Shown: positions 1 through 64,000, counted from the first letter of the stretch. The stretch is DNA of 64,000 nt from an uncultured SAR86 cluster bacterium (GCA_902605165.1 CACLBJ010000004.1:33874-97873), one strand, 5' to 3'. Numbers and translations are program-made. The notes: generated from the letters alone by a model not told the origin.

Positions 1-410
1 CCAAGCTCAGAAATTTTATGAAGTATAGATCTTGCTAGGAAAAGCCCTTTATTAGCATCAAAAGTATTGTCCATATCAGGATCATTTATAAGACCTTTCC
101 AGCCAATGCTTGTTCTTGGTTTCTCAAAGTAGACTCTCATAATCAAAAGAATATCTTCTTCATACTTTTGCTTCTCATCAATTAAAAGTTTTGCATATTC
201 TTCAGCAGAATTTGGATCATGAATTGAACAGGGACCAACTACTGCTATCAATCTGTCATCTTTACCATGTAGTATCTGACTTACCTCATTTCTAGTTCCA
301 TATACCAGTTTAGATATCTCATCAGTAAGGGGATATTTTGAGATCACATCATCAGGAGTAACTAAATCTACCTTGTTAATGATTCGGGTATTGTCTGTTG
401 AGTAATTCAT
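1..410 (-). CDS. aroG: Class I DAHP synthase (partial, runs off window start)
   Basis: Manual translation from ATG at 410: MNYSTDNTRI...VVGPCSIHDP...MRVYFEKPRTSIGWKGLINDP. These are the class I-alpha DAHP synthase motifs. Absent from the ORF track because it is truncated. The isoenzyme type (aroF/G/H) is not resolved. Confidence 0.92.
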   Translation of the reverse strand, partial: MNYSTDNTRIINKVDLVTPDDVISKYPLTDEISKLVYGTRNEVSQILHGKDDRLIAVVGPCSIHDPNSAEEYAKLLIDEKQKYEEDILLIMRVYFEKPRTSIGWKGLINDPDMDNTFDANKGLFLARSILHKISEL

Positions 411-585
411 TTTTTTGATCACTATTTAAATTAAGTTTACAAATATAACTATGATGCAAATCAATTGAAAGCTTAATATTAAATATTTAGATTTTTTTTA
501 TTGCAGTGCAATCAAATCATAAAAACTGTTATTTTGTCTAAACACAATATATTGTATTTAAGACTTTCCACAATTACACTATGTA

Positions 586-1395
586 GTGTTTATGAGCACT
601 TTCCAACCAAAACAGAGAGAATTAGGCATTGTTAACGGCGTTCCACTTCCAGAAATGCCAGAGGATCTTTTTATTCCTCCACAAGCTTTGGAGATTTGCC
701 TAGAAACTTTTACTGGCCCAATGGACTTATTGTTATACCTTATAAAGAAACAAAACATAAACATTCTTGATCTTGAAGTATCTAAGATTACAGATCAATA
801 CATAGATTACATAAACCTTATGGAGTCTTTAGACTTTGAGCTAGCCGCAGAATATTTGGTTATGGCGGCTACATTAGCTGAAATTAAATCTAGAATGCTT
901 CTGCCAAAAGTTAAAGAAGAAGATGACGAAGCTGACCCAAGGCTCGATTTAATAAGAAGACTTCAAGAGTACCAAGTTTTCAAAACTGTTTCAGAAGAGC
1001 TTGCAAATATTGATAGAGTAAATAGAGACTTTTACTTAGCAAGTGTAGGTATGCCTAAAGTTGAAAAAAAGACAAATGTAATTGACTTTAATTTAGCAAG
1101 GCTCAAATCAAGCATGGTTGAAGTTTTATCAAGACCAAAACTAGATAAAAGCCACCAAATAGCTTTTGAGGAGCTTTCAACGCAGGATAGAATTCAGTTT
1201 ATATTATCAATTCTTTCAAAAAAGAATTTAATTGGTTTTTATAAGACCCTCCAGAAATCAGAAGGCAAAATAGGTGTAGTGGTTTCATTCTTAGCTTCAC
1301 TTGAGCTCGCCAAAGATGGATGTGTAGACTTAATCCAAAATAACAATGAAGAAATTTATATCAAATCAAAAGTACTTAACGCAGTAAATGAATAA
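586..1395 (+). CDS. scpA: Segregation and condensation protein A (kleisin)
   Basis: LETFTGPMDLLLYLIKK and AAEYLVMAATLAEIKSRMLLP motifs, followed by scpB. The true start may be ATG 592. Confidence 0.95.
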   Translation: MFMSTFQPKQRELGIVNGVPLPEMPEDLFIPPQALEICLETFTGPMDLLLYLIKKQNINILDLEVSKITDQYIDYINLMESLDFELAAEYLVMAATLAEIKSRMLLPKVKEEDDEADPRLDLIRRLQEYQVFKTVSEELANIDRVNRDFYLASVGMPKVEKKTNVIDFNLARLKSSMVEVLSRPKLDKSHQIAFEELSTQDRIQFILSILSKKNLIGFYKTLQKSEGKIGVVVSFLASLELAKDGCVDLIQNNNEEIYIKSKVLNAVNE

Positions 1396-1960
1396 GAATA
1401 TTGAAAATTTTATCGAATCTTTATTGTTTGCTTCAGGAAGACCATTGCGATTATCTGAAATTAGGTCAATGCTTGAAAATGAAGGTATAAAAGTTGATTT
1501 AGCTGAAATAAAAGTCGGATTAAATAATCTTGAAGAAAGATATGCAGAATCTTCCATAGAGTTATCTGAAGTCGCCTCAGGCTTTAGGTTACAGATTAAA
1601 AAAGATTTTACTCATCTTTTATCTTCATTGTGGACAGAGAACAACAGATTATCTAAATCTTTGATGGAAACTATATCAATAATAGCCTACAAGCAGCCTG
1701 TAACTCGGGGTGAAATTGAAGAAATAAGAGGAGTCCAGGTTAGTACAAATATTATAAGAAATTTGCTTGAAAGAGATTGGGTAAAAATTTCAGGATATAA
1801 AGAAACACCTGGAAGACCAGCATTGCTGGTAACTACAAAAACTTTTTTGAATGATCTTAATATTAAGAAAATCTCAGACTTGCCAACATTGCCTGAAAAA
1901 GAAGAAATATCTCCAGAAGAAATCACTGATAATGCAGAGATTAATCTAGAGGCTGGTTAA
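1388..1960 (+). CDS. scpB: SMC-Scp complex subunit ScpB
   Basis: IESLLFASG, ETISIIAYKQPVTRGEIEEIRGV and ETPGRP motifs. Confidence 0.95.
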   Translation: MNKNIENFIESLLFASGRPLRLSEIRSMLENEGIKVDLAEIKVGLNNLEERYAESSIELSEVASGFRLQIKKDFTHLLSSLWTENNRLSKSLMETISIIAYKQPVTRGEIEEIRGVQVSTNIIRNLLERDWVKISGYKETPGRPALLVTTKTFLNDLNIKKISDLPTLPEKEEISPEEITDNAEINLEAG

Positions 1961-1966
1961 TCACTT

Positions 1967-2695
1967 ATGAAAAAAACCCGGTTGCAAAAAATACTTGCAA
2001 GAGCAGGCTATGGTTCAAGAAGAGGATGTGAAGAGATTATTAGCTCAGGAAAAGTTACTGTGAACGGCGAGATAGCAAAACTTGGTTGCTTGGTGAACTC
2101 TGATGATGAAATTAGGATAGACAGTAAAAAAGTTGAATTTATAGATGTTCAAACTCGACTGTTTGTTCTGAATAAACCAACGGGAGTTATTTGTTCTAAA
2201 AAGACTGAGGGTAATTTGAAATCGATATACGATTTACTTCCCAATATTGATAATGAAAAAAACTTAATTACAGTGGGTAGATTAGACGCAAACTCATCGG
2301 GCTTAATTTTCTTCACCAATGATGGAAAGCTTTCTGAATTTATTTCTCATCCAAGTAATTTATTTGATAGAGAGTATCTTGTCAGGGCGCGAGGTCGCTT
2401 TGATGAAGAGATCAAAGAAAATATGTTAAGAGGAATAAAGATAGACAATCAGCTACTACGATTAAGCGATATTATTGTTGGGGATAAAACAAACTCAAAT
2501 AGATGGTATACAGTTTGTCTGCTAACAGGCCGTAACAGAGAAATACGAAAAATATTTGAATCTCAAGGGCTGCAAGTGAGCAGACTTAAGAGAGTTAGAT
2601 TTGGACCAATCTTTCTTCCAAAAGGATTAAAAGAAGGGGGCTGGGCAGAGTTAAAATCCAAAGATTTAGAAAAAATGTATTCCTATGGAAAGTGA
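1967..2695 (+). CDS. rluB: 23S rRNA pseudouridine synthase (RluB/RsuA family)
   Basis: S4 domain RLQKILARAGYGSRR, catalytic GRLD, GRNREIR. scpAB-rluB synteny. Confidence 0.88.
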   Translation: MKKTRLQKILARAGYGSRRGCEEIISSGKVTVNGEIAKLGCLVNSDDEIRIDSKKVEFIDVQTRLFVLNKPTGVICSKKTEGNLKSIYDLLPNIDNEKNLITVGRLDANSSGLIFFTNDGKLSEFISHPSNLFDREYLVRARGRFDEEIKENMLRGIKIDNQLLRLSDIIVGDKTNSNRWYTVCLLTGRNREIRKIFESQGLQVSRLKRVRFGPIFLPKGLKEGGWAELKSKDLEKMYSYGK

Positions 2696-3296
2696 TCAGG
2701 CTTACAAAACTCTTCTTATATTAACTAAGAAATACAAATTTGATGAGCTTCATAGGCACATAAGAAATATTGGCCCGCTTAAAATAAAGCTTTCGAAACT
2801 CAAATTTGATCATCATTTATGCAAGATAATCGTTGGACAACAAATCTCTACAAAGGCCGCAGATGCAATATGGGCAAGAGTTGCAAAAATTTTAGAGGGT
2901 AAGCTACCCAAGAACCCAACACAAAATCTTCAAAAAAGATTGAAGGGTGCAGGTCTCTCAGCTAGGAAAGCAGACTACATGATTGGCATTATCTACAATG
3001 AAGAAATTACAAGCTCTAACAGAAGAAAATTAAAGACTAAATCAGCCGAGGATTTTTCAAATCTTCTCCTATCTATTAAGGGAATTGGTAAATGGACCGT
3101 GGATATGTCAAGGATATTTTATTTAGGAGATTCAGATGTAATGCCATTAACGGATCTAGGTATTATATATGCACATAAAATTGCATTTCCTAAAGAAAAA
3201 ATTGAGGAAAAATTTTATAAACAATTCAGTCCATATAATTCCTATCTAAGCTTATTTATGTGGCGTCTTTTGGAAGATGAAAATCTGAGTATTTAA
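2685..3296 (+). CDS. DNA-3-methyladenine glycosylase, HhH-GPD (AlkA-like)
   Basis: IVGQQISTKAA, GLSARKADY, and HhH LLSIKGIGKWT followed by DLGI. Confidence 0.85.
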   Translation: MESDQAYKTLLILTKKYKFDELHRHIRNIGPLKIKLSKLKFDHHLCKIIVGQQISTKAADAIWARVAKILEGKLPKNPTQNLQKRLKGAGLSARKADYMIGIIYNEEITSSNRRKLKTKSAEDFSNLLLSIKGIGKWTVDMSRIFYLGDSDVMPLTDLGIIYAHKIAFPKEKIEEKFYKQFSPYNSYLSLFMWRLLEDENLSI

Positions 3297-4002
3297 AATG
3301 AACATTTTCAGATAGAGCACTTTTATCTGAAAAAAACCATTCAAAACAGTGAATTAAATCTTTAGGAGTTTTAATAGAATCCTGATCTTCAGAGGGCCTT
3401 GCTGCAAAACGCATTTTTGTTTTTGTTGCTCCAGGATCAAAACTAAAAACTTTTATATTTTTATTCACCTCAGTCTCTTCGCTTAGGATCTCAGCTAAAC
3501 CCCTTTGTGCAAATTTTGATACGGAATATGCACCCCAGAATGCCTTTCCAATATTTGAAACACTTGAAGAAACAAAAATAATCCTTGCTTCATTAGAAGA
3601 AGATACTAACTGTAATAAATGCTTTGTGATTAAAAATGAAGAGGTCAGATTAACCTGTAAAACATCATCCCAAGTTTTAGATTGATAATCTTCAATCCTT
3701 GTAAGATTCCCTAAAATAGCTGCATTATGAATTAAACCCTCAATATTCTCATAATATTTCTTTATCTCATCTGAGATATGGATTGCACCTTTCTCATCTA
3801 ACTCTCTTAGATCAGATTTTATAATTAAGTTTTTCCCATCATGTGTTGAAATCTCATCATAGAGTTCATCAAGCTTATCTTCATCTTTTCCAAGCATAAT
3901 TATATTGGCACCTTTCGATGAAAATGATTTCACGAGCTCAAGACCAATACCACTTGTTGCTCCGGTAATCATAATATTCTTTCCCTTAACAAATTCAGAC
4001 AT
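3256..4002 (-). CDS. yciK: Short-chain dehydrogenase, YciK family
   Basis: TGATSGIG, HNAAILG, YxxxK (YSVSK), DPGATKTKMR. Conserved ubiG-gph-yciK order. Confidence 0.82.
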   Translation of the reverse strand: MSEFVKGKNIMITGATSGIGLELVKSFSSKGANIIMLGKDEDKLDELYDEISTHDGKNLIIKSDLRELDEKGAIHISDEIKKYYENIEGLIHNAAILGNLTRIEDYQSKTWDDVLQVNLTSSFLITKHLLQLVSSSNEARIIFVSSSVSNIGKAFWGAYSVSKFAQRGLAEILSEETEVNKNIKVFSFDPGATKTKMRFAARPSEDQDSIKTPKDLIHCFEWFFSDKSALSENVHFKYSDFHLPKDAT

Positions 4003-4663
4003 TTCTTTTTATAAAATCTAAGATTTGTGCTGGTGATTCAAAGCTCACTGCACCATCAACAACCAATCCTTTCTTAAATCCATAGCCAAAAGTGCATACA
4101 CCCGAAATTGTACCTGCAGCCAATGAAGCATTTAAATCATTATCATGATCTCCAATATAAATACATTTTGAATTTGGGACTCCAAGAATATTACATGCAT
4201 GATTAATTCCTTCCGGATTAGGCTTTGATTTAAAACCATCATCGCAACAAATAACTACTTTAGACTGTCTGAGTAAGCTTGATTTTTTAAGAATAATTTC
4301 AGTATATTTTCTTGGCTTATTAGTCACTATTCCATATGGAATTTTTTTATCTAATAAAAAGTTTAGTAAGTCAGACACTCCAAGAAATAAGTTCCCATAC
4401 ATTAAAATATTCTTCTCATATTCGTTTAAGAAGTTTCTTTTGTAATCATCAAAATTTTTATCATCTTTATCTATATTAAAGACAAGTTTAAGAAGTTTTG
4501 AGCTTCCATCAGACACATTTTCTCTAACAATACTCTCATCAATTTTTTTTGATGAACTTTTAATATTTACGTTTTCCAGAGATGCTAAAAAGTCAGGGAA
4601 AGAATCAAGCAAAGTGCCATCTAGATCAAATAATACTGCTTCTATTTTACTCATTGACTCCAT
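3995..4663 (-). CDS. gph: HAD phosphatase (phosphoglycolate phosphatase / MupP-like)
   Basis: FDLDGTLLDS, VTNKP, KPNPEG and YIGDHDND motifs, located downstream of ubiG. Confidence 0.8.
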   Translation of the reverse strand: MESMSKIEAVLFDLDGTLLDSFPDFLASLENVNIKSSSKKIDESIVRENVSDGSSKLLKLVFNIDKDDKNFDDYKRNFLNEYEKNILMYGNLFLGVSDLLNFLLDKKIPYGIVTNKPRKYTEIILKKSSLLRQSKVVICCDDGFKSKPNPEGINHACNILGVPNSKCIYIGDHDNDLNASLAAGTISGVCTFGYGFKKGLVVDGAVSFESPAQILDFIKRNV

Positions 4664-5345
4664 ACATCATGTAATTAACTCCCAAATCATTGTTTAGGCT
4701 TACATGATGCGTAACAGGATTATAGAACATGCCTTTGGCTTCTATAAGTCTTACTGAAGCATTTTCCATATATTCACCAAGCTCAGATGGTTTTATAAAT
4801 TTCTCAAATTCATGAGTTCCTTTTGGGAGAATATTAAAAATATACTCAGCTCCCACAATTGCTGTTATCCATGATCTAGGATTTCTGTTTATCGTGGAAA
4901 GAAATAAAAGACCATCCTCTTTGAGCATTTTTGAACATGCTTCAACCAAAGAGGCTGGACTTGGAACATGTTCTAAAACTTCTAAACAAGTAACCACGTC
5001 ATAGTGACCCTCTTTTTTAATGCAAAAATCTTCAGCTTGAGCTGTTGCATAATTAATTTGCTTATCCTCTCTTTTTGCATGAATCTTAGCAACCTCAATG
5101 CCAGGACCAGCAGCATCGATTCCGTCGACCTCTGCACCCATGTCATAAAGTGCTTCGGCCAACAAACCACCACCACATCCAACATCTAAAACCTTTTTCC
5201 CTTTTAAATCTATTTTGGAGGAAATATATTGAGATCGTACTGGATTTATATTGTGAAGAGGCTTGAATTCTCCAGAAGAATCCCACCATTTATCAGCAAG
5301 TTCAGCAAACTTGTTTACTTCATTTTGATCTATATTTTTATCCAT
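4647..5345 (-). CDS. ubiG: Ubiquinone biosynthesis O-methyltransferase
   Basis: WWDSSGEFKPLHNINPVR, VLDVGCGGG and CLEVLEHVP motifs. Likely start is ATG at 5345 (MDKNIDQNEV); the ORF track extends to 5399. Confidence 0.95.
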   Translation of the reverse strand: MDKNIDQNEVNKFAELADKWWDSSGEFKPLHNINPVRSQYISSKIDLKGKKVLDVGCGGGLLAEALYDMGAEVDGIDAAGPGIEVAKIHAKREDKQINYATAQAEDFCIKKEGHYDVVTCLEVLEHVPSPASLVEACSKMLKEDGLLFLSTINRNPRSWITAIVGAEYIFNILPKGTHEFEKFIKPSELGEYMENASVRLIEAKGMFYNPVTHHVSLNNDLGVNYMMYGVNE

Positions 5346-5449
5346 TTCTAAAAAACTAAAAACTAATTTTATTAAGACTAATATTGAGTTTATAATCAAA
5401 ACACATTATTTTTGTTAATAATATCAAAAAGATAAAAAAAGAGTTCAAA

Positions 5450-6568
5450 TTGATCATTTCAGCCATAAAATCAAAAGATGCATCAGACAAAAGATCTGTT
5501 TTACATCCTGAAACTATTAAAAATCTAATTTCAAAAGGAATAGAAATTATTTTTGAGAGTGGTATTGGTGGTGGAATACATGCAGATGATAAGAATTTTA
5601 TAGATTTAGGAGCAAAATCAGTAAGTAGGGAAACCTGCTTTTCCGATGCTGAAATAATTTTAACTCCAGGCCCAATTGATGATCATGAAGTAAGACTAAT
5701 TGCTGGTGGTAAGACTTTAATGGGAATGGTGAACCCATTTGATAATCAAGAACTGTTGAAAAGTTTGTGCGATTCAAATGTAAATTTAGTATCAATGGAG
5801 TTTGTACCAAGAATTACGCGTGCTCAGAAAATGGATGTTCTCAGTTCCCAAGCAAACTTAGCTGGTTATGTTGCTGTAATAGAGTCATCATCTTTATTAT
5901 CAAGCGCAATGCCAATGATGATGACAGCTGCAGGAACTCTTAAACCTGCAAGAGTCTTTGTTATTGGAGTTGGTGTAGCTGGACTCCAAGCAATAGCTAC
6001 AGCAAAAAGACTTGGAGCAAGAGTAGAGGCATTTGATACAAGAGATGTTGTAGAGGAACAGGTTCAGTCATTGGGAGCAAAGTTTGTAAAAATAGATTTA
6101 GGTGTGACAGGTGAGACTAGTCAAGGGTATGCAAAGGAATTGACTGATGAGCAGTTGGCCAAACAAAAAGAACTACAATCAAAAGTTTGTGAAAGATCAG
6201 ATATTGTTATAACCACTGCTCAACTTTTTGGAAGGCCTGCTCCACGAATAATTGATAATACCACCATAAAAAAAATGAAAAGAGGAAGTGTAATTTTAGA
6301 TATGGCTGTTGAGTCTGGTGGAAACGTTGAAGGTTCGAAGGTTGATGAGATTGTCGAGGTTGATGGAGTAAAGATTGTTGGAATATCTAACCTTGCATCA
6401 AAAGTTGCTGGACATGCATCCTATGCTTTATCAAATAACTTTAATAACTGGCTTTTAGAATTTTATGATCAGGAAAGCAAAAAAATTAGATTTGATTTTG
6501 AAGATGAAATCATTTCTAACAGTGTTTTAGTTTTTGATGGTGAAGTGAAAAATGAGAGGTTTAAGTAA
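5450..6568 (+). CDS. pntAA: NAD(P) transhydrogenase alpha subunit part 1 (dI)
   Basis: PRITRAQKMDVLSSQANLAGY, MMTAAG, GVGVAGLQAIATAKRLGA. TTG start. Confidence 0.95.
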   Translation: MIISAIKSKDASDKRSVLHPETIKNLISKGIEIIFESGIGGGIHADDKNFIDLGAKSVSRETCFSDAEIILTPGPIDDHEVRLIAGGKTLMGMVNPFDNQELLKSLCDSNVNLVSMEFVPRITRAQKMDVLSSQANLAGYVAVIESSSLLSSAMPMMMTAAGTLKPARVFVIGVGVAGLQAIATAKRLGARVEAFDTRDVVEEQVQSLGAKFVKIDLGVTGETSQGYAKELTDEQLAKQKELQSKVCERSDIVITTAQLFGRPAPRIIDNTTIKKMKRGSVILDMAVESGGNVEGSKVDEIVEVDGVKIVGISNLASKVAGHASYALSNNFNNWLLEFYDQESKKIRFDFEDEIISNSVLVFDGEVKNERFK

Positions 6569-6840
6569 TGGAAATATATATTTTGCTAGGATTTGTTCTT
6601 ATTCTTTCCATTTATCTTGGTCTTGAATTAATTTCAAAAGTTCCAAGCACTCTTCATACACCATTAATGTCTGGTGCTAATGCTATCTCAGGAATTGCGC
6701 TTGTTGGAGCATTGACCCTGACACAAGATACTTTTCTTCAAACAGTAATTGCATTTTTAGCTATTACTTTTGCATCGATTAATGTTTTTGGTGGCTACTT
6801 GGTCACTAATAGGATGCTGAGTATGTTCAAAAAGAAATAA
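6568..6840 (+). CDS. pntAB: NAD(P) transhydrogenase alpha subunit part 2 (membrane)
   Basis: VPSTLHTPLMSGANAISG and NVFGGYLVTNRML motifs. Confidence 0.95.
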   Translation: MEIYILLGFVLILSIYLGLELISKVPSTLHTPLMSGANAISGIALVGALTLTQDTFLQTVIAFLAITFASINVFGGYLVTNRMLSMFKKK

Positions 6841-6841
6841 T

Positions 6842-8224
6842 ATGGAAAATTTTGATATAACACTTGCTCAAAACATCGCTTACATACTTGCTGCGATATT
6901 GTTCATAACAGGTATCAAGATGCTTGGAAAAGAGGCAACAGCTCAAAGAGGTAACGTTATTTCGGCTATTGGTATGTTTGTAGCGATTATCGTTACAGCT
7001 ATTAATATTGTTAATCCCTTTGTTGTCCTGGGTGGAATTATGCTAGGAGCCTTTATTGGCTCAGTAATTGCAATCAGAGTTAAAATGACCTCTATTCCAG
7101 AGATGGTTGCTCTTTTCAACGGCTTTGGGGGATTAGCAACCTTCTTCATTGCTTGGTCCGAAATGAGCAATTCAAATGATAATCTTTTTCAATATCTTTT
7201 AGTAATACTAACAATTTATATTGGAGGAGTAACTTTCTCAGGTAGCTTGATTGCTTTTGGGAAGCTTTCAGAGAGGCTTAAAATTGGTAAAGGCCATTTG
7301 CTTACAAATTTATTTATTTCAATCTTCTATATATCTTTAATTTCAATATTAGCAATGCTTGTCTTGCCAATGATTGGAAGCTTGCCGTTAAATTTTGAAA
7401 CAATTTTTTATATATACCTTGCACTAGTGATGCTAGGAGGAGTAGGTTTTGTTCTTCCAATTGGAGGAGGAGACATGCCAGTTGTAATATCATTGCTTAA
7501 TTCTCTTTCTGGAATTGCTGCTGCATTCGCTGGCTTGATTCTTGTCAATAATGTTTTAATAGTTGCTGGCTCGCTAGTTGGTGCAAGTGGCTTAATCTTG
7601 ACCATTATCATGGCAAAAGCTATGAATAGAACCATAGGAAATATTTTATTTGTTGGATATGCTGCCTCTGGCACCTCTTCAAGCTCTGAGCAAGGCGAGG
7701 TTAAACCAATCAATGCCGAGGATGCTTTCTTGATTCTTGAAAATGCCTCATCAGTTTTAATAGTTCCCGGATATGGTATGGCAGTTGCTCAAGCACAACA
7801 CGTTGTCAGAGAGCTGGGCGAACTTCTTGATGAAAATGGTACTGATGTAAAGTATGGCATTCATCCAGTTGCTGGAAGGATGCCAGGTCATATGAACGTA
7901 CTGCTTGCTGAAGCTAATGTTTCATATGATCTCCTCGCCGAACCAGATGATGTAAATCCAATGATGGATACAGTGGATGTTGCAATCGTTATTGGAGCCA
8001 ATGATGTAGTTAATCCATCTGCAACTGAAGAGCCAGGAAGTCCAATTTATGGGATGCCAATCCTCGAAGTTGCAAATGCAAGAACAGTATTTGTTCTTAA
8101 GCGATCAATGTCTTCAGGATTTGCAGGTGTCCAGAATCCATTATTTTTTAAAGAAAATACAAGAATGCTTTTTGGTGACGCAAAAGAATCAATAAGCGGA
8201 CTTGTATCTGAATTTAAAGATTAA
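6842..8224 (+). CDS. pntB: NAD(P) transhydrogenase beta subunit
   Basis: IGGGDMPVVISLLNS, VPGYGMAVAQAQ, HPVAGRMPGHMNVLLAEA. Confidence 0.97.
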   Translation: MENFDITLAQNIAYILAAILFITGIKMLGKEATAQRGNVISAIGMFVAIIVTAINIVNPFVVLGGIMLGAFIGSVIAIRVKMTSIPEMVALFNGFGGLATFFIAWSEMSNSNDNLFQYLLVILTIYIGGVTFSGSLIAFGKLSERLKIGKGHLLTNLFISIFYISLISILAMLVLPMIGSLPLNFETIFYIYLALVMLGGVGFVLPIGGGDMPVVISLLNSLSGIAAAFAGLILVNNVLIVAGSLVGASGLILTIIMAKAMNRTIGNILFVGYAASGTSSSSEQGEVKPINAEDAFLILENASSVLIVPGYGMAVAQAQHVVRELGELLDENGTDVKYGIHPVAGRMPGHMNVLLAEANVSYDLLAEPDDVNPMMDTVDVAIVIGANDVVNPSATEEPGSPIYGMPILEVANARTVFVLKRSMSSGFAGVQNPLFFKENTRMLFGDAKESISGLVSEFKD

Positions 8225-8227
8225 AAA

Positions 8228-8671
8228 ATGAAAGTTGTCGTAGTAAGTGGTGGCTTTGATCCGATCCACTCAGGTCACATCATGTACCTACTGGAGGCAA
8301 AAAAATTTGGTGATAGATTAATTGTTGCTCTCAATAGCGACGAATGGCTTATCAAAAAAAAAGGTAAAGAATTTATGACTTTTGAAGAAAGAAAAATTAT
8401 TCTTGAAAATGTTATCTGTGTTGACCAAGTAATTGATTTTGAAGACGATGATTTAGGCAGCTGTATCAATGCTCTTAAATCAATAAAAAATATGTTCCCT
8501 AATGATGAAATTATTTTTGCTAATGGAGGTGACAGAAACAAGGAGAATATACCTGAAATGACTGAAGAAGGTATTCAATTCTTATTTGGAATTGGTGGAA
8601 ATTTTAAAAGAAACTCTTCATCATCAATTCTTGATGAATGGGTGGATTTTGCTCAAAAAAATAAAGGCTGA
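8228..8671 (+). CDS. Stand-alone HxGH cytidylyl/adenylyltransferase (TagD/RfaE-II-like)
   Basis: SGGFDPIHSGH, LIVALNSD, EER, FANGGDR and NSSS motifs. Substrate unknown. Confidence 0.8.
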   Translation: MKVVVVSGGFDPIHSGHIMYLLEAKKFGDRLIVALNSDEWLIKKKGKEFMTFEERKIILENVICVDQVIDFEDDDLGSCINALKSIKNMFPNDEIIFANGGDRNKENIPEMTEEGIQFLFGIGGNFKRNSSSSILDEWVDFAQKNKG

Positions 8672-8765
8672 ATCATTCATAAAATCAATAAAATAAAGCC
8701 TTATTCATGATAAAATATTAGCTTAATTTATAAGATAAAAACACATCATTTTTACAAAAAAATAA

Positions 8766-11300
8766 ATGGATTTTGCTAAAGAAATTCTTCCTATAAATAT
8801 TGAGGACGAATTAAAACAATCATATCTCAGCTATGCAATGAGCGTCATTCATGGAAGGGCACTTCCTGATGTTAGAGATGGTTTAAAACCCGTTCATAGA
8901 AGGATTCTTTATGCGATGCATGATTTAAAGAATAACTACAACAAGCCCTATAAAAAATCAGCCAGAGTTGTTGGCGATGTTATTGGTAAATATCATCCTC
9001 ATGGAGATACTGCAGCATATGATGCAATTGTTAGGATGGCTCAAGATTTCTCAATGAGATATACCCTAATACAGGGTCAGGGTAACTTTGGCTCTATAGA
9101 TGGTGACCCTCCAGCAGCTATGAGGTATACAGAAGTAAGAATGCAAAAAATCTCTGATGAGATTCTGGCAGATTTAGAAAAAGAAACGGTTTCATACTCA
9201 GAAAATTATGATGGCTCTGAACAAATGCCTGATGTAATGCCAACTAAAATACCAAATCTTTTAATTAATGGATCCTCAGGAATAGCAGTGGGGATGGCTA
9301 CAAATGTTCCTCCGCATAATCTTACTGAAGTTATAAATGGTTCCCTAAAGCTACTTGAGAACCCAAAACTATCTATTGATCAGATCATTGACTCAATTAG
9401 CGGTCCTGATTTCCCAACTGGGGGTATTATTGACGGGAAAATGGGTATCTACGAGGCATATAAAACTGGAAGAGGAATAATTTATGTCAGATCTAAATCA
9501 AAAGTAGAGGAAAGCAAAACTGGAAAGAAATCTCTTGTTATCTATGAAATACCTTTTATGGTAAATAAAGCTAGGACACTTGAAAAAATTGCAGAACTTG
9601 TCAAAGAGAAAAAGATTGATGGAATTAGTGAAATTAGAGATGAAAGCGATAAAGATGGGCTAAGAATAGTTATCGATGTAAAGAAGGGAGAGTCCGTTGA
9701 GGTTTTAGAAAATAATCTTTTTGCACAAACTCAGCTTGAACAATCATTTGGAATAAATTTTACCGTCTTAGTTGATGGTCAACCAAGAGTACTGAACCTA
9801 AAAGAAATTCTTCAAGAATTCCTAAAACATAGAAAAGACGTTGTTTTAAAAAGAACAAAATTCGAGCTCAGGAAGGCTAAAGAAAGAGGTCATATTGTAG
9901 AAGGTTTGATGGTTGCCATTGCTAACATTGATGAAATCATAAAGATTATTAAAAAATCAAAGGATCCAAAGATAGCAGCTCAAGAATTAGTCAAAAAGAA
10001 ATGGAAAGCTGGTCCTGTAGAAGCAATTCTCAAGAAAGTCGGAAAAGATGCATGCAAACCAAAGGGTCTAGCAAATAATGTTGGGCTAACAGGAAAATCT
10101 TATAAACTTTCTAACGATCAAGCAAAAGCCATTCTTGAATTAAGGCTTGGGAGACTAACAGGGCTTGAACAAGATAATCTATCAAGTGAATTTAGTTCCT
10201 TAATTAAAAAGATTACTTCGCTTCAAGAAATCGTTGACGATAAAGGCGTTCTTCAAAAAGTAATAGAAGATGAGCTTAATGAAATAAAAGAAACTTATGG
10301 TGATGACAGAAGAACAGATATAAATGACACCAGACAAGATATTTCAAATGAAGATTTAATACCAGAGGAAACAAGAGTACTAACAATATCAAGGACAGGA
10401 TACGCAAAAACTCAACCACTTGAAGAATATAGAGAACAAAGAAGAGGGGGTCAGGGCAAAGCCGCTGCCTCCGTTAAAGAAGAAGATGTTATTCAAAATC
10501 TTTATGTATTAAGCAGTCATGCACAAATGCTTTGTTTTACAACAAAGGGCAAGGTTTACTGGTTAAAGGTTTATGAAGTTCCTGTTGCAAGCAGAACATC
10601 AAAAGGAAGACCTCTTGTGAACATGCTTAATCTAGATGATGACGAAAAGGTTAGTGATATTTTACCTGTTGATGAGTTTTCAGAGGATAGATATGTTTTC
10701 ATGGCAACTAAAAAGGGAACAACTAAAAAAACACAACTAAGTTTTTTTGCAAAGAAATATAAATCAGGCATTAAAGCAATTAATTTAGACTCTGATGATG
10801 AGCTTATTGGTTCAGCAATTACAAATGGAGATGATGAAATACTTTTGGCTTCCTCAGCTGGAAAGTTAATAAGATTTTCAGAGAAGAAAGTAAGGCCAAT
10901 GGGCAGAACAGCTAGAGGCGTTAGGGGAATGCGTATCAAAAAAGATCAACAGATTATCTCTTTAATGGTTGCAAATAATGAAAAAGAAATTCTATGTGTT
11001 TCTGAGAATGGGTTTGGTAAAAAGACATCAGTTGATGATTTCCCAACACATAATCGGGGAGGTCAGGGTGTAATTTCTATCAAAACCAGCGAAAGAAATG
11101 GACTAATGGTTGCATCAACTCTCGTTGATAATAATGACGGAATAATGCTTATAAGTGATAAAGGCACGATGATTAGAACCTCTGCAGAACAAATACCAAC
11201 TATTAGCAGAAATACTCAAGGCGTAAAAATAATTTCTCCAAAGGAGGGTGAGAAAATCCTTGAATGTGTAAGGATAGATCCTGAAGAAGAGGAAGAATGA
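8766..11300 (+). CDS. gyrA: DNA gyrase subunit A
   Basis: [21 protein letters not shown], catalytic AAMRYTE, GyrA box QRRGGQG and C-terminal pinwheel repeats. Confidence 0.99.
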
Positions 11301-12385
11301 GGAAGTGGAATTTTTGTGCTGGTCCTGCAGCAATTCCTGAAGAAGTATTAAGAGATGCAAAAAATGAACTCTTGGAGTGGAACCTCTCTGGTTCTTCAGT
11401 AATGGAAGTGAGTCATAGGTCTAATTTATTTGCTGAAGTCGCAGCTTCGTCAATGAGAGACATAAAAGCTCTTTTAAATATTGGAGACGACCATGAAGTT
11501 CTTTTTCTGCAAGGCGGAGCAACTCTTCAATTTACATCTGTTCCACTAAACTTCACCAAAAAGAGTTCTATTGTTAGCTATCTAAATACTGGGTTATGGT
11601 CAAAAAAGGCTATTAAGGCTGCATCAAAATATGCATCAGTTAATGTTGTCGCGTCATCAGAGGAATCAAACTTTACATTTGTGCCTAATATTCAAGAATG
11701 GAAAGTAGATCCAGATAGTATTTATTTTCATTATGTTATGAATGAAACAATACAGGGGCTTGTAATACGAGATCCAATCTCATCTGAGATACCTGTTATT
11801 TGTGATATGTCCTCATGCATACTAAGTGAAGAAGTTAATTTTAATAATCTTGACCTTGTATATGCAGGTGCTCAAAAGAATATTGGCCCTGCTGGATTAA
11901 CTTTAGTGATCATAAAAAAAGATTTTTTAGAGAAAGCTAATGAAGATATTCCTGATATTCTTAGCTATAAAAAAAATAGTCAGGCAGGCTCCATGTTGAA
12001 CACTCCACCTACTTTTGCATGGTATCTTGCAGGCAAAGTATTTAAATGGCTTTTAAAAAAAGGTGGAGTAAAAGGCATTCAAAAAGAAAATGAAAAAAAA
12101 GCAAAGTTCCTATATGACTTTATAGATTCTTCTTCTTTTTACTCAAATCCAGTTGAGAAAGAACATAGATCAATGATGAATGTTCCTTTCCTTCTTAATG
12201 ATAAAAATGCTGACTCTTCATTTCTAGAAAAGTCAGAAATGAATGGCCTCTTAAATTTAAAGGGTCACAGATCAGTTGGAGGTATGCGCGCAAGTATATA
12301 TAATGCTACTCCGTTTGAAGCTGTGGAGGATTTAGTTTCTTTCATGAGTGATTTTGAGAGAAGCTATAATGGGAATGGGAAATAA
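11297..12385 (+). CDS. serC: Phosphoserine aminotransferase
   Basis: [43 protein letters not shown]. Confidence 0.97.
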
Positions 12386-13457
12386 AGTAAAAGAGCTAAG
12401 AGATAAAATAGATGAAATCGATCTCAAAATACTTGATTTAATTCAATCAAGAGCTATTCATGCTTCCAAAATAGGCGAAATTAAAAAAGAATCTCCTGAT
12501 TTCGATGGAATTTTTTATAAACCAGAAAGGGAGAAAGAAATAATTGATAGGCTAACTCAAAGAAATGAGGGGCCGCTAAAAATTAATAATTTAAGAAATA
12601 TCTTTAAAGAAATTATTTCTGCATGTCTTTCGATTGAAGGCGAACTATCAATATCATATCTAGGTCCTGAGGGGAGTTTTTCAGATTCTGCTAAAAAAGA
12701 TCATTTTGGAAGCTCTATTACCTCACAGTCAGAAAGCACAATTGAGGGAATATTCAAGAGCGTTGAGGTGGGAGCTACAAATTTTGGCATAGTTCCTTTT
12801 GAGAACTCCTCTCAAGGAGTAATAAACACAACCCTTAATTGCTTATCAGACTTCAATGTTCAAATTTGCGGAGAGACTATCGTTAATATTGAACATCATC
12901 TTGCGGGTAAAAAAGATATTGAATTTTCTCAAATCAAGAAAGTAGTTTCTCATCCACAAGCCCTTGGACAGTGCTCAAAATGGGTTGATAAAAATTTTGG
13001 AGATATTAGCCAAGTTCCAATGAATAGCACAGCAGAAGCAGCAAAGTTTGTAAGTAATAATGATAACTGTGTTGCGATTGTCAGTGATTTAGCCATAGAA
13101 AAATATCAATTACATTGTCTTGCAAGATCAATTCAGGATTTTCAAGACAATCAAACTAGATTTCTTGTAATAGGGAATTTTGAACCAGAAACTGCTAAAA
13201 AAAATAAGTCTAGTTTTTTGATTAGGACTGAAAATAAACCCGGAGCTCTTTTAGAAATACTCAAGCCATTTAATGAACACAATATAAATCTTTTTAGAAT
13301 TGAAACCAGGCCCTCAAGATCAGATAGAGGCTCTCATGATTTCTTTATTGATAGTGAAGGACATATCGATGAAAAAGAAATGCAACTAGTTATAAAAAAA
13401 GTAAAAGATGTGAGCAGCTTTGTGAAAGTTCTTGGATCATACCCTATGCATTCATGA
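12348..13457 (+). CDS. pheA: Chorismate mutase / prephenate dehydratase (P-protein)
   Basis: N-terminal AroQ LRDKIDEID, YLGPEGSFS, SHPQALGQC, NQTRF, ACT IETRPS. Real start is probably ATG 12369 or 12375. Confidence 0.95.
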   Translation: MILREAIMGMGNKVKELRDKIDEIDLKILDLIQSRAIHASKIGEIKKESPDFDGIFYKPEREKEIIDRLTQRNEGPLKINNLRNIFKEIISACLSIEGELSISYLGPEGSFSDSAKKDHFGSSITSQSESTIEGIFKSVEVGATNFGIVPFENSSQGVINTTLNCLSDFNVQICGETIVNIEHHLAGKKDIEFSQIKKVVSHPQALGQCSKWVDKNFGDISQVPMNSTAEAAKFVSNNDNCVAIVSDLAIEKYQLHCLARSIQDFQDNQTRFLVIGNFEPETAKKNKSSFLIRTENKPGALLEILKPFNEHNINLFRIETRPSRSDRGSHDFFIDSEGHIDEKEMQLVIKKVKDVSSFVKVLGSYPMHS

Positions 13458-14281
13458 AGAGTATTTTAATTTTAGGTTTAGGTTTAATTGGTGGTTCTCT
13501 TGCAAAAGCCATAAAAGAGAGTGAGCTTGAATATCGTATCCATGCTTATGATCCAGATCAATTAAGCCTTGAAAATGCATTAAATGATAAATCAATTGAT
13601 AAAGCTGTTGATCAAATAGAGACAATTCTCCAAATAGAAGATCTGTCATTGATCATGCTTTGTTCACCTATTGATAAAACAATTGAAAACTTAAAATTTT
13701 TGAAAGCTATAGATGAAAAAACCCTTTTTGTATCTCTAGCAAGCTCCTTATCCTCAATAAATGACTTTGTCGAATCAGAGGGCATAAAAAATATTATATT
13801 TACGCACCCAATTTCGGGCTCACATAATTCAGGTTATGAAAATGCGTCCCCAAATTTGTTTAATCAAAAAAATGTCATAAGAGTTAATGTAAACGATCTT
13901 CAAGAAAATCAGACTCATGAAATAGAAAAGATTTGGTCTTCTATTGGATCAAATATTATCAATATGTCACTTGATGATCATGAAAGATTTTTAATGTTTA
14001 CCAGTCATTTACCGCATTTAATTGCATACACAACAATGCTTTCAATAGATGACGAGGTAGATATTTCTAAATATTCAGCTGGAGGCTTAAAAGAATTCTT
14101 GAGAATTGCAGAATCTAATCCTGATCTGTGGGCAGATATTTTTTCATCAAATTCAAAAAATTTAAAAGTTGGCTCAGAAATTTTCATCAATAATCTATAT
14201 AGAATTATTGATTTGTTTAAAGACCCTGAAACTCTCAAAGAATTACTAGCTGAAATAAGAAACAAAAAACAAAAATTGTGA
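13454..14281 (+). CDS. tyrA: Prephenate/cyclohexadienyl dehydrogenase
   Basis: GLGLIGGSLA, HPISGS, SHLPHL, RIAESNPDLWADIF. Confidence 0.9.
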   Translation: MKSILILGLGLIGGSLAKAIKESELEYRIHAYDPDQLSLENALNDKSIDKAVDQIETILQIEDLSLIMLCSPIDKTIENLKFLKAIDEKTLFVSLASSLSSINDFVESEGIKNIIFTHPISGSHNSGYENASPNLFNQKNVIRVNVNDLQENQTHEIEKIWSSIGSNIINMSLDDHERFLMFTSHLPHLIAYTTMLSIDDEVDISKYSAGGLKEFLRIAESNPDLWADIFSSNSKNLKVGSEIFINNLYRIIDLFKDPETLKELLAEIRNKKQKL

Positions 14282-15591
14282 AAGCATCCTCAAAAAAATC
14301 GAATAATTTACAAGGTACAGTTACCTGTCCGGGAGATAAGTCTATTTCACAGAGATCTGTGATAATTGGCTCTTTACTTGATGAAGATATTCAAATAAGC
14401 GGGTTTCTATTTGCTGAAGATCCTTTGTCTACCATTGTCGCTTTAAGAAATTTAGGTCATGAAATTGAAATCGACAATGACATAGTTTCGGTTAAGAATT
14501 CTAGGAAGAATATTTCTGATCAAAAAGTTTCTTGCAATTTAGGTAACTCTGGAACAGGATTTAGATTAATTTCAGGTTTGATTGCTGGACAAGAAATAGA
14601 TGCCGAACTCACAGGCGATGATTCTTTAAGTAAGCGTCCAATGAACAGGATAATAAAACCTTTAAATGAAATGGGTGCCAAGATCGAATCTAACAAAGGC
14701 TGTGCCCCATTAACTTTTAATAAGAGCCAGCTGGTAAAAGAATTCCTATATGAAATGCCAATTGCCAGCGCTCAACTTAAATCATGTCTTCTGTTAGCGG
14801 CTATTTCATCAAATATGAAGTTAACTTTACATGAGAATAAAGTTTCTAGAGACCATACCGAAAGGATGCTTAAATATTTTGGAGCAAATATAACTACAAA
14901 AAAATATGAAGGCATGCAAGATATCATTCTTGATACTAATAATAAACTCGAAGCAAAAGATTATTCAGTGGTTGGAGATTTTTCCTCAGCATCATTTTTA
15001 ATAGTGGCTGCACTAATAACTAAAGATAGTTCAATTACAATTAAGAATGTTGGAATTAATGAGACAAGATTCACATTATTAGAAATCCTCATAAAAATGG
15101 GCTCAAATATTAATATTAAAAACCATTCAATTTGTTGTGGTGAAAAGGTGGCAGATATTGAAGTTTCTTCTTCTACTTTAACTGGGATAAGTATTGATGA
15201 GGAGTCTATTCCTAAAATTATTGATGAAATTCCGATTTTATCTATTGCGGCAAGCTTTGCTGAGGGTGAAACATCTATAACTGGTGCTGGTGAGTTGAGA
15301 TTTAAAGAATCTGATAGGCTTATGGCTATTGAAGAGGGATTAAATAAGTTAGGCGTAAGTTATAAATCATCAGATGACAGTATTGTAATTATGGGAAATA
15401 GAGATCTAAATATCTCAAAAGAAGTCAATATTGAATCTTTTGGTGATCACAGAATCGCTATGAGTTTTTTAATTGCTGGATTAAGATTTGATTCAGAAGT
15501 GCATGTAAATGATTGCAAAAATATTGATACATCCTTTCCAAGCTTTTTTGAAACCTTCTCGTCTTTAGGGGCAGATATAAAAACAATATGA
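14278..15591 (+). CDS. aroA: EPSP synthase
   Basis: PGDKSISQR, GNSGT, SAQLKS, RDHTE, ELRFKESDR, DHRIAM. Confidence 0.97.
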   Translation: MKASSKKSNNLQGTVTCPGDKSISQRSVIIGSLLDEDIQISGFLFAEDPLSTIVALRNLGHEIEIDNDIVSVKNSRKNISDQKVSCNLGNSGTGFRLISGLIAGQEIDAELTGDDSLSKRPMNRIIKPLNEMGAKIESNKGCAPLTFNKSQLVKEFLYEMPIASAQLKSCLLLAAISSNMKLTLHENKVSRDHTERMLKYFGANITTKKYEGMQDIILDTNNKLEAKDYSVVGDFSSASFLIVAALITKDSSITIKNVGINETRFTLLEILIKMGSNINIKNHSICCGEKVADIEVSSSTLTGISIDEESIPKIIDEIPILSIAASFAEGETSITGAGELRFKESDRLMAIEEGLNKLGVSYKSSDDSIVIMGNRDLNISKEVNIESFGDHRIAMSFLIAGLRFDSEVHVNDCKNIDTSFPSFFETFSSLGADIKTI

Positions 15592-16241
15592 ATAAGGTAA
15601 TAACTATTGACGGACCTTCAGCATCAGGAAAAGGTACTTTAGCAATCTTATTGGCAGAAAGATTGAATTGGAAAATACTAGATAGTGGGGCTTTATATAG
15701 GGCTTTTGCATATTTCTCAATAAGCGAAAATGATCAGAAATTAATTGAACAAAATTTAAGGAAGATCAGCTTTAATATCGCTGATAACAGCATTCAAGTC
15801 CTATTTGAAAATGAAGATATCTCAGGGCATCTAAGAACTGAAGAGACAGCCATTCAGGCATCGAAAATAAGCTCTTTGCCATCAACAAGGGAAATACTTC
15901 TTCCTATTCAAAGATTCTTTTCAGAAACAAGTAATCTTATTGCAGATGGAAGAGATATGGGGAGTGTAGTTTTTCCTAATGCAAATTTTAAATTTTTCCT
16001 TGATGCAGCTCCTGAAGTGAGAGCAAAAAGAAGGTATTTAGAGTTGCAGAAAAGGGGACAAGAAGTTAATATGCACGACCTAATAAATGATATTGTTGAA
16101 AGAGACAAAAAAGATAGAACAAGAGAATTGTCTCCACTGATTAAAACAGAAGATTCTATATTATTAGATTCTACAAATTTAAATCAGGAATCTATATTAG
16201 CCGAGGCTCTTCAACATATTAAAGAAAGGAATATTTTATGA
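15588..16241 (+). CDS. cmk: Cytidylate kinase
   Basis: ITIDGPSASGKGT, LDSGALYR, DGRDMGSVVFP. Confidence 0.97.
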   Translation: MNKVITIDGPSASGKGTLAILLAERLNWKILDSGALYRAFAYFSISENDQKLIEQNLRKISFNIADNSIQVLFENEDISGHLRTEETAIQASKISSLPSTREILLPIQRFFSETSNLIADGRDMGSVVFPNANFKFFLDAAPEVRAKRRYLELQKRGQEVNMHDLINDIVERDKKDRTRELSPLIKTEDSILLDSTNLNQESILAEALQHIKERNIL

Positions 16242-17545
16242 GTGAATCTTTTGCAGACCTTTTAGACGAAAGCATTGCAAGTCTTGAAATGCAGCCTGGA
16301 TCAATAGTCTCCGGCGTTGTTTTGGATATAGATAAAAACTGGGTCACAGTTCATGTTGGTCTCAAATCTGAGGGTGTGATTTCAATTGATGAATTTAGAA
16401 CAAATGATGGCCAGTTAAATATTGAGGTTGGTGATCAAATCGAAGTTGCTTTAGAAGCCGTTGAAGATGGCTACGGTGAGACAAGAATCTCACGAGAGAA
16501 AGCAAGAAAAATATCTACTTGGAAAAATCTTGAACACGCTCTAGAAACTGGTGAATTTGTAACTGGTAAAATATTAAATCGAGTCAAAGGTGGTTTCGCA
16601 GTTGAGGTGGATGTAGTTAAAGCATTCTTACCAGGATCACTAGTAGACACTAGACCACTAAAAGAAGCTCCTAACATTGAAAACACTATTCAAGACTTCA
16701 AGGTTATTAAGCTAGATTACAAAAGAAATAACGTTGTTCTATCAAGAAAAGCTGTTCTAGAAGAAGCTAATTCTGCTGAGAAGTTAGAGCTGCTTAAAAA
16801 TTTAGAAGAGGGGCAAATAGTTAAAGGAATAGTCAAAAATATCACTGACTACGGCGCATTTATTGATCTTGGTGGACTTGATGGATTACTGCACATAACA
16901 GATATTTCATGGTCAAGAGTTATCAATCCAGCAGATTCACTTAATTTAGGTGAAGAGATCGAAGTTAAAGTGTTAAGTTTTGATAAAGAAAAGTTAAGAG
17001 TATCTCTTGGTTTAAAACAAATACTAAATGATCCTTGGGAAGAGATTGACTCCAAATATAGTTCAGGCGGTATTTATGAGGCAGTGGTTAGCAATGTTAC
17101 AGATTATGGTTGCTTTGCAGAGCTTGAACAAGGAATCGAAGGCTTGATTCACTTATCAGAGCTAGACTGGACGTCAAAAAATATACATCCTTCAAAAGTT
17201 GTTTCTCAAGCTGAAAAAATTAAAGTAATGATTTTAGAAATTGATAGAGAAAAAAGAAGAATATCTTTAGGGTTAAAGCAAACCAAACCAAACCCCTGGG
17301 TTGAATTTGATAATAAATATAATCTTGGTGACAATGTTGAAGGAGAAATCAAATCTATCACTGATTTTGGTATTTTTGTTGGCCTTGAAGGCAACATAGA
17401 TGGTTTAATTCATCTTTCAGATATTTCTGAGGAAGATAATGCCAAGGAAGCTTTAGAAAAATTCTCGAAAGGCGATAAAATTACATGCGTTATTTTTGGA
17501 ATTGATTCTGATAGAGAGAGAATTTCTCTTAAATTGAGTGAATAA
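16238..17545 (+). CDS. rpsA: 30S ribosomal protein S1 (short form, 435 aa)
   Basis: Tandem S1 domains (AFLPGSLVD, DYGAFIDLGGLDGLLHITD, DYGCFAELEQGIEGLIH, DFGIFVGLEGNIDGLIH). cmk-rpsA-ihfB synteny. Confidence 0.96.
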   Translation: MSESFADLLDESIASLEMQPGSIVSGVVLDIDKNWVTVHVGLKSEGVISIDEFRTNDGQLNIEVGDQIEVALEAVEDGYGETRISREKARKISTWKNLEHALETGEFVTGKILNRVKGGFAVEVDVVKAFLPGSLVDTRPLKEAPNIENTIQDFKVIKLDYKRNNVVLSRKAVLEEANSAEKLELLKNLEEGQIVKGIVKNITDYGAFIDLGGLDGLLHITDISWSRVINPADSLNLGEEIEVKVLSFDKEKLRVSLGLKQILNDPWEEIDSKYSSGGIYEAVVSNVTDYGCFAELEQGIEGLIHLSELDWTSKNIHPSKVVSQAEKIKVMILEIDREKRRISLGLKQTKPNPWVEFDNKYNLGDNVEGEIKSITDFGIFVGLEGNIDGLIHLSDISEEDNAKEALEKFSKGDKITCVIFGIDSDRERISLKLSE

Positions 17546-17831
17546 GAAATCAAATAAGCTTAATAGATCCGATATAGAAGCATATATTCAAAAACAACTT
17601 CCTCAAATTTCCAATAACCAAATAAAACTTTCAATAGATCTTATTATTAATCAAATAGTTGAAGCTGTTGCCATGGACGAAAAAGTAGAGATAAGAGGAT
17701 TTGGAACATTTTCTAAGAAGTATGTAAGACCTAGAAAATTTGTGAACCCTAAGACAAAAGAGGTCTCATATCTTGGAGAGACCGAAACTATACATTTTAA
17801 ACCCTCAAAAAAGCTGACAAAGATATTATGA
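17538..17831 (+). CDS. ihfB: Integration host factor beta subunit (divergent)
   Basis: VEIRGFGTF, NPKT and HFKPSK motifs, located after rpsA. Confidence 0.85.
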   Translation: MNKKSNKLNRSDIEAYIQKQLPQISNNQIKLSIDLIINQIVEAVAMDEKVEIRGFGTFSKKYVRPRKFVNPKTKEVSYLGETETIHFKPSKKLTKIL

Positions 17832-18478
17832 AAAAGAAATTAATAGTCGCTCTTGATTTTGATAGTGCTGAGTTAGCATTAAATTTTTTAGAAAATTTAG
17901 ATCCGCAAAAGTGCTTAGTAAAAGTTGGATTAGAGCTTTTTATCTCGGAAGGGTGGAAAGTATTAGACTTAATTTCAGAAAAGGGATTTGAAATCTTCCT
18001 TGATCTTAAGCTACATGATATTCCCAATACAGTGGCAAATTCTATTAGAAAGATTTCCAATTTTAATGTTGCTCTTACTACAATTCATCTTAATGGCGGT
18101 AAAGATATGCTTGAAGCAGCCTCTTCAGAAAAAGGGGATGTAAAAATTCTTGGAGTTAGCATACTTACAAGCCTATCTGGAGACGATATTTTTGAAATAA
18201 CTCATACAGAATTCGATACTTATTTTAATAATTTAATATCTATTGCTTCTAGCACGAATATTGATGGAGTAGTTTGTTCCCCAAATGAACTCGATAAACT
18301 AAATAACTTTAATAAACTTAAGGTTGTTCCTGGCATAAGAAATGATATTTTAGATGATGATCAGAAAAGAGTGATGAGTCCTTTCGAAGCCTATAAAAAG
18401 GGTGCTGATTTTATTGTTGTTGGAAGACCTATAACTAAATCAGAGAACCCAAGAAAAGCTTTGGAGCTTTTCTTATGA
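17828..18478 (+). CDS. pyrF: Orotidine 5'-phosphate decarboxylase
   Basis: IVALD, FLDLKLHDIPNTV, VPGIR, DDQKR, VVGRPI. Confidence 0.97.
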   Translation: MKKKLIVALDFDSAELALNFLENLDPQKCLVKVGLELFISEGWKVLDLISEKGFEIFLDLKLHDIPNTVANSIRKISNFNVALTTIHLNGGKDMLEAASSEKGDVKILGVSILTSLSGDDIFEITHTEFDTYFNNLISIASSTNIDGVVCSPNELDKLNNFNKLKVVPGIRNDILDDDQKRVMSPFEAYKKGADFIVVGRPITKSENPRKALELFL

Positions 18479-19791
18479 AATTTAACTCATTTATTGAAAG
18501 CTTAAGAGAAAAAGGTGACTCTCAATTTAGTGACAATCAATTATCAACTGATGTAATTTCCATAGATCAGATGTCTCATCCAATTAATAATGATACAAGG
18601 AAGATGTTTTATAAATATGCTGCAGTAAAGGAAGTAATTCAAAAATTTAACAATATTGTTATTGGAGAAATAGCTAACTTTACAGAAAAAAAATCAGTAA
18701 CTCATTTTGAATATAAAAAAGGAAATAAAAAAAACTTTGTAGAAGACCAGAGGAATATCTTATCTATAGCAAAAAAAATCAGAAGAAATTTTAAAAGAGT
18801 TATTATTTTTAGTATCGGTGGATCGAATCTTGGGCCATCGTTAATGAATGATATTTTTAATGAGAATGATTTAGAAATCATCTTCATAACAGGAAGCGAT
18901 CCTGATGAATATTCTAGTATCCAAATACAAGAAGATGATGCTCTAGTTATCGCTTCAAAGTCTTTTGGGACGTTAGAAACACTATCATCATACAAGGAGG
19001 TTTGCGGTAATAATTTTTATCATAATACTTTTGCAATTACAGCAAACAAATCTGTAGCCTTAGATTTTGGTGTTTATGAAGAAAATATTATCTCTTTCGA
19101 CTCCTCAACAGGAGGAAGATTTTCAATTTGGAGCCCAATAAATCTAGTTTTATGTTTATTAGAGGGAGAGAGGGGATATAAAGATTTTTTGCAGGGCGGC
19201 AAGGAAATGGATAACGCATGCTTAAAAAGCCCAGAAGATAATCCAGCTTTCCAGCTTTCGGTTCAAGATATTATTTATAACAATTTATTAAACGTAGAAA
19301 CAACCCTTGTAGCGAACTATGACTATAAACTTAGAAATTTTATAAGGTTTGCACAACAGGTTGAAATGGAATCAAATGGAAAAAGCATTAATTCAAGCAA
19401 CAATAAAGTTGATTATCAAACTGGATCAATTATTTGGGGTGGTTATGGCCCTGAATCACAACACTCATTCTTCCAACATGTGTTTCAAGGAACAAAGCAA
19501 TCAAATAAATATTTTATTTGCTCTCAGTCCAATAAGCTTAACTACAAACAGATGGTTGCACAAATTGAATCCTTAGTTCAAGGGAATGAGCAAGAAACAG
19601 ACATTCATAAAAAAACAAATACTTCTGGAGCTACCAAAATTGAGCTTAAAGATTTATCTCCTTATTCAATAGGGCAGCTATTATCTCTATGGGAAAATAA
19701 AACTATCTTCAATAGTATTTTTTGGAATACAAATGCATTTGACCAATGGGGTGTCGAATTAGGTAAAATTAATACCAAAAAGCAATTGTAA
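18475..19791 (+). CDS. pgi: Glucose-6-phosphate isomerase (shortened)
   Basis: IGGSNLGP, SKSFGTLET, GGRFSIWS, QQVEMESNGK, FDQWGVELGK. Confidence 0.92.
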   Translation: MKFNSFIESLREKGDSQFSDNQLSTDVISIDQMSHPINNDTRKMFYKYAAVKEVIQKFNNIVIGEIANFTEKKSVTHFEYKKGNKKNFVEDQRNILSIAKKIRRNFKRVIIFSIGGSNLGPSLMNDIFNENDLEIIFITGSDPDEYSSIQIQEDDALVIASKSFGTLETLSSYKEVCGNNFYHNTFAITANKSVALDFGVYEENIISFDSSTGGRFSIWSPINLVLCLLEGERGYKDFLQGGKEMDNACLKSPEDNPAFQLSVQDIIYNNLLNVETTLVANYDYKLRNFIRFAQQVEMESNGKSINSSNNKVDYQTGSIIWGGYGPESQHSFFQHVFQGTKQSNKYFICSQSNKLNYKQMVAQIESLVQGNEQETDIHKKTNTSGATKIELKDLSPYSIGQLLSLWENKTIFNSIFWNTNAFDQWGVELGKINTKKQL

Positions 19792-19794
19792 GAT

Positions 19795-21567
19795 TTGAAA
19801 GATAAAATTAAACATATTCCTGAATCGCCAGGCGTCTATAAGTTTTTTTCTAATAAAGAACTAATCTACATTGGAAAAGCAAAAAATCTTAAAAAAAGAA
19901 CCTCATCTTATTTTGGAAAGTCTCTAAAGGATAGAAAAACAAATCAAATACGAAGACTCACTGACCACATTGAAGTTTTTATAACTAATAATGAAGTTGA
20001 AGCGCTGTTGCTTGAGCAGAATCTCATTAAAGAGAATAAACCAAAATTTAATATTCTTTTAAGAGATGATAAAACATATCCATATATATTTTTTTCTCTT
20101 GATCAAGAATTCCCAGGAGTTTATCTAAAAAGAACAAAGGGTTCTGTTAATAAAAACTATATTGGCCCCTTTATAAGCTCTCAAGCTGTTAAAAACTCAA
20201 TAAAAGATATCCAGAAAATATTTAGGGTAAGAAATTGCTCTGATACAACTTTTAAATCAAGAACCAGGCCATGTATTGAGTTTCAGATGAAAAGATGCAG
20301 CGCGCCTTGTACTAAATATATAACAAAAGAAGAATATATGGAGGATATCGAAAAATCTAAGGATTATCTTACTTCTTCAAAAAGAAACATGGTTTCTAAT
20401 TTAAAAAAAGCTATGAAGATAGCTTCTGATGAACTTAACTATGAAAAGGCAGCAGAAATAAGAAATAGGATAAATCAAGTTGAAATCATTAATGAAAAAC
20501 AAGCCATTACTCCTAATGGGATTGACGCTGATATTTTCTCAGTTGAAAAGGTAAATAATTATGCTGGAATATGTATAGTAACTATAAGAGATGGAAAAAT
20601 ACGAGGAACAAAAACTCATTTAGTTAAGGATGCTTTTCTTGAAACCAAAAACAATCTTTATGAGTTAGCAGTTTTTAATTTCTACTCAAGTAAAGCTAAT
20701 TTACCAAAGAAAATATTCTTTGCATCGCCATCATATGAGCTAATTCTTATAAAAAAATGTATTAGAGATAATATTTCTGAAAAAATAGTTTTTCCAAAAA
20801 CAAGAAATTCTTTTATCAAGCCTATAGTCTCACTTGCAAAAAATAATGCTGCACAAATAATCCGAAATCATTTAAGTAAAAAAGAAAAATATGCTTTTGC
20901 ATATCAGGAACTTTCTAAGAAGCTAGGAACTAAAAAAATTGAAAGAATAGATGCATTCGATATAAGTCATCAATATATGAAACAAGGGGTTGGATCATGT
21001 GTGGTATTTGCAGAGAGCGGACCTTCAAAAAAAGATTACAGACTATTCAATATTCCAAATGATATGGCTGGTAATGATATTGCATCAATGGAGCATGTAA
21101 TTTCAAGGAGATTAAAATACTATGAGGATCAAAAACCTGACTTGATTTTAATAGATGGGGGAAGAACCCAATTAAATTTTACAAACAAAATACTCAAGAA
21201 TTTTGGCATGGAGAAAATTATAGTTTTAGGAATTGCCAAGGGCATGGGAAGAGTAAGGGCTACTGAAACTATATATACAAATAAAGGTATTTTAGAAATA
21301 GATCCTCATTCGGAGTCTTTTAAGCTTTTAAATGAGGCAAGAGATGAATCTCATAGATTTGCTATAACTGCATCAAGAAAAAAAATACGAAAATCAAATA
21401 AATATTCTGTATTGGATTCTGTTAAGGGTATTGGACCAATAACTAAAAAAGCTTTACTTAAGGAGTTTAAGAGTCTAAGAGGTATAAAAGATGCTTCAAA
21501 GGATGATCTAATGACTATCAAAAATATAAATGAGACAATGGCATTAGAAATTAAACAAAAATTATGA
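19795..21567 (+). CDS. uvrC: Excinuclease ABC subunit C
   Basis: GIY-YIG PGVYKF..IYIGKAKNL, FDISH, LIDGG, RDESHRFA and a C-terminal HhH. TTG start. Confidence 0.97.
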   Translation: MKDKIKHIPESPGVYKFFSNKELIYIGKAKNLKKRTSSYFGKSLKDRKTNQIRRLTDHIEVFITNNEVEALLLEQNLIKENKPKFNILLRDDKTYPYIFFSLDQEFPGVYLKRTKGSVNKNYIGPFISSQAVKNSIKDIQKIFRVRNCSDTTFKSRTRPCIEFQMKRCSAPCTKYITKEEYMEDIEKSKDYLTSSKRNMVSNLKKAMKIASDELNYEKAAEIRNRINQVEIINEKQAITPNGIDADIFSVEKVNNYAGICIVTIRDGKIRGTKTHLVKDAFLETKNNLYELAVFNFYSSKANLPKKIFFASPSYELILIKKCIRDNISEKIVFPKTRNSFIKPIVSLAKNNAAQIIRNHLSKKEKYAFAYQELSKKLGTKKIERIDAFDISHQYMKQGVGSCVVFAESGPSKKDYRLFNIPNDMAGNDIASMEHVISRRLKYYEDQKPDLILIDGGRTQLNFTNKILKNFGMEKIIVLGIAKGMGRVRATETIYTNKGILEIDPHSESFKLLNEARDESHRFAITASRKKIRKSNKYSVLDSVKGIGPITKKALLKEFKSLRGIKDASKDDLMTIKNINETMALEIKQKL

Positions 21568-22103
21568 TTACTAAAATACTTAACGTCATAACTCTTTCAA
21601 GAATCTTATGCGCAATATTAATTTATTTGATTTTATATTTAGAAAGTAACTACGCTGTAGCTTTATTTTTATTTTTTATTGCATCTTTTTCTGACTTTCT
21701 TGATGGCTATCTTGCAAGAAAAACGAACTCCGAATCCGTATTGGGGGAAATTCTAGATCCTATAGCTGATAAATTATTAATTGTGTTTGTTCTAATTGGT
21801 TTAAGCATAAACCTTGATAGTTTTTTAATTGGCTTTATTTCAGCTGCTATTATTTCAAGAGAAATTTGGGTAGCTGCTTTAAGAGATATCAACTCTAGAA
21901 ATAACCAATCTGATAAAACAAGAGTGACTTTTTTAGCAAAGATAAAAACTGCAATACAGATGTTGTCGATATTGATGTATCTTTTCGGTCTAACAATTAA
22001 TAATATGATGGTTCTTTTCTTTGCGGATATTATTCTTATAATCGCCCTTTTAGTTACAATTCAGACAGGTTTTCAATATACAATTTCAACTTTTAAGAAA
22101 TGA
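21564..22103 (+). CDS. pgsA: CDP-diacylglycerol--glycerol-3-phosphate 3-phosphatidyltransferase
   Basis: CDP-alcohol motif DFLDGYLAR...GEILDPIADK. uvrC-pgsA synteny. Confidence 0.93.
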   Translation: MITKILNVITLSRILCAILIYLILYLESNYAVALFLFFIASFSDFLDGYLARKTNSESVLGEILDPIADKLLIVFVLIGLSINLDSFLIGFISAAIISREIWVAALRDINSRNNQSDKTRVTFLAKIKTAIQMLSILMYLFGLTINNMMVLFFADIILIIALLVTIQTGFQYTISTFKK

Positions 22104-23068
22104 GCAAAGATAAAAAAATAATAGATATAGCTAGGCAAGTTATTGACGATGAAGTAGAGGCTCTAATTGGTTTAAAAGACTACATTGATGAAAACTTTGA
22201 AGAAATCATAGATATTATTTACAAGTGTAAAGGCCGACTAATTTTTACAGGAATTGGAAAGTCAGGACATATTAGTAAAAAGATTTCTGCAACTTTATCA
22301 AGCACTGGAACTAGCTCTTTCTTTATGCATTCCACTGAAGCCTTTCATGGAGATCTAGGGATGATTCAGAACGATGATATAGTTGTTGCAATAAGCTATT
22401 CAGGTGAGACAGATGATCTTCTAAAAACAATACCAATTATAAAAAATTTAGGCTGCTCTGTAATAGGCGTATCAGGAAATGATGAATCAACTCTTGCTAA
22501 GATTTCTGACTACCATCAGTTAATAAAAGTTGAAAAAGAAGCCTGCCCTCTTGATCTTGCTCCAACTTCAAGCGCTACTGCAACTCTTGTTTGGGGAGAT
22601 GCATTGGCAATTTCGTTAATGAATAAAAAAGATTTTAAACCTGAAGATTTTGCAAAGTCTCATCCTGGAGGTACTTTGGGAAAAAGATTACTTCTTTCAT
22701 CAAAAGATGTAATGGTTTCAGGAGATGAAATGCCAATCATTAATCGTGACGAGCTCACAAAAGATGTTATAAAGATTATTTCTGAGAAAGGCATGGGTGT
22801 GACATTTGTCAAGGATCACGATGATAAAATTATTGGTTTAATAACTGATGGAGATATAAGAAGAGCTATAGATAAATCAAATTACTTTTTCGATATGACT
22901 GCTCAAGACATTATGAGTAAAAGCTTTCTTTCCGTAAGTCCTGATGATTTAGCGTCCGATTGTTTGAATATAATGGCTAAAAAAAAGATAGGATGTTTAG
23001 CTGTAATGCAGGATGGTGAATTAGTTGGAATAGTAAATCAAAAAGATCTCGTGAAGCTAGGCATATAA
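22100..23068 (+). CDS. kdsD: Arabinose 5-phosphate isomerase (KpsF/GutQ family, SIS + CBS)
   Basis: GIGKSGHI, EAFHGDLG, EACPLDLAPTSS, HPGGTLGKRL and a CBS pair. Confidence 0.93.
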   Translation: MSKDKKIIDIARQVIDDEVEALIGLKDYIDENFEEIIDIIYKCKGRLIFTGIGKSGHISKKISATLSSTGTSSFFMHSTEAFHGDLGMIQNDDIVVAISYSGETDDLLKTIPIIKNLGCSVIGVSGNDESTLAKISDYHQLIKVEKEACPLDLAPTSSATATLVWGDALAISLMNKKDFKPEDFAKSHPGGTLGKRLLLSSKDVMVSGDEMPIINRDELTKDVIKIISEKGMGVTFVKDHDDKIIGLITDGDIRRAIDKSNYFFDMTAQDIMSKSFLSVSPDDLASDCLNIMAKKKIGCLAVMQDGELVGIVNQKDLVKLGI

Positions 23069-23475
23069 TGAAGATTTTAATAATGGGTTTATCAGGAAGC
23101 GGCAAAACATTTCTATCAAAACTTTTACAAAAAGAATTATCATGTGCTTGGTACAACGCAGATAATCTAAGAGAGATGGCTAATGATTGGGATTTCACAG
23201 ATGAAGGGCGAATGAGGCAGAGCTCTAGGATGAGAGCAATAGCCGATTTTGAGAAGCAAAATGGAAGAAAAGTAATTTGTGATTTTATATGCCCAAAAAA
23301 AAGTTCAAGAAAAATATTTGATGCTGATTATTGTATTTGGATGGATACAGTTAAGGAGAGCAACTTTAAAGATACAGATAAGATCTTTGAAGAGCCAGAA
23401 AATTTTAATTTAAAGATTTCTAAGTGGAATCAATATAGTCCTTCAGAAATAGCAGAGTTAATTAGAAATGTTTGA
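23068..23475 (+). CDS. Small P-loop kinase, adenylyl-sulfate kinase-like
   Basis: GLSGSGKT P-loop, NADNLR, DFTDEGRMRQ, DFICP, FEEP. It is only 135 aa and lacks the RDPKGLY lid of canonical CysC. Confidence 0.72.
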   Translation: MKILIMGLSGSGKTFLSKLLQKELSCAWYNADNLREMANDWDFTDEGRMRQSSRMRAIADFEKQNGRKVICDFICPKKSSRKIFDADYCIWMDTVKESNFKDTDKIFEEPENFNLKISKWNQYSPSEIAELIRNV

Positions 23476-23860
23476 TACAAAGAAACCAACAGTTCTTCTT
23501 TTAGGAAGATGGCAGCCTTGGCATGATGGTCATTCTGCACTTTTTGAAAGAGCGCTATTAAAAACTGGGCAGGTAATAATTCAGGTCAGAGATGTGCAAG
23601 ACTCTTCTGGAGGCAAGGGTCAGGATGATAATCCATTTTCATTTAAAGAAATATCAGAAGATATTTCAGAAAAGCTCAAAATATTAGGATATAAATTAAA
23701 TGAGGACTTTATTATTCAGCTTGTACCCAATATTACTAATATAACTTATGGGCGAGGTGTAGGATATACAATAGAAAAAGAATCATTCAACTCGGATACT
23801 GAGTCTATCAGTGCAACGAGGATAAGAAAGAATTTGAGAGCTAAAGGTAAAATTAAATAA
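23468..23860 (+). CDS. Small HxGH nucleotidyltransferase (NMNAT/PPAT/cytidylyltransferase-like)
   Basis: LGRWQPWHDGH, DNPF and terminal ISATRIR motifs. Confidence 0.78.
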   Translation: MFDTKKPTVLLLGRWQPWHDGHSALFERALLKTGQVIIQVRDVQDSSGGKGQDDNPFSFKEISEDISEKLKILGYKLNEDFIIQLVPNITNITYGRGVGYTIEKESFNSDTESISATRIRKNLRAKGKIK

Positions 23861-23863
23861 AAT

Positions 23864-23937
23864 GGCTGGGTGGCAGAGTGGTCATGCAGCGGACTGCAAA
23901 TCCGTTTACGCCGGTTCGATTCCGGCCTCAGCCTCCA
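23864..23937 (+). tRNA. tRNA-Cys(GCA)
   Basis: GGCTGGG...CTCAGCC acceptor stem, anticodon arm GCGGA-CTGCAAA-TCCGT, T-loop GGTTCGATTCC, encoded CCA. Confidence 0.97.
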
Positions 23938-23972
23938 TAAGTTACAAAAAAAATTCTTAAAAATATAAAAAA

Positions 23973-24026
23973 ATGAAAGTTGGCATTATGGGTTATCGCT
24001 TCATTAAAGCAGTTCATATAAATTAA
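23973..24026 (+). pseudogene. Possible relic N-terminus of a Rossmann-fold (nucleotide-sugar) dehydrogenase
   Basis: ATG..TAA reads MKVGIMGYRFIKAVHIN, resembling a decayed MKVGIxGyGFVGKAV start. It lies between the two tRNAs. Confidence 0.4.
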
Positions 24027-24086
24027 CTATTATAAATATAAAACGTATAATCAAAGCTTCAATGAAAAGAATAATTTTTGAAAAAT

Positions 24087-24173
24087 GCCCGAGTGGTGGA
24101 ATTGGTAGACACAAGGGACTTAAAATCCCTCGATAGAAATATCGTGCCGGTTCAAGTCCGGCCTCGGGCACCA
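24087..24173 (+). tRNA. tRNA-Leu(TAA)
   Basis: GCCCGAG...CTCGGGC acceptor stem, anticodon arm AGGGA-CTTAAAA-TCCCT, long variable arm, GGTTCAAGTCC, encoded CCA. Confidence 0.97.
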
Positions 24174-24335
24174 CTTAAAATCTTTGGAAAAATAATTACC
24201 TGATAAATATAAATATCACTTATTTCATAGATTAAATATTTTCAATACAACCTCTGAAAATATTATGTATGTTAAAATTGAATATATTAAGATATATACC
24301 GATTATAACGAAGACTAATTTACCCATTTAATATT

Positions 24336-25247
24336 ATGGAGCAAATAAATAAAACAAATGACATTGATGACGATATTAATATTTCACAGATAATTGAAGT
24401 ATTTTTGGAAAAAAAATTATTGGTTGTTTCTATCACATTATTTTTTGCAATCTTTTCGGTTATTTACGCATTATCACTTCCTAATATTTATACCTCTAAA
24501 AGTCTTTTAGCGCCTACAGCTGTTGAGGATTCATTATCAACTAAACTTTCTTCATATTCTTCAATTGCTAATTTGGCGGGGGTAAGTTTGCTAAGAGAAA
24601 GTGCTACAAAAAGCGCTGAGGCGATCGCAAGAATGCAATCTTATGAATTTTTTTCTGAATTCATCGTTCCAAGCATAGGTCTTGAAAACATAATAGCTGT
24701 TAAGGAATGGGACTCGTTAAATAATAAAATTATTTATGACAAGAACTTATATGATGTTAATACTGGCAAATGGGTAGATGATACAAAAATTTCTCAGCAA
24801 AAAGCCTTTGAAGTATTTTTAAGCATCTTCTCATTATCGGTTGATAGAGAAACTTCTTTCATAAATATATCAATTCAGCACAAATCACCATTTATGGCAA
24901 AAAAATTACTTGAAACAATTATTGTTAATATAAATGAAAACATGAGATCTCAAGATATTAGGCTTGCACAAGCTTCTATTAGCTATCTAAATGAGTCAAA
25001 AAACCTTACACAATTGCAGTCTATACAGGAAGGAATTTCAAACCTTCTAGAAAATCAGATGCAAACCCTAATGTTAGCTTCATCAAATGAATCATATATA
25101 TTCAAAGTAATTGATTCACCTCTAGCACCTGAGAGAAAATCTGGTCCAGTAAGAAGTATTATTTGCATAGTTATAACTATGATAGGTGGATTTTTATCAT
25201 TAATTGCTGCATATTTTCAACACCTTCGTGAATCTAAAAATATATAA
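24336..25247 (+). CDS. wzz: Polysaccharide co-polymerase / chain-length determinant (Wzz, PCP-1)
   Basis: N- and C-terminal TM helices, LPNIYTSKSLLAP, and Pro-rich VIDSPLAPERKSGP before TM2. No kinase domain. Confidence 0.88.
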   Translation: MEQINKTNDIDDDINISQIIEVFLEKKLLVVSITLFFAIFSVIYALSLPNIYTSKSLLAPTAVEDSLSTKLSSYSSIANLAGVSLLRESATKSAEAIARMQSYEFFSEFIVPSIGLENIIAVKEWDSLNNKIIYDKNLYDVNTGKWVDDTKISQQKAFEVFLSIFSLSVDRETSFINISIQHKSPFMAKKLLETIIVNINENMRSQDIRLAQASISYLNESKNLTQLQSIQEGISNLLENQMQTLMLASSNESYIFKVIDSPLAPERKSGPVRSIICIVITMIGGFLSLIAAYFQHLRESKNI

Positions 25248-25269
25248 TTCGTAATAAAATCATACAAAT

Positions 25270-26445
25270 ATGATCAAAAACAGAATAACTATAGTAGGCT
25301 CGGGATTCGTTGGCATGTCATTAGGCGTAATGCTCGCTCAAAAAAATGACGTTGTAATTCTTGATATTGACAAGGAGAGAGTTGATAAGATTAACAAAAA
25401 GATTAATACGATTTCAGACAAAGAAATAGATTCATTTTTAGTTGAGAAAGATTTAAGCTTGTCGGCAACAACAGATAAAAAAAGCGCTTTTTCTAGCTCA
25501 GAATTTATAATAATAGCAACGCCAACAGATTATGATCCCCAAGAAAATTATTTTAATACAGAATCTGTTGATTCATGTGTGGCACATGCTATTGAGATCA
25601 ATCAAAATGCTTTAATCGTAATTAAATCAACTATTCCGGTTGGACATACAAAAAAACTCCAAAAAAAATATAAAACTGATCGAATTATTTTTTCACCTGA
25701 ATTTTTGCGAGAAGGAAATGCTTTGAAAGATAACCTTTTTCCTTCCAGGATAATTGTTGGTGGCCATCATGAGTTATGCAGAAAATTTGTTGAAATTTTG
25801 AGAGATTGTTCTTTAAAAGAAGACATAGAGACTCTTTTTGTTGGTTCAGAAGAGGCTGAATCTATAAAGCTTTTTGCTAATGCTTATTTAGCAATGAGAG
25901 TATCCTTTTTTAATGAGCTAGATTCTTATGCACTTGAAAATAATCTAAATTCTAGAAGTATCATAGATGGTGTTTGCTTAGATAGAAGGATAGGCAAAGG
26001 ATATAATAATCCATCTTTTGGATATGGTGGCTATTGTTTGCCGAAAGATACTAAACAACTTTTAGCTAATTTTGATAAGGTTCCTCAAAATATAATAGAA
26101 GCAATTATATTATCTAACTCGACTCGTAAAGATTTTATTACTAAACAGATTCTTAAATATAAGCCAAGTGTAGTAGGGATTTATCGTTTAATAATGAAGG
26201 AAGGAAGTGACAATTTCAGATCATCTTCAATTAAAGGAATTATAAGTAGGGTTATCGATTATGATGTTGAAATTATTATTTATGAACCAGGAATTCAAGA
26301 TAGATCATATCAAGGAATATCAGTAGTAAATGATATAGAAAAATTTAAAGTTAAAAGTGATATTATTGTTGCTAATAGAATGTCAAAAAGCTTGCTAGAT
26401 GTAAAAATGAAATGTTTCACAAGGGATTTATTTAATGAAAATTAA
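25270..26445 (+). CDS. ugd: UDP-glucose 6-dehydrogenase
   Basis: GSGFVG, IIATPTDYD, FSPEFLREG, YNNPSFGYGGYCLPKD, SDNFRSS. Confidence 0.95.
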   Translation: MIKNRITIVGSGFVGMSLGVMLAQKNDVVILDIDKERVDKINKKINTISDKEIDSFLVEKDLSLSATTDKKSAFSSSEFIIIATPTDYDPQENYFNTESVDSCVAHAIEINQNALIVIKSTIPVGHTKKLQKKYKTDRIIFSPEFLREGNALKDNLFPSRIIVGGHHELCRKFVEILRDCSLKEDIETLFVGSEEAESIKLFANAYLAMRVSFFNELDSYALENNLNSRSIIDGVCLDRRIGKGYNNPSFGYGGYCLPKDTKQLLANFDKVPQNIIEAIILSNSTRKDFITKQILKYKPSVVGIYRLIMKEGSDNFRSSSIKGIISRVIDYDVEIIIYEPGIQDRSYQGISVVNDIEKFKVKSDIIVANRMSKSLLDVKMKCFTRDLFNEN

Positions 26446-26517
26446 TAATATTATTTATATAAATTATTTCCATCAAGTTGCTTCTTGCATAATAGCTTTA
26501 AGTTTTTTTATAAAATA

Positions 26518-27528
26518 ATGAAAAATATTATCGTAACTGGCTCTGCTGGATTTATTGGATCTTATGTGGTTTTAAGACTTCTTGAAAAAGGTATAAAAGT
26601 ATATGGATTAGATAACCATAATCATTATTACGATCCGCAATTAAAGGAAGCCAGGCTTAAGAGATTCATTGATCATAAAAATTATACTCATTACAGAACA
26701 GATCTTTCTGATATGACTATGTTAAATAATATTTTTGATGCTGCGAAACCATGGGGCGTTGTTAACCTTGCTGCTCAAGCTGGTGTTAGATACTCTATAG
26801 AAAATCCTAAAGCTTATATAGATAGCAATATTATTGGATTTGGTAATATCTTAGAGTGTTGCAAGATTCATAATGTAAAGCATTTAGTTTATGCAAGCAG
26901 TTCAAGTGTATATGGCTCAAATGAAAAAATGCCTTTTTCTGTTCATGACAATGTTGATCATCCCATAAGTATGTATGCTGCCACAAAAAAGGCGAATGAA
27001 CTGATGGCACATTCATATAGCAGTTTGTTCAATATACCTACAACAGGACTGCGTTTTTTCACAGTTTATGGTCCATGGGGAAGGCCAGATATGGCACTGT
27101 TTAAATTTACAAATGCTATATTGGAAGGAAATCAGATAGATGTATATAATCATGGTAATCATCTAAGAGATTTCACTTATATTGATGATATTGTGGAAGG
27201 TTTAATTAGAGTATTAGAGAAGCCTGCAAAACCCAATCCAGCATGGGATGGAGTTAATCCAGATCCAGGTTCAAGCAAATCTCCATGGAAAGTCTATAAT
27301 ATTGGTAACAACAGCCCAGTTAAGCTCTCAGATTTCATTGAGACGATAGAGAAAACTTTGGAAATAAAAGCTAAACAAAACTTTCTTCCTCTTCAAGAGG
27401 GAGACGTACCAAATACATATGCTGATGTTGAGGATTTAGTTAAAGAATTTGACTATAAACCCTCAACACCAATTAATGATGGTATAGAAAAATTTATAAT
27501 TTGGTACAGAAAATACTATGAAGTATAA
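26518..27528 (+). CDS. UDP-glucuronate 4-epimerase (CapI/Gla-like)
   Basis: TGSAGFIG, LAAQAGVRYS, YAATKKANE, FFTVYGPWGRPDMA. ATG at 26518. Confidence 0.88.
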   Translation: MKNIIVTGSAGFIGSYVVLRLLEKGIKVYGLDNHNHYYDPQLKEARLKRFIDHKNYTHYRTDLSDMTMLNNIFDAAKPWGVVNLAAQAGVRYSIENPKAYIDSNIIGFGNILECCKIHNVKHLVYASSSSVYGSNEKMPFSVHDNVDHPISMYAATKKANELMAHSYSSLFNIPTTGLRFFTVYGPWGRPDMALFKFTNAILEGNQIDVYNHGNHLRDFTYIDDIVEGLIRVLEKPAKPNPAWDGVNPDPGSSKSPWKVYNIGNNSPVKLSDFIETIEKTLEIKAKQNFLPLQEGDVPNTYADVEDLVKEFDYKPSTPINDGIEKFIIWYRKYYEV

Positions 27529-28800
27529 ATGAAAGAAAACATAAAAATAACGATTGTTGGTCTTGGATATGTTGGACTCCCCCTTGCTGTAGAGTTTTCA
27601 AAATATTTTTTTGTTAAAGGCTTTGATGTTAATGGTAAAAGAATTGATGAATTGAAAAAAGGCATTGACTCTACGCACGAAGTGAATTTAGATGAATTAA
27701 AATCATCGAAAAACTTAACTTTTACGTCTAATGAAAGAGACATCAGTGATAGTAATGTATATATCGTTACTGTTCCAACTCCAATAGATGAATATAAATC
27801 TCCTGATTTATCTCCTCTTATTAGTGCCTCAAAGTTAATTGGAAAAAATATTAGTAAAGGTGATTATGTTGTATATGAATCAACTGTATTTCCTGGGTGC
27901 ACGGAGGATGAGTGCGTTCCAATTTTAGAAAAATATTCAGGATTAAGATTTAATAAAGATTTTTTTGTTGGCTATAGTCCTGAAAGGATTAATCCTGGTG
28001 ATAAAACTCATCACCTTAGAGATATCATAAAAATTACCTCAGGATCATCTCCAGCAGCTGCAGACTTTGTTGATAATTTGTATGGTTCAATCATAAATGC
28101 TGGAACTCACAAGGCACAAAGTATAAAAGAAGCAGAAGCGGCTAAAGTAATTGAAAATACTCAAAGAGATTTAAATATTGCATTAATAAATGAATTATCA
28201 ATGTTATTTGATGAATTAGATATTTCAACTATTGGTGTTTTAAATGCTGCAGCTACAAAATGGAATTTTCTTCCATTCAAGCCTGGCTTGGTAGGAGGCC
28301 ATTGTATTGGAGTTGATCCATACTATCTTACTCATAAAGCATTGTCAGTAGGATTTAACCCTGAGCTTGTTTTAGCTGGAAGAAGAACTAATGACGGGAT
28401 GGCTAAGCATGTTGCAAGCCGACTCATAAAAGAAATGATAAAAAAAAATATTAATCCAGCAAAATCTAAGATTTTAATTTTAGGCCTCACTTTTAAAGAA
28501 AATTGCCCAGACATAAGGAATACAAAAGTTGTGGATCTTATATCAGAATTAGAAGATTACTCTTGTTTCATTGATGTTAATGATCCACTTGCAGATTATG
28601 AGAGTGTAAGAGATGAACATAATATTAAATTAGTTAGCTTGAGCTCAAAAGAAAAATACGATGCAATTATTCTATCAGTGGCTCATGAACAGTATACAAA
28701 GTTAACTATTAATGATTTTAAAGGACTAATAAATGAAGGTGGTATCATATTTGATTTGAAGAATGTTGTTCCTGAAGAAGTAAACTGTATAAGATTATAA
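27529..28800 (+). CDS. UDP-N-acetylhexosamine 6-dehydrogenase (TviB/WbpO family)
   Basis: GLGYVGLPLA, YESTVFPG, GYSPERINPGD, PGLVGGHCIGVDPYYL, TFKENCPDIRN. Confidence 0.92.
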   Translation: MKENIKITIVGLGYVGLPLAVEFSKYFFVKGFDVNGKRIDELKKGIDSTHEVNLDELKSSKNLTFTSNERDISDSNVYIVTVPTPIDEYKSPDLSPLISASKLIGKNISKGDYVVYESTVFPGCTEDECVPILEKYSGLRFNKDFFVGYSPERINPGDKTHHLRDIIKITSGSSPAAADFVDNLYGSIINAGTHKAQSIKEAEAAKVIENTQRDLNIALINELSMLFDELDISTIGVLNAAATKWNFLPFKPGLVGGHCIGVDPYYLTHKALSVGFNPELVLAGRRTNDGMAKHVASRLIKEMIKKNINPAKSKILILGLTFKENCPDIRNTKVVDLISELEDYSCFIDVNDPLADYESVRDEHNIKLVSLSSKEKYDAIILSVAHEQYTKLTINDFKGLINEGGIIFDLKNVVPEEVNCIRL

Positions 28801-28852
28801 TTTTTTAAAGTTTTGAGCAGCTAAAACCATAATACAAAAAAATAAATCTATT

Positions 28853-29902
28853 ATGAAGATTGGTAAAAAACAAATAGGTCCTAATCATAAACCTTTCATA
28901 ATTGCAGAGGTTGCTCAAAGTCATGATGGTAGCTTGGGACAGGCTATGGCATTCATTGACATTGCTGCAGACTGTGGTGCAGATGCAATAAAGTTTCAGA
29001 CACATATAGCTGAAGAAGAAAGCACTCCTGATGAGCCTTGGAGGATAAAATTTAGTCAACAAGATGATACCCGTTTTGAATATTGGGAACGCATGTCATT
29101 TCCTAAAGACTGGTGGCTGAAGCTAAAGGAGCACGCTGAAGAAAAAGGATTAATTTTTTTAAGCTCACCTTTCTCACCCATGGCAGTATCTTGGCTAGAT
29201 GATATCGGTATAGAGGCATGGAAAATTGCATCAGGCGAAGTATTCAATGAGAATTTGTTATCTCATATAGAGGCTACCAAGAAGCCAGTAATTTTATCCT
29301 CTGGATTAAGTAGTTTTTCAAAATCTAAAGAGCTTATTGAGAGGTTCGAATCTAAAAATATACAGGTATCTCTTCTTCATTGCACAACGATATATCCAAC
29401 ACCGCCTGAAGAAGTAGGATTAAATGTTTTTAAAAAAATGAGAAATGAATTTCATGACGCTATTCCAATAGGTCTTTCAGACCATTCCGGCACAATAACT
29501 CCATCTGTTATAGCAGCATATATGGGCGCATCTATTATTGAAGTTCATCTGACAATGCATAAGAAAATGTTTGGACCTGATGTTTCATCTTCTTTAGATC
29601 CAAAAGATTTTTTAGAGTTAGTAAAATGTGTTCATTTCGCATCAAAAATGGGCCAATCTTCCGTTAAAAAATCTAATCAATTAGATGATCTCAAAGAAAT
29701 AAAAAAAACATTTGGTCGATCATTAGTCTTCAATAAAGGCTTATTAGCTGGACATACTATTAAATCAGGAGATATAGGCTATAAAAAGCCAGGGGGTGGA
29801 TTGCCATATTCAGAAAAAGATTTTTTTGTAGGCAAAAAATTGCTGCAAGATGTACCATGTCATGAAAAATTAACATATCTTCATGTATCGGATACCAAAT
29901 AA
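28853..29902 (+). CDS. neuB: N-acetylneuraminate/nonulosonate synthase
   Basis: IIAEVAQSHDG, AIKFQT, KIASGE, LHCTTIYP, GLSDHS, IEVH and a C-terminal SAF-like domain (KKPGGG). Confidence 0.92.
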   Translation: MKIGKKQIGPNHKPFIIAEVAQSHDGSLGQAMAFIDIAADCGADAIKFQTHIAEEESTPDEPWRIKFSQQDDTRFEYWERMSFPKDWWLKLKEHAEEKGLIFLSSPFSPMAVSWLDDIGIEAWKIASGEVFNENLLSHIEATKKPVILSSGLSSFSKSKELIERFESKNIQVSLLHCTTIYPTPPEEVGLNVFKKMRNEFHDAIPIGLSDHSGTITPSVIAAYMGASIIEVHLTMHKKMFGPDVSSSLDPKDFLELVKCVHFASKMGQSSVKKSNQLDDLKEIKKTFGRSLVFNKGLLAGHTIKSGDIGYKKPGGGLPYSEKDFFVGKKLLQDVPCHEKLTYLHVSDTK

Positions 29903-31056
29903 TGAAAAAGAAAGTATTAGTTTGTATTACAGCTCGTCCAAGTTATTCAAGAATCAGAACAGCAATTCTAGCTCTTAATGATAATCCTGAAGTCGAAGTA
30001 CTTGTATTGGCTTCTGGCTCAGCTTTATTGGATCGATATGGAAGGGTGGTAGATTTAATTAGAAAAGATGGGATTGAAGTTGTTGAAGAACTTCATACTT
30101 TTGTTGAAGGAAATGACTTAATAGGCATGGCATTAACTACAGCATCAACAATTGAGGCTACTTCAAGAGCGATTGTTAGAATATCTCCTGATATTGTTGT
30201 AACAATTGCAGACAGATACGAAACTCTAGGCACAGCAGTAGCTGCCAGCTATTGTGGCTTTCCCTTAGCTCATATCCAGGGTGGAGAGATTACAGGAAAT
30301 ATTGATGAAAGGGTACGTCATGCAGTCACGAAACTTTCAGATATTCATTTGGTTGCAAATTCTGATTGTAAAGAAAGAATTATTAGAATGGGAGAAGATG
30401 AATCTAACATATTTATTACTGGCTGCCCATCTCTAGATATTGTTCATGAGAGCAATGAATTAGATATTGAAGATGTTAACGAAGCAGTTAGTTTAAGTGG
30501 GGTAGGTGCAGAATTTGATATAAATAAAAAATTTATCGTTGTAATGCAGCATCCAGAAACCGATAGTTATGATAAAAGCTATGATCGAATGATAAAAACT
30601 TTAGAAGCAGTCGATGCTATTGGCATTCCCCCCTTAATTTTTTGGCCAAATGTTGATGCTGGGTCTGATGCAACCTCAAAAGCTATAAGAGTTATGAGAG
30701 AACGGGGAGTTTTAAAGAATGCAAGATATATTAAAAATCTAGAAAGTAAATTATTCCTGAAATTATTATCTTTGTGCCATTGTTTAGTTGGTAATTCGTC
30801 TGTTGGAATTAGAGAATCTTCATTTATGGGCGTACCTACAGTAAATATTGGTCGAAGACAAGATGGCAGACAATCTTCTGATAATGTAATGTATGTCGGC
30901 TGGGATTCAAATCAAATAAAGAATGCAATCGATCATCAGATACAAAATGGTAAATATGAAATCAGCAATATATATGGTGATGGATTTTCTGGAAAAAAAA
31001 TTGCGGATATTTTAATGCAAGATCATTTTTCTGAATCAAAAAGATTTGTTGATTAA
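29902..31056 (+). CDS. neuC: Hydrolysing UDP-GlcNAc 2-epimerase
   Basis: ADRYE, HIQGGEITGNIDERVRHAVTKLS, WPNVDAG, GNSSVGIRE, NIGRRQ. Confidence 0.92.
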   Translation: MKKKVLVCITARPSYSRIRTAILALNDNPEVEVLVLASGSALLDRYGRVVDLIRKDGIEVVEELHTFVEGNDLIGMALTTASTIEATSRAIVRISPDIVVTIADRYETLGTAVAASYCGFPLAHIQGGEITGNIDERVRHAVTKLSDIHLVANSDCKERIIRMGEDESNIFITGCPSLDIVHESNELDIEDVNEAVSLSGVGAEFDINKKFIVVMQHPETDSYDKSYDRMIKTLEAVDAIGIPPLIFWPNVDAGSDATSKAIRVMRERGVLKNARYIKNLESKLFLKLLSLCHCLVGNSSVGIRESSFMGVPTVNIGRRQDGRQSSDNVMYVGWDSNQIKNAIDHQIQNGKYEISNIYGDGFSGKKIADILMQDHFSESKRFVD

Positions 31057-31128
31057 AGTGTCTAACTAATCACTTTAGATTCAAATATCTATGCATTGTA
31101 TAATTTTATAAATTTTTGGGGCAAACTT

Positions 31129-31983
31129 ATGGTCAAGTACACAGGCGATAATGAAGAATGGAATAAAAACTGGCAATCTCGAAGCGAGGCTAATTACATT
31201 CATTGGACAAAAGATGATCCAGTTAATCAAATTCAATTAGCATTTAGGAATCATTGGGAGCTTTTTAATACCTTTATGAGCTCTAAATTATTTAATAAAG
31301 GTAAAAGAGTTTTAGAAGTAGGTGCCGGTCGAGGTAGCCTATCAGCATACTTTAGTGATGCTGGTTATGACTGTACTTTGTTAGATCTTTCGCCTGATGT
31401 GATCGAAATTGCAAAAAATATTTATTCTTCAAATGATCTTAAAGCTAACTTTGTAGTCGGAGACGCATACGACATGGACTTTGAAGATAACTCTTATGAT
31501 GTTGTTTTTTCTATAGGAGTATTTGAACATTTTGAAGATATTGTTACTCCAATAAAAGAACAAGTTCGTATTCTCGATAAAGGAGGATTATTTATTGCAT
31601 ATATTGTTCCTGAGTATCAAGATAATGTTCAAAAAAAATATAATTGGATTAATGAATTATTAAAGGGGTATGAAAGTAATCTAAAAACAGATACTAACAG
31701 TCAATCAAAAGAAGAAGTTTATAGATCAGATCGTTGGTCAGAAAAATATTTACCAGTAATGAAACAAATGGGCCTTTCTGGCATTTCATCTTGCGGTACC
31801 TATCCACTTCCTATGATATCCCACTCAATAGAATTCCCATTTTCATTAATGCCAGAAAAAAGTGAACTTGCTTTAGTTAGACATTTTAAAGAAATGCTAT
31901 CTAAAAACACTAAGTATGATCATCCATGGATGTGTGAAGAAGGATATGGAAATTCATTCGTCGTTTGGGGATACAAAGATTGA
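31129..31983 (+). CDS. Class I SAM-dependent methyltransferase
   Basis: VLEVGAGRG, VGDA and YDVVFSIGVFEHF motifs. Sits between neuC and neuA. Likely ATG 31129. Confidence 0.85.
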   Translation: MVKYTGDNEEWNKNWQSRSEANYIHWTKDDPVNQIQLAFRNHWELFNTFMSSKLFNKGKRVLEVGAGRGSLSAYFSDAGYDCTLLDLSPDVIEIAKNIYSSNDLKANFVVGDAYDMDFEDNSYDVVFSIGVFEHFEDIVTPIKEQVRILDKGGLFIAYIVPEYQDNVQKKYNWINELLKGYESNLKTDTNSQSKEEVYRSDRWSEKYLPVMKQMGLSGISSCGTYPLPMISHSIEFPFSLMPEKSELALVRHFKEMLSKNTKYDHPWMCEEGYGNSFVVWGYKD

Positions 31984-32669
31984 AATATCTCTTTATAATT
32001 CCTGCAAGAGGCGGTTCAAAAGGAATACCAAAAAAAAATATATTTGAAATTAATGGGCATCCATTAATATATTATTCAATTAGTGCTGCATTAGAAGTTA
32101 AAAAGATTATTCAAGACTCAAAAGTTATCGTTTCGACAGATAATGAGGAAATCAAAGAAGTTAGTATTAAATTTGGTGCTGAAGTGCCTTTTATTAGACC
32201 GAAGGAATTATCTGATGATAAGTCTAAATCTATTGAGTATGTAAATCATGCCATTAAATATTTTGAAGAAAATGGAAAGCTTTTTGAGCATGTTGTGATA
32301 CTGCAACCCACTTCACCTCTAAGAACATTTGAAGACATATTCGCATCTATCCAAACTTACGAAACGCATAAAGCTGATTCATTAATTTCGGTTTACGAGG
32401 AGCAAACAATCAATGAAAAAATTATCTATATGCAAGATGGTTTATATTGCAAGCCCGCAGATCAACTTCATAATGCTGGGATACGAAGGCAAGAGGATGA
32501 ATCATTTCTAGTTAGAAACGGCGCAATATATATTACAAAAATAGATTTTTTCAAAGAGGCTCAGTCTTTAGTTTCAAGTAAGCCTTTAATTTATGTAATG
32601 CCTAAATCTAAATCAATTAATATTGATACTCCTGAAGATATGCTAATGGCTGAAAAATTACTTATTTAA
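31965..32669 (+). CDS. neuA: CMP-N-acetylneuraminate synthetase
   Basis: IPARGGSKGIPKKN, VSTD, LQPTSPLR, NGAIY, IDTPED. The start may be TTG 31980. Confidence 0.92.
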   Translation: MGIQRLKYLFIIPARGGSKGIPKKNIFEINGHPLIYYSISAALEVKKIIQDSKVIVSTDNEEIKEVSIKFGAEVPFIRPKELSDDKSKSIEYVNHAIKYFEENGKLFEHVVILQPTSPLRTFEDIFASIQTYETHKADSLISVYEEQTINEKIIYMQDGLYCKPADQLHNAGIRRQEDESFLVRNGAIYITKIDFFKEAQSLVSSKPLIYVMPKSKSINIDTPEDMLMAEKLLI

Positions 32670-32722
32670 TTTTTTTTAAAATCCCATCAAAAATCTATCT
32701 TTAAGAATGTTAATATGCACCT

Positions 32723-33634
32723 ATGTTTTTAATCAATGAACCAAATGAATTCCCAGAAGAGGCAATTAAAAAATTAAGAAATTTTGGAGAAGTTTTTTTT
32801 AAAGATAATAAATATGACCCAAATGATATAAAAGTTTTATTTGTTCGTTTAAATGAAATAATTGATGAAAATTTTTTAGAAAAATTCCCATTATTAACTC
32901 ACATTGTATGTCCTACAACTGGTCTTAATCATCTAGATCTAAAATTTATAAAGTCAAATCAAATTAAGTTAATATCCTTGAAAGAAAAATTTGAATTTTT
33001 AGAGGATATTCATGCTACTGCCGAACATACTATTGCAATAACTCTTGGCCTTTTACGTAAGATTCATCTCGCAACAAGATCTGTAGAAAATGGGGTATGG
33101 GATAGATATCCATATAAAGGCAATGAAATTTACTCCAAAAAAATATTAATAATTGGTTACGGAAGAATTGGTAAAAAGGTCGCGAGAATCTTTAGTGCCT
33201 TCGGAGCAAAAATATCTGCATATGATACCGATATAAATAAAATTCCATCAGAGTATGCCTGCAATTTTGAGCGTTCAATGAAGACTGCTGATATTGTAAG
33301 CATTCATATTCCTTATAACGATGAAAATAAATTATTTATCAATAAAAAATTAATTAAATCAATGAAAAAAGAATCTATTTTAATAAATACCTCGAGAGGT
33401 GAAGTTATTGATCAAGATGCACTTGTAAACTCTTTATTAAACCGAGATATTTCTGGAGCAGCATTGGATGTTTTATGGGATGAGCCCGATCCAATTAATA
33501 AAAAATTAAAAGAATTAGTTTTAAATGCAGGAGAAAGAATACTAATAACCCCTCATATAGGTGGTTTTACTAATGAGTCTCTTGTAAAAGTTGAAGAGTA
33601 TGTAACAGATCTTTTAATAGAAGACATTACTTAA
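32723..33634 (+). CDS. D-isomer-specific 2-hydroxyacid dehydrogenase (SerA-like)
   Basis: TTGLNHLD, ATAEHT, GYGRIG, INTSRGEVID, AALDV, TPHIGG. Confidence 0.88.
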   Translation: MFLINEPNEFPEEAIKKLRNFGEVFFKDNKYDPNDIKVLFVRLNEIIDENFLEKFPLLTHIVCPTTGLNHLDLKFIKSNQIKLISLKEKFEFLEDIHATAEHTIAITLGLLRKIHLATRSVENGVWDRYPYKGNEIYSKKILIIGYGRIGKKVARIFSAFGAKISAYDTDINKIPSEYACNFERSMKTADIVSIHIPYNDENKLFINKKLIKSMKKESILINTSRGEVIDQDALVNSLLNRDISGAALDVLWDEPDPINKKLKELVLNAGERILITPHIGGFTNESLVKVEEYVTDLLIEDIT

Positions 33635-33651
33635 AATTATCTTACAAAGAT

Positions 33652-35022
33652 ATGAAAATTTTTTTATCCAATAACTCAAACAAATTTCTATATCTACCTA
33701 TTGAAATCTTTACTCGAGAGTTTCATTCGAAGATTTATCTAGCTCATGAAGCGGTTCAAAAAGGGTGGACTGTTTTAGTTGGACCTAAGTATGACATAAA
33801 TCCAATGATGAAATATTTGCCATCAGGAATATATTCCGGAATAGGTTTTCATAAATCTGCAGCTAAACTTGCAAAGAAAATCAAATCTTTTGGACACAAA
33901 GTATTCTCTCAAGATGAGGAAGGCCTTGTAAGACTATCTCCAGAGTTTTATAAAGAATATAGAGTTGATGAGAATATTTTTGATAATTCAGATCTAATTT
34001 TTTGTTGGGGAAAAAGGCACCAAGAAATAATGGAAGCTATATTCAAAAAATCAAGCAAAATTAGAAGTATTGGTAATGGCAGAGTTGATATACTAAGCTC
34101 AAAGTTAAAGAAAATCTTTGAAAAAGATGCTGAGCTTATTAAGAAAGAAAATGGTAATTTTATTCTAATTAATGGTAATTTTGGCTCAGCAAATCATTTT
34201 TCAGGTAAAGAAAATTTTTTAAAAGAGCTTGAGTCAAGAGGTTGGCTTGATACTGAACAAAAAAAAGAATATCAACTTAATAGAATTGAATTTCAAAACA
34301 GTATTTTTCTAAAAATGATGAGCTTATCAGTTGAAATTGCAAAAACTGGAAAGAAAATTATAGTTAGACCTCACCCATCAGAAAATTTAAATAAATGGAA
34401 AGAATTTGTATCTGATTACACTGATAATATTAAGATTATTAGATCAGGAAATGTTATTCCTTGGATCATGGCATCCAATTACTTAATTCATAATGGATGC
34501 ACTACAGCAATAGAGGCAGTTTTAATGGGAAAAGATGTTATTTCTTTTCGTCCATTTAAAAATAAAAGCGTTGAATCAATTTTGCCTAATGCAATTAGTT
34601 CTTGCATGGAAACTCAAGAGAGTGTCTTAAACTATTTAAAAAATGATAAAAATAAATATAGCTTAAATGATGAAGCCTTAAAAATTCTAAATGACAATAT
34701 AGAACAAAACTTTCAACATGAAGATGCAACTTCTAGAATTATTAATATGATTGAGAAATTAGAAATTAAAAAAAGTAGGCCGACTTTCTTATCGAATCTA
34801 CTTAATGAGATCCTTTTTAGATTAAATCTACTAAAAATGAAAATATCAAGGAAAATTTATAATAGTAACTTTCAATATGAGCTTATAAAATGTCCTCCTT
34901 TAGCAAATACGGAAGTAACAAAGCTTCTTACTGAAATAGCAGACATAAAATCAGAAGATAAAAATTTTGAAGTATGTAATTTTAATAAACATAGTATAAT
35001 CATCCAACCAAAAAATAACTGA
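33652..35022 (+). CDS. Surface carbohydrate biosynthesis protein; candidate GT-B sialyl/nonulosonyl transferase
   Basis: E..RE..SK N-terminus, DEEG, CWG, GNGRVD, RPHPSE and HNGCTTAIEA motifs. Adjacent to the neu genes. Confidence 0.62.
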   Translation: MKIFLSNNSNKFLYLPIEIFTREFHSKIYLAHEAVQKGWTVLVGPKYDINPMMKYLPSGIYSGIGFHKSAAKLAKKIKSFGHKVFSQDEEGLVRLSPEFYKEYRVDENIFDNSDLIFCWGKRHQEIMEAIFKKSSKIRSIGNGRVDILSSKLKKIFEKDAELIKKENGNFILINGNFGSANHFSGKENFLKELESRGWLDTEQKKEYQLNRIEFQNSIFLKMMSLSVEIAKTGKKIIVRPHPSENLNKWKEFVSDYTDNIKIIRSGNVIPWIMASNYLIHNGCTTAIEAVLMGKDVISFRPFKNKSVESILPNAISSCMETQESVLNYLKNDKNKYSLNDEALKILNDNIEQNFQHEDATSRIINMIEKLEIKKSRPTFLSNLLNEILFRLNLLKMKISRKIYNSNFQYELIKCPPLANTEVTKLLTEIADIKSEDKNFEVCNFNKHSIIIQPKNN

Positions 35023-35034
35023 GTCAGACTTTAT

Positions 35035-35832
35035 ATGAGTGATTTATCTAATCTTAAAGAAAAAGTTAGAAGTTTTGCAGAGATTCAACCCTGGAATCAT
35101 AATTTTGTTCTTCCAGATGGAACAGAGACGAGGCCAGGAAAATTTAGTTCTTTTGGTAAGAATATTAATAAATTAAAAAGATTAGAACCAATACTAGACT
35201 CTATCGATATTTCAGGAAAACGCGTACTCGATTTAGGTTGCAATGAAGGCTTTTTCTCAATTAATCTTGCTGAGAGAGGTGCTATCGTTCATGGTATCGA
35301 TGCAGACTATCACAGAATAGAGAAAGCAAAGTTTATTAAAGATGTAATTGCTCAAGATTATGAGATTAAATACGAATGTAAAAATTTTCTTAAAGATGAA
35401 GATGGGCTTGAAAGTGCAGACGTTATTTTGTGTTTAGGTTTTTTGCATAGAGTGCCTGATCCAATTACTGTTATCCAAAAATTAGCTGAACTTCAAGGGA
35501 TAATAATATTTGAGTGGAAGGCTGAATATTCTGCCAGCAATAAAAATCCTGCAGCTATTTTTTCTAGTCAACCTATTAACAAAATTGATAGCTATGGCAC
35601 TGAATACTGGCTTTTAAGCATTGATGCTTTGAAGAAAATTCTTAAACGTTATGGCATGAACTATACATATCCAGTACCAAATAAGGGAGGCAAACGTGAA
35701 ATGCTTGTTGCATCAAAATATGAAATAGATGGAATTAGTGTTCAAAATGAAAGATTCCGACTTTTTCTTGGTTTTATAAGATTACTGAAAGAATCTTTGA
35801 AAGCTCTTATAGCCTTGATCAGCGCAAAATAA
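35035..35832 (+). CDS. SAM-dependent methyltransferase (CmoB/DUF1698-like)
   Basis: PWNHNF, GKRVLDLGCNEGFFS, LCLGFLHRVPDP. Confidence 0.78.
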   Translation: MSDLSNLKEKVRSFAEIQPWNHNFVLPDGTETRPGKFSSFGKNINKLKRLEPILDSIDISGKRVLDLGCNEGFFSINLAERGAIVHGIDADYHRIEKAKFIKDVIAQDYEIKYECKNFLKDEDGLESADVILCLGFLHRVPDPITVIQKLAELQGIIIFEWKAEYSASNKNPAAIFSSQPINKIDSYGTEYWLLSIDALKKILKRYGMNYTYPVPNKGGKREMLVASKYEIDGISVQNERFRLFLGFIRLLKESLKALIALISAK

Positions 35833-36545
35833 TGCTTAAAAGAATATACTCAAAATTAAACTTATCTAAGCGTTATGAGATATATAAAAAAGAAAAAAGC
35901 ATAAAAAGTGCTCATCATAATCATCGTAAACAGTTCTTAGATGACTACAAAGATATTGATAATATCATAGAAGGTTTTAGGGCTGGTGGAGGTCTAAAGC
36001 ATGATTTTCAAAGCTATAAGTTATGGGAACTAAAAAAATATTTAAGACTAAATAGTCCTGAAAGCATTCTTGAGTTTGGAAGTGGATCTTCGTCATCAAT
36101 ATTTGCAAAATATTCTTTTCAGAATAAAGTTCCTTATACAAGCTATGATGAAAGCAAGCATTGGATTGATAATACTAAAAATATTTTAAATAATAATCTT
36201 AATGATAATATCCGTTTTGTTCATGCCGATCGAACTTTTAATTTTGACGAAGAGATTACAACGGTTAACTACAATATTGACATAGATGGGTTTTTTGATT
36301 TTGTGCTTATTGATGGTCCATCATTACGCATAAATAATATTCGAAGAAAGGATGCTGTGAATGCTGATATTCTTAAATTATCAGATTTGCCTAAGATTAT
36401 ACTCATTGATGGAAGGAAAAGTACTTTTGAGTATTTAGTTAAAAAGCTAGGAAGCAAATATAAAGCTTTTCCATCTAACCTTTTTACTAAGACTTTATTA
36501 AAAAGCGGCTATGATTATTTTTCTCGTTTAGAGTTAATTGAGTAG
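35832..36545 (+). CDS. Putative methyltransferase
   Basis: ILEFGSGSSS and FDFVLIDGP, typical of small sugar O-methyltransferase-like proteins. Confidence 0.62.
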   Translation: MLKRIYSKLNLSKRYEIYKKEKSIKSAHHNHRKQFLDDYKDIDNIIEGFRAGGGLKHDFQSYKLWELKKYLRLNSPESILEFGSGSSSSIFAKYSFQNKVPYTSYDESKHWIDNTKNILNNNLNDNIRFVHADRTFNFDEEITTVNYNIDIDGFFDFVLIDGPSLRINNIRRKDAVNADILKLSDLPKIILIDGRKSTFEYLVKKLGSKYKAFPSNLFTKTLLKSGYDYFSRLELIE

Positions 36546-36580
36546 TTTTGTTATAAATTAATATGTCAATAAATTTTTAA

Positions 36581-38143
36581 ATGGCTTCTGTAACAATTGA
36601 GCAAACCCTTAATAATATTGTTGTGACATGGGTAAAGCGTTTTCTTGATATATTAGTAGTTGTAATAACCGTGCCTATAATTACCAGACATTTTGGTTTG
36701 GAGTTGATAGGTATATGGTTACTAGCTACACAACTGACACAGCATATTTATCTCTTAGAACTAGGAATAAATGTTAGCTTAACAAGATTTCTTTCGCGCT
36801 ACAGGGCAAAAAATAATTTAAATTTAGCCTCACAATACTTGTCTACCTCTATTTTGTTTTTGATTTCAATAGGTTTGTTGATAATTATTGTGTCACCAAT
36901 AATTGCTTTAATTTTTCAAACTATATTTTCTTTACCTCCCACTATGAATAAAGAAATATTCTGGCTAGTACTAATAACAACATGCATCACTGGTTTAAAT
37001 TTATCTTTCAGAACAGGAGTGGGTATGCTTTCCTCAATACATAAGTTTGATACTCTTGCATTTTGGGAGACAATGGCACTTTTAGTTAGATTAATTCTTG
37101 TTTGTCTTTGTTTTTATTGGTTTGATCCAAATTTTTTAGTTTTAGCATTAATCACATATATACCTCCACTGATATCTAATCTTATAATCTTCTTAACAGG
37201 TAAAAAATTAAATCATGACTTATCTATAAGTAAAAAACTGATATCTAAACAAGTTATAAAAGATATGACCTCAGTTGGAGGATCAGCATTAGTAATTACT
37301 TTAGCAGCTTTAATTGCAAGACAATCCAGTTCAATTCTTGTTGGTTGGGAGTTAGGATATGAGCAAGTTGCTTCGTTAACTTTCCCTGTTATGGTGGTCT
37401 TTGCAATAATGCCTTTCATAAGTATCGGAGCTACCTTGCTTTCCCCAGTTGCCAGCCAACTGGATGCTGAAAATAAATATGAATCTTTATATGCAATTTA
37501 TTCTTTAATTGGAAATTATGTATTTTTACTTGCTTTAATAATTCTATTGGGATTCTATTATATGGGTTTTTATATTTTTGATTTTTGGTTGAGTGGCCCA
37601 AAAATAGAGGTAAATTCTATTTTTGATATTTCAAGAAATACTATCATCATATTTTCAGGTGTAGCTATTGCAGTTCCTGGCTTTATTCTAAGACAAATCC
37701 TTATTGCAGTTGGTAATCATTGGAAAGTAGCAATTAGTGAAGTTATTGGAGCAATTATTGGGATTTTGATCGGTTACTTTTTAATGACAAGTTTTGAGTT
37801 AGGAACATCTGGAATGGCAATAGGCATATCTTTAGCATTCATAATCCGAGGAGCAATTTTAATAACTTTTCAGGCGGCTAGATATTTTTCTGTTTCGTAT
37901 TTCAAATTATTGTTTGACTGCATTACAAAACCATTATTTATATTAATTTCCTCCATAGTTTTATCAGAAATATTACTATCTTTTTTAAATATAAATAATT
38001 ACATTCTTATCAATATTTTATCTTTTGTTACCATACTTACATGCATGCTAATAGGATTTTGGATATTTTTACTTCATCAAGATCACAAACAAATGATATT
38101 TCAATTTTTTAAAAAAAGATTAAAACATTTTAGAGCCTACTGA
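36581..38143 (+). CDS. wzx: Oligosaccharide flippase
   Basis: 520 aa with a dozen or more hydrophobic segments and a MOP-family N-terminus (VPIITRHFGLELIGIW...LELGI). Confidence 0.82.
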   Translation: MASVTIEQTLNNIVVTWVKRFLDILVVVITVPIITRHFGLELIGIWLLATQLTQHIYLLELGINVSLTRFLSRYRAKNNLNLASQYLSTSILFLISIGLLIIIVSPIIALIFQTIFSLPPTMNKEIFWLVLITTCITGLNLSFRTGVGMLSSIHKFDTLAFWETMALLVRLILVCLCFYWFDPNFLVLALITYIPPLISNLIIFLTGKKLNHDLSISKKLISKQVIKDMTSVGGSALVITLAALIARQSSSILVGWELGYEQVASLTFPVMVVFAIMPFISIGATLLSPVASQLDAENKYESLYAIYSLIGNYVFLLALIILLGFYYMGFYIFDFWLSGPKIEVNSIFDISRNTIIIFSGVAIAVPGFILRQILIAVGNHWKVAISEVIGAIIGILIGYFLMTSFELGTSGMAIGISLAFIIRGAILITFQAARYFSVSYFKLLFDCITKPLFILISSIVLSEILLSFLNINNYILINILSFVTILTCMLIGFWIFLLHQDHKQMIFQFFKKRLKHFRAY

Positions 38144-38176
38144 CAGTAATTTGTAAAAAGTATTCAGGAGCATTTT

Positions 38177-39202
38177 ATGAAAATACATATAAAAAGATGG
38201 ACATTCAAAAAAGGTGATCATTTATGGCTTGAAGATACTAAGCCAGATATGTACAAAGATAATAATGTTTGCGATAGTTGCGGCTCACAAATGAAAGAAA
38301 TAGCAAAAATTGTTAATGATAATAATTCTATAGGGTTGGTTACAGGGCTATGCCCAGAATGTGGGTATGTTAAAAGAACTCGTAATCTATCAGAGGACTG
38401 GTATGCAGATCATTTTGCAAAACGATGGCTTGTCGGAAGTAATCATGAGATAAGCGATCAGCAAATCTTAACTGAAGATAATTATATCTTTAATAAACTT
38501 AAAAAATATGTTCAAAAAAATGGGAATATTCTTGATGCTGGCTGCGGTATAGGTCAAAGATTGCTACCTTTTCATAATAATGGATATAAGGTATTTGGTT
38601 TTGATCCATCTGAAGAAAGGACAAAGATTGCATCAGAGGTAATGAAAAATATTGAGGTCAATTCAGCTGAGAAATACCTACTTGCTACTGATCAAGTATT
38701 TGACTTAATTTTTTTCTTTAATGTTTTACAGTTTGTTGAAAACCCTTTTGATGTTATTAAGAAGGCTAGCATGAAACTTAGGCCGGATGGTTTCTTATTT
38801 TTTAGCGTTGGCCAGTTCTATAATGATGCAAATTTTTGCCAGTTTTCTCATATCGGACTTATAAGATCTTTTCTCAGCTTGTTTACAATGACTGAGCTCT
38901 TTAAAGAATTAGACTTATGGCCTGTTGAATATTCTGAATCTCCAATGGAGATTATTCTTCAAAAGGGTGTAAAGGGACCCCAATCTATGAAAATTATAGA
39001 AAATGCTAAAAAAATAACTGAAAAAGATATTAATAAGTATGTAAAGAAAACACTTCAAATGAATAGGTTAAAATTCTTTAGAAGAACAAATATAAAATAT
39101 AATGGTAGAAAAATTACTATTGAAAAAAATAGAAGTTCCTCTAATTTACTTCCTGTTAATTTTAATCATGATGATCATGATCTCCCAATTCTATTAAAGT
39201 AA
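38177..39202 (+). CDS. Methyltransferase with N-terminal Zn-finger
   Basis: CDSC...CPEC, then ILDAGCGIG and FDLIFFFNVLQFVENP. Confidence 0.78.
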   Translation: MKIHIKRWTFKKGDHLWLEDTKPDMYKDNNVCDSCGSQMKEIAKIVNDNNSIGLVTGLCPECGYVKRTRNLSEDWYADHFAKRWLVGSNHEISDQQILTEDNYIFNKLKKYVQKNGNILDAGCGIGQRLLPFHNNGYKVFGFDPSEERTKIASEVMKNIEVNSAEKYLLATDQVFDLIFFFNVLQFVENPFDVIKKASMKLRPDGFLFFSVGQFYNDANFCQFSHIGLIRSFLSLFTMTELFKELDLWPVEYSESPMEIILQKGVKGPQSMKIIENAKKITEKDINKYVKKTLQMNRLKFFRRTNIKYNGRKITIEKNRSSSNLLPVNFNHDDHDLPILLK

Positions 39203-39262
39203 GAGCGCATTTAATTATTTTATTGTATTTTGATATACTGGCAGCAAATTTCAGGGCTAAAG

Positions 39263-40171
39263 ATGATCGATTCAATTTATAACAAAATAGGTAGTTATAG
39301 TAAAAATGGTGATATTTTTACGAGAAACATTGGTTATAAATTAAGAAAAACTATTAGATTAAGTGATTTATATAAGAGAAAGATACCATCATCCATCCTT
39401 GAAAATGATTATGGAATTAATCTAAAAGATAGTAAAGGATATTGTTCTTTGGACGGTTTAAAATATTTAGAGCATACTCAGGACATTATTGACATTACTA
39501 AAAGAGAATTTTCTAATCTCGACGTAGAGTCAATTGATTGGAAAGATAAAGATCAATTGTATACTGGTGTTTTAAATGATTATTTTATAGATAGTAACTC
39601 TCCTTTCTTGAAGTTTGTGTTACAGGAAGAGTTAATATTTCCAATAATAAAATACTGTGGATTTATTCCTGTTTTATCGTATATTGGTGGATGGTATTCA
39701 CCTGGAAAAAAGACAGAATATTCAAATAGTCAATTATTTCATTGTGACCAGGCTGATATTCGTCAGGTTAAGGTTTTTGTAAACTGCAGTGAAATTTCTG
39801 AAATAGATGGCCCTGTGAATCTTATAGATGCAAAAAACTCTGAAAAAATAAAGGCTACATTAAATTACGATTACAGTGATGAGGGACAATGCTTACCAGA
39901 TAAAGTGATTGAGAAACTTATACCAAAAGACAAATGGATTCCTCAAATTGGTAAAGAGGGAACAGTTTCATTAAGTGACACAAGTAGGTGCTTTCATTTC
40001 GGCAGTCGATTATCAGACAACTCAAATGACAGATTGATGATTATGTTTCAGTTTTTATCTCCATGTGCATTTACTCTCCCAGCTAAGTTAAATCAAAAAT
40101 TACCCCTTTCAGATATAAGTGCTTCAGGATTAAATAAATTAGAAAAGCAAATCTTAGGTGTAGGGATATAG
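39263..40171 (+). CDS. Fe(II)/2-oxoglutarate dioxygenase, PhyH-like
   Basis: SQLFHCD (HxD), VKVFV...DGP, DTSRCFHFG (distal His) and downstream R. The ORF track start is 39230. Confidence 0.72.
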   Translation: MIDSIYNKIGSYSKNGDIFTRNIGYKLRKTIRLSDLYKRKIPSSILENDYGINLKDSKGYCSLDGLKYLEHTQDIIDITKREFSNLDVESIDWKDKDQLYTGVLNDYFIDSNSPFLKFVLQEELIFPIIKYCGFIPVLSYIGGWYSPGKKTEYSNSQLFHCDQADIRQVKVFVNCSEISEIDGPVNLIDAKNSEKIKATLNYDYSDEGQCLPDKVIEKLIPKDKWIPQIGKEGTVSLSDTSRCFHFGSRLSDNSNDRLMIMFQFLSPCAFTLPAKLNQKLPLSDISASGLNKLEKQILGVGI

Positions 40172-40184
40172 ACCATAACCATTA

Positions 40185-40925
40185 ATGCATTTCCAATCTT
40201 CAAATTATTATTTAAAGATTTTTTCTCATTACAAAGTAGCTAGATTTTATTTTGGTAATTTTATAAGATTTTTAAGTAAGAAAAAATTTCAAAAATCTAT
40301 TAGTCCCTCAGAGGCTGTAACAATATTTGGAGAAAATTTTTCTAAGCATGGTAATCATTTTATTATTAATTTTTTAAATGAGTATTCTTTAAATAATAAA
40401 ATTGATTACATTGAAAGTTCACTTGGAAAGTTCCATAAACAATTTTGTCCAAAGACTACTGAAGAAGCCTTGGGAGTTTCAACTAAAGGAAATGGATTGA
40501 GATTATTCAATTATCCTTGGGGAGTGTTTGGGCGACAAAGATCTATAAAGAGAAAAGACCCAAGAAATTCTAGATTCTGCGGACCAAGCACTGAAAAATT
40601 CATTATCGATGAAGCCAAAAGTATTATTAAATTATATGTAAAAATCAAAAAAGATGGTTATCAGCCGACAAAATATCCTAATTCATTTATTCAAGGTGTT
40701 TGGATGATAAAAAAAAATGGAGAAAAAAGATTTGTAGTGCTTCAAGGAAATCATAGAATGGCTGTTCTATCTTATTTGGGATACAAAAGCATTGATGTTA
40801 GATGTGATATGTTCCCAAACAAATATATTAAAGAAAAAGATTTAAATAGTTGGGTTAATGTCAAATTAAATAATGTATCATCTGAAAAAGCTTTGGAGAT
40901 ATTTAATTCATTTTTTAAGTATTGA
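40185..40925 (+). CDS. Hypothetical protein with ParB/sulfiredoxin-like motif
   Basis: KIKKDGYQP...FVVLQGNHRMAVLSYLG matches the ParB/Srx GxxRxxA arginine patch. No HTH is evident. Confidence 0.55.
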   Translation: MHFQSSNYYLKIFSHYKVARFYFGNFIRFLSKKKFQKSISPSEAVTIFGENFSKHGNHFIINFLNEYSLNNKIDYIESSLGKFHKQFCPKTTEEALGVSTKGNGLRLFNYPWGVFGRQRSIKRKDPRNSRFCGPSTEKFIIDEAKSIIKLYVKIKKDGYQPTKYPNSFIQGVWMIKKNGEKRFVVLQGNHRMAVLSYLGYKSIDVRCDMFPNKYIKEKDLNSWVNVKLNNVSSEKALEIFNSFFKY

Positions 40926-42274
40926 ATCAAATGAAAGTCACTTCAAATATATATATATGGACATATCTTTTCCTAGCTTTCTTTGGTATTGGATTTCTAG
41001 CTTTACCAGGTGGAGCAATGCTCCAAAAAATATCAATTTCAGCACTATGTATATTAATTCTATTGGCTCAAGGATTAAAAATTAAATTACCTCATGGGCT
41101 TAAAAAATATTTTCTAATATTAATTATTTTGACAATCTTTAGCGCCATATCTTCTCTTGTTTACTCTAATTCAATCATGTTTATGATTCTTGTTACACAA
41201 AAATATTTATTTTTAATCGTTTCTTTTATAGCCGCTTCTCAAATATTCTCAATACTTAAAAATAAAAATTTCAAAACTCTAGATAAAATTATTGTAACCC
41301 TTGTGATAACTCAATTTATTTTTGTAATACTAAAATTTAGTATATTAGGTGAAATTCAAGAAGGATTCTTAATTGGTTCAATGAGTCATAATGCTGGTCA
41401 GTTAGGATTTTTGTTTCCTGCAATTATGATTCCAATTGTGCTACTACGCTTTTTTAATAAAAATATTAAATTAGCAATAATACTTATTACCATGCTAATT
41501 TTATTTGCAATCTTAAATGAAAAGCGCGCTATTTTTTACTTGGGACCTTTAATAATATTTTTCTCATTAATTAGCTTTCTCACTATAAAACTGTCTTTAT
41601 CAAACCTATTAAAGTCAAGTGCCGTATTTTTATTAGGGTTATTTTTTTTGAGTTATTTTACATCAAATATTGATAGTCTTTCCGGCGAAGAAGGCAGTAT
41701 AGAAACCTCAGGTAATCAAATTGAATATTTAATAGATTATGGAATTGCTTATCTTACGATGGATTATGGTGGCGATCTTCAGAGCGATTATGCACAGGCC
41801 ATTTTTGATAGAAATACACAATTAGGTAGAGTTATTTTATGGATTAGAGGCTTAGATCTATATTTTTCTTCAAATATTTATTATCAAATTTTTGGCCATG
41901 GTTTTGGTTACATCACTCCTTCTGAATATATAAATCCTAAAGATATTATCTTTCAAAAACTAGGTTTTAGAGGAGCAATCAGCGGGGCTTTAATGAATAT
42001 AATTGAAGGGGGGTTAATAAGCTTTACTTTATATAGTTTCTTAGTCTTAATGCCGTTAACTCATCTATATAAGCGATATCAAGATACAAAAAGTAATCTA
42101 AATCGTTCTTCAATAAAAAGGATTAAGATTTTAACTATTGTACAATTTGTTTTTATTTTTGATTTCTTTTTTTATTCCACCATTTTGTTTTCTACAAGCC
42201 CTTTACCTCTTCTATATTTTATCCAACTTTTTTTTATATACATGCCTGATGATAAATCAATAAATGCAACATGA
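40922..42274 (+). CDS. wzy: Putative O-antigen polymerase
   Basis: Very hydrophobic multi-TM protein with NEKRA, a large periplasmic loop and IFGHGFG. Located among the glycosyltransferases. Confidence 0.7.
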   Translation: MNQMKVTSNIYIWTYLFLAFFGIGFLALPGGAMLQKISISALCILILLAQGLKIKLPHGLKKYFLILIILTIFSAISSLVYSNSIMFMILVTQKYLFLIVSFIAASQIFSILKNKNFKTLDKIIVTLVITQFIFVILKFSILGEIQEGFLIGSMSHNAGQLGFLFPAIMIPIVLLRFFNKNIKLAIILITMLILFAILNEKRAIFYLGPLIIFFSLISFLTIKLSLSNLLKSSAVFLLGLFFLSYFTSNIDSLSGEEGSIETSGNQIEYLIDYGIAYLTMDYGGDLQSDYAQAIFDRNTQLGRVILWIRGLDLYFSSNIYYQIFGHGFGYITPSEYINPKDIIFQKLGFRGAISGALMNIIEGGLISFTLYSFLVLMPLTHLYKRYQDTKSNLNRSSIKRIKILTIVQFVFIFDFFFYSTILFSTSPLPLLYFIQLFFIYMPDDKSINAT

Positions 42275-43401
42275 AGAATATTAAAGAAATATTGGAACTT
42301 GCCAATCATTTCCTAGACCAGCTTGAAACTAAAAATGGTTATAAGTTATTTATAAGGTCAGATTGTTCACCCTATGCCAGATGCTTTGTTATTTTTACAA
42401 AATCTTTATTGAAAGATAATTTATGGCTAGACTCTCGCAAGACTCGCTTAATTAGTGATCTTAATGATGATCTATATGACTTTTATAATATACAGTTAGG
42501 TAAAACTATTGATATCAAATTTGATAAACCATTTCTACAACTTTTTTGCTTTACTTTAAGTGCTCTCAATATTTTAAATGGCTCCTTAAGTAAAAAAAAT
42601 TTAAAAATTTTAGAATTTTTCTTAAATCTTAAAGTTGAGGAATTAATGATTGCTCGTTCAGTAAATTTAGGATTGCCCGGAAGCGGTAATTATTCTATGT
42701 TTTTAGCTGTTTTAAATATTTATGCTCAAGAAAAATTGGATGAAGATAGGTCTTTGGAGATAAAAAAATGGCTCAAATTTAATTTGAATTCTGTAAATGA
42801 TAACGGCTTCTGGGGCAATTTTCCTAAAATAAATCATCTACAGTTTCAAAACGGTTATCATCAATACGAAATCTTTGAATATTTAGCTTTCCACAAGGCG
42901 CCATGGAACCAGGCTGCAAAAAGCACTTTAACACTAGCAGATCAGATTGGACATTTTTCTCCATATCCTGGAGGTGGAGGTTGTTATGATTTTGATGCAA
43001 TTTTTCTTTTGACTAGTGATTTCGTTGATGATATTGGTCAAAATATGATTTTAAATAAAAGCCTTGGGACAATTATTTCTGAGCAGAATAAAGATGGCGG
43101 ATTTTGCGAATCTAAACTTCTGAGGAATCATAATAATTGGCCTAGACTTCTTTCACTAGTTTCTCATATTCACAGTCAGCCATCTCATCTTAAACTTTCT
43201 TCTTTAAGAATTGGCCTTAATTTATTTCGTTTTAAGCATAAGACAGTTTCTACACATTGGACCTCAATTGATAGAAAGTGGAATGAGTCAAATGCTTGGG
43301 ATACATTTTTTCGTCTTTCAGCAATTTTTAGAATTTATAGTTATTTAGGTTTACCAGAAAAAGAATTGTTCAAAGTGAATCACTTTCCTGGCATTGGATA
43401 A
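42271..43401 (+). CDS. Hypothetical alpha/alpha-toroid protein (prenyltransferase/squalene-cyclase repeat-like)
   Basis: QW-like repeats VNDNGFWG and EQNKDGGF, plus PGGGGCYDFDA and AWDTFFRL. Confidence 0.5.
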   Translation: MKNIKEILELANHFLDQLETKNGYKLFIRSDCSPYARCFVIFTKSLLKDNLWLDSRKTRLISDLNDDLYDFYNIQLGKTIDIKFDKPFLQLFCFTLSALNILNGSLSKKNLKILEFFLNLKVEELMIARSVNLGLPGSGNYSMFLAVLNIYAQEKLDEDRSLEIKKWLKFNLNSVNDNGFWGNFPKINHLQFQNGYHQYEIFEYLAFHKAPWNQAAKSTLTLADQIGHFSPYPGGGGCYDFDAIFLLTSDFVDDIGQNMILNKSLGTIISEQNKDGGFCESKLLRNHNNWPRLLSLVSHIHSQPSHLKLSSLRIGLNLFRFKHKTVSTHWTSIDRKWNESNAWDTFFRLSAIFRIYSYLGLPEKELFKVNHFPGIG

Positions 43402-43410
43402 ACTTAAATC

Positions 43411-44574
43411 ATGAAAAAACTTCTGTATATTTCACCATCCTCATTTCCTTCACAAGCAGCTAATTCAACTCATGTATTATTGCAAACTGAGGCATTGTCA
43501 AAGATATATTCAGAGGTAAGAGTCATAGGACTATCTTCAACGAATGAGAAGATATCCAAAATTTATAATAGATTACAAAAACATTATTCAATAGATTTAA
43601 AGAAAATACAGTTTTCTTTATGCAAAAGCCTTGGTGGATATGCAGAAACACTTACAATTGCAATCTTCTCTATATGGTTTGTTCTATCACTAAGAGATCA
43701 TCAGATTATTACAAGAAATTTATATGCAGCATTTTTTATAATCTTTTTAAGAAACGACCGCTTTATATATGAAACTCATACTGTAGAGACTGGATTTAGA
43801 AAATATATACAAAAATTTATTATTAAATCCAGTAAAGTAAAAGTTGTTGTAATATCTGATAGCCTCAAAAAATTATTATTAAGAAGATATCAAATTGATC
43901 AAGATAATTTTTATATTCTTCATGATGCTGCCCGATCAGGACTTTCAACAAAATTAAATAAAAATGATATCCCACCAGAATTATTATCAAAATATGAATA
44001 TAAAATAGGGTATTTTGGTTCTCTTTTACCTGGACGAGGAATCGATATTATAGAAGAAATTGCAAAAATATTTCCAAGTTCATTATTTTTGATTTATGGA
44101 CCAAAAAATCAGAATACTGAATTTGAAAATCGAGCAATTAAGCCCGGTTCAAATATTTATTTTGGTGGTTTTCTGAGGCATGCTGAAATCCATAATACAA
44201 TGCTGGCATGTGATATTTTACTTATGCCATATCAGGAAAAGGTCTTCATAGATATGAAAGGAACTGATACTTCAAAATGGATGTCGCCAATGAAAATGTT
44301 TGAATATATGGCAACAGGCAAGCCGATTATTTCCTCAGATCTGCCCGTTCTTCGAGAGGTTTTGAAAGATGGCGAAAATGCTATCTTAACAAATCCCTCT
44401 GAGGTATTAAGTTGGGAGGAATCAATTCTAAAAGTTATTAACAATCCATCAATGGCTTCATTGATTGGCAAAAATGCAAGAGAGAAATATATTCAAAAAT
44501 ATAATTGGGATGAAAGAGCAAAAAAATTATCACATATCCTTAGTGCTAAAAAAACAAATCAATTTAGAAAATGA
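43411..44574 (+). CDS. Glycosyltransferase family 4
   Basis: YFGSLLPGRG and SPMKMFEYMATGKPIISSDLP. Confidence 0.9.
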   Translation: MKKLLYISPSSFPSQAANSTHVLLQTEALSKIYSEVRVIGLSSTNEKISKIYNRLQKHYSIDLKKIQFSLCKSLGGYAETLTIAIFSIWFVLSLRDHQIITRNLYAAFFIIFLRNDRFIYETHTVETGFRKYIQKFIIKSSKVKVVVISDSLKKLLLRRYQIDQDNFYILHDAARSGLSTKLNKNDIPPELLSKYEYKIGYFGSLLPGRGIDIIEEIAKIFPSSLFLIYGPKNQNTEFENRAIKPGSNIYFGGFLRHAEIHNTMLACDILLMPYQEKVFIDMKGTDTSKWMSPMKMFEYMATGKPIISSDLPVLREVLKDGENAILTNPSEVLSWEESILKVINNPSMASLIGKNAREKYIQKYNWDERAKKLSHILSAKKTNQFRK

Positions 44575-45641
44575 AAAATATTATAGTTATTGTCCCAAGC
44601 TTAAGCCCTACAGGACCGATAAAAGGAGCAATCGGATTAGTAAATGGTTTAGATGAGCTTGGAGTAAGTGTTACTCTCATTTCTCTGAAGAAAGGTCCTG
44701 GCTCTAATTGTAAAATATCTAAAAATGTAAATATTTTTGAACTTGGCTGTAATTCAAACTTATCAATCATATACATGCTTTATAAAATAAAAAAGATAGT
44801 TAATAAGTATGAAGACTCAAAAAACATAGCAATTATTTCACAAGGATTCTCAGCGGATCTTGTTAATCTTTTATTAAGAGTAAGTTGCAAAAAGATAGCC
44901 AGCATTAGGGGAGACCTAAAGATAAATTATTCCTTAACTTATGGGTATCTTGGAGAAATTCTAGCAAATTTACACTATTTTATTTTGAAATATTTTGATG
45001 CAAATTTTGCTTTAAACGAAGAGATGAAAATGAAATTGATTAAAAATAAGGATGATAAAGTAGAAATCATTCCTAATTTCTTAAATGAAATAGACTATGA
45101 AAATATATCTAAAGTTACAAATCTTTCTCCTAAGAAAAATATAATATTTGTTGGTTCAATTTGTGAGAGAAAGCAGCCTTTCTTGCTCTTAAAAACTGTA
45201 AAAAAATTACTTAAAAAGGGGCTTAATATTAATTTAATTTTTATAGGGGATGGGCCGTTAAAAGATAATTTAATTAGCGAGGTAAAGGAAACTGATAATG
45301 AAAACATAAAAATACTAGGCTTCAAGAAATCTCCTATAAACTATGTTGCTAAATCAGATATTCTTGTCTTGCCCTCATTATCTGAAGGTACTCCTAGGGC
45401 CGTTATGGAAGCTTTATATATTGGGGTGCCTTGCGTAATGAGGAATCTGTCAACAAATGATGCACTTGTGGTGAATGGTATTAATGGTTGTCTTTTTAAT
45501 CATGACAGTGAGCTTGAGGATGCAATTATTAAATGCTTAAAAATTTCGGATGACCTAAGGAAAGAAAATAACTTATTAAGCAAACAATTCTCTCAAGAAT
45601 ATTGCTGTAATGAAACATTGAGATATCTTAGGAATTTATAA
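44571..45641 (+). CDS. Glycosyltransferase family 4
   Basis: FVGSICERKQP, IGDGP, LPSLSEGTPRAVMEAL. Confidence 0.9.
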   Translation: MKNIIVIVPSLSPTGPIKGAIGLVNGLDELGVSVTLISLKKGPGSNCKISKNVNIFELGCNSNLSIIYMLYKIKKIVNKYEDSKNIAIISQGFSADLVNLLLRVSCKKIASIRGDLKINYSLTYGYLGEILANLHYFILKYFDANFALNEEMKMKLIKNKDDKVEIIPNFLNEIDYENISKVTNLSPKKNIIFVGSICERKQPFLLLKTVKKLLKKGLNINLIFIGDGPLKDNLISEVKETDNENIKILGFKKSPINYVAKSDILVLPSLSEGTPRAVMEALYIGVPCVMRNLSTNDALVVNGINGCLFNHDSELEDAIIKCLKISDDLRKENNLLSKQFSQEYCCNETLRYLRNL

Positions 45642-45727
45642 TATATAAAATTACAAACTATTTTTTAGTCAAATATTATTTAATTAATAGGATAATATAA
45701 AATAACAAAAACAATAAAAGGCCTAGT

Positions 45728-46561
45728 TTGATAAATATATCAATAGTTACATATTTTACGCCAATCAATGATGTCATCAATGCTGTTAAAACATGCTCTG
45801 ACAGTGAAGTATCAAATGCAATTTTTATAATAGATAACTCTAGTAAAGATATACTAAGTAACCAACTTAAAAGTTTTGAAAAGGTTAATTATATACATAA
45901 CCCATCAAATCCAGGATATGGCGCTGCTCATAATATAGCTATAAGAAAATCTCTTGCTGATAATATTGAATATCATTTAGTTTTAAATGCTGACGTGATT
46001 TTTGATTCTAAAATGCTAGAGTTGATGCTTGAGTACGCAAAAAAAAATAAAAATATTGGTATTTTGGCTCCAAAGCAGTTCTATGAAGATGGCTCTATCT
46101 ATTGCAGCAGGAAACTTTTACCAACACCAAAAGATATGTTTTTTAGGGCTTTTTTGACAAAATTCATAAAAACAAAATCAAATGACATTTTTCAACTAGA
46201 AAAATTTGGATATGAGACTGATATTAAAGTTCCCTATGTCTCAGGAGCATTTATGTTTATAAATACAAGTGCTTTATTGGATGTGGGCTTGTTTGATGAG
46301 CGTTTTTTTATGTATCCTGAAGATATTGATATAAGCAGACGAATTGCTGAGATTTATGATGTACTATTTTGTCCAAAGTTTACAATAATCCATAAACATG
46401 GAGCAGCAAGCAAAAAAAGTTTTAAAATGTTTTTAATACATACATACAATATGATTTTATACTTTAATAAGTGGGGTTGGGTTTTAGATAAAGGTCGAAG
46501 TAATCTAAATAAACTTACTCTTAATCAAGACCATTCTCTTAAACAAGCTAAGAATTTATGA
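45728..46561 (+). CDS. Glycosyltransferase family 2, probable rhamnosyltransferase (WbbL-like)
   Basis: [38 protein letters not shown]. Directly upstream of the rml genes. Confidence 0.82.
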
Positions 46562-47616
46562 AATTATTGATTACTGGCGGTGCTGGTTTTATTGGAAGTG
46601 CAGTCGTAAGAGAGGCGCTTATGAATCAAGGATATAAGGTGATTAATGTTGATTGTCTTACTTATGCGGGAAACCTAAATTCGCTATCCAGTTGCAGCGA
46701 CCATCCAAATTACTCATTTGAGAAGGTTAATATATGCGATTCGAGTGCTCTCAAGAAAGTCTTTAATGAACACAAGCCAGATGCAATTATGCATCTAGCG
46801 GCTGAGAGCCATGTAGACCGTTCAATAGACTCTCCAGCAAAATTTATTAATACAAATATTATCGGGACATATACTTTATTAGAGGTTGCAAGGAATTATT
46901 TTGATAAACTTATGAGAAATAAAAAAAGTAAATTTCGTTTTCATCATATTTCAACAGATGAGGTTTATGGTGATTTAGTTCGTAGTAAAGATCCTTTTAC
47001 CGAGCAAACAGCTTATTCACCATCTTCACCTTATTCTGCAAGCAAAGCAGCATCCGATCACTTAGTTCGCTCTTGGGGACGCACCTATGGGCTGCCAATC
47101 GTTGTAAGTAATTGCTCTAATAATTATGGCCCGTTTCATTTTCCTGAAAAGCTAATTCCGCATGTTATTCTTAATGCTATTCATGGGAGAAGTCTGCCTA
47201 TTTATGGCGACGGTATGCAGATACGCGATTGGCTTTATGTAGAAGATCATGCAAAAGCTTTATTAAAGGTTGTAACTGAAGGGAGAATTGGAGAGACCTA
47301 CAATATTGGTGGTCATAATGAGAAAACTAATCTTGAAGTAGTTGATGCTATATGTAATTTGCTTGAAGAGCTTGCACCCAATAAACCTTCAGGGCTAATT
47401 AACTACAAAGATTTAATAACTTTTGTTAAAGATCGTCCTGGTCATGATATGCGTTATGCGATTGATGCCTCAAAAATTGAGCGTGATCTTGGCTGGGTGC
47501 CGGATGAAACGTTTGAAACTGGTTTGCGCAAAACGGTTCAATGGTATCTAGATAACTCTGTTTGGTGGCAAAGGGTAATGTCAGGTGATTATCGTCTTGA
47601 AAGATTAGGAGAATAA
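46558..47616 (+). CDS. rmlB: dTDP-glucose 4,6-dehydratase
   Basis: [39 protein letters not shown]. Confidence 0.97.
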
Positions 47617-47618
47617 AT

Positions 47619-48503
47619 ATGAGCAATAAATATAAAGGCATTGTTCTTGCGGGTGGCTCCGGGACCCGCTTAAACCCTATCACTAAGGGTATATCTAAAC
47701 AGTTATTGCCTGTTTACGACAAGCCAATGATTTATTATCCGATTTCTGTGCTTATGCTGTCTGGAATTAGAGAAATTTTAGTTATTTCAACTCCAGATGA
47801 TATTGCAGGCTATCAACGTTTATTAGGTGATGGCGATGACTTCGGACTCACAATTAAATACAAAATTCAACCAAGCCCTGATGGCCTTGCTCATGCATTT
47901 ATCTTAGGAGAAGAGTTTATAGGAGACAGTAATGTTGCTCTAGTTTTAGGTGACAATATATTTTATGGGCAACACTTTACAAATAATCTGAAAGCTGCTG
48001 TAGCAAGACCCTCCGGTGCCACGGTATTTGGATATCACGTTAATAACCCTGAACAATTTGGTGTTATTGAGTTTGGATCTAATGGAAAAGTTCTATCAAT
48101 AGAAGAAAAACCCTCTGTTCCTAAATCAAATTATGCAATAACAGGACTGTATTTTTATGATAACGATGTAGTTCGCATTGCTAAGACTATTGAACCATCT
48201 CATCGTGGTGAATTGGAGATTACTGATGTCAATATAGCTTACCTCTCTCGAGGAGATCTAAACGTTGAATTGCTTGGCCGAGGCTTTGCTTGGTTGGACA
48301 CTGGAACTCATGATTCTTTAATGGACGCAGGGCAGTTTGTTCAAACATTGGAACATCGGCAGGGCCTCAAAGTGGCTTGTTTGGAAGAAATAGCATTCAA
48401 TAACGGTTGGTTATCTAAGTCTGACCTCTTGACTCGAGCAGCTACTCTTAATAATACTGACTATGGCAAGTATTTGTTTAAATTAGCGGATGGTTATAAG
48501 TGA
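47619..48503 (+). CDS. rmlA: Glucose-1-phosphate thymidylyltransferase
   Basis: [42 protein letters not shown]. Confidence 0.97.
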
Positions 48504-49036
48504 AGGTAATAAATACGAGATTAAAAGACTCTGTAATTATAGAACCTAAGGTTTTTAGTGATGATAGAGGTTTCTTCATGGAGATATTTCAAGCTGAGAG
48601 ATACTCTCAACTCGCAAACATAAACTTACCTTTTCTTCAAGATAATTATTCTCGCTCAAAAAGGGGTGTTCTTCGTGGACTACATTTCCAGAAAACTAAA
48701 CCCCAGGGTAAGTTGGTAAGAGTAGCTAGAGGTGAGGTATATGATGTTGCTTTGGATATACGAAAAGGCTCACCAACTTTTGGCCAATGGGAAGGCGTAA
48801 TCCTTTCTGAGGAAAATAAAAGGCAGTTTTGGATACCGCCTGGCTTTGCACATGGTTTTTTGGTGATTTCTGACTATGCTGATTTTGAATATAAATGCAC
48901 TGATTACTACGATCCATCAGATGAAGGAAGTATTTTATGGAATGATCCTGATTTGGATATCCCATGGCCAATTACTGAACCTGTTTTAAGTAACAAAGAT
49001 GCTAGCGCTGAAAGGTTAGTCGATATTGAGCTATGA
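48500..49036 (+). CDS. rmlC: dTDP-4-dehydrorhamnose 3,5-epimerase
   Basis: [30 protein letters not shown]. Confidence 0.97.
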
Positions 49037-49920
49037 AAATTCTTGTTTTAGGTAGCAAAGGTCAGCTTGGGCAGTGTCTATATGATCAGCTATCACACAC
49101 AGACCATGAAGTTTTGTATACCTCGCGATTACAAATTGATATTGCCGATTTTGAGTCAACCCAAATTAAGCTTTTACATATTGATCCTGATGCAGTAATT
49201 AATGCAACTGCTTACACAGCAGTTGATAAGGCTGAGGAAGAGCATCAAACTGCTGATCTTATAAACCATCTTGCGGTGGCTAATATTGCAAGCATATGTG
49301 ATAAGCTTGATTGTTTTTTAATACATGTATCAACAGATTATGTTTTTGATGGTAACTCTGAACTACCTTACACTGAGAGTGATCAAACTAACCCTCAATG
49401 TGTTTATGGGGATAGCAAATTAAAGGGTGAAATAGCAATACAGTCCTCAGGATGCAAATATATAATTATAAGAACGGCTTGGGTATTTAGTGAATACGGG
49501 AATAACTTTCTTAAAACAATGATGAGTTTGAGCGCTGAGCGCAATGAACTTCGCATAGTAGGAGATCAGGTTGGATGTCCCACTTATGCTCAAGACATAG
49601 CTAGAACGATTAGAGTGATCATAGAAAGTTTTAAATTAAAAAAAGTGCATTCATGTCTTTATCATTTTTCTGGTAATTTTTGTTGCTCCTGGGCTGAGTT
49701 TGCACAAAATATTTTTGATGAAGCTTTGAAGCTTGATGTTATTGCAAGTAAACCTAATGTTATTGCGATAAGCACAAAAGAATTCCCTACTCAAGCCAAG
49801 CGTCCTTCAAGGTCTGAACTGAGTTCAAAAAATATTAGTTACGCATTTGGCATTAAGCCATCAGACTATACTCTAGGTATTCGATCGTCACTTATGGCTA
49901 TCAAAAATAAAACATATTAA
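49033..49920 (+). CDS. rmlD: dTDP-4-dehydrorhamnose reductase
   Basis: GSKGQLG, AYTAVDKAE, STDYVFDG, YGDSKLKGE, DQVGCPT. Confidence 0.96.
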   Translation: MKILVLGSKGQLGQCLYDQLSHTDHEVLYTSRLQIDIADFESTQIKLLHIDPDAVINATAYTAVDKAEEEHQTADLINHLAVANIASICDKLDCFLIHVSTDYVFDGNSELPYTESDQTNPQCVYGDSKLKGEIAIQSSGCKYIIIRTAWVFSEYGNNFLKTMMSLSAERNELRIVGDQVGCPTYAQDIARTIRVIIESFKLKKVHSCLYHFSGNFCCSWAEFAQNIFDEALKLDVIASKPNVIAISTKEFPTQAKRPSRSELSSKNISYAFGIKPSDYTLGIRSSLMAIKNKTY

Positions 49921-49923
49921 AAA

Positions 49924-50934
49924 ATGAGTGAAAAGCAAATTATGAATAATAATGAAGTTGCGATAGTCGGCGGAGCAGGCTTCGTTGGCTCAAGACTTAA
50001 AGCTCGCTTAAGAAAAAGTAATATTGTTTCTAAAAAATATGATATTGATCTTAGTGATCAATTAGACAAAAGTACCTATCTCAACGTTGAAGATATTGAC
50101 TCGCTTGATCAACTTGCAGGAGCAAGTACGATTATTAATCTTGCTGCAGTTCATCGCGATGATGTTCGCCCATTAAGTCGCTATGATGATGTAAATGTTA
50201 AAGGTGCAAAAAACATATGTGAGGCAGCCAGTAAATATGGTATCCACAAAATTATTTTTACAAGTTCTGTTGCAATTTATGGATTTGCTCCAGCTAATAC
50301 GGACGAATACGGAGAAGCTAATTATTTTAATGATTATGGCCGCACTAAATATTTGGCTGAACAAGTCTATAAGGCATGGCAATCGGAAGATCCTGAAAAC
50401 CGAACTCTCGTTATTGTAAGGCCAACAGTTATATTTGGTGAGGGAAATAGAGGCAATGTTTATAATTTACTTCGTCAAATTGCCTTTAAAAGATTTGTGA
50501 TGTTTGGTGATGGTACAAATAGAAAATCAATGGCCTATGTTGAAAATGTGGCTTCTTTTCTTGAGTATAGCTTGTCATTTAATCCAGGCCTCCATATCTT
50601 CAACTATATTGATAAGCCTGATTTTGATATGAACACATTGATTTCAAATGCAAGAAAGATCCTATTCGACAAAAATAATATTGGATTAAGGCTTCCCGGC
50701 TTTATTGGGATAGCCCTGGGTTATATAGCTGACTTTGTGGCAATTATAATTCGTAAACCTCTTCCTGTTAGTAGTATTCGAGTTAAGAAGTTTATGAGCA
50801 CCACTCAGTTTACATCCTCTCTTAGCAATACTAACTTTGTTCCTCCCGTTAGTCTTGAGGATGGTTTATCCCGAACAATTTGCTATGAGTTTATGGAAGA
50901 CAATTCAGGTAAACGTACTTTCGAAACCGAATAG
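49924..50934 (+). CDS. gnu: GlcNAc-PP-undecaprenol 4-epimerase-like NAD-dependent epimerase
   Basis: LAAVHRDDV, FTSSVAIYG, RPTVIFGEGNRGNVYNLLRQI and NRKSMAYVENV closely follow the Gnu pattern. Confidence 0.8.
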   Translation: MSEKQIMNNNEVAIVGGAGFVGSRLKARLRKSNIVSKKYDIDLSDQLDKSTYLNVEDIDSLDQLAGASTIINLAAVHRDDVRPLSRYDDVNVKGAKNICEAASKYGIHKIIFTSSVAIYGFAPANTDEYGEANYFNDYGRTKYLAEQVYKAWQSEDPENRTLVIVRPTVIFGEGNRGNVYNLLRQIAFKRFVMFGDGTNRKSMAYVENVASFLEYSLSFNPGLHIFNYIDKPDFDMNTLISNARKILFDKNNIGLRLPGFIGIALGYIADFVAIIIRKPLPVSSIRVKKFMSTTQFTSSLSNTNFVPPVSLEDGLSRTICYEFMEDNSGKRTFETE

Positions 50935-51027
50935 TTAAATTCTTTTTTGGAACATTTTTTTACGGATTTTGTTCTCAAAGTTTTTGATTGAAAGAAAGAC
51001 ATATATAATTAAAAAAATTTTAAACCA

Positions 51028-51624
51028 ATGATTGAATTTAATAACATTAATCAAGAACCACCTTATCTGCTTTTCAAAAAAAAATATGACGAAGCTATTG
51101 ATGCAGGTCAAAAAGCCATTGAAGCTATTTCAATTTCATCTTATAACAAAGAAATGCAAGAGGTTGATTCAAGATATGTAAACCTCAAATTCGTTAATAA
51201 CAATGAATTCATTTTTTTTACCAATTATAATTCCCCGAAGTCAATTGCATTTATTTCTCATAATCAGATCAGCGCCTTAATTTATTGGTCATCAATAAAT
51301 GTTCAAATAAGAATGAAGGCGAGAATTCAAAAAACTTCAGACGAATATAATCAAGAGTACTTTAAACATAGATCTACAGATAAAAATGCTTTGGCTATAA
51401 GTTCAAATCAGTCATCGCCAATACCATCATTTGATCAAGTTATAAAAAAATATAACAAAATTAAAAAAGATAGAGATTTAAAAATATGTCCACAATACTG
51501 GGGCGGATTCTCATTTAGCCCTTTTGAGATAGAATTTTGGGAGGGTAATGCTTCTAGGCTTAACAAAAGAGATTTTTATAAGCTTAATGACAACATTTGG
51601 CATCACAGCATACTCGAACCATAA
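51028..51624 (+). CDS. pdxH: Pyridoxamine 5'-phosphate oxidase
   Basis: SRYVNLK, FFTNYNSPK, QIR, SNQSS, WGGF, IEFWEG..RL. Confidence 0.9.
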   Translation: MIEFNNINQEPPYLLFKKKYDEAIDAGQKAIEAISISSYNKEMQEVDSRYVNLKFVNNNEFIFFTNYNSPKSIAFISHNQISALIYWSSINVQIRMKARIQKTSDEYNQEYFKHRSTDKNALAISSNQSSPIPSFDQVIKKYNKIKKDRDLKICPQYWGGFSFSPFEIEFWEGNASRLNKRDFYKLNDNIWHHSILEP

Positions 51625-51726
51625 AATTGTTTAAAATAAGTACAATTTGTTATAGAATCCGGAACTTATATGGTGAAAAATTATTATAGACAACAGTCCT
51701 TCTTAGCTTATTAAAGGTAATTAATC

Positions 51727-52260
51727 ATAGTTTCCAAGAAAAAAAATTCTGTTCCTCTCAATGAAAGGATATCCGCTGATAAGGTTATGCTAATAAATAC
51801 TGATGGAGAAAAATTAGGATCTTTTGGCCTTGAAGAAGCATTGAATTTGGCTCAAAAGGATAATCTTGATTTAGTACAAGTTTCACCTAGTGGCTCGGAA
51901 ACAGTTGTATGCAAGATTATGGATTATGGAAAACATATTTTTGCAAAGAAAAAGAGTAGCTCGTCATCCAAATCAAAAGTCAAACGAAGGTCTGTAAAAG
52001 AAATTAAGTTTAGGCCATCAACAGATGTTGGTGATTACAATATTAAATTAAAAAAGATTAAAAGCTTTATTCTTGGTGGAGATAAGACTAAAATAAGCGT
52101 CCGATTTAGAGGAAGGGAGATCCTAAATAGTGATCTTGGTTTAGAGTTACTAAATAAACTCAAAGAAGAGTTGATTGATATTGCTCAAGTAGATCAAGAA
52201 GCCTCTCTAGAAGGAAGGCAACTTCTCATGGTTCTTTCACCTCTAAAGAAGAATAACTAG
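51727..52260 (+). CDS. infC: Translation initiation factor IF-3 (non-AUG start)
   Basis: LDLVQVSP, CKIMDYGK, KEIKFRP, RFRGRE. The frame stays open upstream of ATG 51787 through LNERI to ATC 51724/ATA 51727, bounded by in-frame TAA at 51718. Confidence 0.93.
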   Translation: MVSKKKNSVPLNERISADKVMLINTDGEKLGSFGLEEALNLAQKDNLDLVQVSPSGSETVVCKIMDYGKHIFAKKKSSSSSKSKVKRRSVKEIKFRPSTDVGDYNIKLKKIKSFILGGDKTKISVRFRGREILNSDLGLELLNKLKEELIDIAQVDQEASLEGRQLLMVLSPLKKNN

Positions 52261-52278
52261 ATTTTTTTGGTATTTAAG

Positions 52279-52473
52279 ATGGGATACAAATTAAAAACAC
52301 ATTCTGGAGCTTCAAAGCGTTTTAAAAAGACTGGTTCATCTGTTAAAAGCAGAGGGGCTAATAGGAATCATATATTATCAAAACAATCTACTAAAAGAAA
52401 AAGACATAATAGAGGATTAAATAAACTTGAAGGCATAATGCTAAAAATGGCTTCAAGACTCATTAATAAGTAA
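52279..52473 (+). CDS. rpmI: 50S ribosomal protein L35
   Basis: [27 protein letters not shown] at 52279. Confidence 0.95.
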
Positions 52474-52474
52474 T

Positions 52475-52822
52475 ATGCCAAGAGTAACAAAAGCAAAAAC
52501 AGCTAAAGCAAAACATAAAAAAGTTCTTGCCTCTACAAAAGGTCACTATGGTGCAAGGAGTAGACTGTACAAGACCGCAAAACAATCTAATATCAAATCA
52601 ATGCAATATGCTTTTAGAGATAGAAAAAATAAAAAAAGGTCTTTCAGATCCTTATGGATTTCAAGAATCAATGCTGCTTCCAGAGAACTAGGCATTTCGT
52701 ACTCAAAACTTATTAATGGGCTAATAAAAAAGAATATTATTATCGATAGAAAAATATTATCTGACTTAGCCATTAACGACGCATCTACTTTTGAGAAAAT
52801 TGCTAAAACTGCTGTAAAATAG
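52475..52822 (+). CDS. rplT: 50S ribosomal protein L20
   Basis: [37 protein letters not shown]. Confidence 0.97.
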
Positions 52823-52828
52823 AGCTCA

Positions 52829-53554
52829 ATGTCTAATATGGACAAAATAGAGCCACCTTTAATCAAAAAGAGTTTGGGCTCCCTTCATCCAATCAGTCAA
52901 ACAAAAGATTTTCTTTTAAAGCTTTTGTCAGAAATTGGTTTCAAAGAAATACATGGTCCAGAAATAGAAAGTGAGAAGTTTAATTTTGATATGCTTAATA
53001 TTAAAAAGTCTCATCCAGCGCGACAAATGCATGATACTTTTTATGTTGAAAATAAAAGCAGTGTATTAAGGACTCATACTTCTCCAGTCCAGATTAGAGG
53101 TATGCTTAATACCAAGCCACCATTAGCATTTACTTCCGCCGGAAAGGTTTATAGAAAAGATGATGATGCAACTCATCTTCCTATGTTTCATCAGGTAGAA
53201 GGAATTTATGTTGATGAAAATGTTACTTTTGCTAACCTTAAAGATCTTATTCATCAAATCCTTCATAATTTATTTGGAAAAGATATTGAGATTAGATTCC
53301 GTCCATCTTATTTTCCTTTTACAGAGCCATCCGCTGAGGTAGATATTTTATCTGATAATGGAAAATGGCTTGAAATTCTTGGCTGCGGCATTGTTCATCC
53401 AAAAGTCTTAAAAAACTGTAACATTGATGCAAAAAAATATAGTGGGCTGGCTTTTGGTCTTGGCGTTGAAAGAATAGCTATGCTTAAATATGGAGTAAAT
53501 GATATAAGAGATTTTTATAAATCAAATTTAGATTTCTTGGGCCAATTTAAATGA
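52829..53554 (+). CDS. pheS: Phenylalanine--tRNA ligase alpha subunit (N-terminally truncated)
   Basis: GSLHP, NFDML, HPARQMHDTFY, LRTHTSPVQ, FHQVEG, YFPFTEPS, AFGLGVERIAM. Confidence 0.96.
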   Translation: MSNMDKIEPPLIKKSLGSLHPISQTKDFLLKLLSEIGFKEIHGPEIESEKFNFDMLNIKKSHPARQMHDTFYVENKSSVLRTHTSPVQIRGMLNTKPPLAFTSAGKVYRKDDDATHLPMFHQVEGIYVDENVTFANLKDLIHQILHNLFGKDIEIRFRPSYFPFTEPSAEVDILSDNGKWLEILGCGIVHPKVLKNCNIDAKKYSGLAFGLGVERIAMLKYGVNDIRDFYKSNLDFLGQFK

Positions 53555-55452
53555 AGTTCATATATCAAGATTTATTAAACTTCCTATCTGAAGAACCATC
53601 TATAGAAGTCTTATCAGATAAACTTTTTCAACTTGGTCATGAGCATGAGATTGATGACAATGTGTTCCTAATGGAATTTACTCCAAATCGAGGAGACTGT
53701 TTGTCATTAAGTGGATTAGCGCGAGACCTTAATATATTTTTTGGAAAAGAAGAACCCTTCAAAGTCTTTGAGGGAGATATAGATCCTCTTAACTTAAATT
53801 TTAAAAATCTATCTACTCAAGCTTGTCCAAAAATTAGTTTTTTGGAGATAGAGATTGAAAAAATCCCTAACACATATGAACCCTTCCTCGAAAACCACTT
53901 TTCCATGAGTAGCAATAAAAAAACAAATTTTTTTACAGATGTTTCTAATTATATTTCTTATGAATTGGGTCAGCCTACTCATTGTTTTGATGCAGATACT
54001 ATCAGTAATGAATTAGTTTTTGAAAATAGGATTTGCGATGAGTCTTTCAAATCTCTTCTTGGGCATAATATCAATCTTTCTGGCAAAAATAGTATTTTTT
54101 CTTTAGACAATAAAATTATTAGTCTTGCAGGAGTAATGGGGGGAATGTCTACAGCTTGCACAACAAAAACAAAAAAAGTACTGGTTGAGTGCGCTTTTTT
54201 TGAACCTGAGGCAATTATTGGAAAAAGTGTTAAATATAATCTTACTTCTGATGCAGCGCATAAATTTGAAAGAGGTGTTGATATTGAAGCACAAGAAAAA
54301 GTTCTCAGAAGATTTATTCAAATAGTAAAAGACCATACTGAAATTAAAAGTATTAAAATTCAAACATTTGAAGATATTCAATCTCAGAAAGTTCGTATCC
54401 CAGTTGACGTGGAAGGAATTAAAAGAATCTTAGGAATAGATCTAGAAGAAAGAGAATATCTGACATATTTGAGTAAGCTAGGTTTTACTATTGAAAAAGA
54501 AATTATAGTTCCATCTCATAGGCATGATGTTATGTCACAAAATGATTTAGCTGAAGAAATTGCAAGAATTATTGGCTATAACAACATAGAAAGTAATTTT
54601 CTAGAAATCAAAAAAATGGCAGATGAATGTTTGGACAATAGTAACAGACTAAAAAATTATCTAATTAAAAATGGTTTCTCTGAGGTCATTAATTTTCCAT
54701 TTACAGAAAATAAAAAGGAGAAATCTATTTCTATTGATAATCCATTGGACTCAAACAGGAGTCACCTAAGAACCTGCTTGAAAGATTCATTATTAGATAA
54801 CCTTCTTTATAACGAAAGAAGACAAAAAGATTCAATAAAATTATTTGAAATTAGTGACATTTATTCTAATGATAATAAAATTAATTATGAAAAAAAACTA
54901 GGGATTGTGATAAGCGGGAGGAGAGGACACAATTATCTAGATTTTTCTAAGAAACTAGACAATGATTACCTGAGTGAACTATTAAATTATCATTCAGATA
55001 TACCAGACTTCAACATTGAAGAAATTCATAGATCAGAGCTAAAAACTAAAAAGAAAGACAGAATTTTTTATGTAGAAATATTAATTGATCAATTACCTGA
55101 CCATATATTCGAAGACTCAGAGCCGCACTTTGATCAAATTAATTTTATTAAATATCAACCTGTTTCTGAATTTCCATCTAGCACCAGAGATTTTTCCTTC
55201 TCAATTGAAGATTTTAATAAATATGATGCTTTAATTGAATATTTGACAGATTTAAGCGATAAAAATCTCAAGGATGCATTTATTTTTGATTTTTATAAAA
55301 ATCAAAAACTTAATGAGATTAAGGTTGGTATAAGATTAATATTTCAATCATCTTTAACTACTTTATCTGATGAAGAAATCCAAAAGAGTGTTAACAAGCT
55401 CTTAAAACCGATTATGGATTTAGGTGGCGTTTCTATCCCTGGATTAGATTAA
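53551..55452 (+). CDS. pheT: Phenylalanine--tRNA ligase beta subunit (lacking B2)
   Basis: TPNRGDCLS, ELGQPTHCFD, FERGVD, VPSHRHD..DLAEEIARIIGY, NPL and a C-terminal FPSSTRDFSF anticodon-binding domain. Confidence 0.94.
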   Translation: MKFIYQDLLNFLSEEPSIEVLSDKLFQLGHEHEIDDNVFLMEFTPNRGDCLSLSGLARDLNIFFGKEEPFKVFEGDIDPLNLNFKNLSTQACPKISFLEIEIEKIPNTYEPFLENHFSMSSNKKTNFFTDVSNYISYELGQPTHCFDADTISNELVFENRICDESFKSLLGHNINLSGKNSIFSLDNKIISLAGVMGGMSTACTTKTKKVLVECAFFEPEAIIGKSVKYNLTSDAAHKFERGVDIEAQEKVLRRFIQIVKDHTEIKSIKIQTFEDIQSQKVRIPVDVEGIKRILGIDLEEREYLTYLSKLGFTIEKEIIVPSHRHDVMSQNDLAEEIARIIGYNNIESNFLEIKKMADECLDNSNRLKNYLIKNGFSEVINFPFTENKKEKSISIDNPLDSNRSHLRTCLKDSLLDNLLYNERRQKDSIKLFEISDIYSNDNKINYEKKLGIVISGRRGHNYLDFSKKLDNDYLSELLNYHSDIPDFNIEEIHRSELKTKKKDRIFYVEILIDQLPDHIFEDSEPHFDQINFIKYQPVSEFPSSTRDFSFSIEDFNKYDALIEYLTDLSDKNLKDAFIFDFYKNQKLNEIKVGIRLIFQSSLTTLSDEEIQKSVNKLLKPIMDLGGVSIPGLD

Positions 55453-55522
55453 TAAAAATTTATAAATCGTAATTACTATATTTAAAAAATAAATGTAAAA
55501 TATTTAAGGGGACCTTTCTTTT

Positions 55523-57796
55523 ATGAAAAAAAATATCAAATATCTTTTTATAGCTCTATTAACTTTATCTTTTGATAGTTATACCCAGGCTATAGACCCC
55601 TCAATTTTATCTCAACTTAGCCCTGAGCAAATTGAGATTGCAAAAGAAGTATATGCTGGCAAAAACTCTACTGACATCTTAGTTGAAGAGTTACCAGTTT
55701 TAGATGAGTCTTTAACAGTTAGAGACTCTGTTGAGGATTCAAATAAAATTCCTGGTAAAAAATATGGCTATGATTTCTTTTCATTAACCCCGACATCCCT
55801 GAGTGCAGTTGGAGATCTTCCTCTGCCCAACGATTATAAAATCTCTCTAAGAGATCAATTTACTGTAATTTTATCAGGCTCAAAAGATGCAATATTCAAC
55901 TTAAATGTAAAGCTTGATGGGACAATTTTATTTCCTGAGCTCGGAGCTATTTCTGTTGCTGGATTAAGCTTACAAGAAGTTAAAGATAAACTATCAATTT
56001 TAATTGAACAATCATATATTGGTGTAAATATTGACATATCAATACAGAACTTAAGCGCCAAAAAAATTACAATAGTTGGCGCAGTAAAAACTCCAGGAAC
56101 CTATCTTATAAATCCCTTTAGTACTATAACTGGAGCATTAGCATACTCAGGAGGAATCTCTGAAATAGGTTCTCTAAGAGATATTAAATTAATAAGAAAA
56201 AATAAAGAATCTTACTCATTTGATTTATATGATTTACTAATTAGAGGGGATAGATCTAAAGACCTTACCATTGAGGCTGGTGATACTTTATTAGTTAATG
56301 CAGCCTCTCAGTTTGTTGATATTAGTGGTGAAGTAAAGCGGCCAGCTGTATATGAAATCAAAGAAGGTGAAACTTTGGAAGATGCAATAGACTTTGCACT
56401 TGGCTTTAACCGAATAGCAAATAAATCAAATATATCTGTTTCATTTTTAGATTTGAAAGAGGGTTCGATAGTTAAAAAAAATATTAATAACCTTGATCAT
56501 AGTCTTCAAAATGCATTGGCTATACAAGTCTTTAATTATGTAAGCGAAGACAATTCTGATATTCAAGTAATTGGTGCAGTTGAACAGCCAGGCTTTTATG
56601 ACCTTAAAAAATATAAGAATCTAGAGGACTTAATTGCTAACTTAAAATTCGTTGATGTTTATCCATGGTTAGGTGTTTTGGAGCAATTTGATGAAGATAG
56701 ATTACTTAAATCAACTGTCTTGTTTAGCTTAAATGACCCAAGCACATATAAAGACATAGAATTAATGACTAACTCCAAAGTTTATTTTGCAGATATTTAC
56801 AATAGATCAATTGCAGCAAGTAGTGAAAGAACAAATTCTTTGATTTCTGACTATCAATTATTAATAAATCATAAACAAGGAAGTTTTAGAATGCCTGTTT
56901 ACGGTAAATTCAATGTATCATCGTTTGTGGATTTGCTAGGTTTAGACATGAGCGATGTTGACAACAAAGCTACATACATAAGCCCGCTTGAAGATATTGT
57001 AATAAATGATAATTATAAAAATATGCAATTCAATGCACAAAAATATCATACTATTTCCTTTAAATCGCCTGCGAATAATCTTATTTCAGTTCAAATTACT
57101 GGAGCAGTAGAGTTTCCGGGTACATATGTGCTTAATAATAATTCCACTATTCAAGATTTATACCAATTAGTTGGTGAATTTAAATCACAAGCCTACCTTA
57201 AGGGTATAAGCTTAACTAGAGAAGTCATAAGGCAAAGACAACTCAAATCAATACAAATTTCTAGAGACAGTTTAAATAAAGCAATGTTAATGAGCGTACA
57301 AAAAGGAGAAAACATTGGTGACATAGGTCTCATTCAAGGACTTTCTGAAACAATTGATCCTGATAATCTGGGAAGATTAGCAGGTGATTTTTCTCCTGAT
57401 TCTCCAAGCTCATTAGATACAATGTTGTTTAACGGGGATACAATTTTTGTTCCCAAGAATCCAAATTCGGTAATTATTATTGGTGAAGTCCTTAATCCTG
57501 TTGCTATTAAACACACAAAAAAAATGACCTTGCAATCTGCAATCAATGGAGCAGGGGGCTTTCAAGAATATGCAGATAAAAGAAAGGTATATGTTATAAA
57601 GGCAAATGGCGTAGTTCAAAAAAGTAGTAAAAACATTTTTGTTCAAAATTTTAATTTAGAACCTGGAGATACGATAGTGGTTCCTAGGAAAATCATTAGT
57701 CAAAATCCTGCTATACAAGCACTAGTTCCTTATACAAATATTTTGTCTGATTTAGCATTTTCTGCAGCCGCTCTGGATAATTTGTCTAGTAATTAA
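55523..57796 (+). CDS. Polysaccharide export protein, multi-SLBB (KpsD/WbfF/Wza-like OPX)
   Basis: Signal peptide, YGYDFF, Poly_export DGTILFPELGAISVAGL, repeated G.V..PG.Y SLBB units, LEPGDTIVVP. Confidence 0.88.
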   Translation: MKKNIKYLFIALLTLSFDSYTQAIDPSILSQLSPEQIEIAKEVYAGKNSTDILVEELPVLDESLTVRDSVEDSNKIPGKKYGYDFFSLTPTSLSAVGDLPLPNDYKISLRDQFTVILSGSKDAIFNLNVKLDGTILFPELGAISVAGLSLQEVKDKLSILIEQSYIGVNIDISIQNLSAKKITIVGAVKTPGTYLINPFSTITGALAYSGGISEIGSLRDIKLIRKNKESYSFDLYDLLIRGDRSKDLTIEAGDTLLVNAASQFVDISGEVKRPAVYEIKEGETLEDAIDFALGFNRIANKSNISVSFLDLKEGSIVKKNINNLDHSLQNALAIQVFNYVSEDNSDIQVIGAVEQPGFYDLKKYKNLEDLIANLKFVDVYPWLGVLEQFDEDRLLKSTVLFSLNDPSTYKDIELMTNSKVYFADIYNRSIAASSERTNSLISDYQLLINHKQGSFRMPVYGKFNVSSFVDLLGLDMSDVDNKATYISPLEDIVINDNYKNMQFNAQKYHTISFKSPANNLISVQITGAVEFPGTYVLNNNSTIQDLYQLVGEFKSQAYLKGISLTREVIRQRQLKSIQISRDSLNKAMLMSVQKGENIGDIGLIQGLSETIDPDNLGRLAGDFSPDSPSSLDTMLFNGDTIFVPKNPNSVIIIGEVLNPVAIKHTKKMTLQSAINGAGGFQEYADKRKVYVIKANGVVQKSSKNIFVQNFNLEPGDTIVVPRKIISQNPAIQALVPYTNILSDLAFSAAALDNLSSN

Positions 57797-57808
57797 TTTA
57801 AAAACTAG

Positions 57809-59758
57809 ATGAAGAAATATATTTTAATATGTTTACTATCAACTTTTTTTAGTCAATCAACATTTTCAGATAGTTTTACCTATAACTCATATAACAATCA
57901 TGGTGTAATTGGCCTCATAAATATGCCAACAGCGAGATTTTATAATGAAAGTTCTTATGGTGTAATTCTTTATCATGGTGATCCTGATCAGAAGATTACC
58001 CTAACTTCCTCTCCATATGATTGGCTTGAAGCCTCTTTTTTTTATGCAAATATTAAGGATAAACCATATTGCAAGGTTTTCTCAGATCCAGTTTGTGCTC
58101 AAGACTATAAAGATAAGGGATTTAACTTCAAGATTAAATTAAAAGATGAGGGAAAATTACCAGCCCTAGCAATTGGAATAAATGATATTGCTGGAACAGG
58201 CTTATATGGATCAGAATATATTGTTGCAAGTTATGGGATAAAGAATATTGATTTCCATTTCGGTTTGGGGTGGGGAAAACTTAATGGATCAGATTTTAGT
58301 TTTGAAAACCCTTTTGGAAAGATAAGTAAAGAATTCTTTAATAGACCGCCTGAAATCGATGGCGGTGGTCAGTTTGAGGCATCAAGATATTTTTCAGGTG
58401 AAAAAGCCTCACCATTCTTTGGAATTTCCTATGCCCCAAATGATAGATATTTAATTAAATTTGAGCATGATTCAACCCTTACACCAGGTCAAATAGGATA
58501 TGAGCTTCCTGCACAAAGTTATTCATTTGGAATTGATTTTAACTTAACAAAAAATTTTACTATTGGTATCTCAAATGAGAGAGGTAATTCAACGACAGTA
58601 AGATTTTCCTACAAAAATAATCCTAAAGTAAGCAAACCTAGATATATTTACAAACAACCTAAACACAATGATGATGATACTGAATACGTTAAATTCATAA
58701 GAAATTTAAATCAAAATGGGATCGGCGTTGACAGAATTCTTGAGACATCTGACCAAATAGGTATTCAGCTTTCTCAGTTTGTTCATCCAAATTTAGATAT
58801 TATTGATGAGATTATCAGAAAGGCAACTTATGATGCTGGTCTGAAGAAACCTATTAAAAAAGATATAAGGATTGTAGATCTAAAGGCAAAGACTGAATAC
58901 AGCACCTCCTTTGAGAAAAATGCAAAATTGATATATCAAAGGCAAGCTAAGAAGAAATTTAAAACTAAAACTAACCTTGCTTTAAGGCCTTTCTTGGCTT
59001 CAAGAGAAGAATTCTTTAAAGGAGCGCTAATGCTTGAAAACAACACTGAGTATAGCATTTTGGATAACTTTTTCTTTTCATCTAATTTAAAGTATTCCTT
59101 GATTGATAATTTTGATGACCTTAAATATCCACCAGTTGATACCTACCCAGCTCAAGTAAGATCAGATGTTAAGGATTATCTTAAAAATTTTGATAATGGG
59201 TTATTTATTGGAAGAGCTCAACTAGATTATCATTTATCCCCTAGAGAAAATCACCACATTATGTTGTCAGCTGGAATCTTAGAAGAAATGTTCAACGGCG
59301 CAGGATTTGAGTACCTCTATTTCAAACAAGAGTCCAATTATGCAATTGGTATAGAGATATTTGATGTTCAAAAGAGAGATTATGAAATGCGTTTCGGAAC
59401 ACTGGACTACAGGAATACCACAGGCCACATAAATTTTTATTACAGGAATTATAATTATTTACCTTTCGATGCAAAAATTTCTTATGGTGAGTATCTTGCA
59501 GGTGATGAGGGAATAACAATTGATCTTTCAAGATCTTTCCCAAATGGAACAAAATTTGGCATATTTGCCTCTTTTACAGATGTTTCAAGTGATCAGTATG
59601 GAGAGGGAGGATTTGATAAAGGAATATACTTTAATGTTCCTGTCTTTGGCAACCTCATAAATTATTCTTGGAGACCCCTCACCAAAGACCCTGGTGCAAA
59701 ATTGATTAGAAAAAATAGTCTGCATGATCTTTTAGTGAAATTTAGACCAATTAATTAA
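57809..59758 (+). CDS. YjbH/GfcD/WbfB-family outer-membrane protein
   Basis: Signal peptide, GLINMPTAR, PYDWLEAS, YKDKGF, PALAIGINDIAGTG, YLAGDEG, FDKGIYF, WRPLTKDPG. Confidence 0.88.
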   Translation: MKKYILICLLSTFFSQSTFSDSFTYNSYNNHGVIGLINMPTARFYNESSYGVILYHGDPDQKITLTSSPYDWLEASFFYANIKDKPYCKVFSDPVCAQDYKDKGFNFKIKLKDEGKLPALAIGINDIAGTGLYGSEYIVASYGIKNIDFHFGLGWGKLNGSDFSFENPFGKISKEFFNRPPEIDGGGQFEASRYFSGEKASPFFGISYAPNDRYLIKFEHDSTLTPGQIGYELPAQSYSFGIDFNLTKNFTIGISNERGNSTTVRFSYKNNPKVSKPRYIYKQPKHNDDDTEYVKFIRNLNQNGIGVDRILETSDQIGIQLSQFVHPNLDIIDEIIRKATYDAGLKKPIKKDIRIVDLKAKTEYSTSFEKNAKLIYQRQAKKKFKTKTNLALRPFLASREEFFKGALMLENNTEYSILDNFFFSSNLKYSLIDNFDDLKYPPVDTYPAQVRSDVKDYLKNFDNGLFIGRAQLDYHLSPRENHHIMLSAGILEEMFNGAGFEYLYFKQESNYAIGIEIFDVQKRDYEMRFGTLDYRNTTGHINFYYRNYNYLPFDAKISYGEYLAGDEGITIDLSRSFPNGTKFGIFASFTDVSSDQYGEGGFDKGIYFNVPVFGNLINYSWRPLTKDPGAKLIRKNSLHDLLVKFRPIN

Positions 59759-59797
59759 AAGAATATGTTTTTTTTAGATACATTTTAATGAAAAATA

Positions 59798-59826
59798 TTG
59801 TTTTTAAATCAACTTTTATGCATAAT
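59798..59826 (+). promoter_or_regulatory. Candidate sigma70 promoter for the Ig/cadherin gene
   Basis: TTGTTT-N17-CATAAT followed by a purine-rich RBS (AAGAGGA) ahead of ATG 59853. The AT-rich context lowers specificity. Confidence 0.3.
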
Positions 59827-59852
59827 CTTATCTTTAAGAGGAAACTATTTTC

Positions 59853-60977
59853 ATGAGATCACTTCTACCTACATTCATTATTTCTTTTGCTCTTTTTTCA
59901 ACCCAAGGTATTGCAATAACCGATGGTGAAATTGCAGAAATTACGGAAAGAGTCGAAACATATTCAACCGACGAACTTGTAGAAAGAAGACAAGTACTTC
60001 TTGCAATGCTGGATTTAGACGATTCTTCTGACGAAGAGAGCGTTGAAAATGAAATTAAGGTTGAAACTAATCCCGATGTTAGACAAACATTATTATTAGA
60101 ATTATCAATTGTTGAGCAACTGCTAGTGCTCATTGGAGTTATTGTTGCTGGTGATGTAACTGACAGCGCTGCAACACCACCAGATACAGTCTTTCCTGTG
60201 ATAACAATTCTTGGCGATAACCCAGCTACAGTTGAGCTTGGATCGACATATGTTGATGCAGGAGCAACAACTAACGAAGGTACAATTTCGGTAGTAAGCA
60301 ACAGCGTTAATGCAAATGTAGTTGGATCTTATTCTGTTGTTTACAGTGCAACTGATGCTGCTGGAAATACGACAACAAAAACAAGAACTGTTAATGTTGT
60401 TGATACTACAGCCCCTGTCCTAACAGTGATAGGTGATAACCCAGTAACTATTGAACTTGGTGCGTCATATGCTGATGCTGGTGCAACAGCTGCTGATCTT
60501 GATACTGTTGAAATTACCTCAACATCAGATGTTGATACAGATACAGTTGGAACATACACAATCACATATACTGCAACTGATGCTTCTGGAAACACATCAA
60601 CTGCAACCAGAATAGTAAACGTTGTTGATACGACACCTCCAGTGATAACTTCTTCAGACACTTTTATTGCTGATGAGAATCAAACTGCAATTGGAACAGT
60701 TACAGCAACCGATCTTCAAACAGTTACATTTGCTGTATCTGGAACAGAGCTTCAAATCACTTCAGGCGGCGTTCTAACCTTTGTAACAGCTCCTGATTAT
60801 GAAACTAAATCAGTTTATACAGCAACAGTTACTGCAACTGATGCTAGTTCAAATTCTTCAACTCAAGATATTACAGTTAATGTGAATGATGTTGGTGGAA
60901 TTGATGATGATCCTGGAACAGGAACAGGAACAGGAACAGGAACAGGAACAGGAACTGGCACAGGTACCGGCACTTAA
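59853..60977 (+). CDS. Secreted protein with two DUF5011/Ig-like repeats, a cadherin-like domain and a (GT)10 tail
   Basis: Signal peptide; repeats DTxxPVxTxxGDNPxTxELGxxYxDAGAT...ATDAxGN; DEN...ATD...PDYETK...VNVND cadherin motifs. Confidence 0.85.
   Translation: MRSLLPTFIISFALFSTQGIAITDGEIAEITERVETYSTDELVERRQVLLAMLDLDDSSDEESVENEIKVETNPDVRQTLLLELSIVEQLLVLIGVIVAGDVTDSAATPPDTVFPVITILGDNPATVELGSTYVDAGATTNEGTISVVSNSVNANVVGSYSVVYSATDAAGNTTTKTRTVNVVDTTAPVLTVIGDNPVTIELGASYADAGATAADLDTVEITSTSDVDTDTVGTYTITYTATDASGNTSTATRIVNVVDTTPPVITSSDTFIADENQTAIGTVTATDLQTVTFAVSGTELQITSGGVLTFVTAPDYETKSVYTATVTATDASSNSSTQDITVNVNDVGGIDDDPGTGTGTGTGTGTGTGTGTGT
60915..60974 (+). repeat. Coding hexanucleotide tandem repeat (GGAACA)6 plus 4 degenerate units
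   Basis: Read directly: ggaaca x6, ggaact, ggcaca, ggtacc, ggcact, then TAA. Encodes (Gly-Thr)10. Confidence 0.95.
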
Positions 60978-60980
60978 TAG

Positions 60981-61253
60981 TTGTCACAAACAAAAAAAGA
61001 TTTAGCAAACAATATTTCAAAAAAGTTAGGCCTATCTAAGAAAGATAGCCTTTTTCTTGTGCAGCACTTTTTTAGAACCTTAATTGAAAATAAAAATAAA
61101 CATATAAACATCAGTAATTTTGGTACTTTTATTTATAAAAAAACTCCAATGAGGATAGGTAGAAATCCAAAAACACTTCAAGAGTTTAAAATTAGGTCAA
61201 GGCAAAAATTAACTTTTAAGCCATCTGATGAAATTAAAAAGAATATAAATTAA
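60981..61253 (+). CDS. ihfA: Integration host factor alpha subunit
   Basis: TKKDL, ISNFGTF, RIGRNPKT, TFKPS. Occupies the usual downstream-of-pheT position before tRNA-Pro. TTG start. Confidence 0.85.
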   Translation: MSQTKKDLANNISKKLGLSKKDSLFLVQHFFRTLIENKNKHINISNFGTFIYKKTPMRIGRNPKTLQEFKIRSRQKLTFKPSDEIKKNIN

Positions 61254-61260
61254 AAAAAAT

Positions 61261-61337
61261 TGGTCGGGATGGCCGGATTTGAACCGACGACCACCACACC
61301 CCCAGTGTGGTGCGCTACCAGGCTGCGCTACATCCCG
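61261..61337 (-). tRNA. tRNA-Pro(GGG)
   Basis: Reverse complement CGGGATGTAGCGCAGCCTGGTAGCGCACCACACT-GGG-GGTGTGG...GGTTCAAATCCGGCCATCCCGACCA. Confidence 0.97.
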
Positions 61338-61384
61338 AATTGGTATTATCTAATGTTATATAATAACTTTCCACAAGGAAAAAA

Positions 61385-62878
61385 ATGAGTTTAATAGAAT
61401 GCAAAGCTGGTAAATTTGAAGGGCTATTTAAAAACGAGTGCCATCATTTTTTTGGCATACCTTACGCAAAATATGAACATAGATGGAGTGAGTCAACTCT
61501 CGTTGAAGATGAATTAATATTCAAAGCTTCAGAAAAAGGCAATGCGGCACCTCAAACTCGGTCTGATGATCAAGCTCAGATGGGAACAAGTTTTTTTCAG
61601 GATAATTCTTTATCGAAACAATCTGAGGATTGCTTAACTTTAAATATTTGCTCAAATGACATTAAGGCTAAGAATCCAGTAATGATTTGGATACATGGCG
61701 GCGCTCTAGTTACAGGCGGCTCAAGCAGCATAATGTATGACTTGCAGCACTTAGCCAATAGAGGAGTAGTCGTGGTATCGATAAACTATAGATTAGGACC
61801 TCTTGGGTTTCTAAAACTTGATGAAGTTACCAATGGTGAGATCAAATCAACAGGTAATGAAGGACTTATAGATCAGAGAAATGCAATAAAGTGGGTAAAA
61901 GAAAATATTTCCTCCTTTGGAGGTGATCCAAACAACATCACTATCTTTGGCGAGTCTGCAGGTTCATGGAGCTGTAATCTACAAATTGCTGCAGGCAATG
62001 AAGGCTTATTTCAAAAAGCAATCTGTCAAAGTGGTGGTCTTGATGCAGTAGCCTCAAAAGACAAGGCAAATTTATGGGCTGAACTATTTATTGAACAGTT
62101 TGAAAAGGACGGCCATAAAGTCTCTGACTTAAAATCATGTGACTGGGAGTTGATAATTAATACTGCTAAAAAATTAAAACACTCAGCATTAAGTGATGGA
62201 AAGAGGTGGATTTTTCCTGAAGTAGGATTTCTTCCGGTAATAGATAATAAGTTTATTAAAGATGATTACTTGGAAACATACTCAACTTCAAGCATTCATT
62301 TAATTGCTGGGACAACCCTAGATGAATATAAGCTCTGGAGCACCTTCCATCCAAAAATAGGTAAAAATAATGAAGCATATATTAATAGAAGGCTATCAAA
62401 AATGTTTGAATCTAGTAAATTGCCAGAACTAATTACTGCTTACAGTGAGTATCTTAAAATTACTGAGTTAGGAGATATCTATTCAGCAATTCTCACAGAT
62501 ATTTGCTTTGGTATTCCAACTCATAATACCCTTCAGAAAAAAGAAGGAAATTCTTTTGGATATTTGTTCTCAACGCAAAGTGAAATTTTAAGGGGGAAAC
62601 TAGGATGTTTTCATGCCTCAGAACTTCCATATGTATTTGGTGTTCATTCAAAAAAACCTTATTCAAGTTGGGGCCCAAAGGAATCTCAAGAAATTTCTGA
62701 TAATTTGCAAATACCATGGACAAACTTTTCTAAAACAGATGATCCAAGTTTTGGAGATTTTGAATGGAACAATTATAATGATTCATTCGAATTAGCACTT
62801 ATTGGTAACAAAGTAAGGGCTTTGAGAAATCCTTTTTTAGAACGATATGATCTTATTCAAAAATATAAAATATTTTAG
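61385..62878 (+). CDS. Type-B carboxylesterase/lipase
   Basis: GIPYA, SEDCLTLNI, PVMIWIHGG, INYRLG, FGGDPNNITIFGESAG, HASELPYVFG. Confidence 0.93.
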   Translation: MSLIECKAGKFEGLFKNECHHFFGIPYAKYEHRWSESTLVEDELIFKASEKGNAAPQTRSDDQAQMGTSFFQDNSLSKQSEDCLTLNICSNDIKAKNPVMIWIHGGALVTGGSSSIMYDLQHLANRGVVVVSINYRLGPLGFLKLDEVTNGEIKSTGNEGLIDQRNAIKWVKENISSFGGDPNNITIFGESAGSWSCNLQIAAGNEGLFQKAICQSGGLDAVASKDKANLWAELFIEQFEKDGHKVSDLKSCDWELIINTAKKLKHSALSDGKRWIFPEVGFLPVIDNKFIKDDYLETYSTSSIHLIAGTTLDEYKLWSTFHPKIGKNNEAYINRRLSKMFESSKLPELITAYSEYLKITELGDIYSAILTDICFGIPTHNTLQKKEGNSFGYLFSTQSEILRGKLGCFHASELPYVFGVHSKKPYSSWGPKESQEISDNLQIPWTNFSKTDDPSFGDFEWNNYNDSFELALIGNKVRALRNPFLERYDLIQKYKIF

Positions 62879-64000
62879 TTTTCTCTTAATTTTATTTTTT
62901 AGTGTACTTGTATATTCACTGCCACAAGAGCCTCCAATACCTCAAACTCCAAATTATGACTGGAACAAAGGCAACAATGACACCTTCAACTATCAAGGGA
63001 TTAAAACCTATAAAGGAGATTTCATTCAGACTTCATCCGGGAAAGTTCTTTCTCAAAGAACAGAAGGTATTTTGTATTGGGAGGATATCCCATTTGCATT
63101 ACCTCCTTTAGAAAACTTAAGATGGAAGGCGCCAGTAGCTTTTGTTGCTGAGGACTTTCATATTAATCCAAAAGAAAATAACTTTTGTCATCAAGAAATT
63201 GGTGGGCAAATCCAAGCAATCAATCAAACTGGATCGGAGGACTGCCTATATCTTGATATTAGGGCGCCTCATGGAAGTAGAGATAATTTGCCAGTAATGT
63301 TTTGGATACATGGAGGAGGTAATACTTCAGGGCATAAAGATTTTTACAATTTCTCAGAATTGGTAAAAAGGAAAGATGTTATCGTTGTTTCCCCAAATTA
63401 TCGTTTAGGGCCACTTGGCTTTTTTACTCACCCAGCTATTCAAGACTTTCATTTAGGCATAGATAAGACCTCTAATTTTGGAATTTTAGATCTAGTGCTT
63501 GCACTAAAATGGGTTAATGAGAATATAGCTTCTTTTGGAGGTGATCCAAATAATATTACTATTTTTGGTGAGTCTGCTGGTGGGCATAATGTTTTATCGC
63601 TTTTAGTTGCTAGGCAAGCTAGAGGCCTATTCCATAAAGCAATCTCCCAATCAGGCTATACAAAATCCTCATCACTACAAAATGCTTACAAGTCTGAAAA
63701 TTTTAATGAGGAGGGCATATCTGATAGTTGGACAGTGCTAAATAAAATAATTGTGGACAAACAGTTAGCAAATGATCTAATTGAAGCAAATACATTTCAA
63801 TTAAACTCCGATAAAGAAACTCTTAGAAAAATTCTTTACAAAACAAATGCCCAAGAGTTGGTAAATCTATATGGCGATACTTTTGAGACTCCTTTGCTGA
63901 CTAATGATGGTCTAGTAATTCCTGAAATTGGTCTTAAAGAATCCCTTCGCTCTAAAGAATATTTAAACAAAGTTCCAACTATTGCTGGATCGAATAAAGA
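62847..64000 (+). CDS. Secreted type-B carboxylesterase (partial, runs off window end)
   Basis: Manual translation from ATG 62847: MILFKNIKYFSFLLILFFSVLVYS (signal or anchor)...DIPFALPPLENLRWKAP...SEDCLYLDI...PVMFWIHGGGN...ITIFGESAGG. Absent from the ORF track. Confidence 0.9.
   Translation, partial: MILFKNIKYFSFLLILFFSVLVYSLPQEPPIPQTPNYDWNKGNNDTFNYQGIKTYKGDFIQTSSGKVLSQRTEGILYWEDIPFALPPLENLRWKAPVAFVAEDFHINPKENNFCHQEIGGQIQAINQTGSEDCLYLDIRAPHGSRDNLPVMFWIHGGGNTSGHKDFYNFSELVKRKDVIVVSPNYRLGPLGFFTHPAIQDFHLGIDKTSNFGILDLVLALKWVNENIASFGGDPNNITIFGESAGGHNVLSLLVARQARGLFHKAISQSGYTKSSSLQNAYKSENFNEEGISDSWTVLNKIIVDKQLANDLIEANTFQLNSDKETLRKILYKTNAQELVNLYGDTFETPLLTNDGLVIPEIGLKESLRSKEYLNKVPTIAGSNK

Follow-up and report, generated by a model that had tools for sequence, protein, structure and literature searches.

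A surface-glycan island from an uncultured SAR86 cluster bacterium probably makes a modified sugar. The window, meaning the whole 64,000-nucleotide stretch of DNA that was analysed, carries genes of a sialic-acid-like, or nonulosonate (NulO), route interleaved with methyltransferases, an oxygenase and other accessory genes (Table 1). Three modules of this island recur in at least 10 phyla: a distinct NeuB clade with a D-2-hydroxyacid dehydrogenase (2HADH); a methyltransferase and a ParB/Srx protein, encoded in that order after a putative CMP-ulosonate transferase; and an alpha/alpha-toroid protein followed by two GT4 enzymes and a GT2 enzyme. Recurrence of uncharacterised enzyme sets beside sialic-acid-like pathways in many phyla makes a modified product sugar probable, with a chemistry that we infer. 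Taken as a whole, the account that we favour, at slightly better than an even chance, is a Wzx/Wzy island that was horizontally acquired at a hypervariable site beside tRNA-Cys/tRNA-Leu and that makes a modified Neu5Ac-type nonulosonate glycan.

Table 1 Features of the island and its left edge, in window coordinates
Feature	Position	Strand	Evidence or remark
tRNA-Cys and tRNA-Leu	23864..24173	+	Left island edge; ARAGORN
Surface-glycan island, Wzx/Wzy-dependent	24336-50934 (26.6 kb)	+	Contains the 28853-43401 block
Wzz-type chain-length determinant	24336..25247	+	PF02706, 33.7 bits, above cut-off
UDP-glucose 6-dehydrogenase-like protein	25270..26445	+	Pfam UDPG_MGDP_dh domains; NF011631 527 bits, below cut-off 757
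NAD-dependent sugar epimerase/dehydratase	26485..27528	+	PF01370, E 1.5e-55; TviC-like match weak
TviB-like UDP-GlcNAc 6-dehydrogenase	27529..28800	+	NF011729 576 bits, slightly below cut-off 592
NeuB-family nonulosonate synthase, distinct 2HADH-linked clade	28853..29902	+	PF03102, E 7.6e-66, 222 bits
NeuC-type hydrolysing UDP-GlcNAc 2-epimerase	29902..31056	+	TIGR03568 354.6 bits, above cut-off 235.9
MT1, class I SAM methyltransferase inside the NulO genes	31096..31983	+	PF08241, E 8e-22
NeuA-type cytidylyltransferase	31965..32669	+	PF02348, E 8e-22, 78.6 bits
D-2-hydroxyacid dehydrogenase (2HADH)	32723..33634	+	PF02826, E 3e-48
Candidate CMP-nonulosonate transferase	33652..35022	+	TIGR04396 330.8 bits, above cut-off 125
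MT2, methyltransferase partner of the ParB/Srx protein	35035..35832	+	Pfam methyltransferase domains; clear class I
MT3, probable O-methyltransferase-like protein	35832..36545	+	Single sequence weak: PF13847, E 0.0077
Wzx-type flippase	36581..38143	+	12 hydrophobic segments; no Pfam match itself
MT4, zinc-ribbon and methyltransferase, paired with the oxygenase	38177..39202	+	PF13489, E 5.5e-15; clear class I
Fe(II)/2OG oxygenase, PhyH-like fold	39263..40171	+	AF2 model, Foldseek, conserved triad
ParB/Srx-fold protein, invariant QGNHR motif	40185..40925	+	Structure model and fold matches
Wzy-like polymerase candidate	40922..42274	+	11 hydrophobic segments and a long loop (roughly residues 230-360)
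Prenyltransferase-repeat (alpha/alpha toroid) family protein	42271..43401	+	Family-level; no predicted transmembrane segment
Two GT4 glycosyltransferases	43411..45641	+	PF00534; conserved downstream of the toroid gene
GT2 glycosyltransferase	45728..46561	+	PF00535
rmlB, rmlA, rmlC, rmlD (dTDP-L-rhamnose synthesis)	46558..49920	+	Pfam, E 1e-71 to 1e-97
NAD-dependent epimerase, final gene of the island	49924..50934	+	PF01370, E 4.6e-26

The central block, from neuB to the toroid gene, consists of 14 closely packed open reading frames, all on the plus strand. The flanks of the island are kept within the genus, the gap between them measures 14.8-35 kb with content that differs among relatives, and searches of 40 relatives did not find DNA of the block. 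Phage-receptor diversification is a reasonable reading of this variability. The host genome is small and low in GC, and its assembly is 83% complete.

The nonulosonate genes and their dehydrogenase

The NeuB protein scores below the curated cut-offs of both the NeuB_NnaB equivalog family (TIGR03569, 279.3 bits against 399.65) and PseI (TIGR03586, 222 bits against 340), and NeuA scores below that of PseF (TIGR03584, 145.8 bits against 205.7). The best PDB match of NeuB, the only such protein in the assembled genome, is N. meningitidis NeuB (196 bits). The original prediction had stated that the cluster lacks an aminotransferase and an acetyltransferase, which Pfam and family profile searches of the cluster bore out; in the 83%-complete genome the best DegT match reached 26 bits, and no PseB/LegB-type dehydratase was found outside the island. 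The partners of NeuB in this genome are those of a Neu5Ac-type route, NeuC and NeuA, with neither a dehydratase nor an aminotransferase. A legionaminic or pseudaminic pathway was considered and rejected: LegB/PseB, LegC/PseC and the N-acetyltransferase are missing from the island and from the assembled genome.

The same prediction had proposed, among other checks, a NeuB phylogeny and a survey of co-occurrence with neu genes. In a tree whose sole proven Neu reference was E. coli K1 NeuB, the window NeuB belongs to a clade of nine rows (support 100/99) that stands apart from the Neu, Leg and Pse references; the survey found the accessory families recurring beside NulO genes in many phyla, the opposite of the outcome that the prediction had named as refuting it. 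Seven of the nine clade rows have an adjoining 2HADH. When NeuB proteins were divided at 250 bits, a split set after the tree was seen, a 2HADH lay within 5 kb of 12 of the 15 close NeuBs (at least 250 bits) and of 3 of the 25 distant ones, which points to a specific link between 2HADH and the NeuB clade of the window. The best PDB match of 2HADH is the phosphoglycerate dehydrogenase 1wwk. Enzymes of the 2HADH family act beside a carboxylate and are a poor fit to a CMP-activatable product. Orthologues of MT1 (at least 200 bits) likewise lie among the NulO genes, adjoining NeuA, 2HADH or NeuC, and at two loci a DHDPS-family aldolase takes the place of NeuB beside NeuC, MT1 and 2HADH.

The product of NeuB and 2HADH might instead not be glycosidic at all: 2HADH would reduce the 2-keto group, as 2-ketoaldonate reductases do, to leave a pendant 3-deoxy-nononic acid. 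Close PDB relatives of 2HADH, namely phosphoglycerate, glycerate, lactate and glyoxylate enzymes, all act next to a carboxylate, and at many loci the 2HADH gene lies between neuB and the cytidylyltransferase gene. However, a cytidylyltransferase and an HP-motif CMP-ulosonate-type transferase are always present, their chemistry requires the anomeric C2, and no ligase or acyltransferase is available to attach such an acid, making this route highly improbable.

Accessory enzymes and assembly genes

The protein encoded directly after 2HADH is a candidate CMP-ulosonate transferase. It exceeds the TIGR04396 cut-off yet matches NF046086, the BFO_1060 family, below cut-off (82.7 bits, E 2.8e-23, against 200), indicating a member of the broad family that lies outside the Tannerella subfamily. 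It carries the D/E-D/E-G and HP sialyltransferase motifs, with E89-E90-G91 and R239-P240-H241-P242 retained by all 11 homologues aligned; both motifs are described in PMC5420450 for genetically proven Tannerella Pse/Leg transferases. No PF05159 match was found in the window protein itself, whereas profile comparison with PF05159-type proteins (hhalign) gave a probability of 94% over 290 columns that include the HP motif; the protein is homologous to that family.

MT2 and the ParB/Srx protein appear to form a unit. The model of the latter (pLDDT 92) has sulfiredoxin as its top Foldseek match (E 4.6e-4), and the top 10 rows of the VIA comparison are all ParB/Srx-fold proteins at modest Z scores of 5.4-3.5, the next row scoring 2.7; the fold alignment covers about 80-100 of the 246 residues. 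Residues Q187-G188-N189-H190-R191 are invariant in 36 sequences and form a motif that we take to resemble the nucleotide-binding G-x-H-R type motif of Srx/ParB, and fold relatives include the small-molecule kinases SbnI and free serine kinase. In 42 of 53 loci the gene immediately before that of the ParB/Srx protein encodes a methyltransferase, and the stop codon of the one overlaps the start codon of the other; 3 of 16 long proteins are methyltransferase-ParB/Srx fusions by Pfam; both fusions compared, P0262 and P0309, have a methyltransferase motif-I match. We rejected the pair as a WbdD-type kinase-methyltransferase: it has no protein-kinase-like domain, and the partner has the ParB/Srx fold. 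At 21 of 36 loci a putative CMP-ulosonate transferase is encoded within 2.5 kb upstream of the pair. Long ParB/Srx loci carry NeuB or NeuC in 19 cases out of 26, while a hand count in a control drawn from a different sample placed NeuB within 10 kb of 8 of 56 rmlA sites. All loci were gathered through toroid or ParB/Srx proteins, and relatives among them are not independent.

A second pair is made up of MT4 and the oxygenase, whose homologues adjoin in seven of eight cases. The oxygenase, with its start placed at the second Met to match the 302-aa database form, gives a model of pLDDT 92 with 346 Foldseek matches at E 0.001 or below; PhyH-type hydroxylases lead, with proline hydroxylase, FtmOx1 and EctD at the top (E about 1e-9). 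The iron triad H160, D162 and H245 is invariant in 23 homologues. No Pfam family, PhyH included, was matched at E values up to 10; the modelled protein has a PhyH-type fold with an HxD...H triad but lies outside the sequence-defined PhyH family. In the PDB, a six-sequence MT3 profile picks out SAM methyltransferases, YjhP among them (E 3.5e-4).

Several of the remaining genes are best read as assembly genes. An orthologue of the Wzx-type protein (L019:7251-8825, 220 bits) matches PF01943 at 33.4 bits, above the cut-off of 28.2. The Wzy-like protein has a topology that suits the Wzy/O-antigen-ligase superfamily, and its language-model (Atlas) neighbours are O-antigen-ligase/Wzy_C clusters (0.99); neither it nor five orthologues matched Pfam (PF04932 and PF14897 included), and hhalign against EpsG gave a probability of 0.3%. 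The toroid protein itself has no Pfam match, and its assignment rests on the family: among 746 homologues, 12 of 29 aligned members match PF00432 (best E 6e-8), and a PDB profile match to a terpene cyclase is weak (E 0.0087). In 32 of 37 loci the gene after the toroid gene encodes a GT4. Only 12 of the 28 loci with 8 kb upstream have NeuB or NeuC near the toroid-GT4-GT4 set, so the set is not NulO-specific.

These observations bear on a simpler reading, that of a variable O-antigen island of the ordinary kind. Its methyltransferases, oxygenase and ParB/Srx protein would decorate backbone sugars (rhamnose, GalNAcA, GlcA) or have unrelated functions, and their closeness to neu genes would reflect shared polysaccharide islands. 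This reading would account for the other 16 of the 28 long loci, where the toroid-GT4-GT4-GT2 genes occur with no NeuB or NeuC detected, and for the small further methyltransferase found at many loci between the second GT4 gene and the GT2 gene, away from neu genes. NulO synthases are also frequent in any case: NeuB occurs in 76 of 201 genomes of the source's order and the toroid protein in 2 of 201; NulO clusters clearly function without these accessories. Set against this reading are the bias of 2HADH towards one NeuB clade, the place of MT1 orthologues between NeuC, NeuA and 2HADH, the transferase preceding the MT2-ParB/Srx pair, and the excess of NeuB or NeuC at ParB/Srx loci over the rmlA control. 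We consider an ordinary island unlikely, if still a serious candidate.

At the other extreme, essentially all of the eight enzymes that the original prediction left without a step would act serially on the nonulosonate, yielding a sialic-acid derivative that bears heavy methylation, hydroxylation and phosphorylation. Their genes all lie between neuA and the glycosyltransferase genes, and the whole block is held together in nearly identical order on contig L064 and in part on contig L019. However, the island is a mosaic whose modules occur apart and in varying combinations, the transferase, Wzx, Wzy and toroid protein are better explained as assembly genes, and the free positions of Neu5Ac are few if four methyl groups, a hydroxyl and a phosphate are all to be placed. 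Such a pathway is very unlikely.

Proposed pathway and known counterparts

In the pathway that we favour, a modified Neu5Ac-type glycan, NeuC would convert UDP-GlcNAc to ManNAc, which the distinct-clade NeuB would condense with PEP to give a Neu5Ac-type nonulosonate. This sugar would be altered by 2HADH (NAD(P)-dependent redox) and MT1 (methylation) at about the stage when NeuA activates it with CMP, or earlier, and the TIGR04396 protein would move it from the CMP donor onto the repeat unit. The MT2-ParB/Srx and MT4-oxygenase pairs may decorate either the ulosonate or the residue next to it. The oxygenase would introduce a hydroxyl at an unactivated C-H, much as KdoO does or as in Neu5Gc formation, for MT4 to methylate; the ParB/Srx protein may bind a nucleotide for MT2, either ATP, leading to phosphorylation by a WbdD-like methyl-phosphate logic, or the cytidine of a CMP-sugar. 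The toroid protein, the two GT4 enzymes and the GT2 enzyme would assemble the backbone, with UDP-GlcNAcA/GalNAcA, UDP-GlcA and dTDP-Rha as donors, after which Wzx would flip the unit, the Wzy-like protein polymerise it and Wzz set the chain length. Because literature searches found no characterised member of the accessory families, the substrates and order of the steps after NeuA are guesses. O-methylation of rhamnose is common, and some of the methyltransferases may therefore act on the backbone.

The observation in the original prediction is confirmed, and its interpretation is partly supported. Its gene and fold calls for the block all held in family searches and models, the toroid at family level, and the co-occurrence behind its undescribed tailoring pathway is real; the chemistry of that pathway is conjectural, and several of its unassigned enzymes are ordinary assembly genes. 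Its figure of about eight unassigned enzymes is an overcount, since the TIGR04396 protein is a candidate transferase, Wzx and Wzy serve assembly, and the toroid protein accompanies a GT4-GT4-GT2 set with or without neu genes. An acylated glycan, one of the forms that it envisaged, is unsupported, as no acyltransferase is present.

The closest counterpart of the core is the NeuC-NeuB-NeuA route to CMP-Neu5Ac of E. coli K1 and Neisseria meningitidis, which uses the same three families with neither a 4,6-dehydratase nor an aminotransferase. By contrast with K1, the window NeuB is 29% identical to K1 NeuB and sits in a separate, strongly supported clade accompanied by 2HADH and often a methyltransferase, neither of which occurs in the K1 cluster. 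The oxygenase, whose fold neighbours are PhyH-type small-molecule hydroxylases and which has no Pfam match, resembles KdoO (an Fe/2OG Kdo 3-hydroxylase) and CMP-Neu5Ac hydroxylase in logic alone; these enzymes hydroxylate an ulosonic acid, either on the residue itself or on the N-acetyl group, and CMAH is a Rieske enzyme. WbdD, the E. coli O9a chain terminator that joins a methyltransferase to a kinase to form a methyl phosphate, resembles the MT2-ParB/Srx pair in that a methyltransferase is likewise coupled, here as neighbour or fusion, to a domain with small-molecule kinases among its fold relatives. Its methyltransferase domain is among the PDB matches of the MT2 profile (E 7e-9), a generic class I likeness. 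Unlike WbdD, the window partner has a ParB/Srx rather than a protein-kinase fold and the system is Wzx/Wzy rather than ABC-transporter-dependent. Phosphate chemistry is proposed for the pair by analogy. KpsC/KpsS-type beta-Kdo transferases (PF05159, Capsule_synth) offer a parallel for the candidate transferase, whose place at related loci is taken by a PF05159 member some 520 aa long, although a Kdo donor is not indicated for the window protein. The Tannerella forsythia proteins Tanf_01245, TFUB4_00887 and BFO_1060 share both motifs with it; the Tannerella donor is a Pse/Leg sugar and the acceptor a protein O-glycan, whereas here the donor is probably Neu-type and the acceptor a Wzx/Wzy repeat unit. 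In Tannerella too, according to PMC5420450, a methyltransferase gene lies beside the gene for the transferase of a Pse/Leg derivative.

Gene content and setting of the island

Family searches, fold models and profiles bear out every gene and fold observation of the original prediction, the toroid call at family level, and the limits it had set for the block coincide exactly with the start of neuB and the 3′ end of the final ORF without a name. The block forms part of an island of 26 ORFs running head to tail on the + strand, most of which are named by Pfam and NCBIfam, with five ORFs lacking a family match. tRNA-Cys and tRNA-Leu genes lie directly upstream, and in genus mates the left flank (uvrC–pgsA–kdsD) shares 67–93% identity and the right flank (infC–rplT–pheST) about 70%. 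The spacing between flanks ranges from 14.8 to 35 kb in genus mates with both on one contig, and flank matches lie ~2.5 kb apart in two genomes from another family of the order. Searching 40 relatives for the block DNA returned just short, chance-level matches and not the block itself. The locus is a replaceable surface-glycan island, for which a role in escaping phages or grazers is plausible.

G+C content is low throughout the window, at 0.28–0.30 over 32–46 kb and 0.30–0.37 in the flanks. The PheS and ribosomal protein S1 of E. coli are longer than the versions encoded here, and these short ORFs are consistent with a streamlined genome. No Bac_transf gene was found anywhere in the assembly; besides the presumed MraY, the sole candidate initiating transferase is a predicted Glycos_transf_4 (WecA/WbpL-type) protein encoded a little past the right end of the window on this contig (G000:C4:99347-99823).

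Features of the island and its surroundings (window coordinates; island ORFs on the + strand)
Position	Feature	Family evidence or description
16238-17545	Ribosomal protein S1 ORF	Just 435 aa
23068-23860	Two small ORFs between kdsD and the tRNA genes	No NCBIfam match for either; 135-aa ORF with weak APS-kinase/AAA_18 match, 130-aa neighbour with no family
24336-50934	Glycan island	26.6 kb
	Wzz, UDP-glucose 6-dehydrogenase-like protein, epimerase	Open the island
	TviB-like UDP-GlcNAc 6-dehydrogenase	576 bits (cut-off 592)
28853 (start)	NeuB
	NeuC	TIGR03568, 354.6 bits (cut-off 235.9)
31096-31983	MT1	Methyltransferase
	NeuA
32723-33634	2HADH	D-2-hydroxyacid dehydrogenase
33652-35022	Transferase candidate	TIGR04396 'surface carbohydrate biosynthesis protein', 330.8 bits (cut-off 125)
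35035-35832	MT2	Methyltransferase
35832-36545	MT3	Methyltransferase, weak match
36581-38143	Wzx	12 hydrophobic segments
38177-39202	MT4	Methyltransferase
39263-40171	Oxygenase
40185-40925	ParB/Srx protein
40922-42274	Wzy-like protein	11 hydrophobic segments and a long loop
42271-43401	Putative toroid protein
	Two GT4, GT2, RmlB, RmlA, RmlC, RmlD, final epimerase	Island end
52829-53554	PheS ORF	Just 241 aa
55523-60977	Second polysaccharide-export set	Multi-SLBB Wza-like protein (757 aa), YjbH-family protein, Ig-like/cadherin-like surface protein
61385-63998	Two tandem carboxylesterase-family genes	PF00135; second runs past the window end

The NeuB clade and its neighbouring dehydrogenase

The source genome (~1 Mb, 83% complete) encodes a single NeuB. 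It yields no match to a DegT-type aminotransferase above 26 bits, and its Polysacc_synt_2-like matches are confined to epimerases/dehydratases of the island's own contig. The window NeuB scores under both the NeuB and PseI equivalog cut-offs and shares 27–32% identity with Neu, Leg and Pse (nonulosonate type) references. As the original prediction had proposed, we placed it in a synthase tree, here of 23 sequences comprising the window NeuB, 16 NeuB homologues of related loci, two PGAP-'neuB' proteins, three PseI proteins and E. coli K1 NeuB, the sole proven Neu5Ac synthase among them. The window NeuB falls in a clade of its own of nine rows (support 100/99), outside every Neu, Leg and Pse reference, and seven of the nine members have an adjoining 2HADH gene. 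Its best PDB match is N. meningitidis NeuB at 196 bits, with a PseI reaching 139. Given this match and the single proven Neu5Ac synthase in the tree, the clade may branch deeply among the Neu-type enzymes. Beyond the tree, a 2HADH gene is no more than 5 kb away from 12 of the 15 NeuBs that score at least 250 bits against the window's and from 3 of the 25 at 100–250 bits, a split at 250 bits that was picked after the tree had been seen.

Annotation labels proved an unsafe guide to the sugar made. Two plasmids (NZ_CP029359.1 and NZ_CP139727.1) carry genes labelled by PGAP as 'neuB: N-acetylneuraminate synthase' together with LegC, NeuC and an acetyltransferase, and in the second also LegB. We rejected the Neu5Ac assignment because both records sit beside the LegC aminotransferase, which marks these synthases as legionaminic-type, and used them as the Leg references in the tree. 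In two further loci, from Peteryoungia aggregata (L038:2050-3183) and a Hyphomicrobium MAG (L041:1778-2665), a DHDPS-family (NanA-like) aldolase replaces NeuB between 2HADH and the cytidylyltransferase, with NeuC and MT1 present. This replacement would fit a ManNAc-derived nine-carbon acid and suggests that these two loci make the same acid by an aldolase route.

Transferase-linked modules and their distribution

The TIGR04396 protein matches the BFO_1060 family (E 2.8e-23). BFO_1060 is described as the strain 92A2 homologue of Tanf_01245, whose deletion strips the Tannerella O-glycan of its terminal pseudaminic-acid derivative (PMC5420450). Across 11 homologues of the window protein there is no variation in the D/E-D/E-G and HP motifs reported for the Tannerella transferases (PMC5420450). 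In place of the TIGR04396 protein, many related loci encode a ~520-aa PF05159 (KpsC/KpsS-type) protein, and the two families align over 290 columns with the HP motif inside (probability 94%, E 9e-8). A phmmer search of the PDB returned nothing meaningful for the TIGR04396 protein (best hit eIF3a, E 0.054). The BFO_1060 match, the invariant motifs and the PF05159 alignment make a predicted CMP-ulosonate transferase, an enzyme using CMP-activated ulosonic acids, the best reading of this protein.

Fold and family comparisons give the unnamed ORFs probable roles. Database relatives of the oxygenase number just 25 and all lack Pfam domains, and H160, D162 and H245 are invariant in the family alignment. 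The oxygenase's confident AlphaFold model (pLDDT 92) has PhyH-type Fe/2OG hydroxylases as Foldseek neighbours (proline hydroxylase, FtmOx1, EctD, GriE and HygX; E ~1e-9). MT4 adjoins close oxygenase homologues in 7/8 cases, and distant homologues lie between the transferase and MT2. The profile of MT3 matches SAM methyltransferases in the PDB (E 3.5e-4). We assign Wzx as a probable flippase from its hydrophobic segments and from an orthologue that passes the PF01943 cut-off. The Wzy-like protein has no Pfam match and is read as such from topology and position; language-model features place it near O-antigen-ligase/Wzy_C clusters, and a comparison of its family with the EpsG proteins of related loci did not show homology (hhalign probability 0.3%). 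The toroid protein has 746 homologues, with PF00432 in 12 among 120 listed. The prenyltransferase alpha-alpha-toroid model matches 12 of 29 aligned family members and not the window protein itself, and an Atlas search returned mainly the protein's own, unannotated cluster.

The ParB/Srx protein has 68 relatives and a QGNHR motif that is invariant in 36 sequences, and its model (pLDDT 92) finds sulfiredoxin at the top of the Foldseek list (E 4.6e-4). In a search independent of Foldseek the ten best chains are all ParB/Srx-fold, among them sulfiredoxin, SbnI, free serine kinase, KorB, PadC, ParB, Osa and Spo0J, at modest Z scores of 5.4–3.5 (then 2.7) and with ~80–100 of 246 residues aligned. 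The wider family comprises 968 cluster representatives at E <=1e-10, and a Pfam scan covered 16 of its long forms. In three, a methyltransferase domain recognised by Pfam is joined to the ParB/Srx domain, with an added N-terminal TPR region in P0309. Ten, of ~557–645 aa, carry TPR or TPR-like (ANAPC3) repeats before ParB/Srx with no Pfam methyltransferase domain; P0288 (747 aa) has TPR repeats before and a 'sugar-transfer associated ATP-grasp' domain after; and two have no Pfam domain. Many of the representatives P0262–P0348 are ~590 aa long, and TPR repeats at their N termini are followed by a methyltransferase-like central region. In the two proteins compared, the stretch preceding ParB/Srx aligns with MT2 motif I at a probability of 92% (P0309) and 61% (the TPR-only P0262). 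In 42 of 53 loci MT2 is the gene directly 5′ of ParB/Srx, and its stop codon usually overlaps the ParB/Srx start codon. Gene pairing and fused forms argue that the two proteins work together; a complex prediction scored 0.00, gave no verdict and weighs neither way. The pair follows the transferase on its 3′ side whether the upstream synthase genes are Neu-like or Leg-like, which points to a target common to both sugars, likely the CMP moiety or positions C1–C4.

These families recur together widely. A metagenome scan gave 69 ParB/Srx loci, in which the 2.5 kb upstream hold a transferase of TIGR04396 or PF05159 type in 21/36, the toroid protein is present in 16/24, and long loci contain NeuB or NeuC in 19/26. 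With 2HADH beside 12 of 15 close NeuBs, this reveals the linkage of accessory families to NeuB/NeuC for which the original prediction had proposed a test. Scanning one genome per species for the toroid protein yielded 38 loci in at least ten phyla, including Pseudomonadota, Bacteroidota, Verrucomicrobiota, Nitrospirota, Gemmatimonadota, Cyanobacteriota (Synechococcus, Prochlorococcus), Planctomycetota and Acidobacteriota. In 32/37, a GT4a homologue lies on the 3′ side of the toroid gene. Among the 28 toroid loci with 8 kb of upstream sequence, NeuB or NeuC (>=100 bits) occurs in 12, 2HADH in 11, MT1 in 6, the ParB/Srx protein in 5 and the oxygenase in 3. A marine contig, L064, carries the block again, nearly gene for gene. 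Culturable bacteria with the cassette include Ahrensia marina ac1 (L044) and Peteryoungia aggregata DSM 1111 (L038). As a rough baseline, 76 of 201 genomes of the window's own order carry a NeuB-family gene; the toroid protein occurs in just two of the 201, both with NeuB on the same contig. In a hand count, 8 of 56 rmlA places in the order have a NeuB match within 10 kb, a control drawn from another sample than the co-occurrence loci, which were ascertained via toroid or ParB/Srx proteins and whose counts include related, non-independent genomes.

Two related loci add variants of this organization. The sole other toroid-protein genome among 200 of the order (G135:C6, loci L059/L060) encodes EpsG–toroid–GT4–GT4–small MT–GT2–rml, with Leg-like NeuB/NeuC/NeuA and a PF05159-type transferase ~20 kb upstream. 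In an Opitutia MAG (L016:1974-6403), an oxygenase–EpsG–toroid–GT4 set has close to its 5′ side PPDK-like, class I amidotransferase-like, inositol-monophosphatase-like and nucleotidyltransferase genes, a combination that may resemble the Campylobacter O-methyl-phosphoramidate genes. We rejected a MeOPN-type phosphoramidate system for the window, which is without the PPDK/amidotransferase/nucleotidyltransferase set.

Proposed pathway and comparison with known systems

Gene content, folds and conserved modules tied to nonulosonate genes are direct observations. The original prediction of an undescribed tailoring pathway is partly supported: it holds for the co-occurrence of accessory families with nonulosonate genes, whereas we infer the enzyme steps. 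NeuC and NeuB would produce a Neu5Ac-type acid that 2HADH and MT1 may alter around the CMP-activation stage, after which the TIGR04396 protein would transfer the sugar. The oxygenase–MT4 pair could add a hydroxyl and then methylate it, and the MT2–ParB/Srx pair could add a methyl group helped by a bound nucleotide. This nucleotide might be ATP acting as a phosphate donor, in keeping with the small-molecule kinases of the fold (SbnI, SerK) and with the way WbdD makes a methyl phosphate; alternatively it might be the cytidine part of the CMP-sugar, ParB and KorB being CTP binders. The toroid protein with GT4, GT4 and GT2 would build a backbone from GlcNAcA/GalNAcA, GlcA and rhamnose, and Wzx, the Wzy-like protein and Wzz would complete the polymer. 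Only tentatively, and with rather low confidence, do we propose the joint reading that the NeuB clade and 2HADH make a nonulosonate other than Neu5Ac, Leg or Pse (redox-altered or epimeric, often methylated) and that the transferase-linked set (Fe/2OG hydroxylase with methyltransferase; methyltransferase with ParB/Srx nucleotide-binding protein) installs methoxy and/or methyl-phosphate groups, both being undescribed and found widely among environmental bacteria, with marine Synechococcus and Prochlorococcus among them.

Nonulosonic acids stand at the tips of bacterial surface glycans, where phages, grazers and immune systems see them. Enzymes that modify them are little known, as one paper states in its Discussion (PMC5378307), and the searched literature, supplements lying outside the search, yielded no description of the cassette or its modules. 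Three concrete enzyme sets recur beside nonulosonate pathways in at least ten phyla, abundant ocean bacteria among them. Should 2HADH and the ParB/Srx–methyltransferase pair prove to act on the sugar, new nonulosonate structures would follow, along with a new catalytic role for the ParB/Srx fold and markers by which surface-glycan chemistry could be predicted from metagenomes; if the enzymes act elsewhere, the region is simply another variable O-antigen island. As a whole, the region is a nonulosonate-bearing Wzx/Wzy island of a kind already known, and within it are three uncharacterised, widely shared modules: the NeuB-clade-specific 2HADH, the transferase-linked methyltransferase–ParB/Srx pair and the oxygenase–methyltransferase pair.
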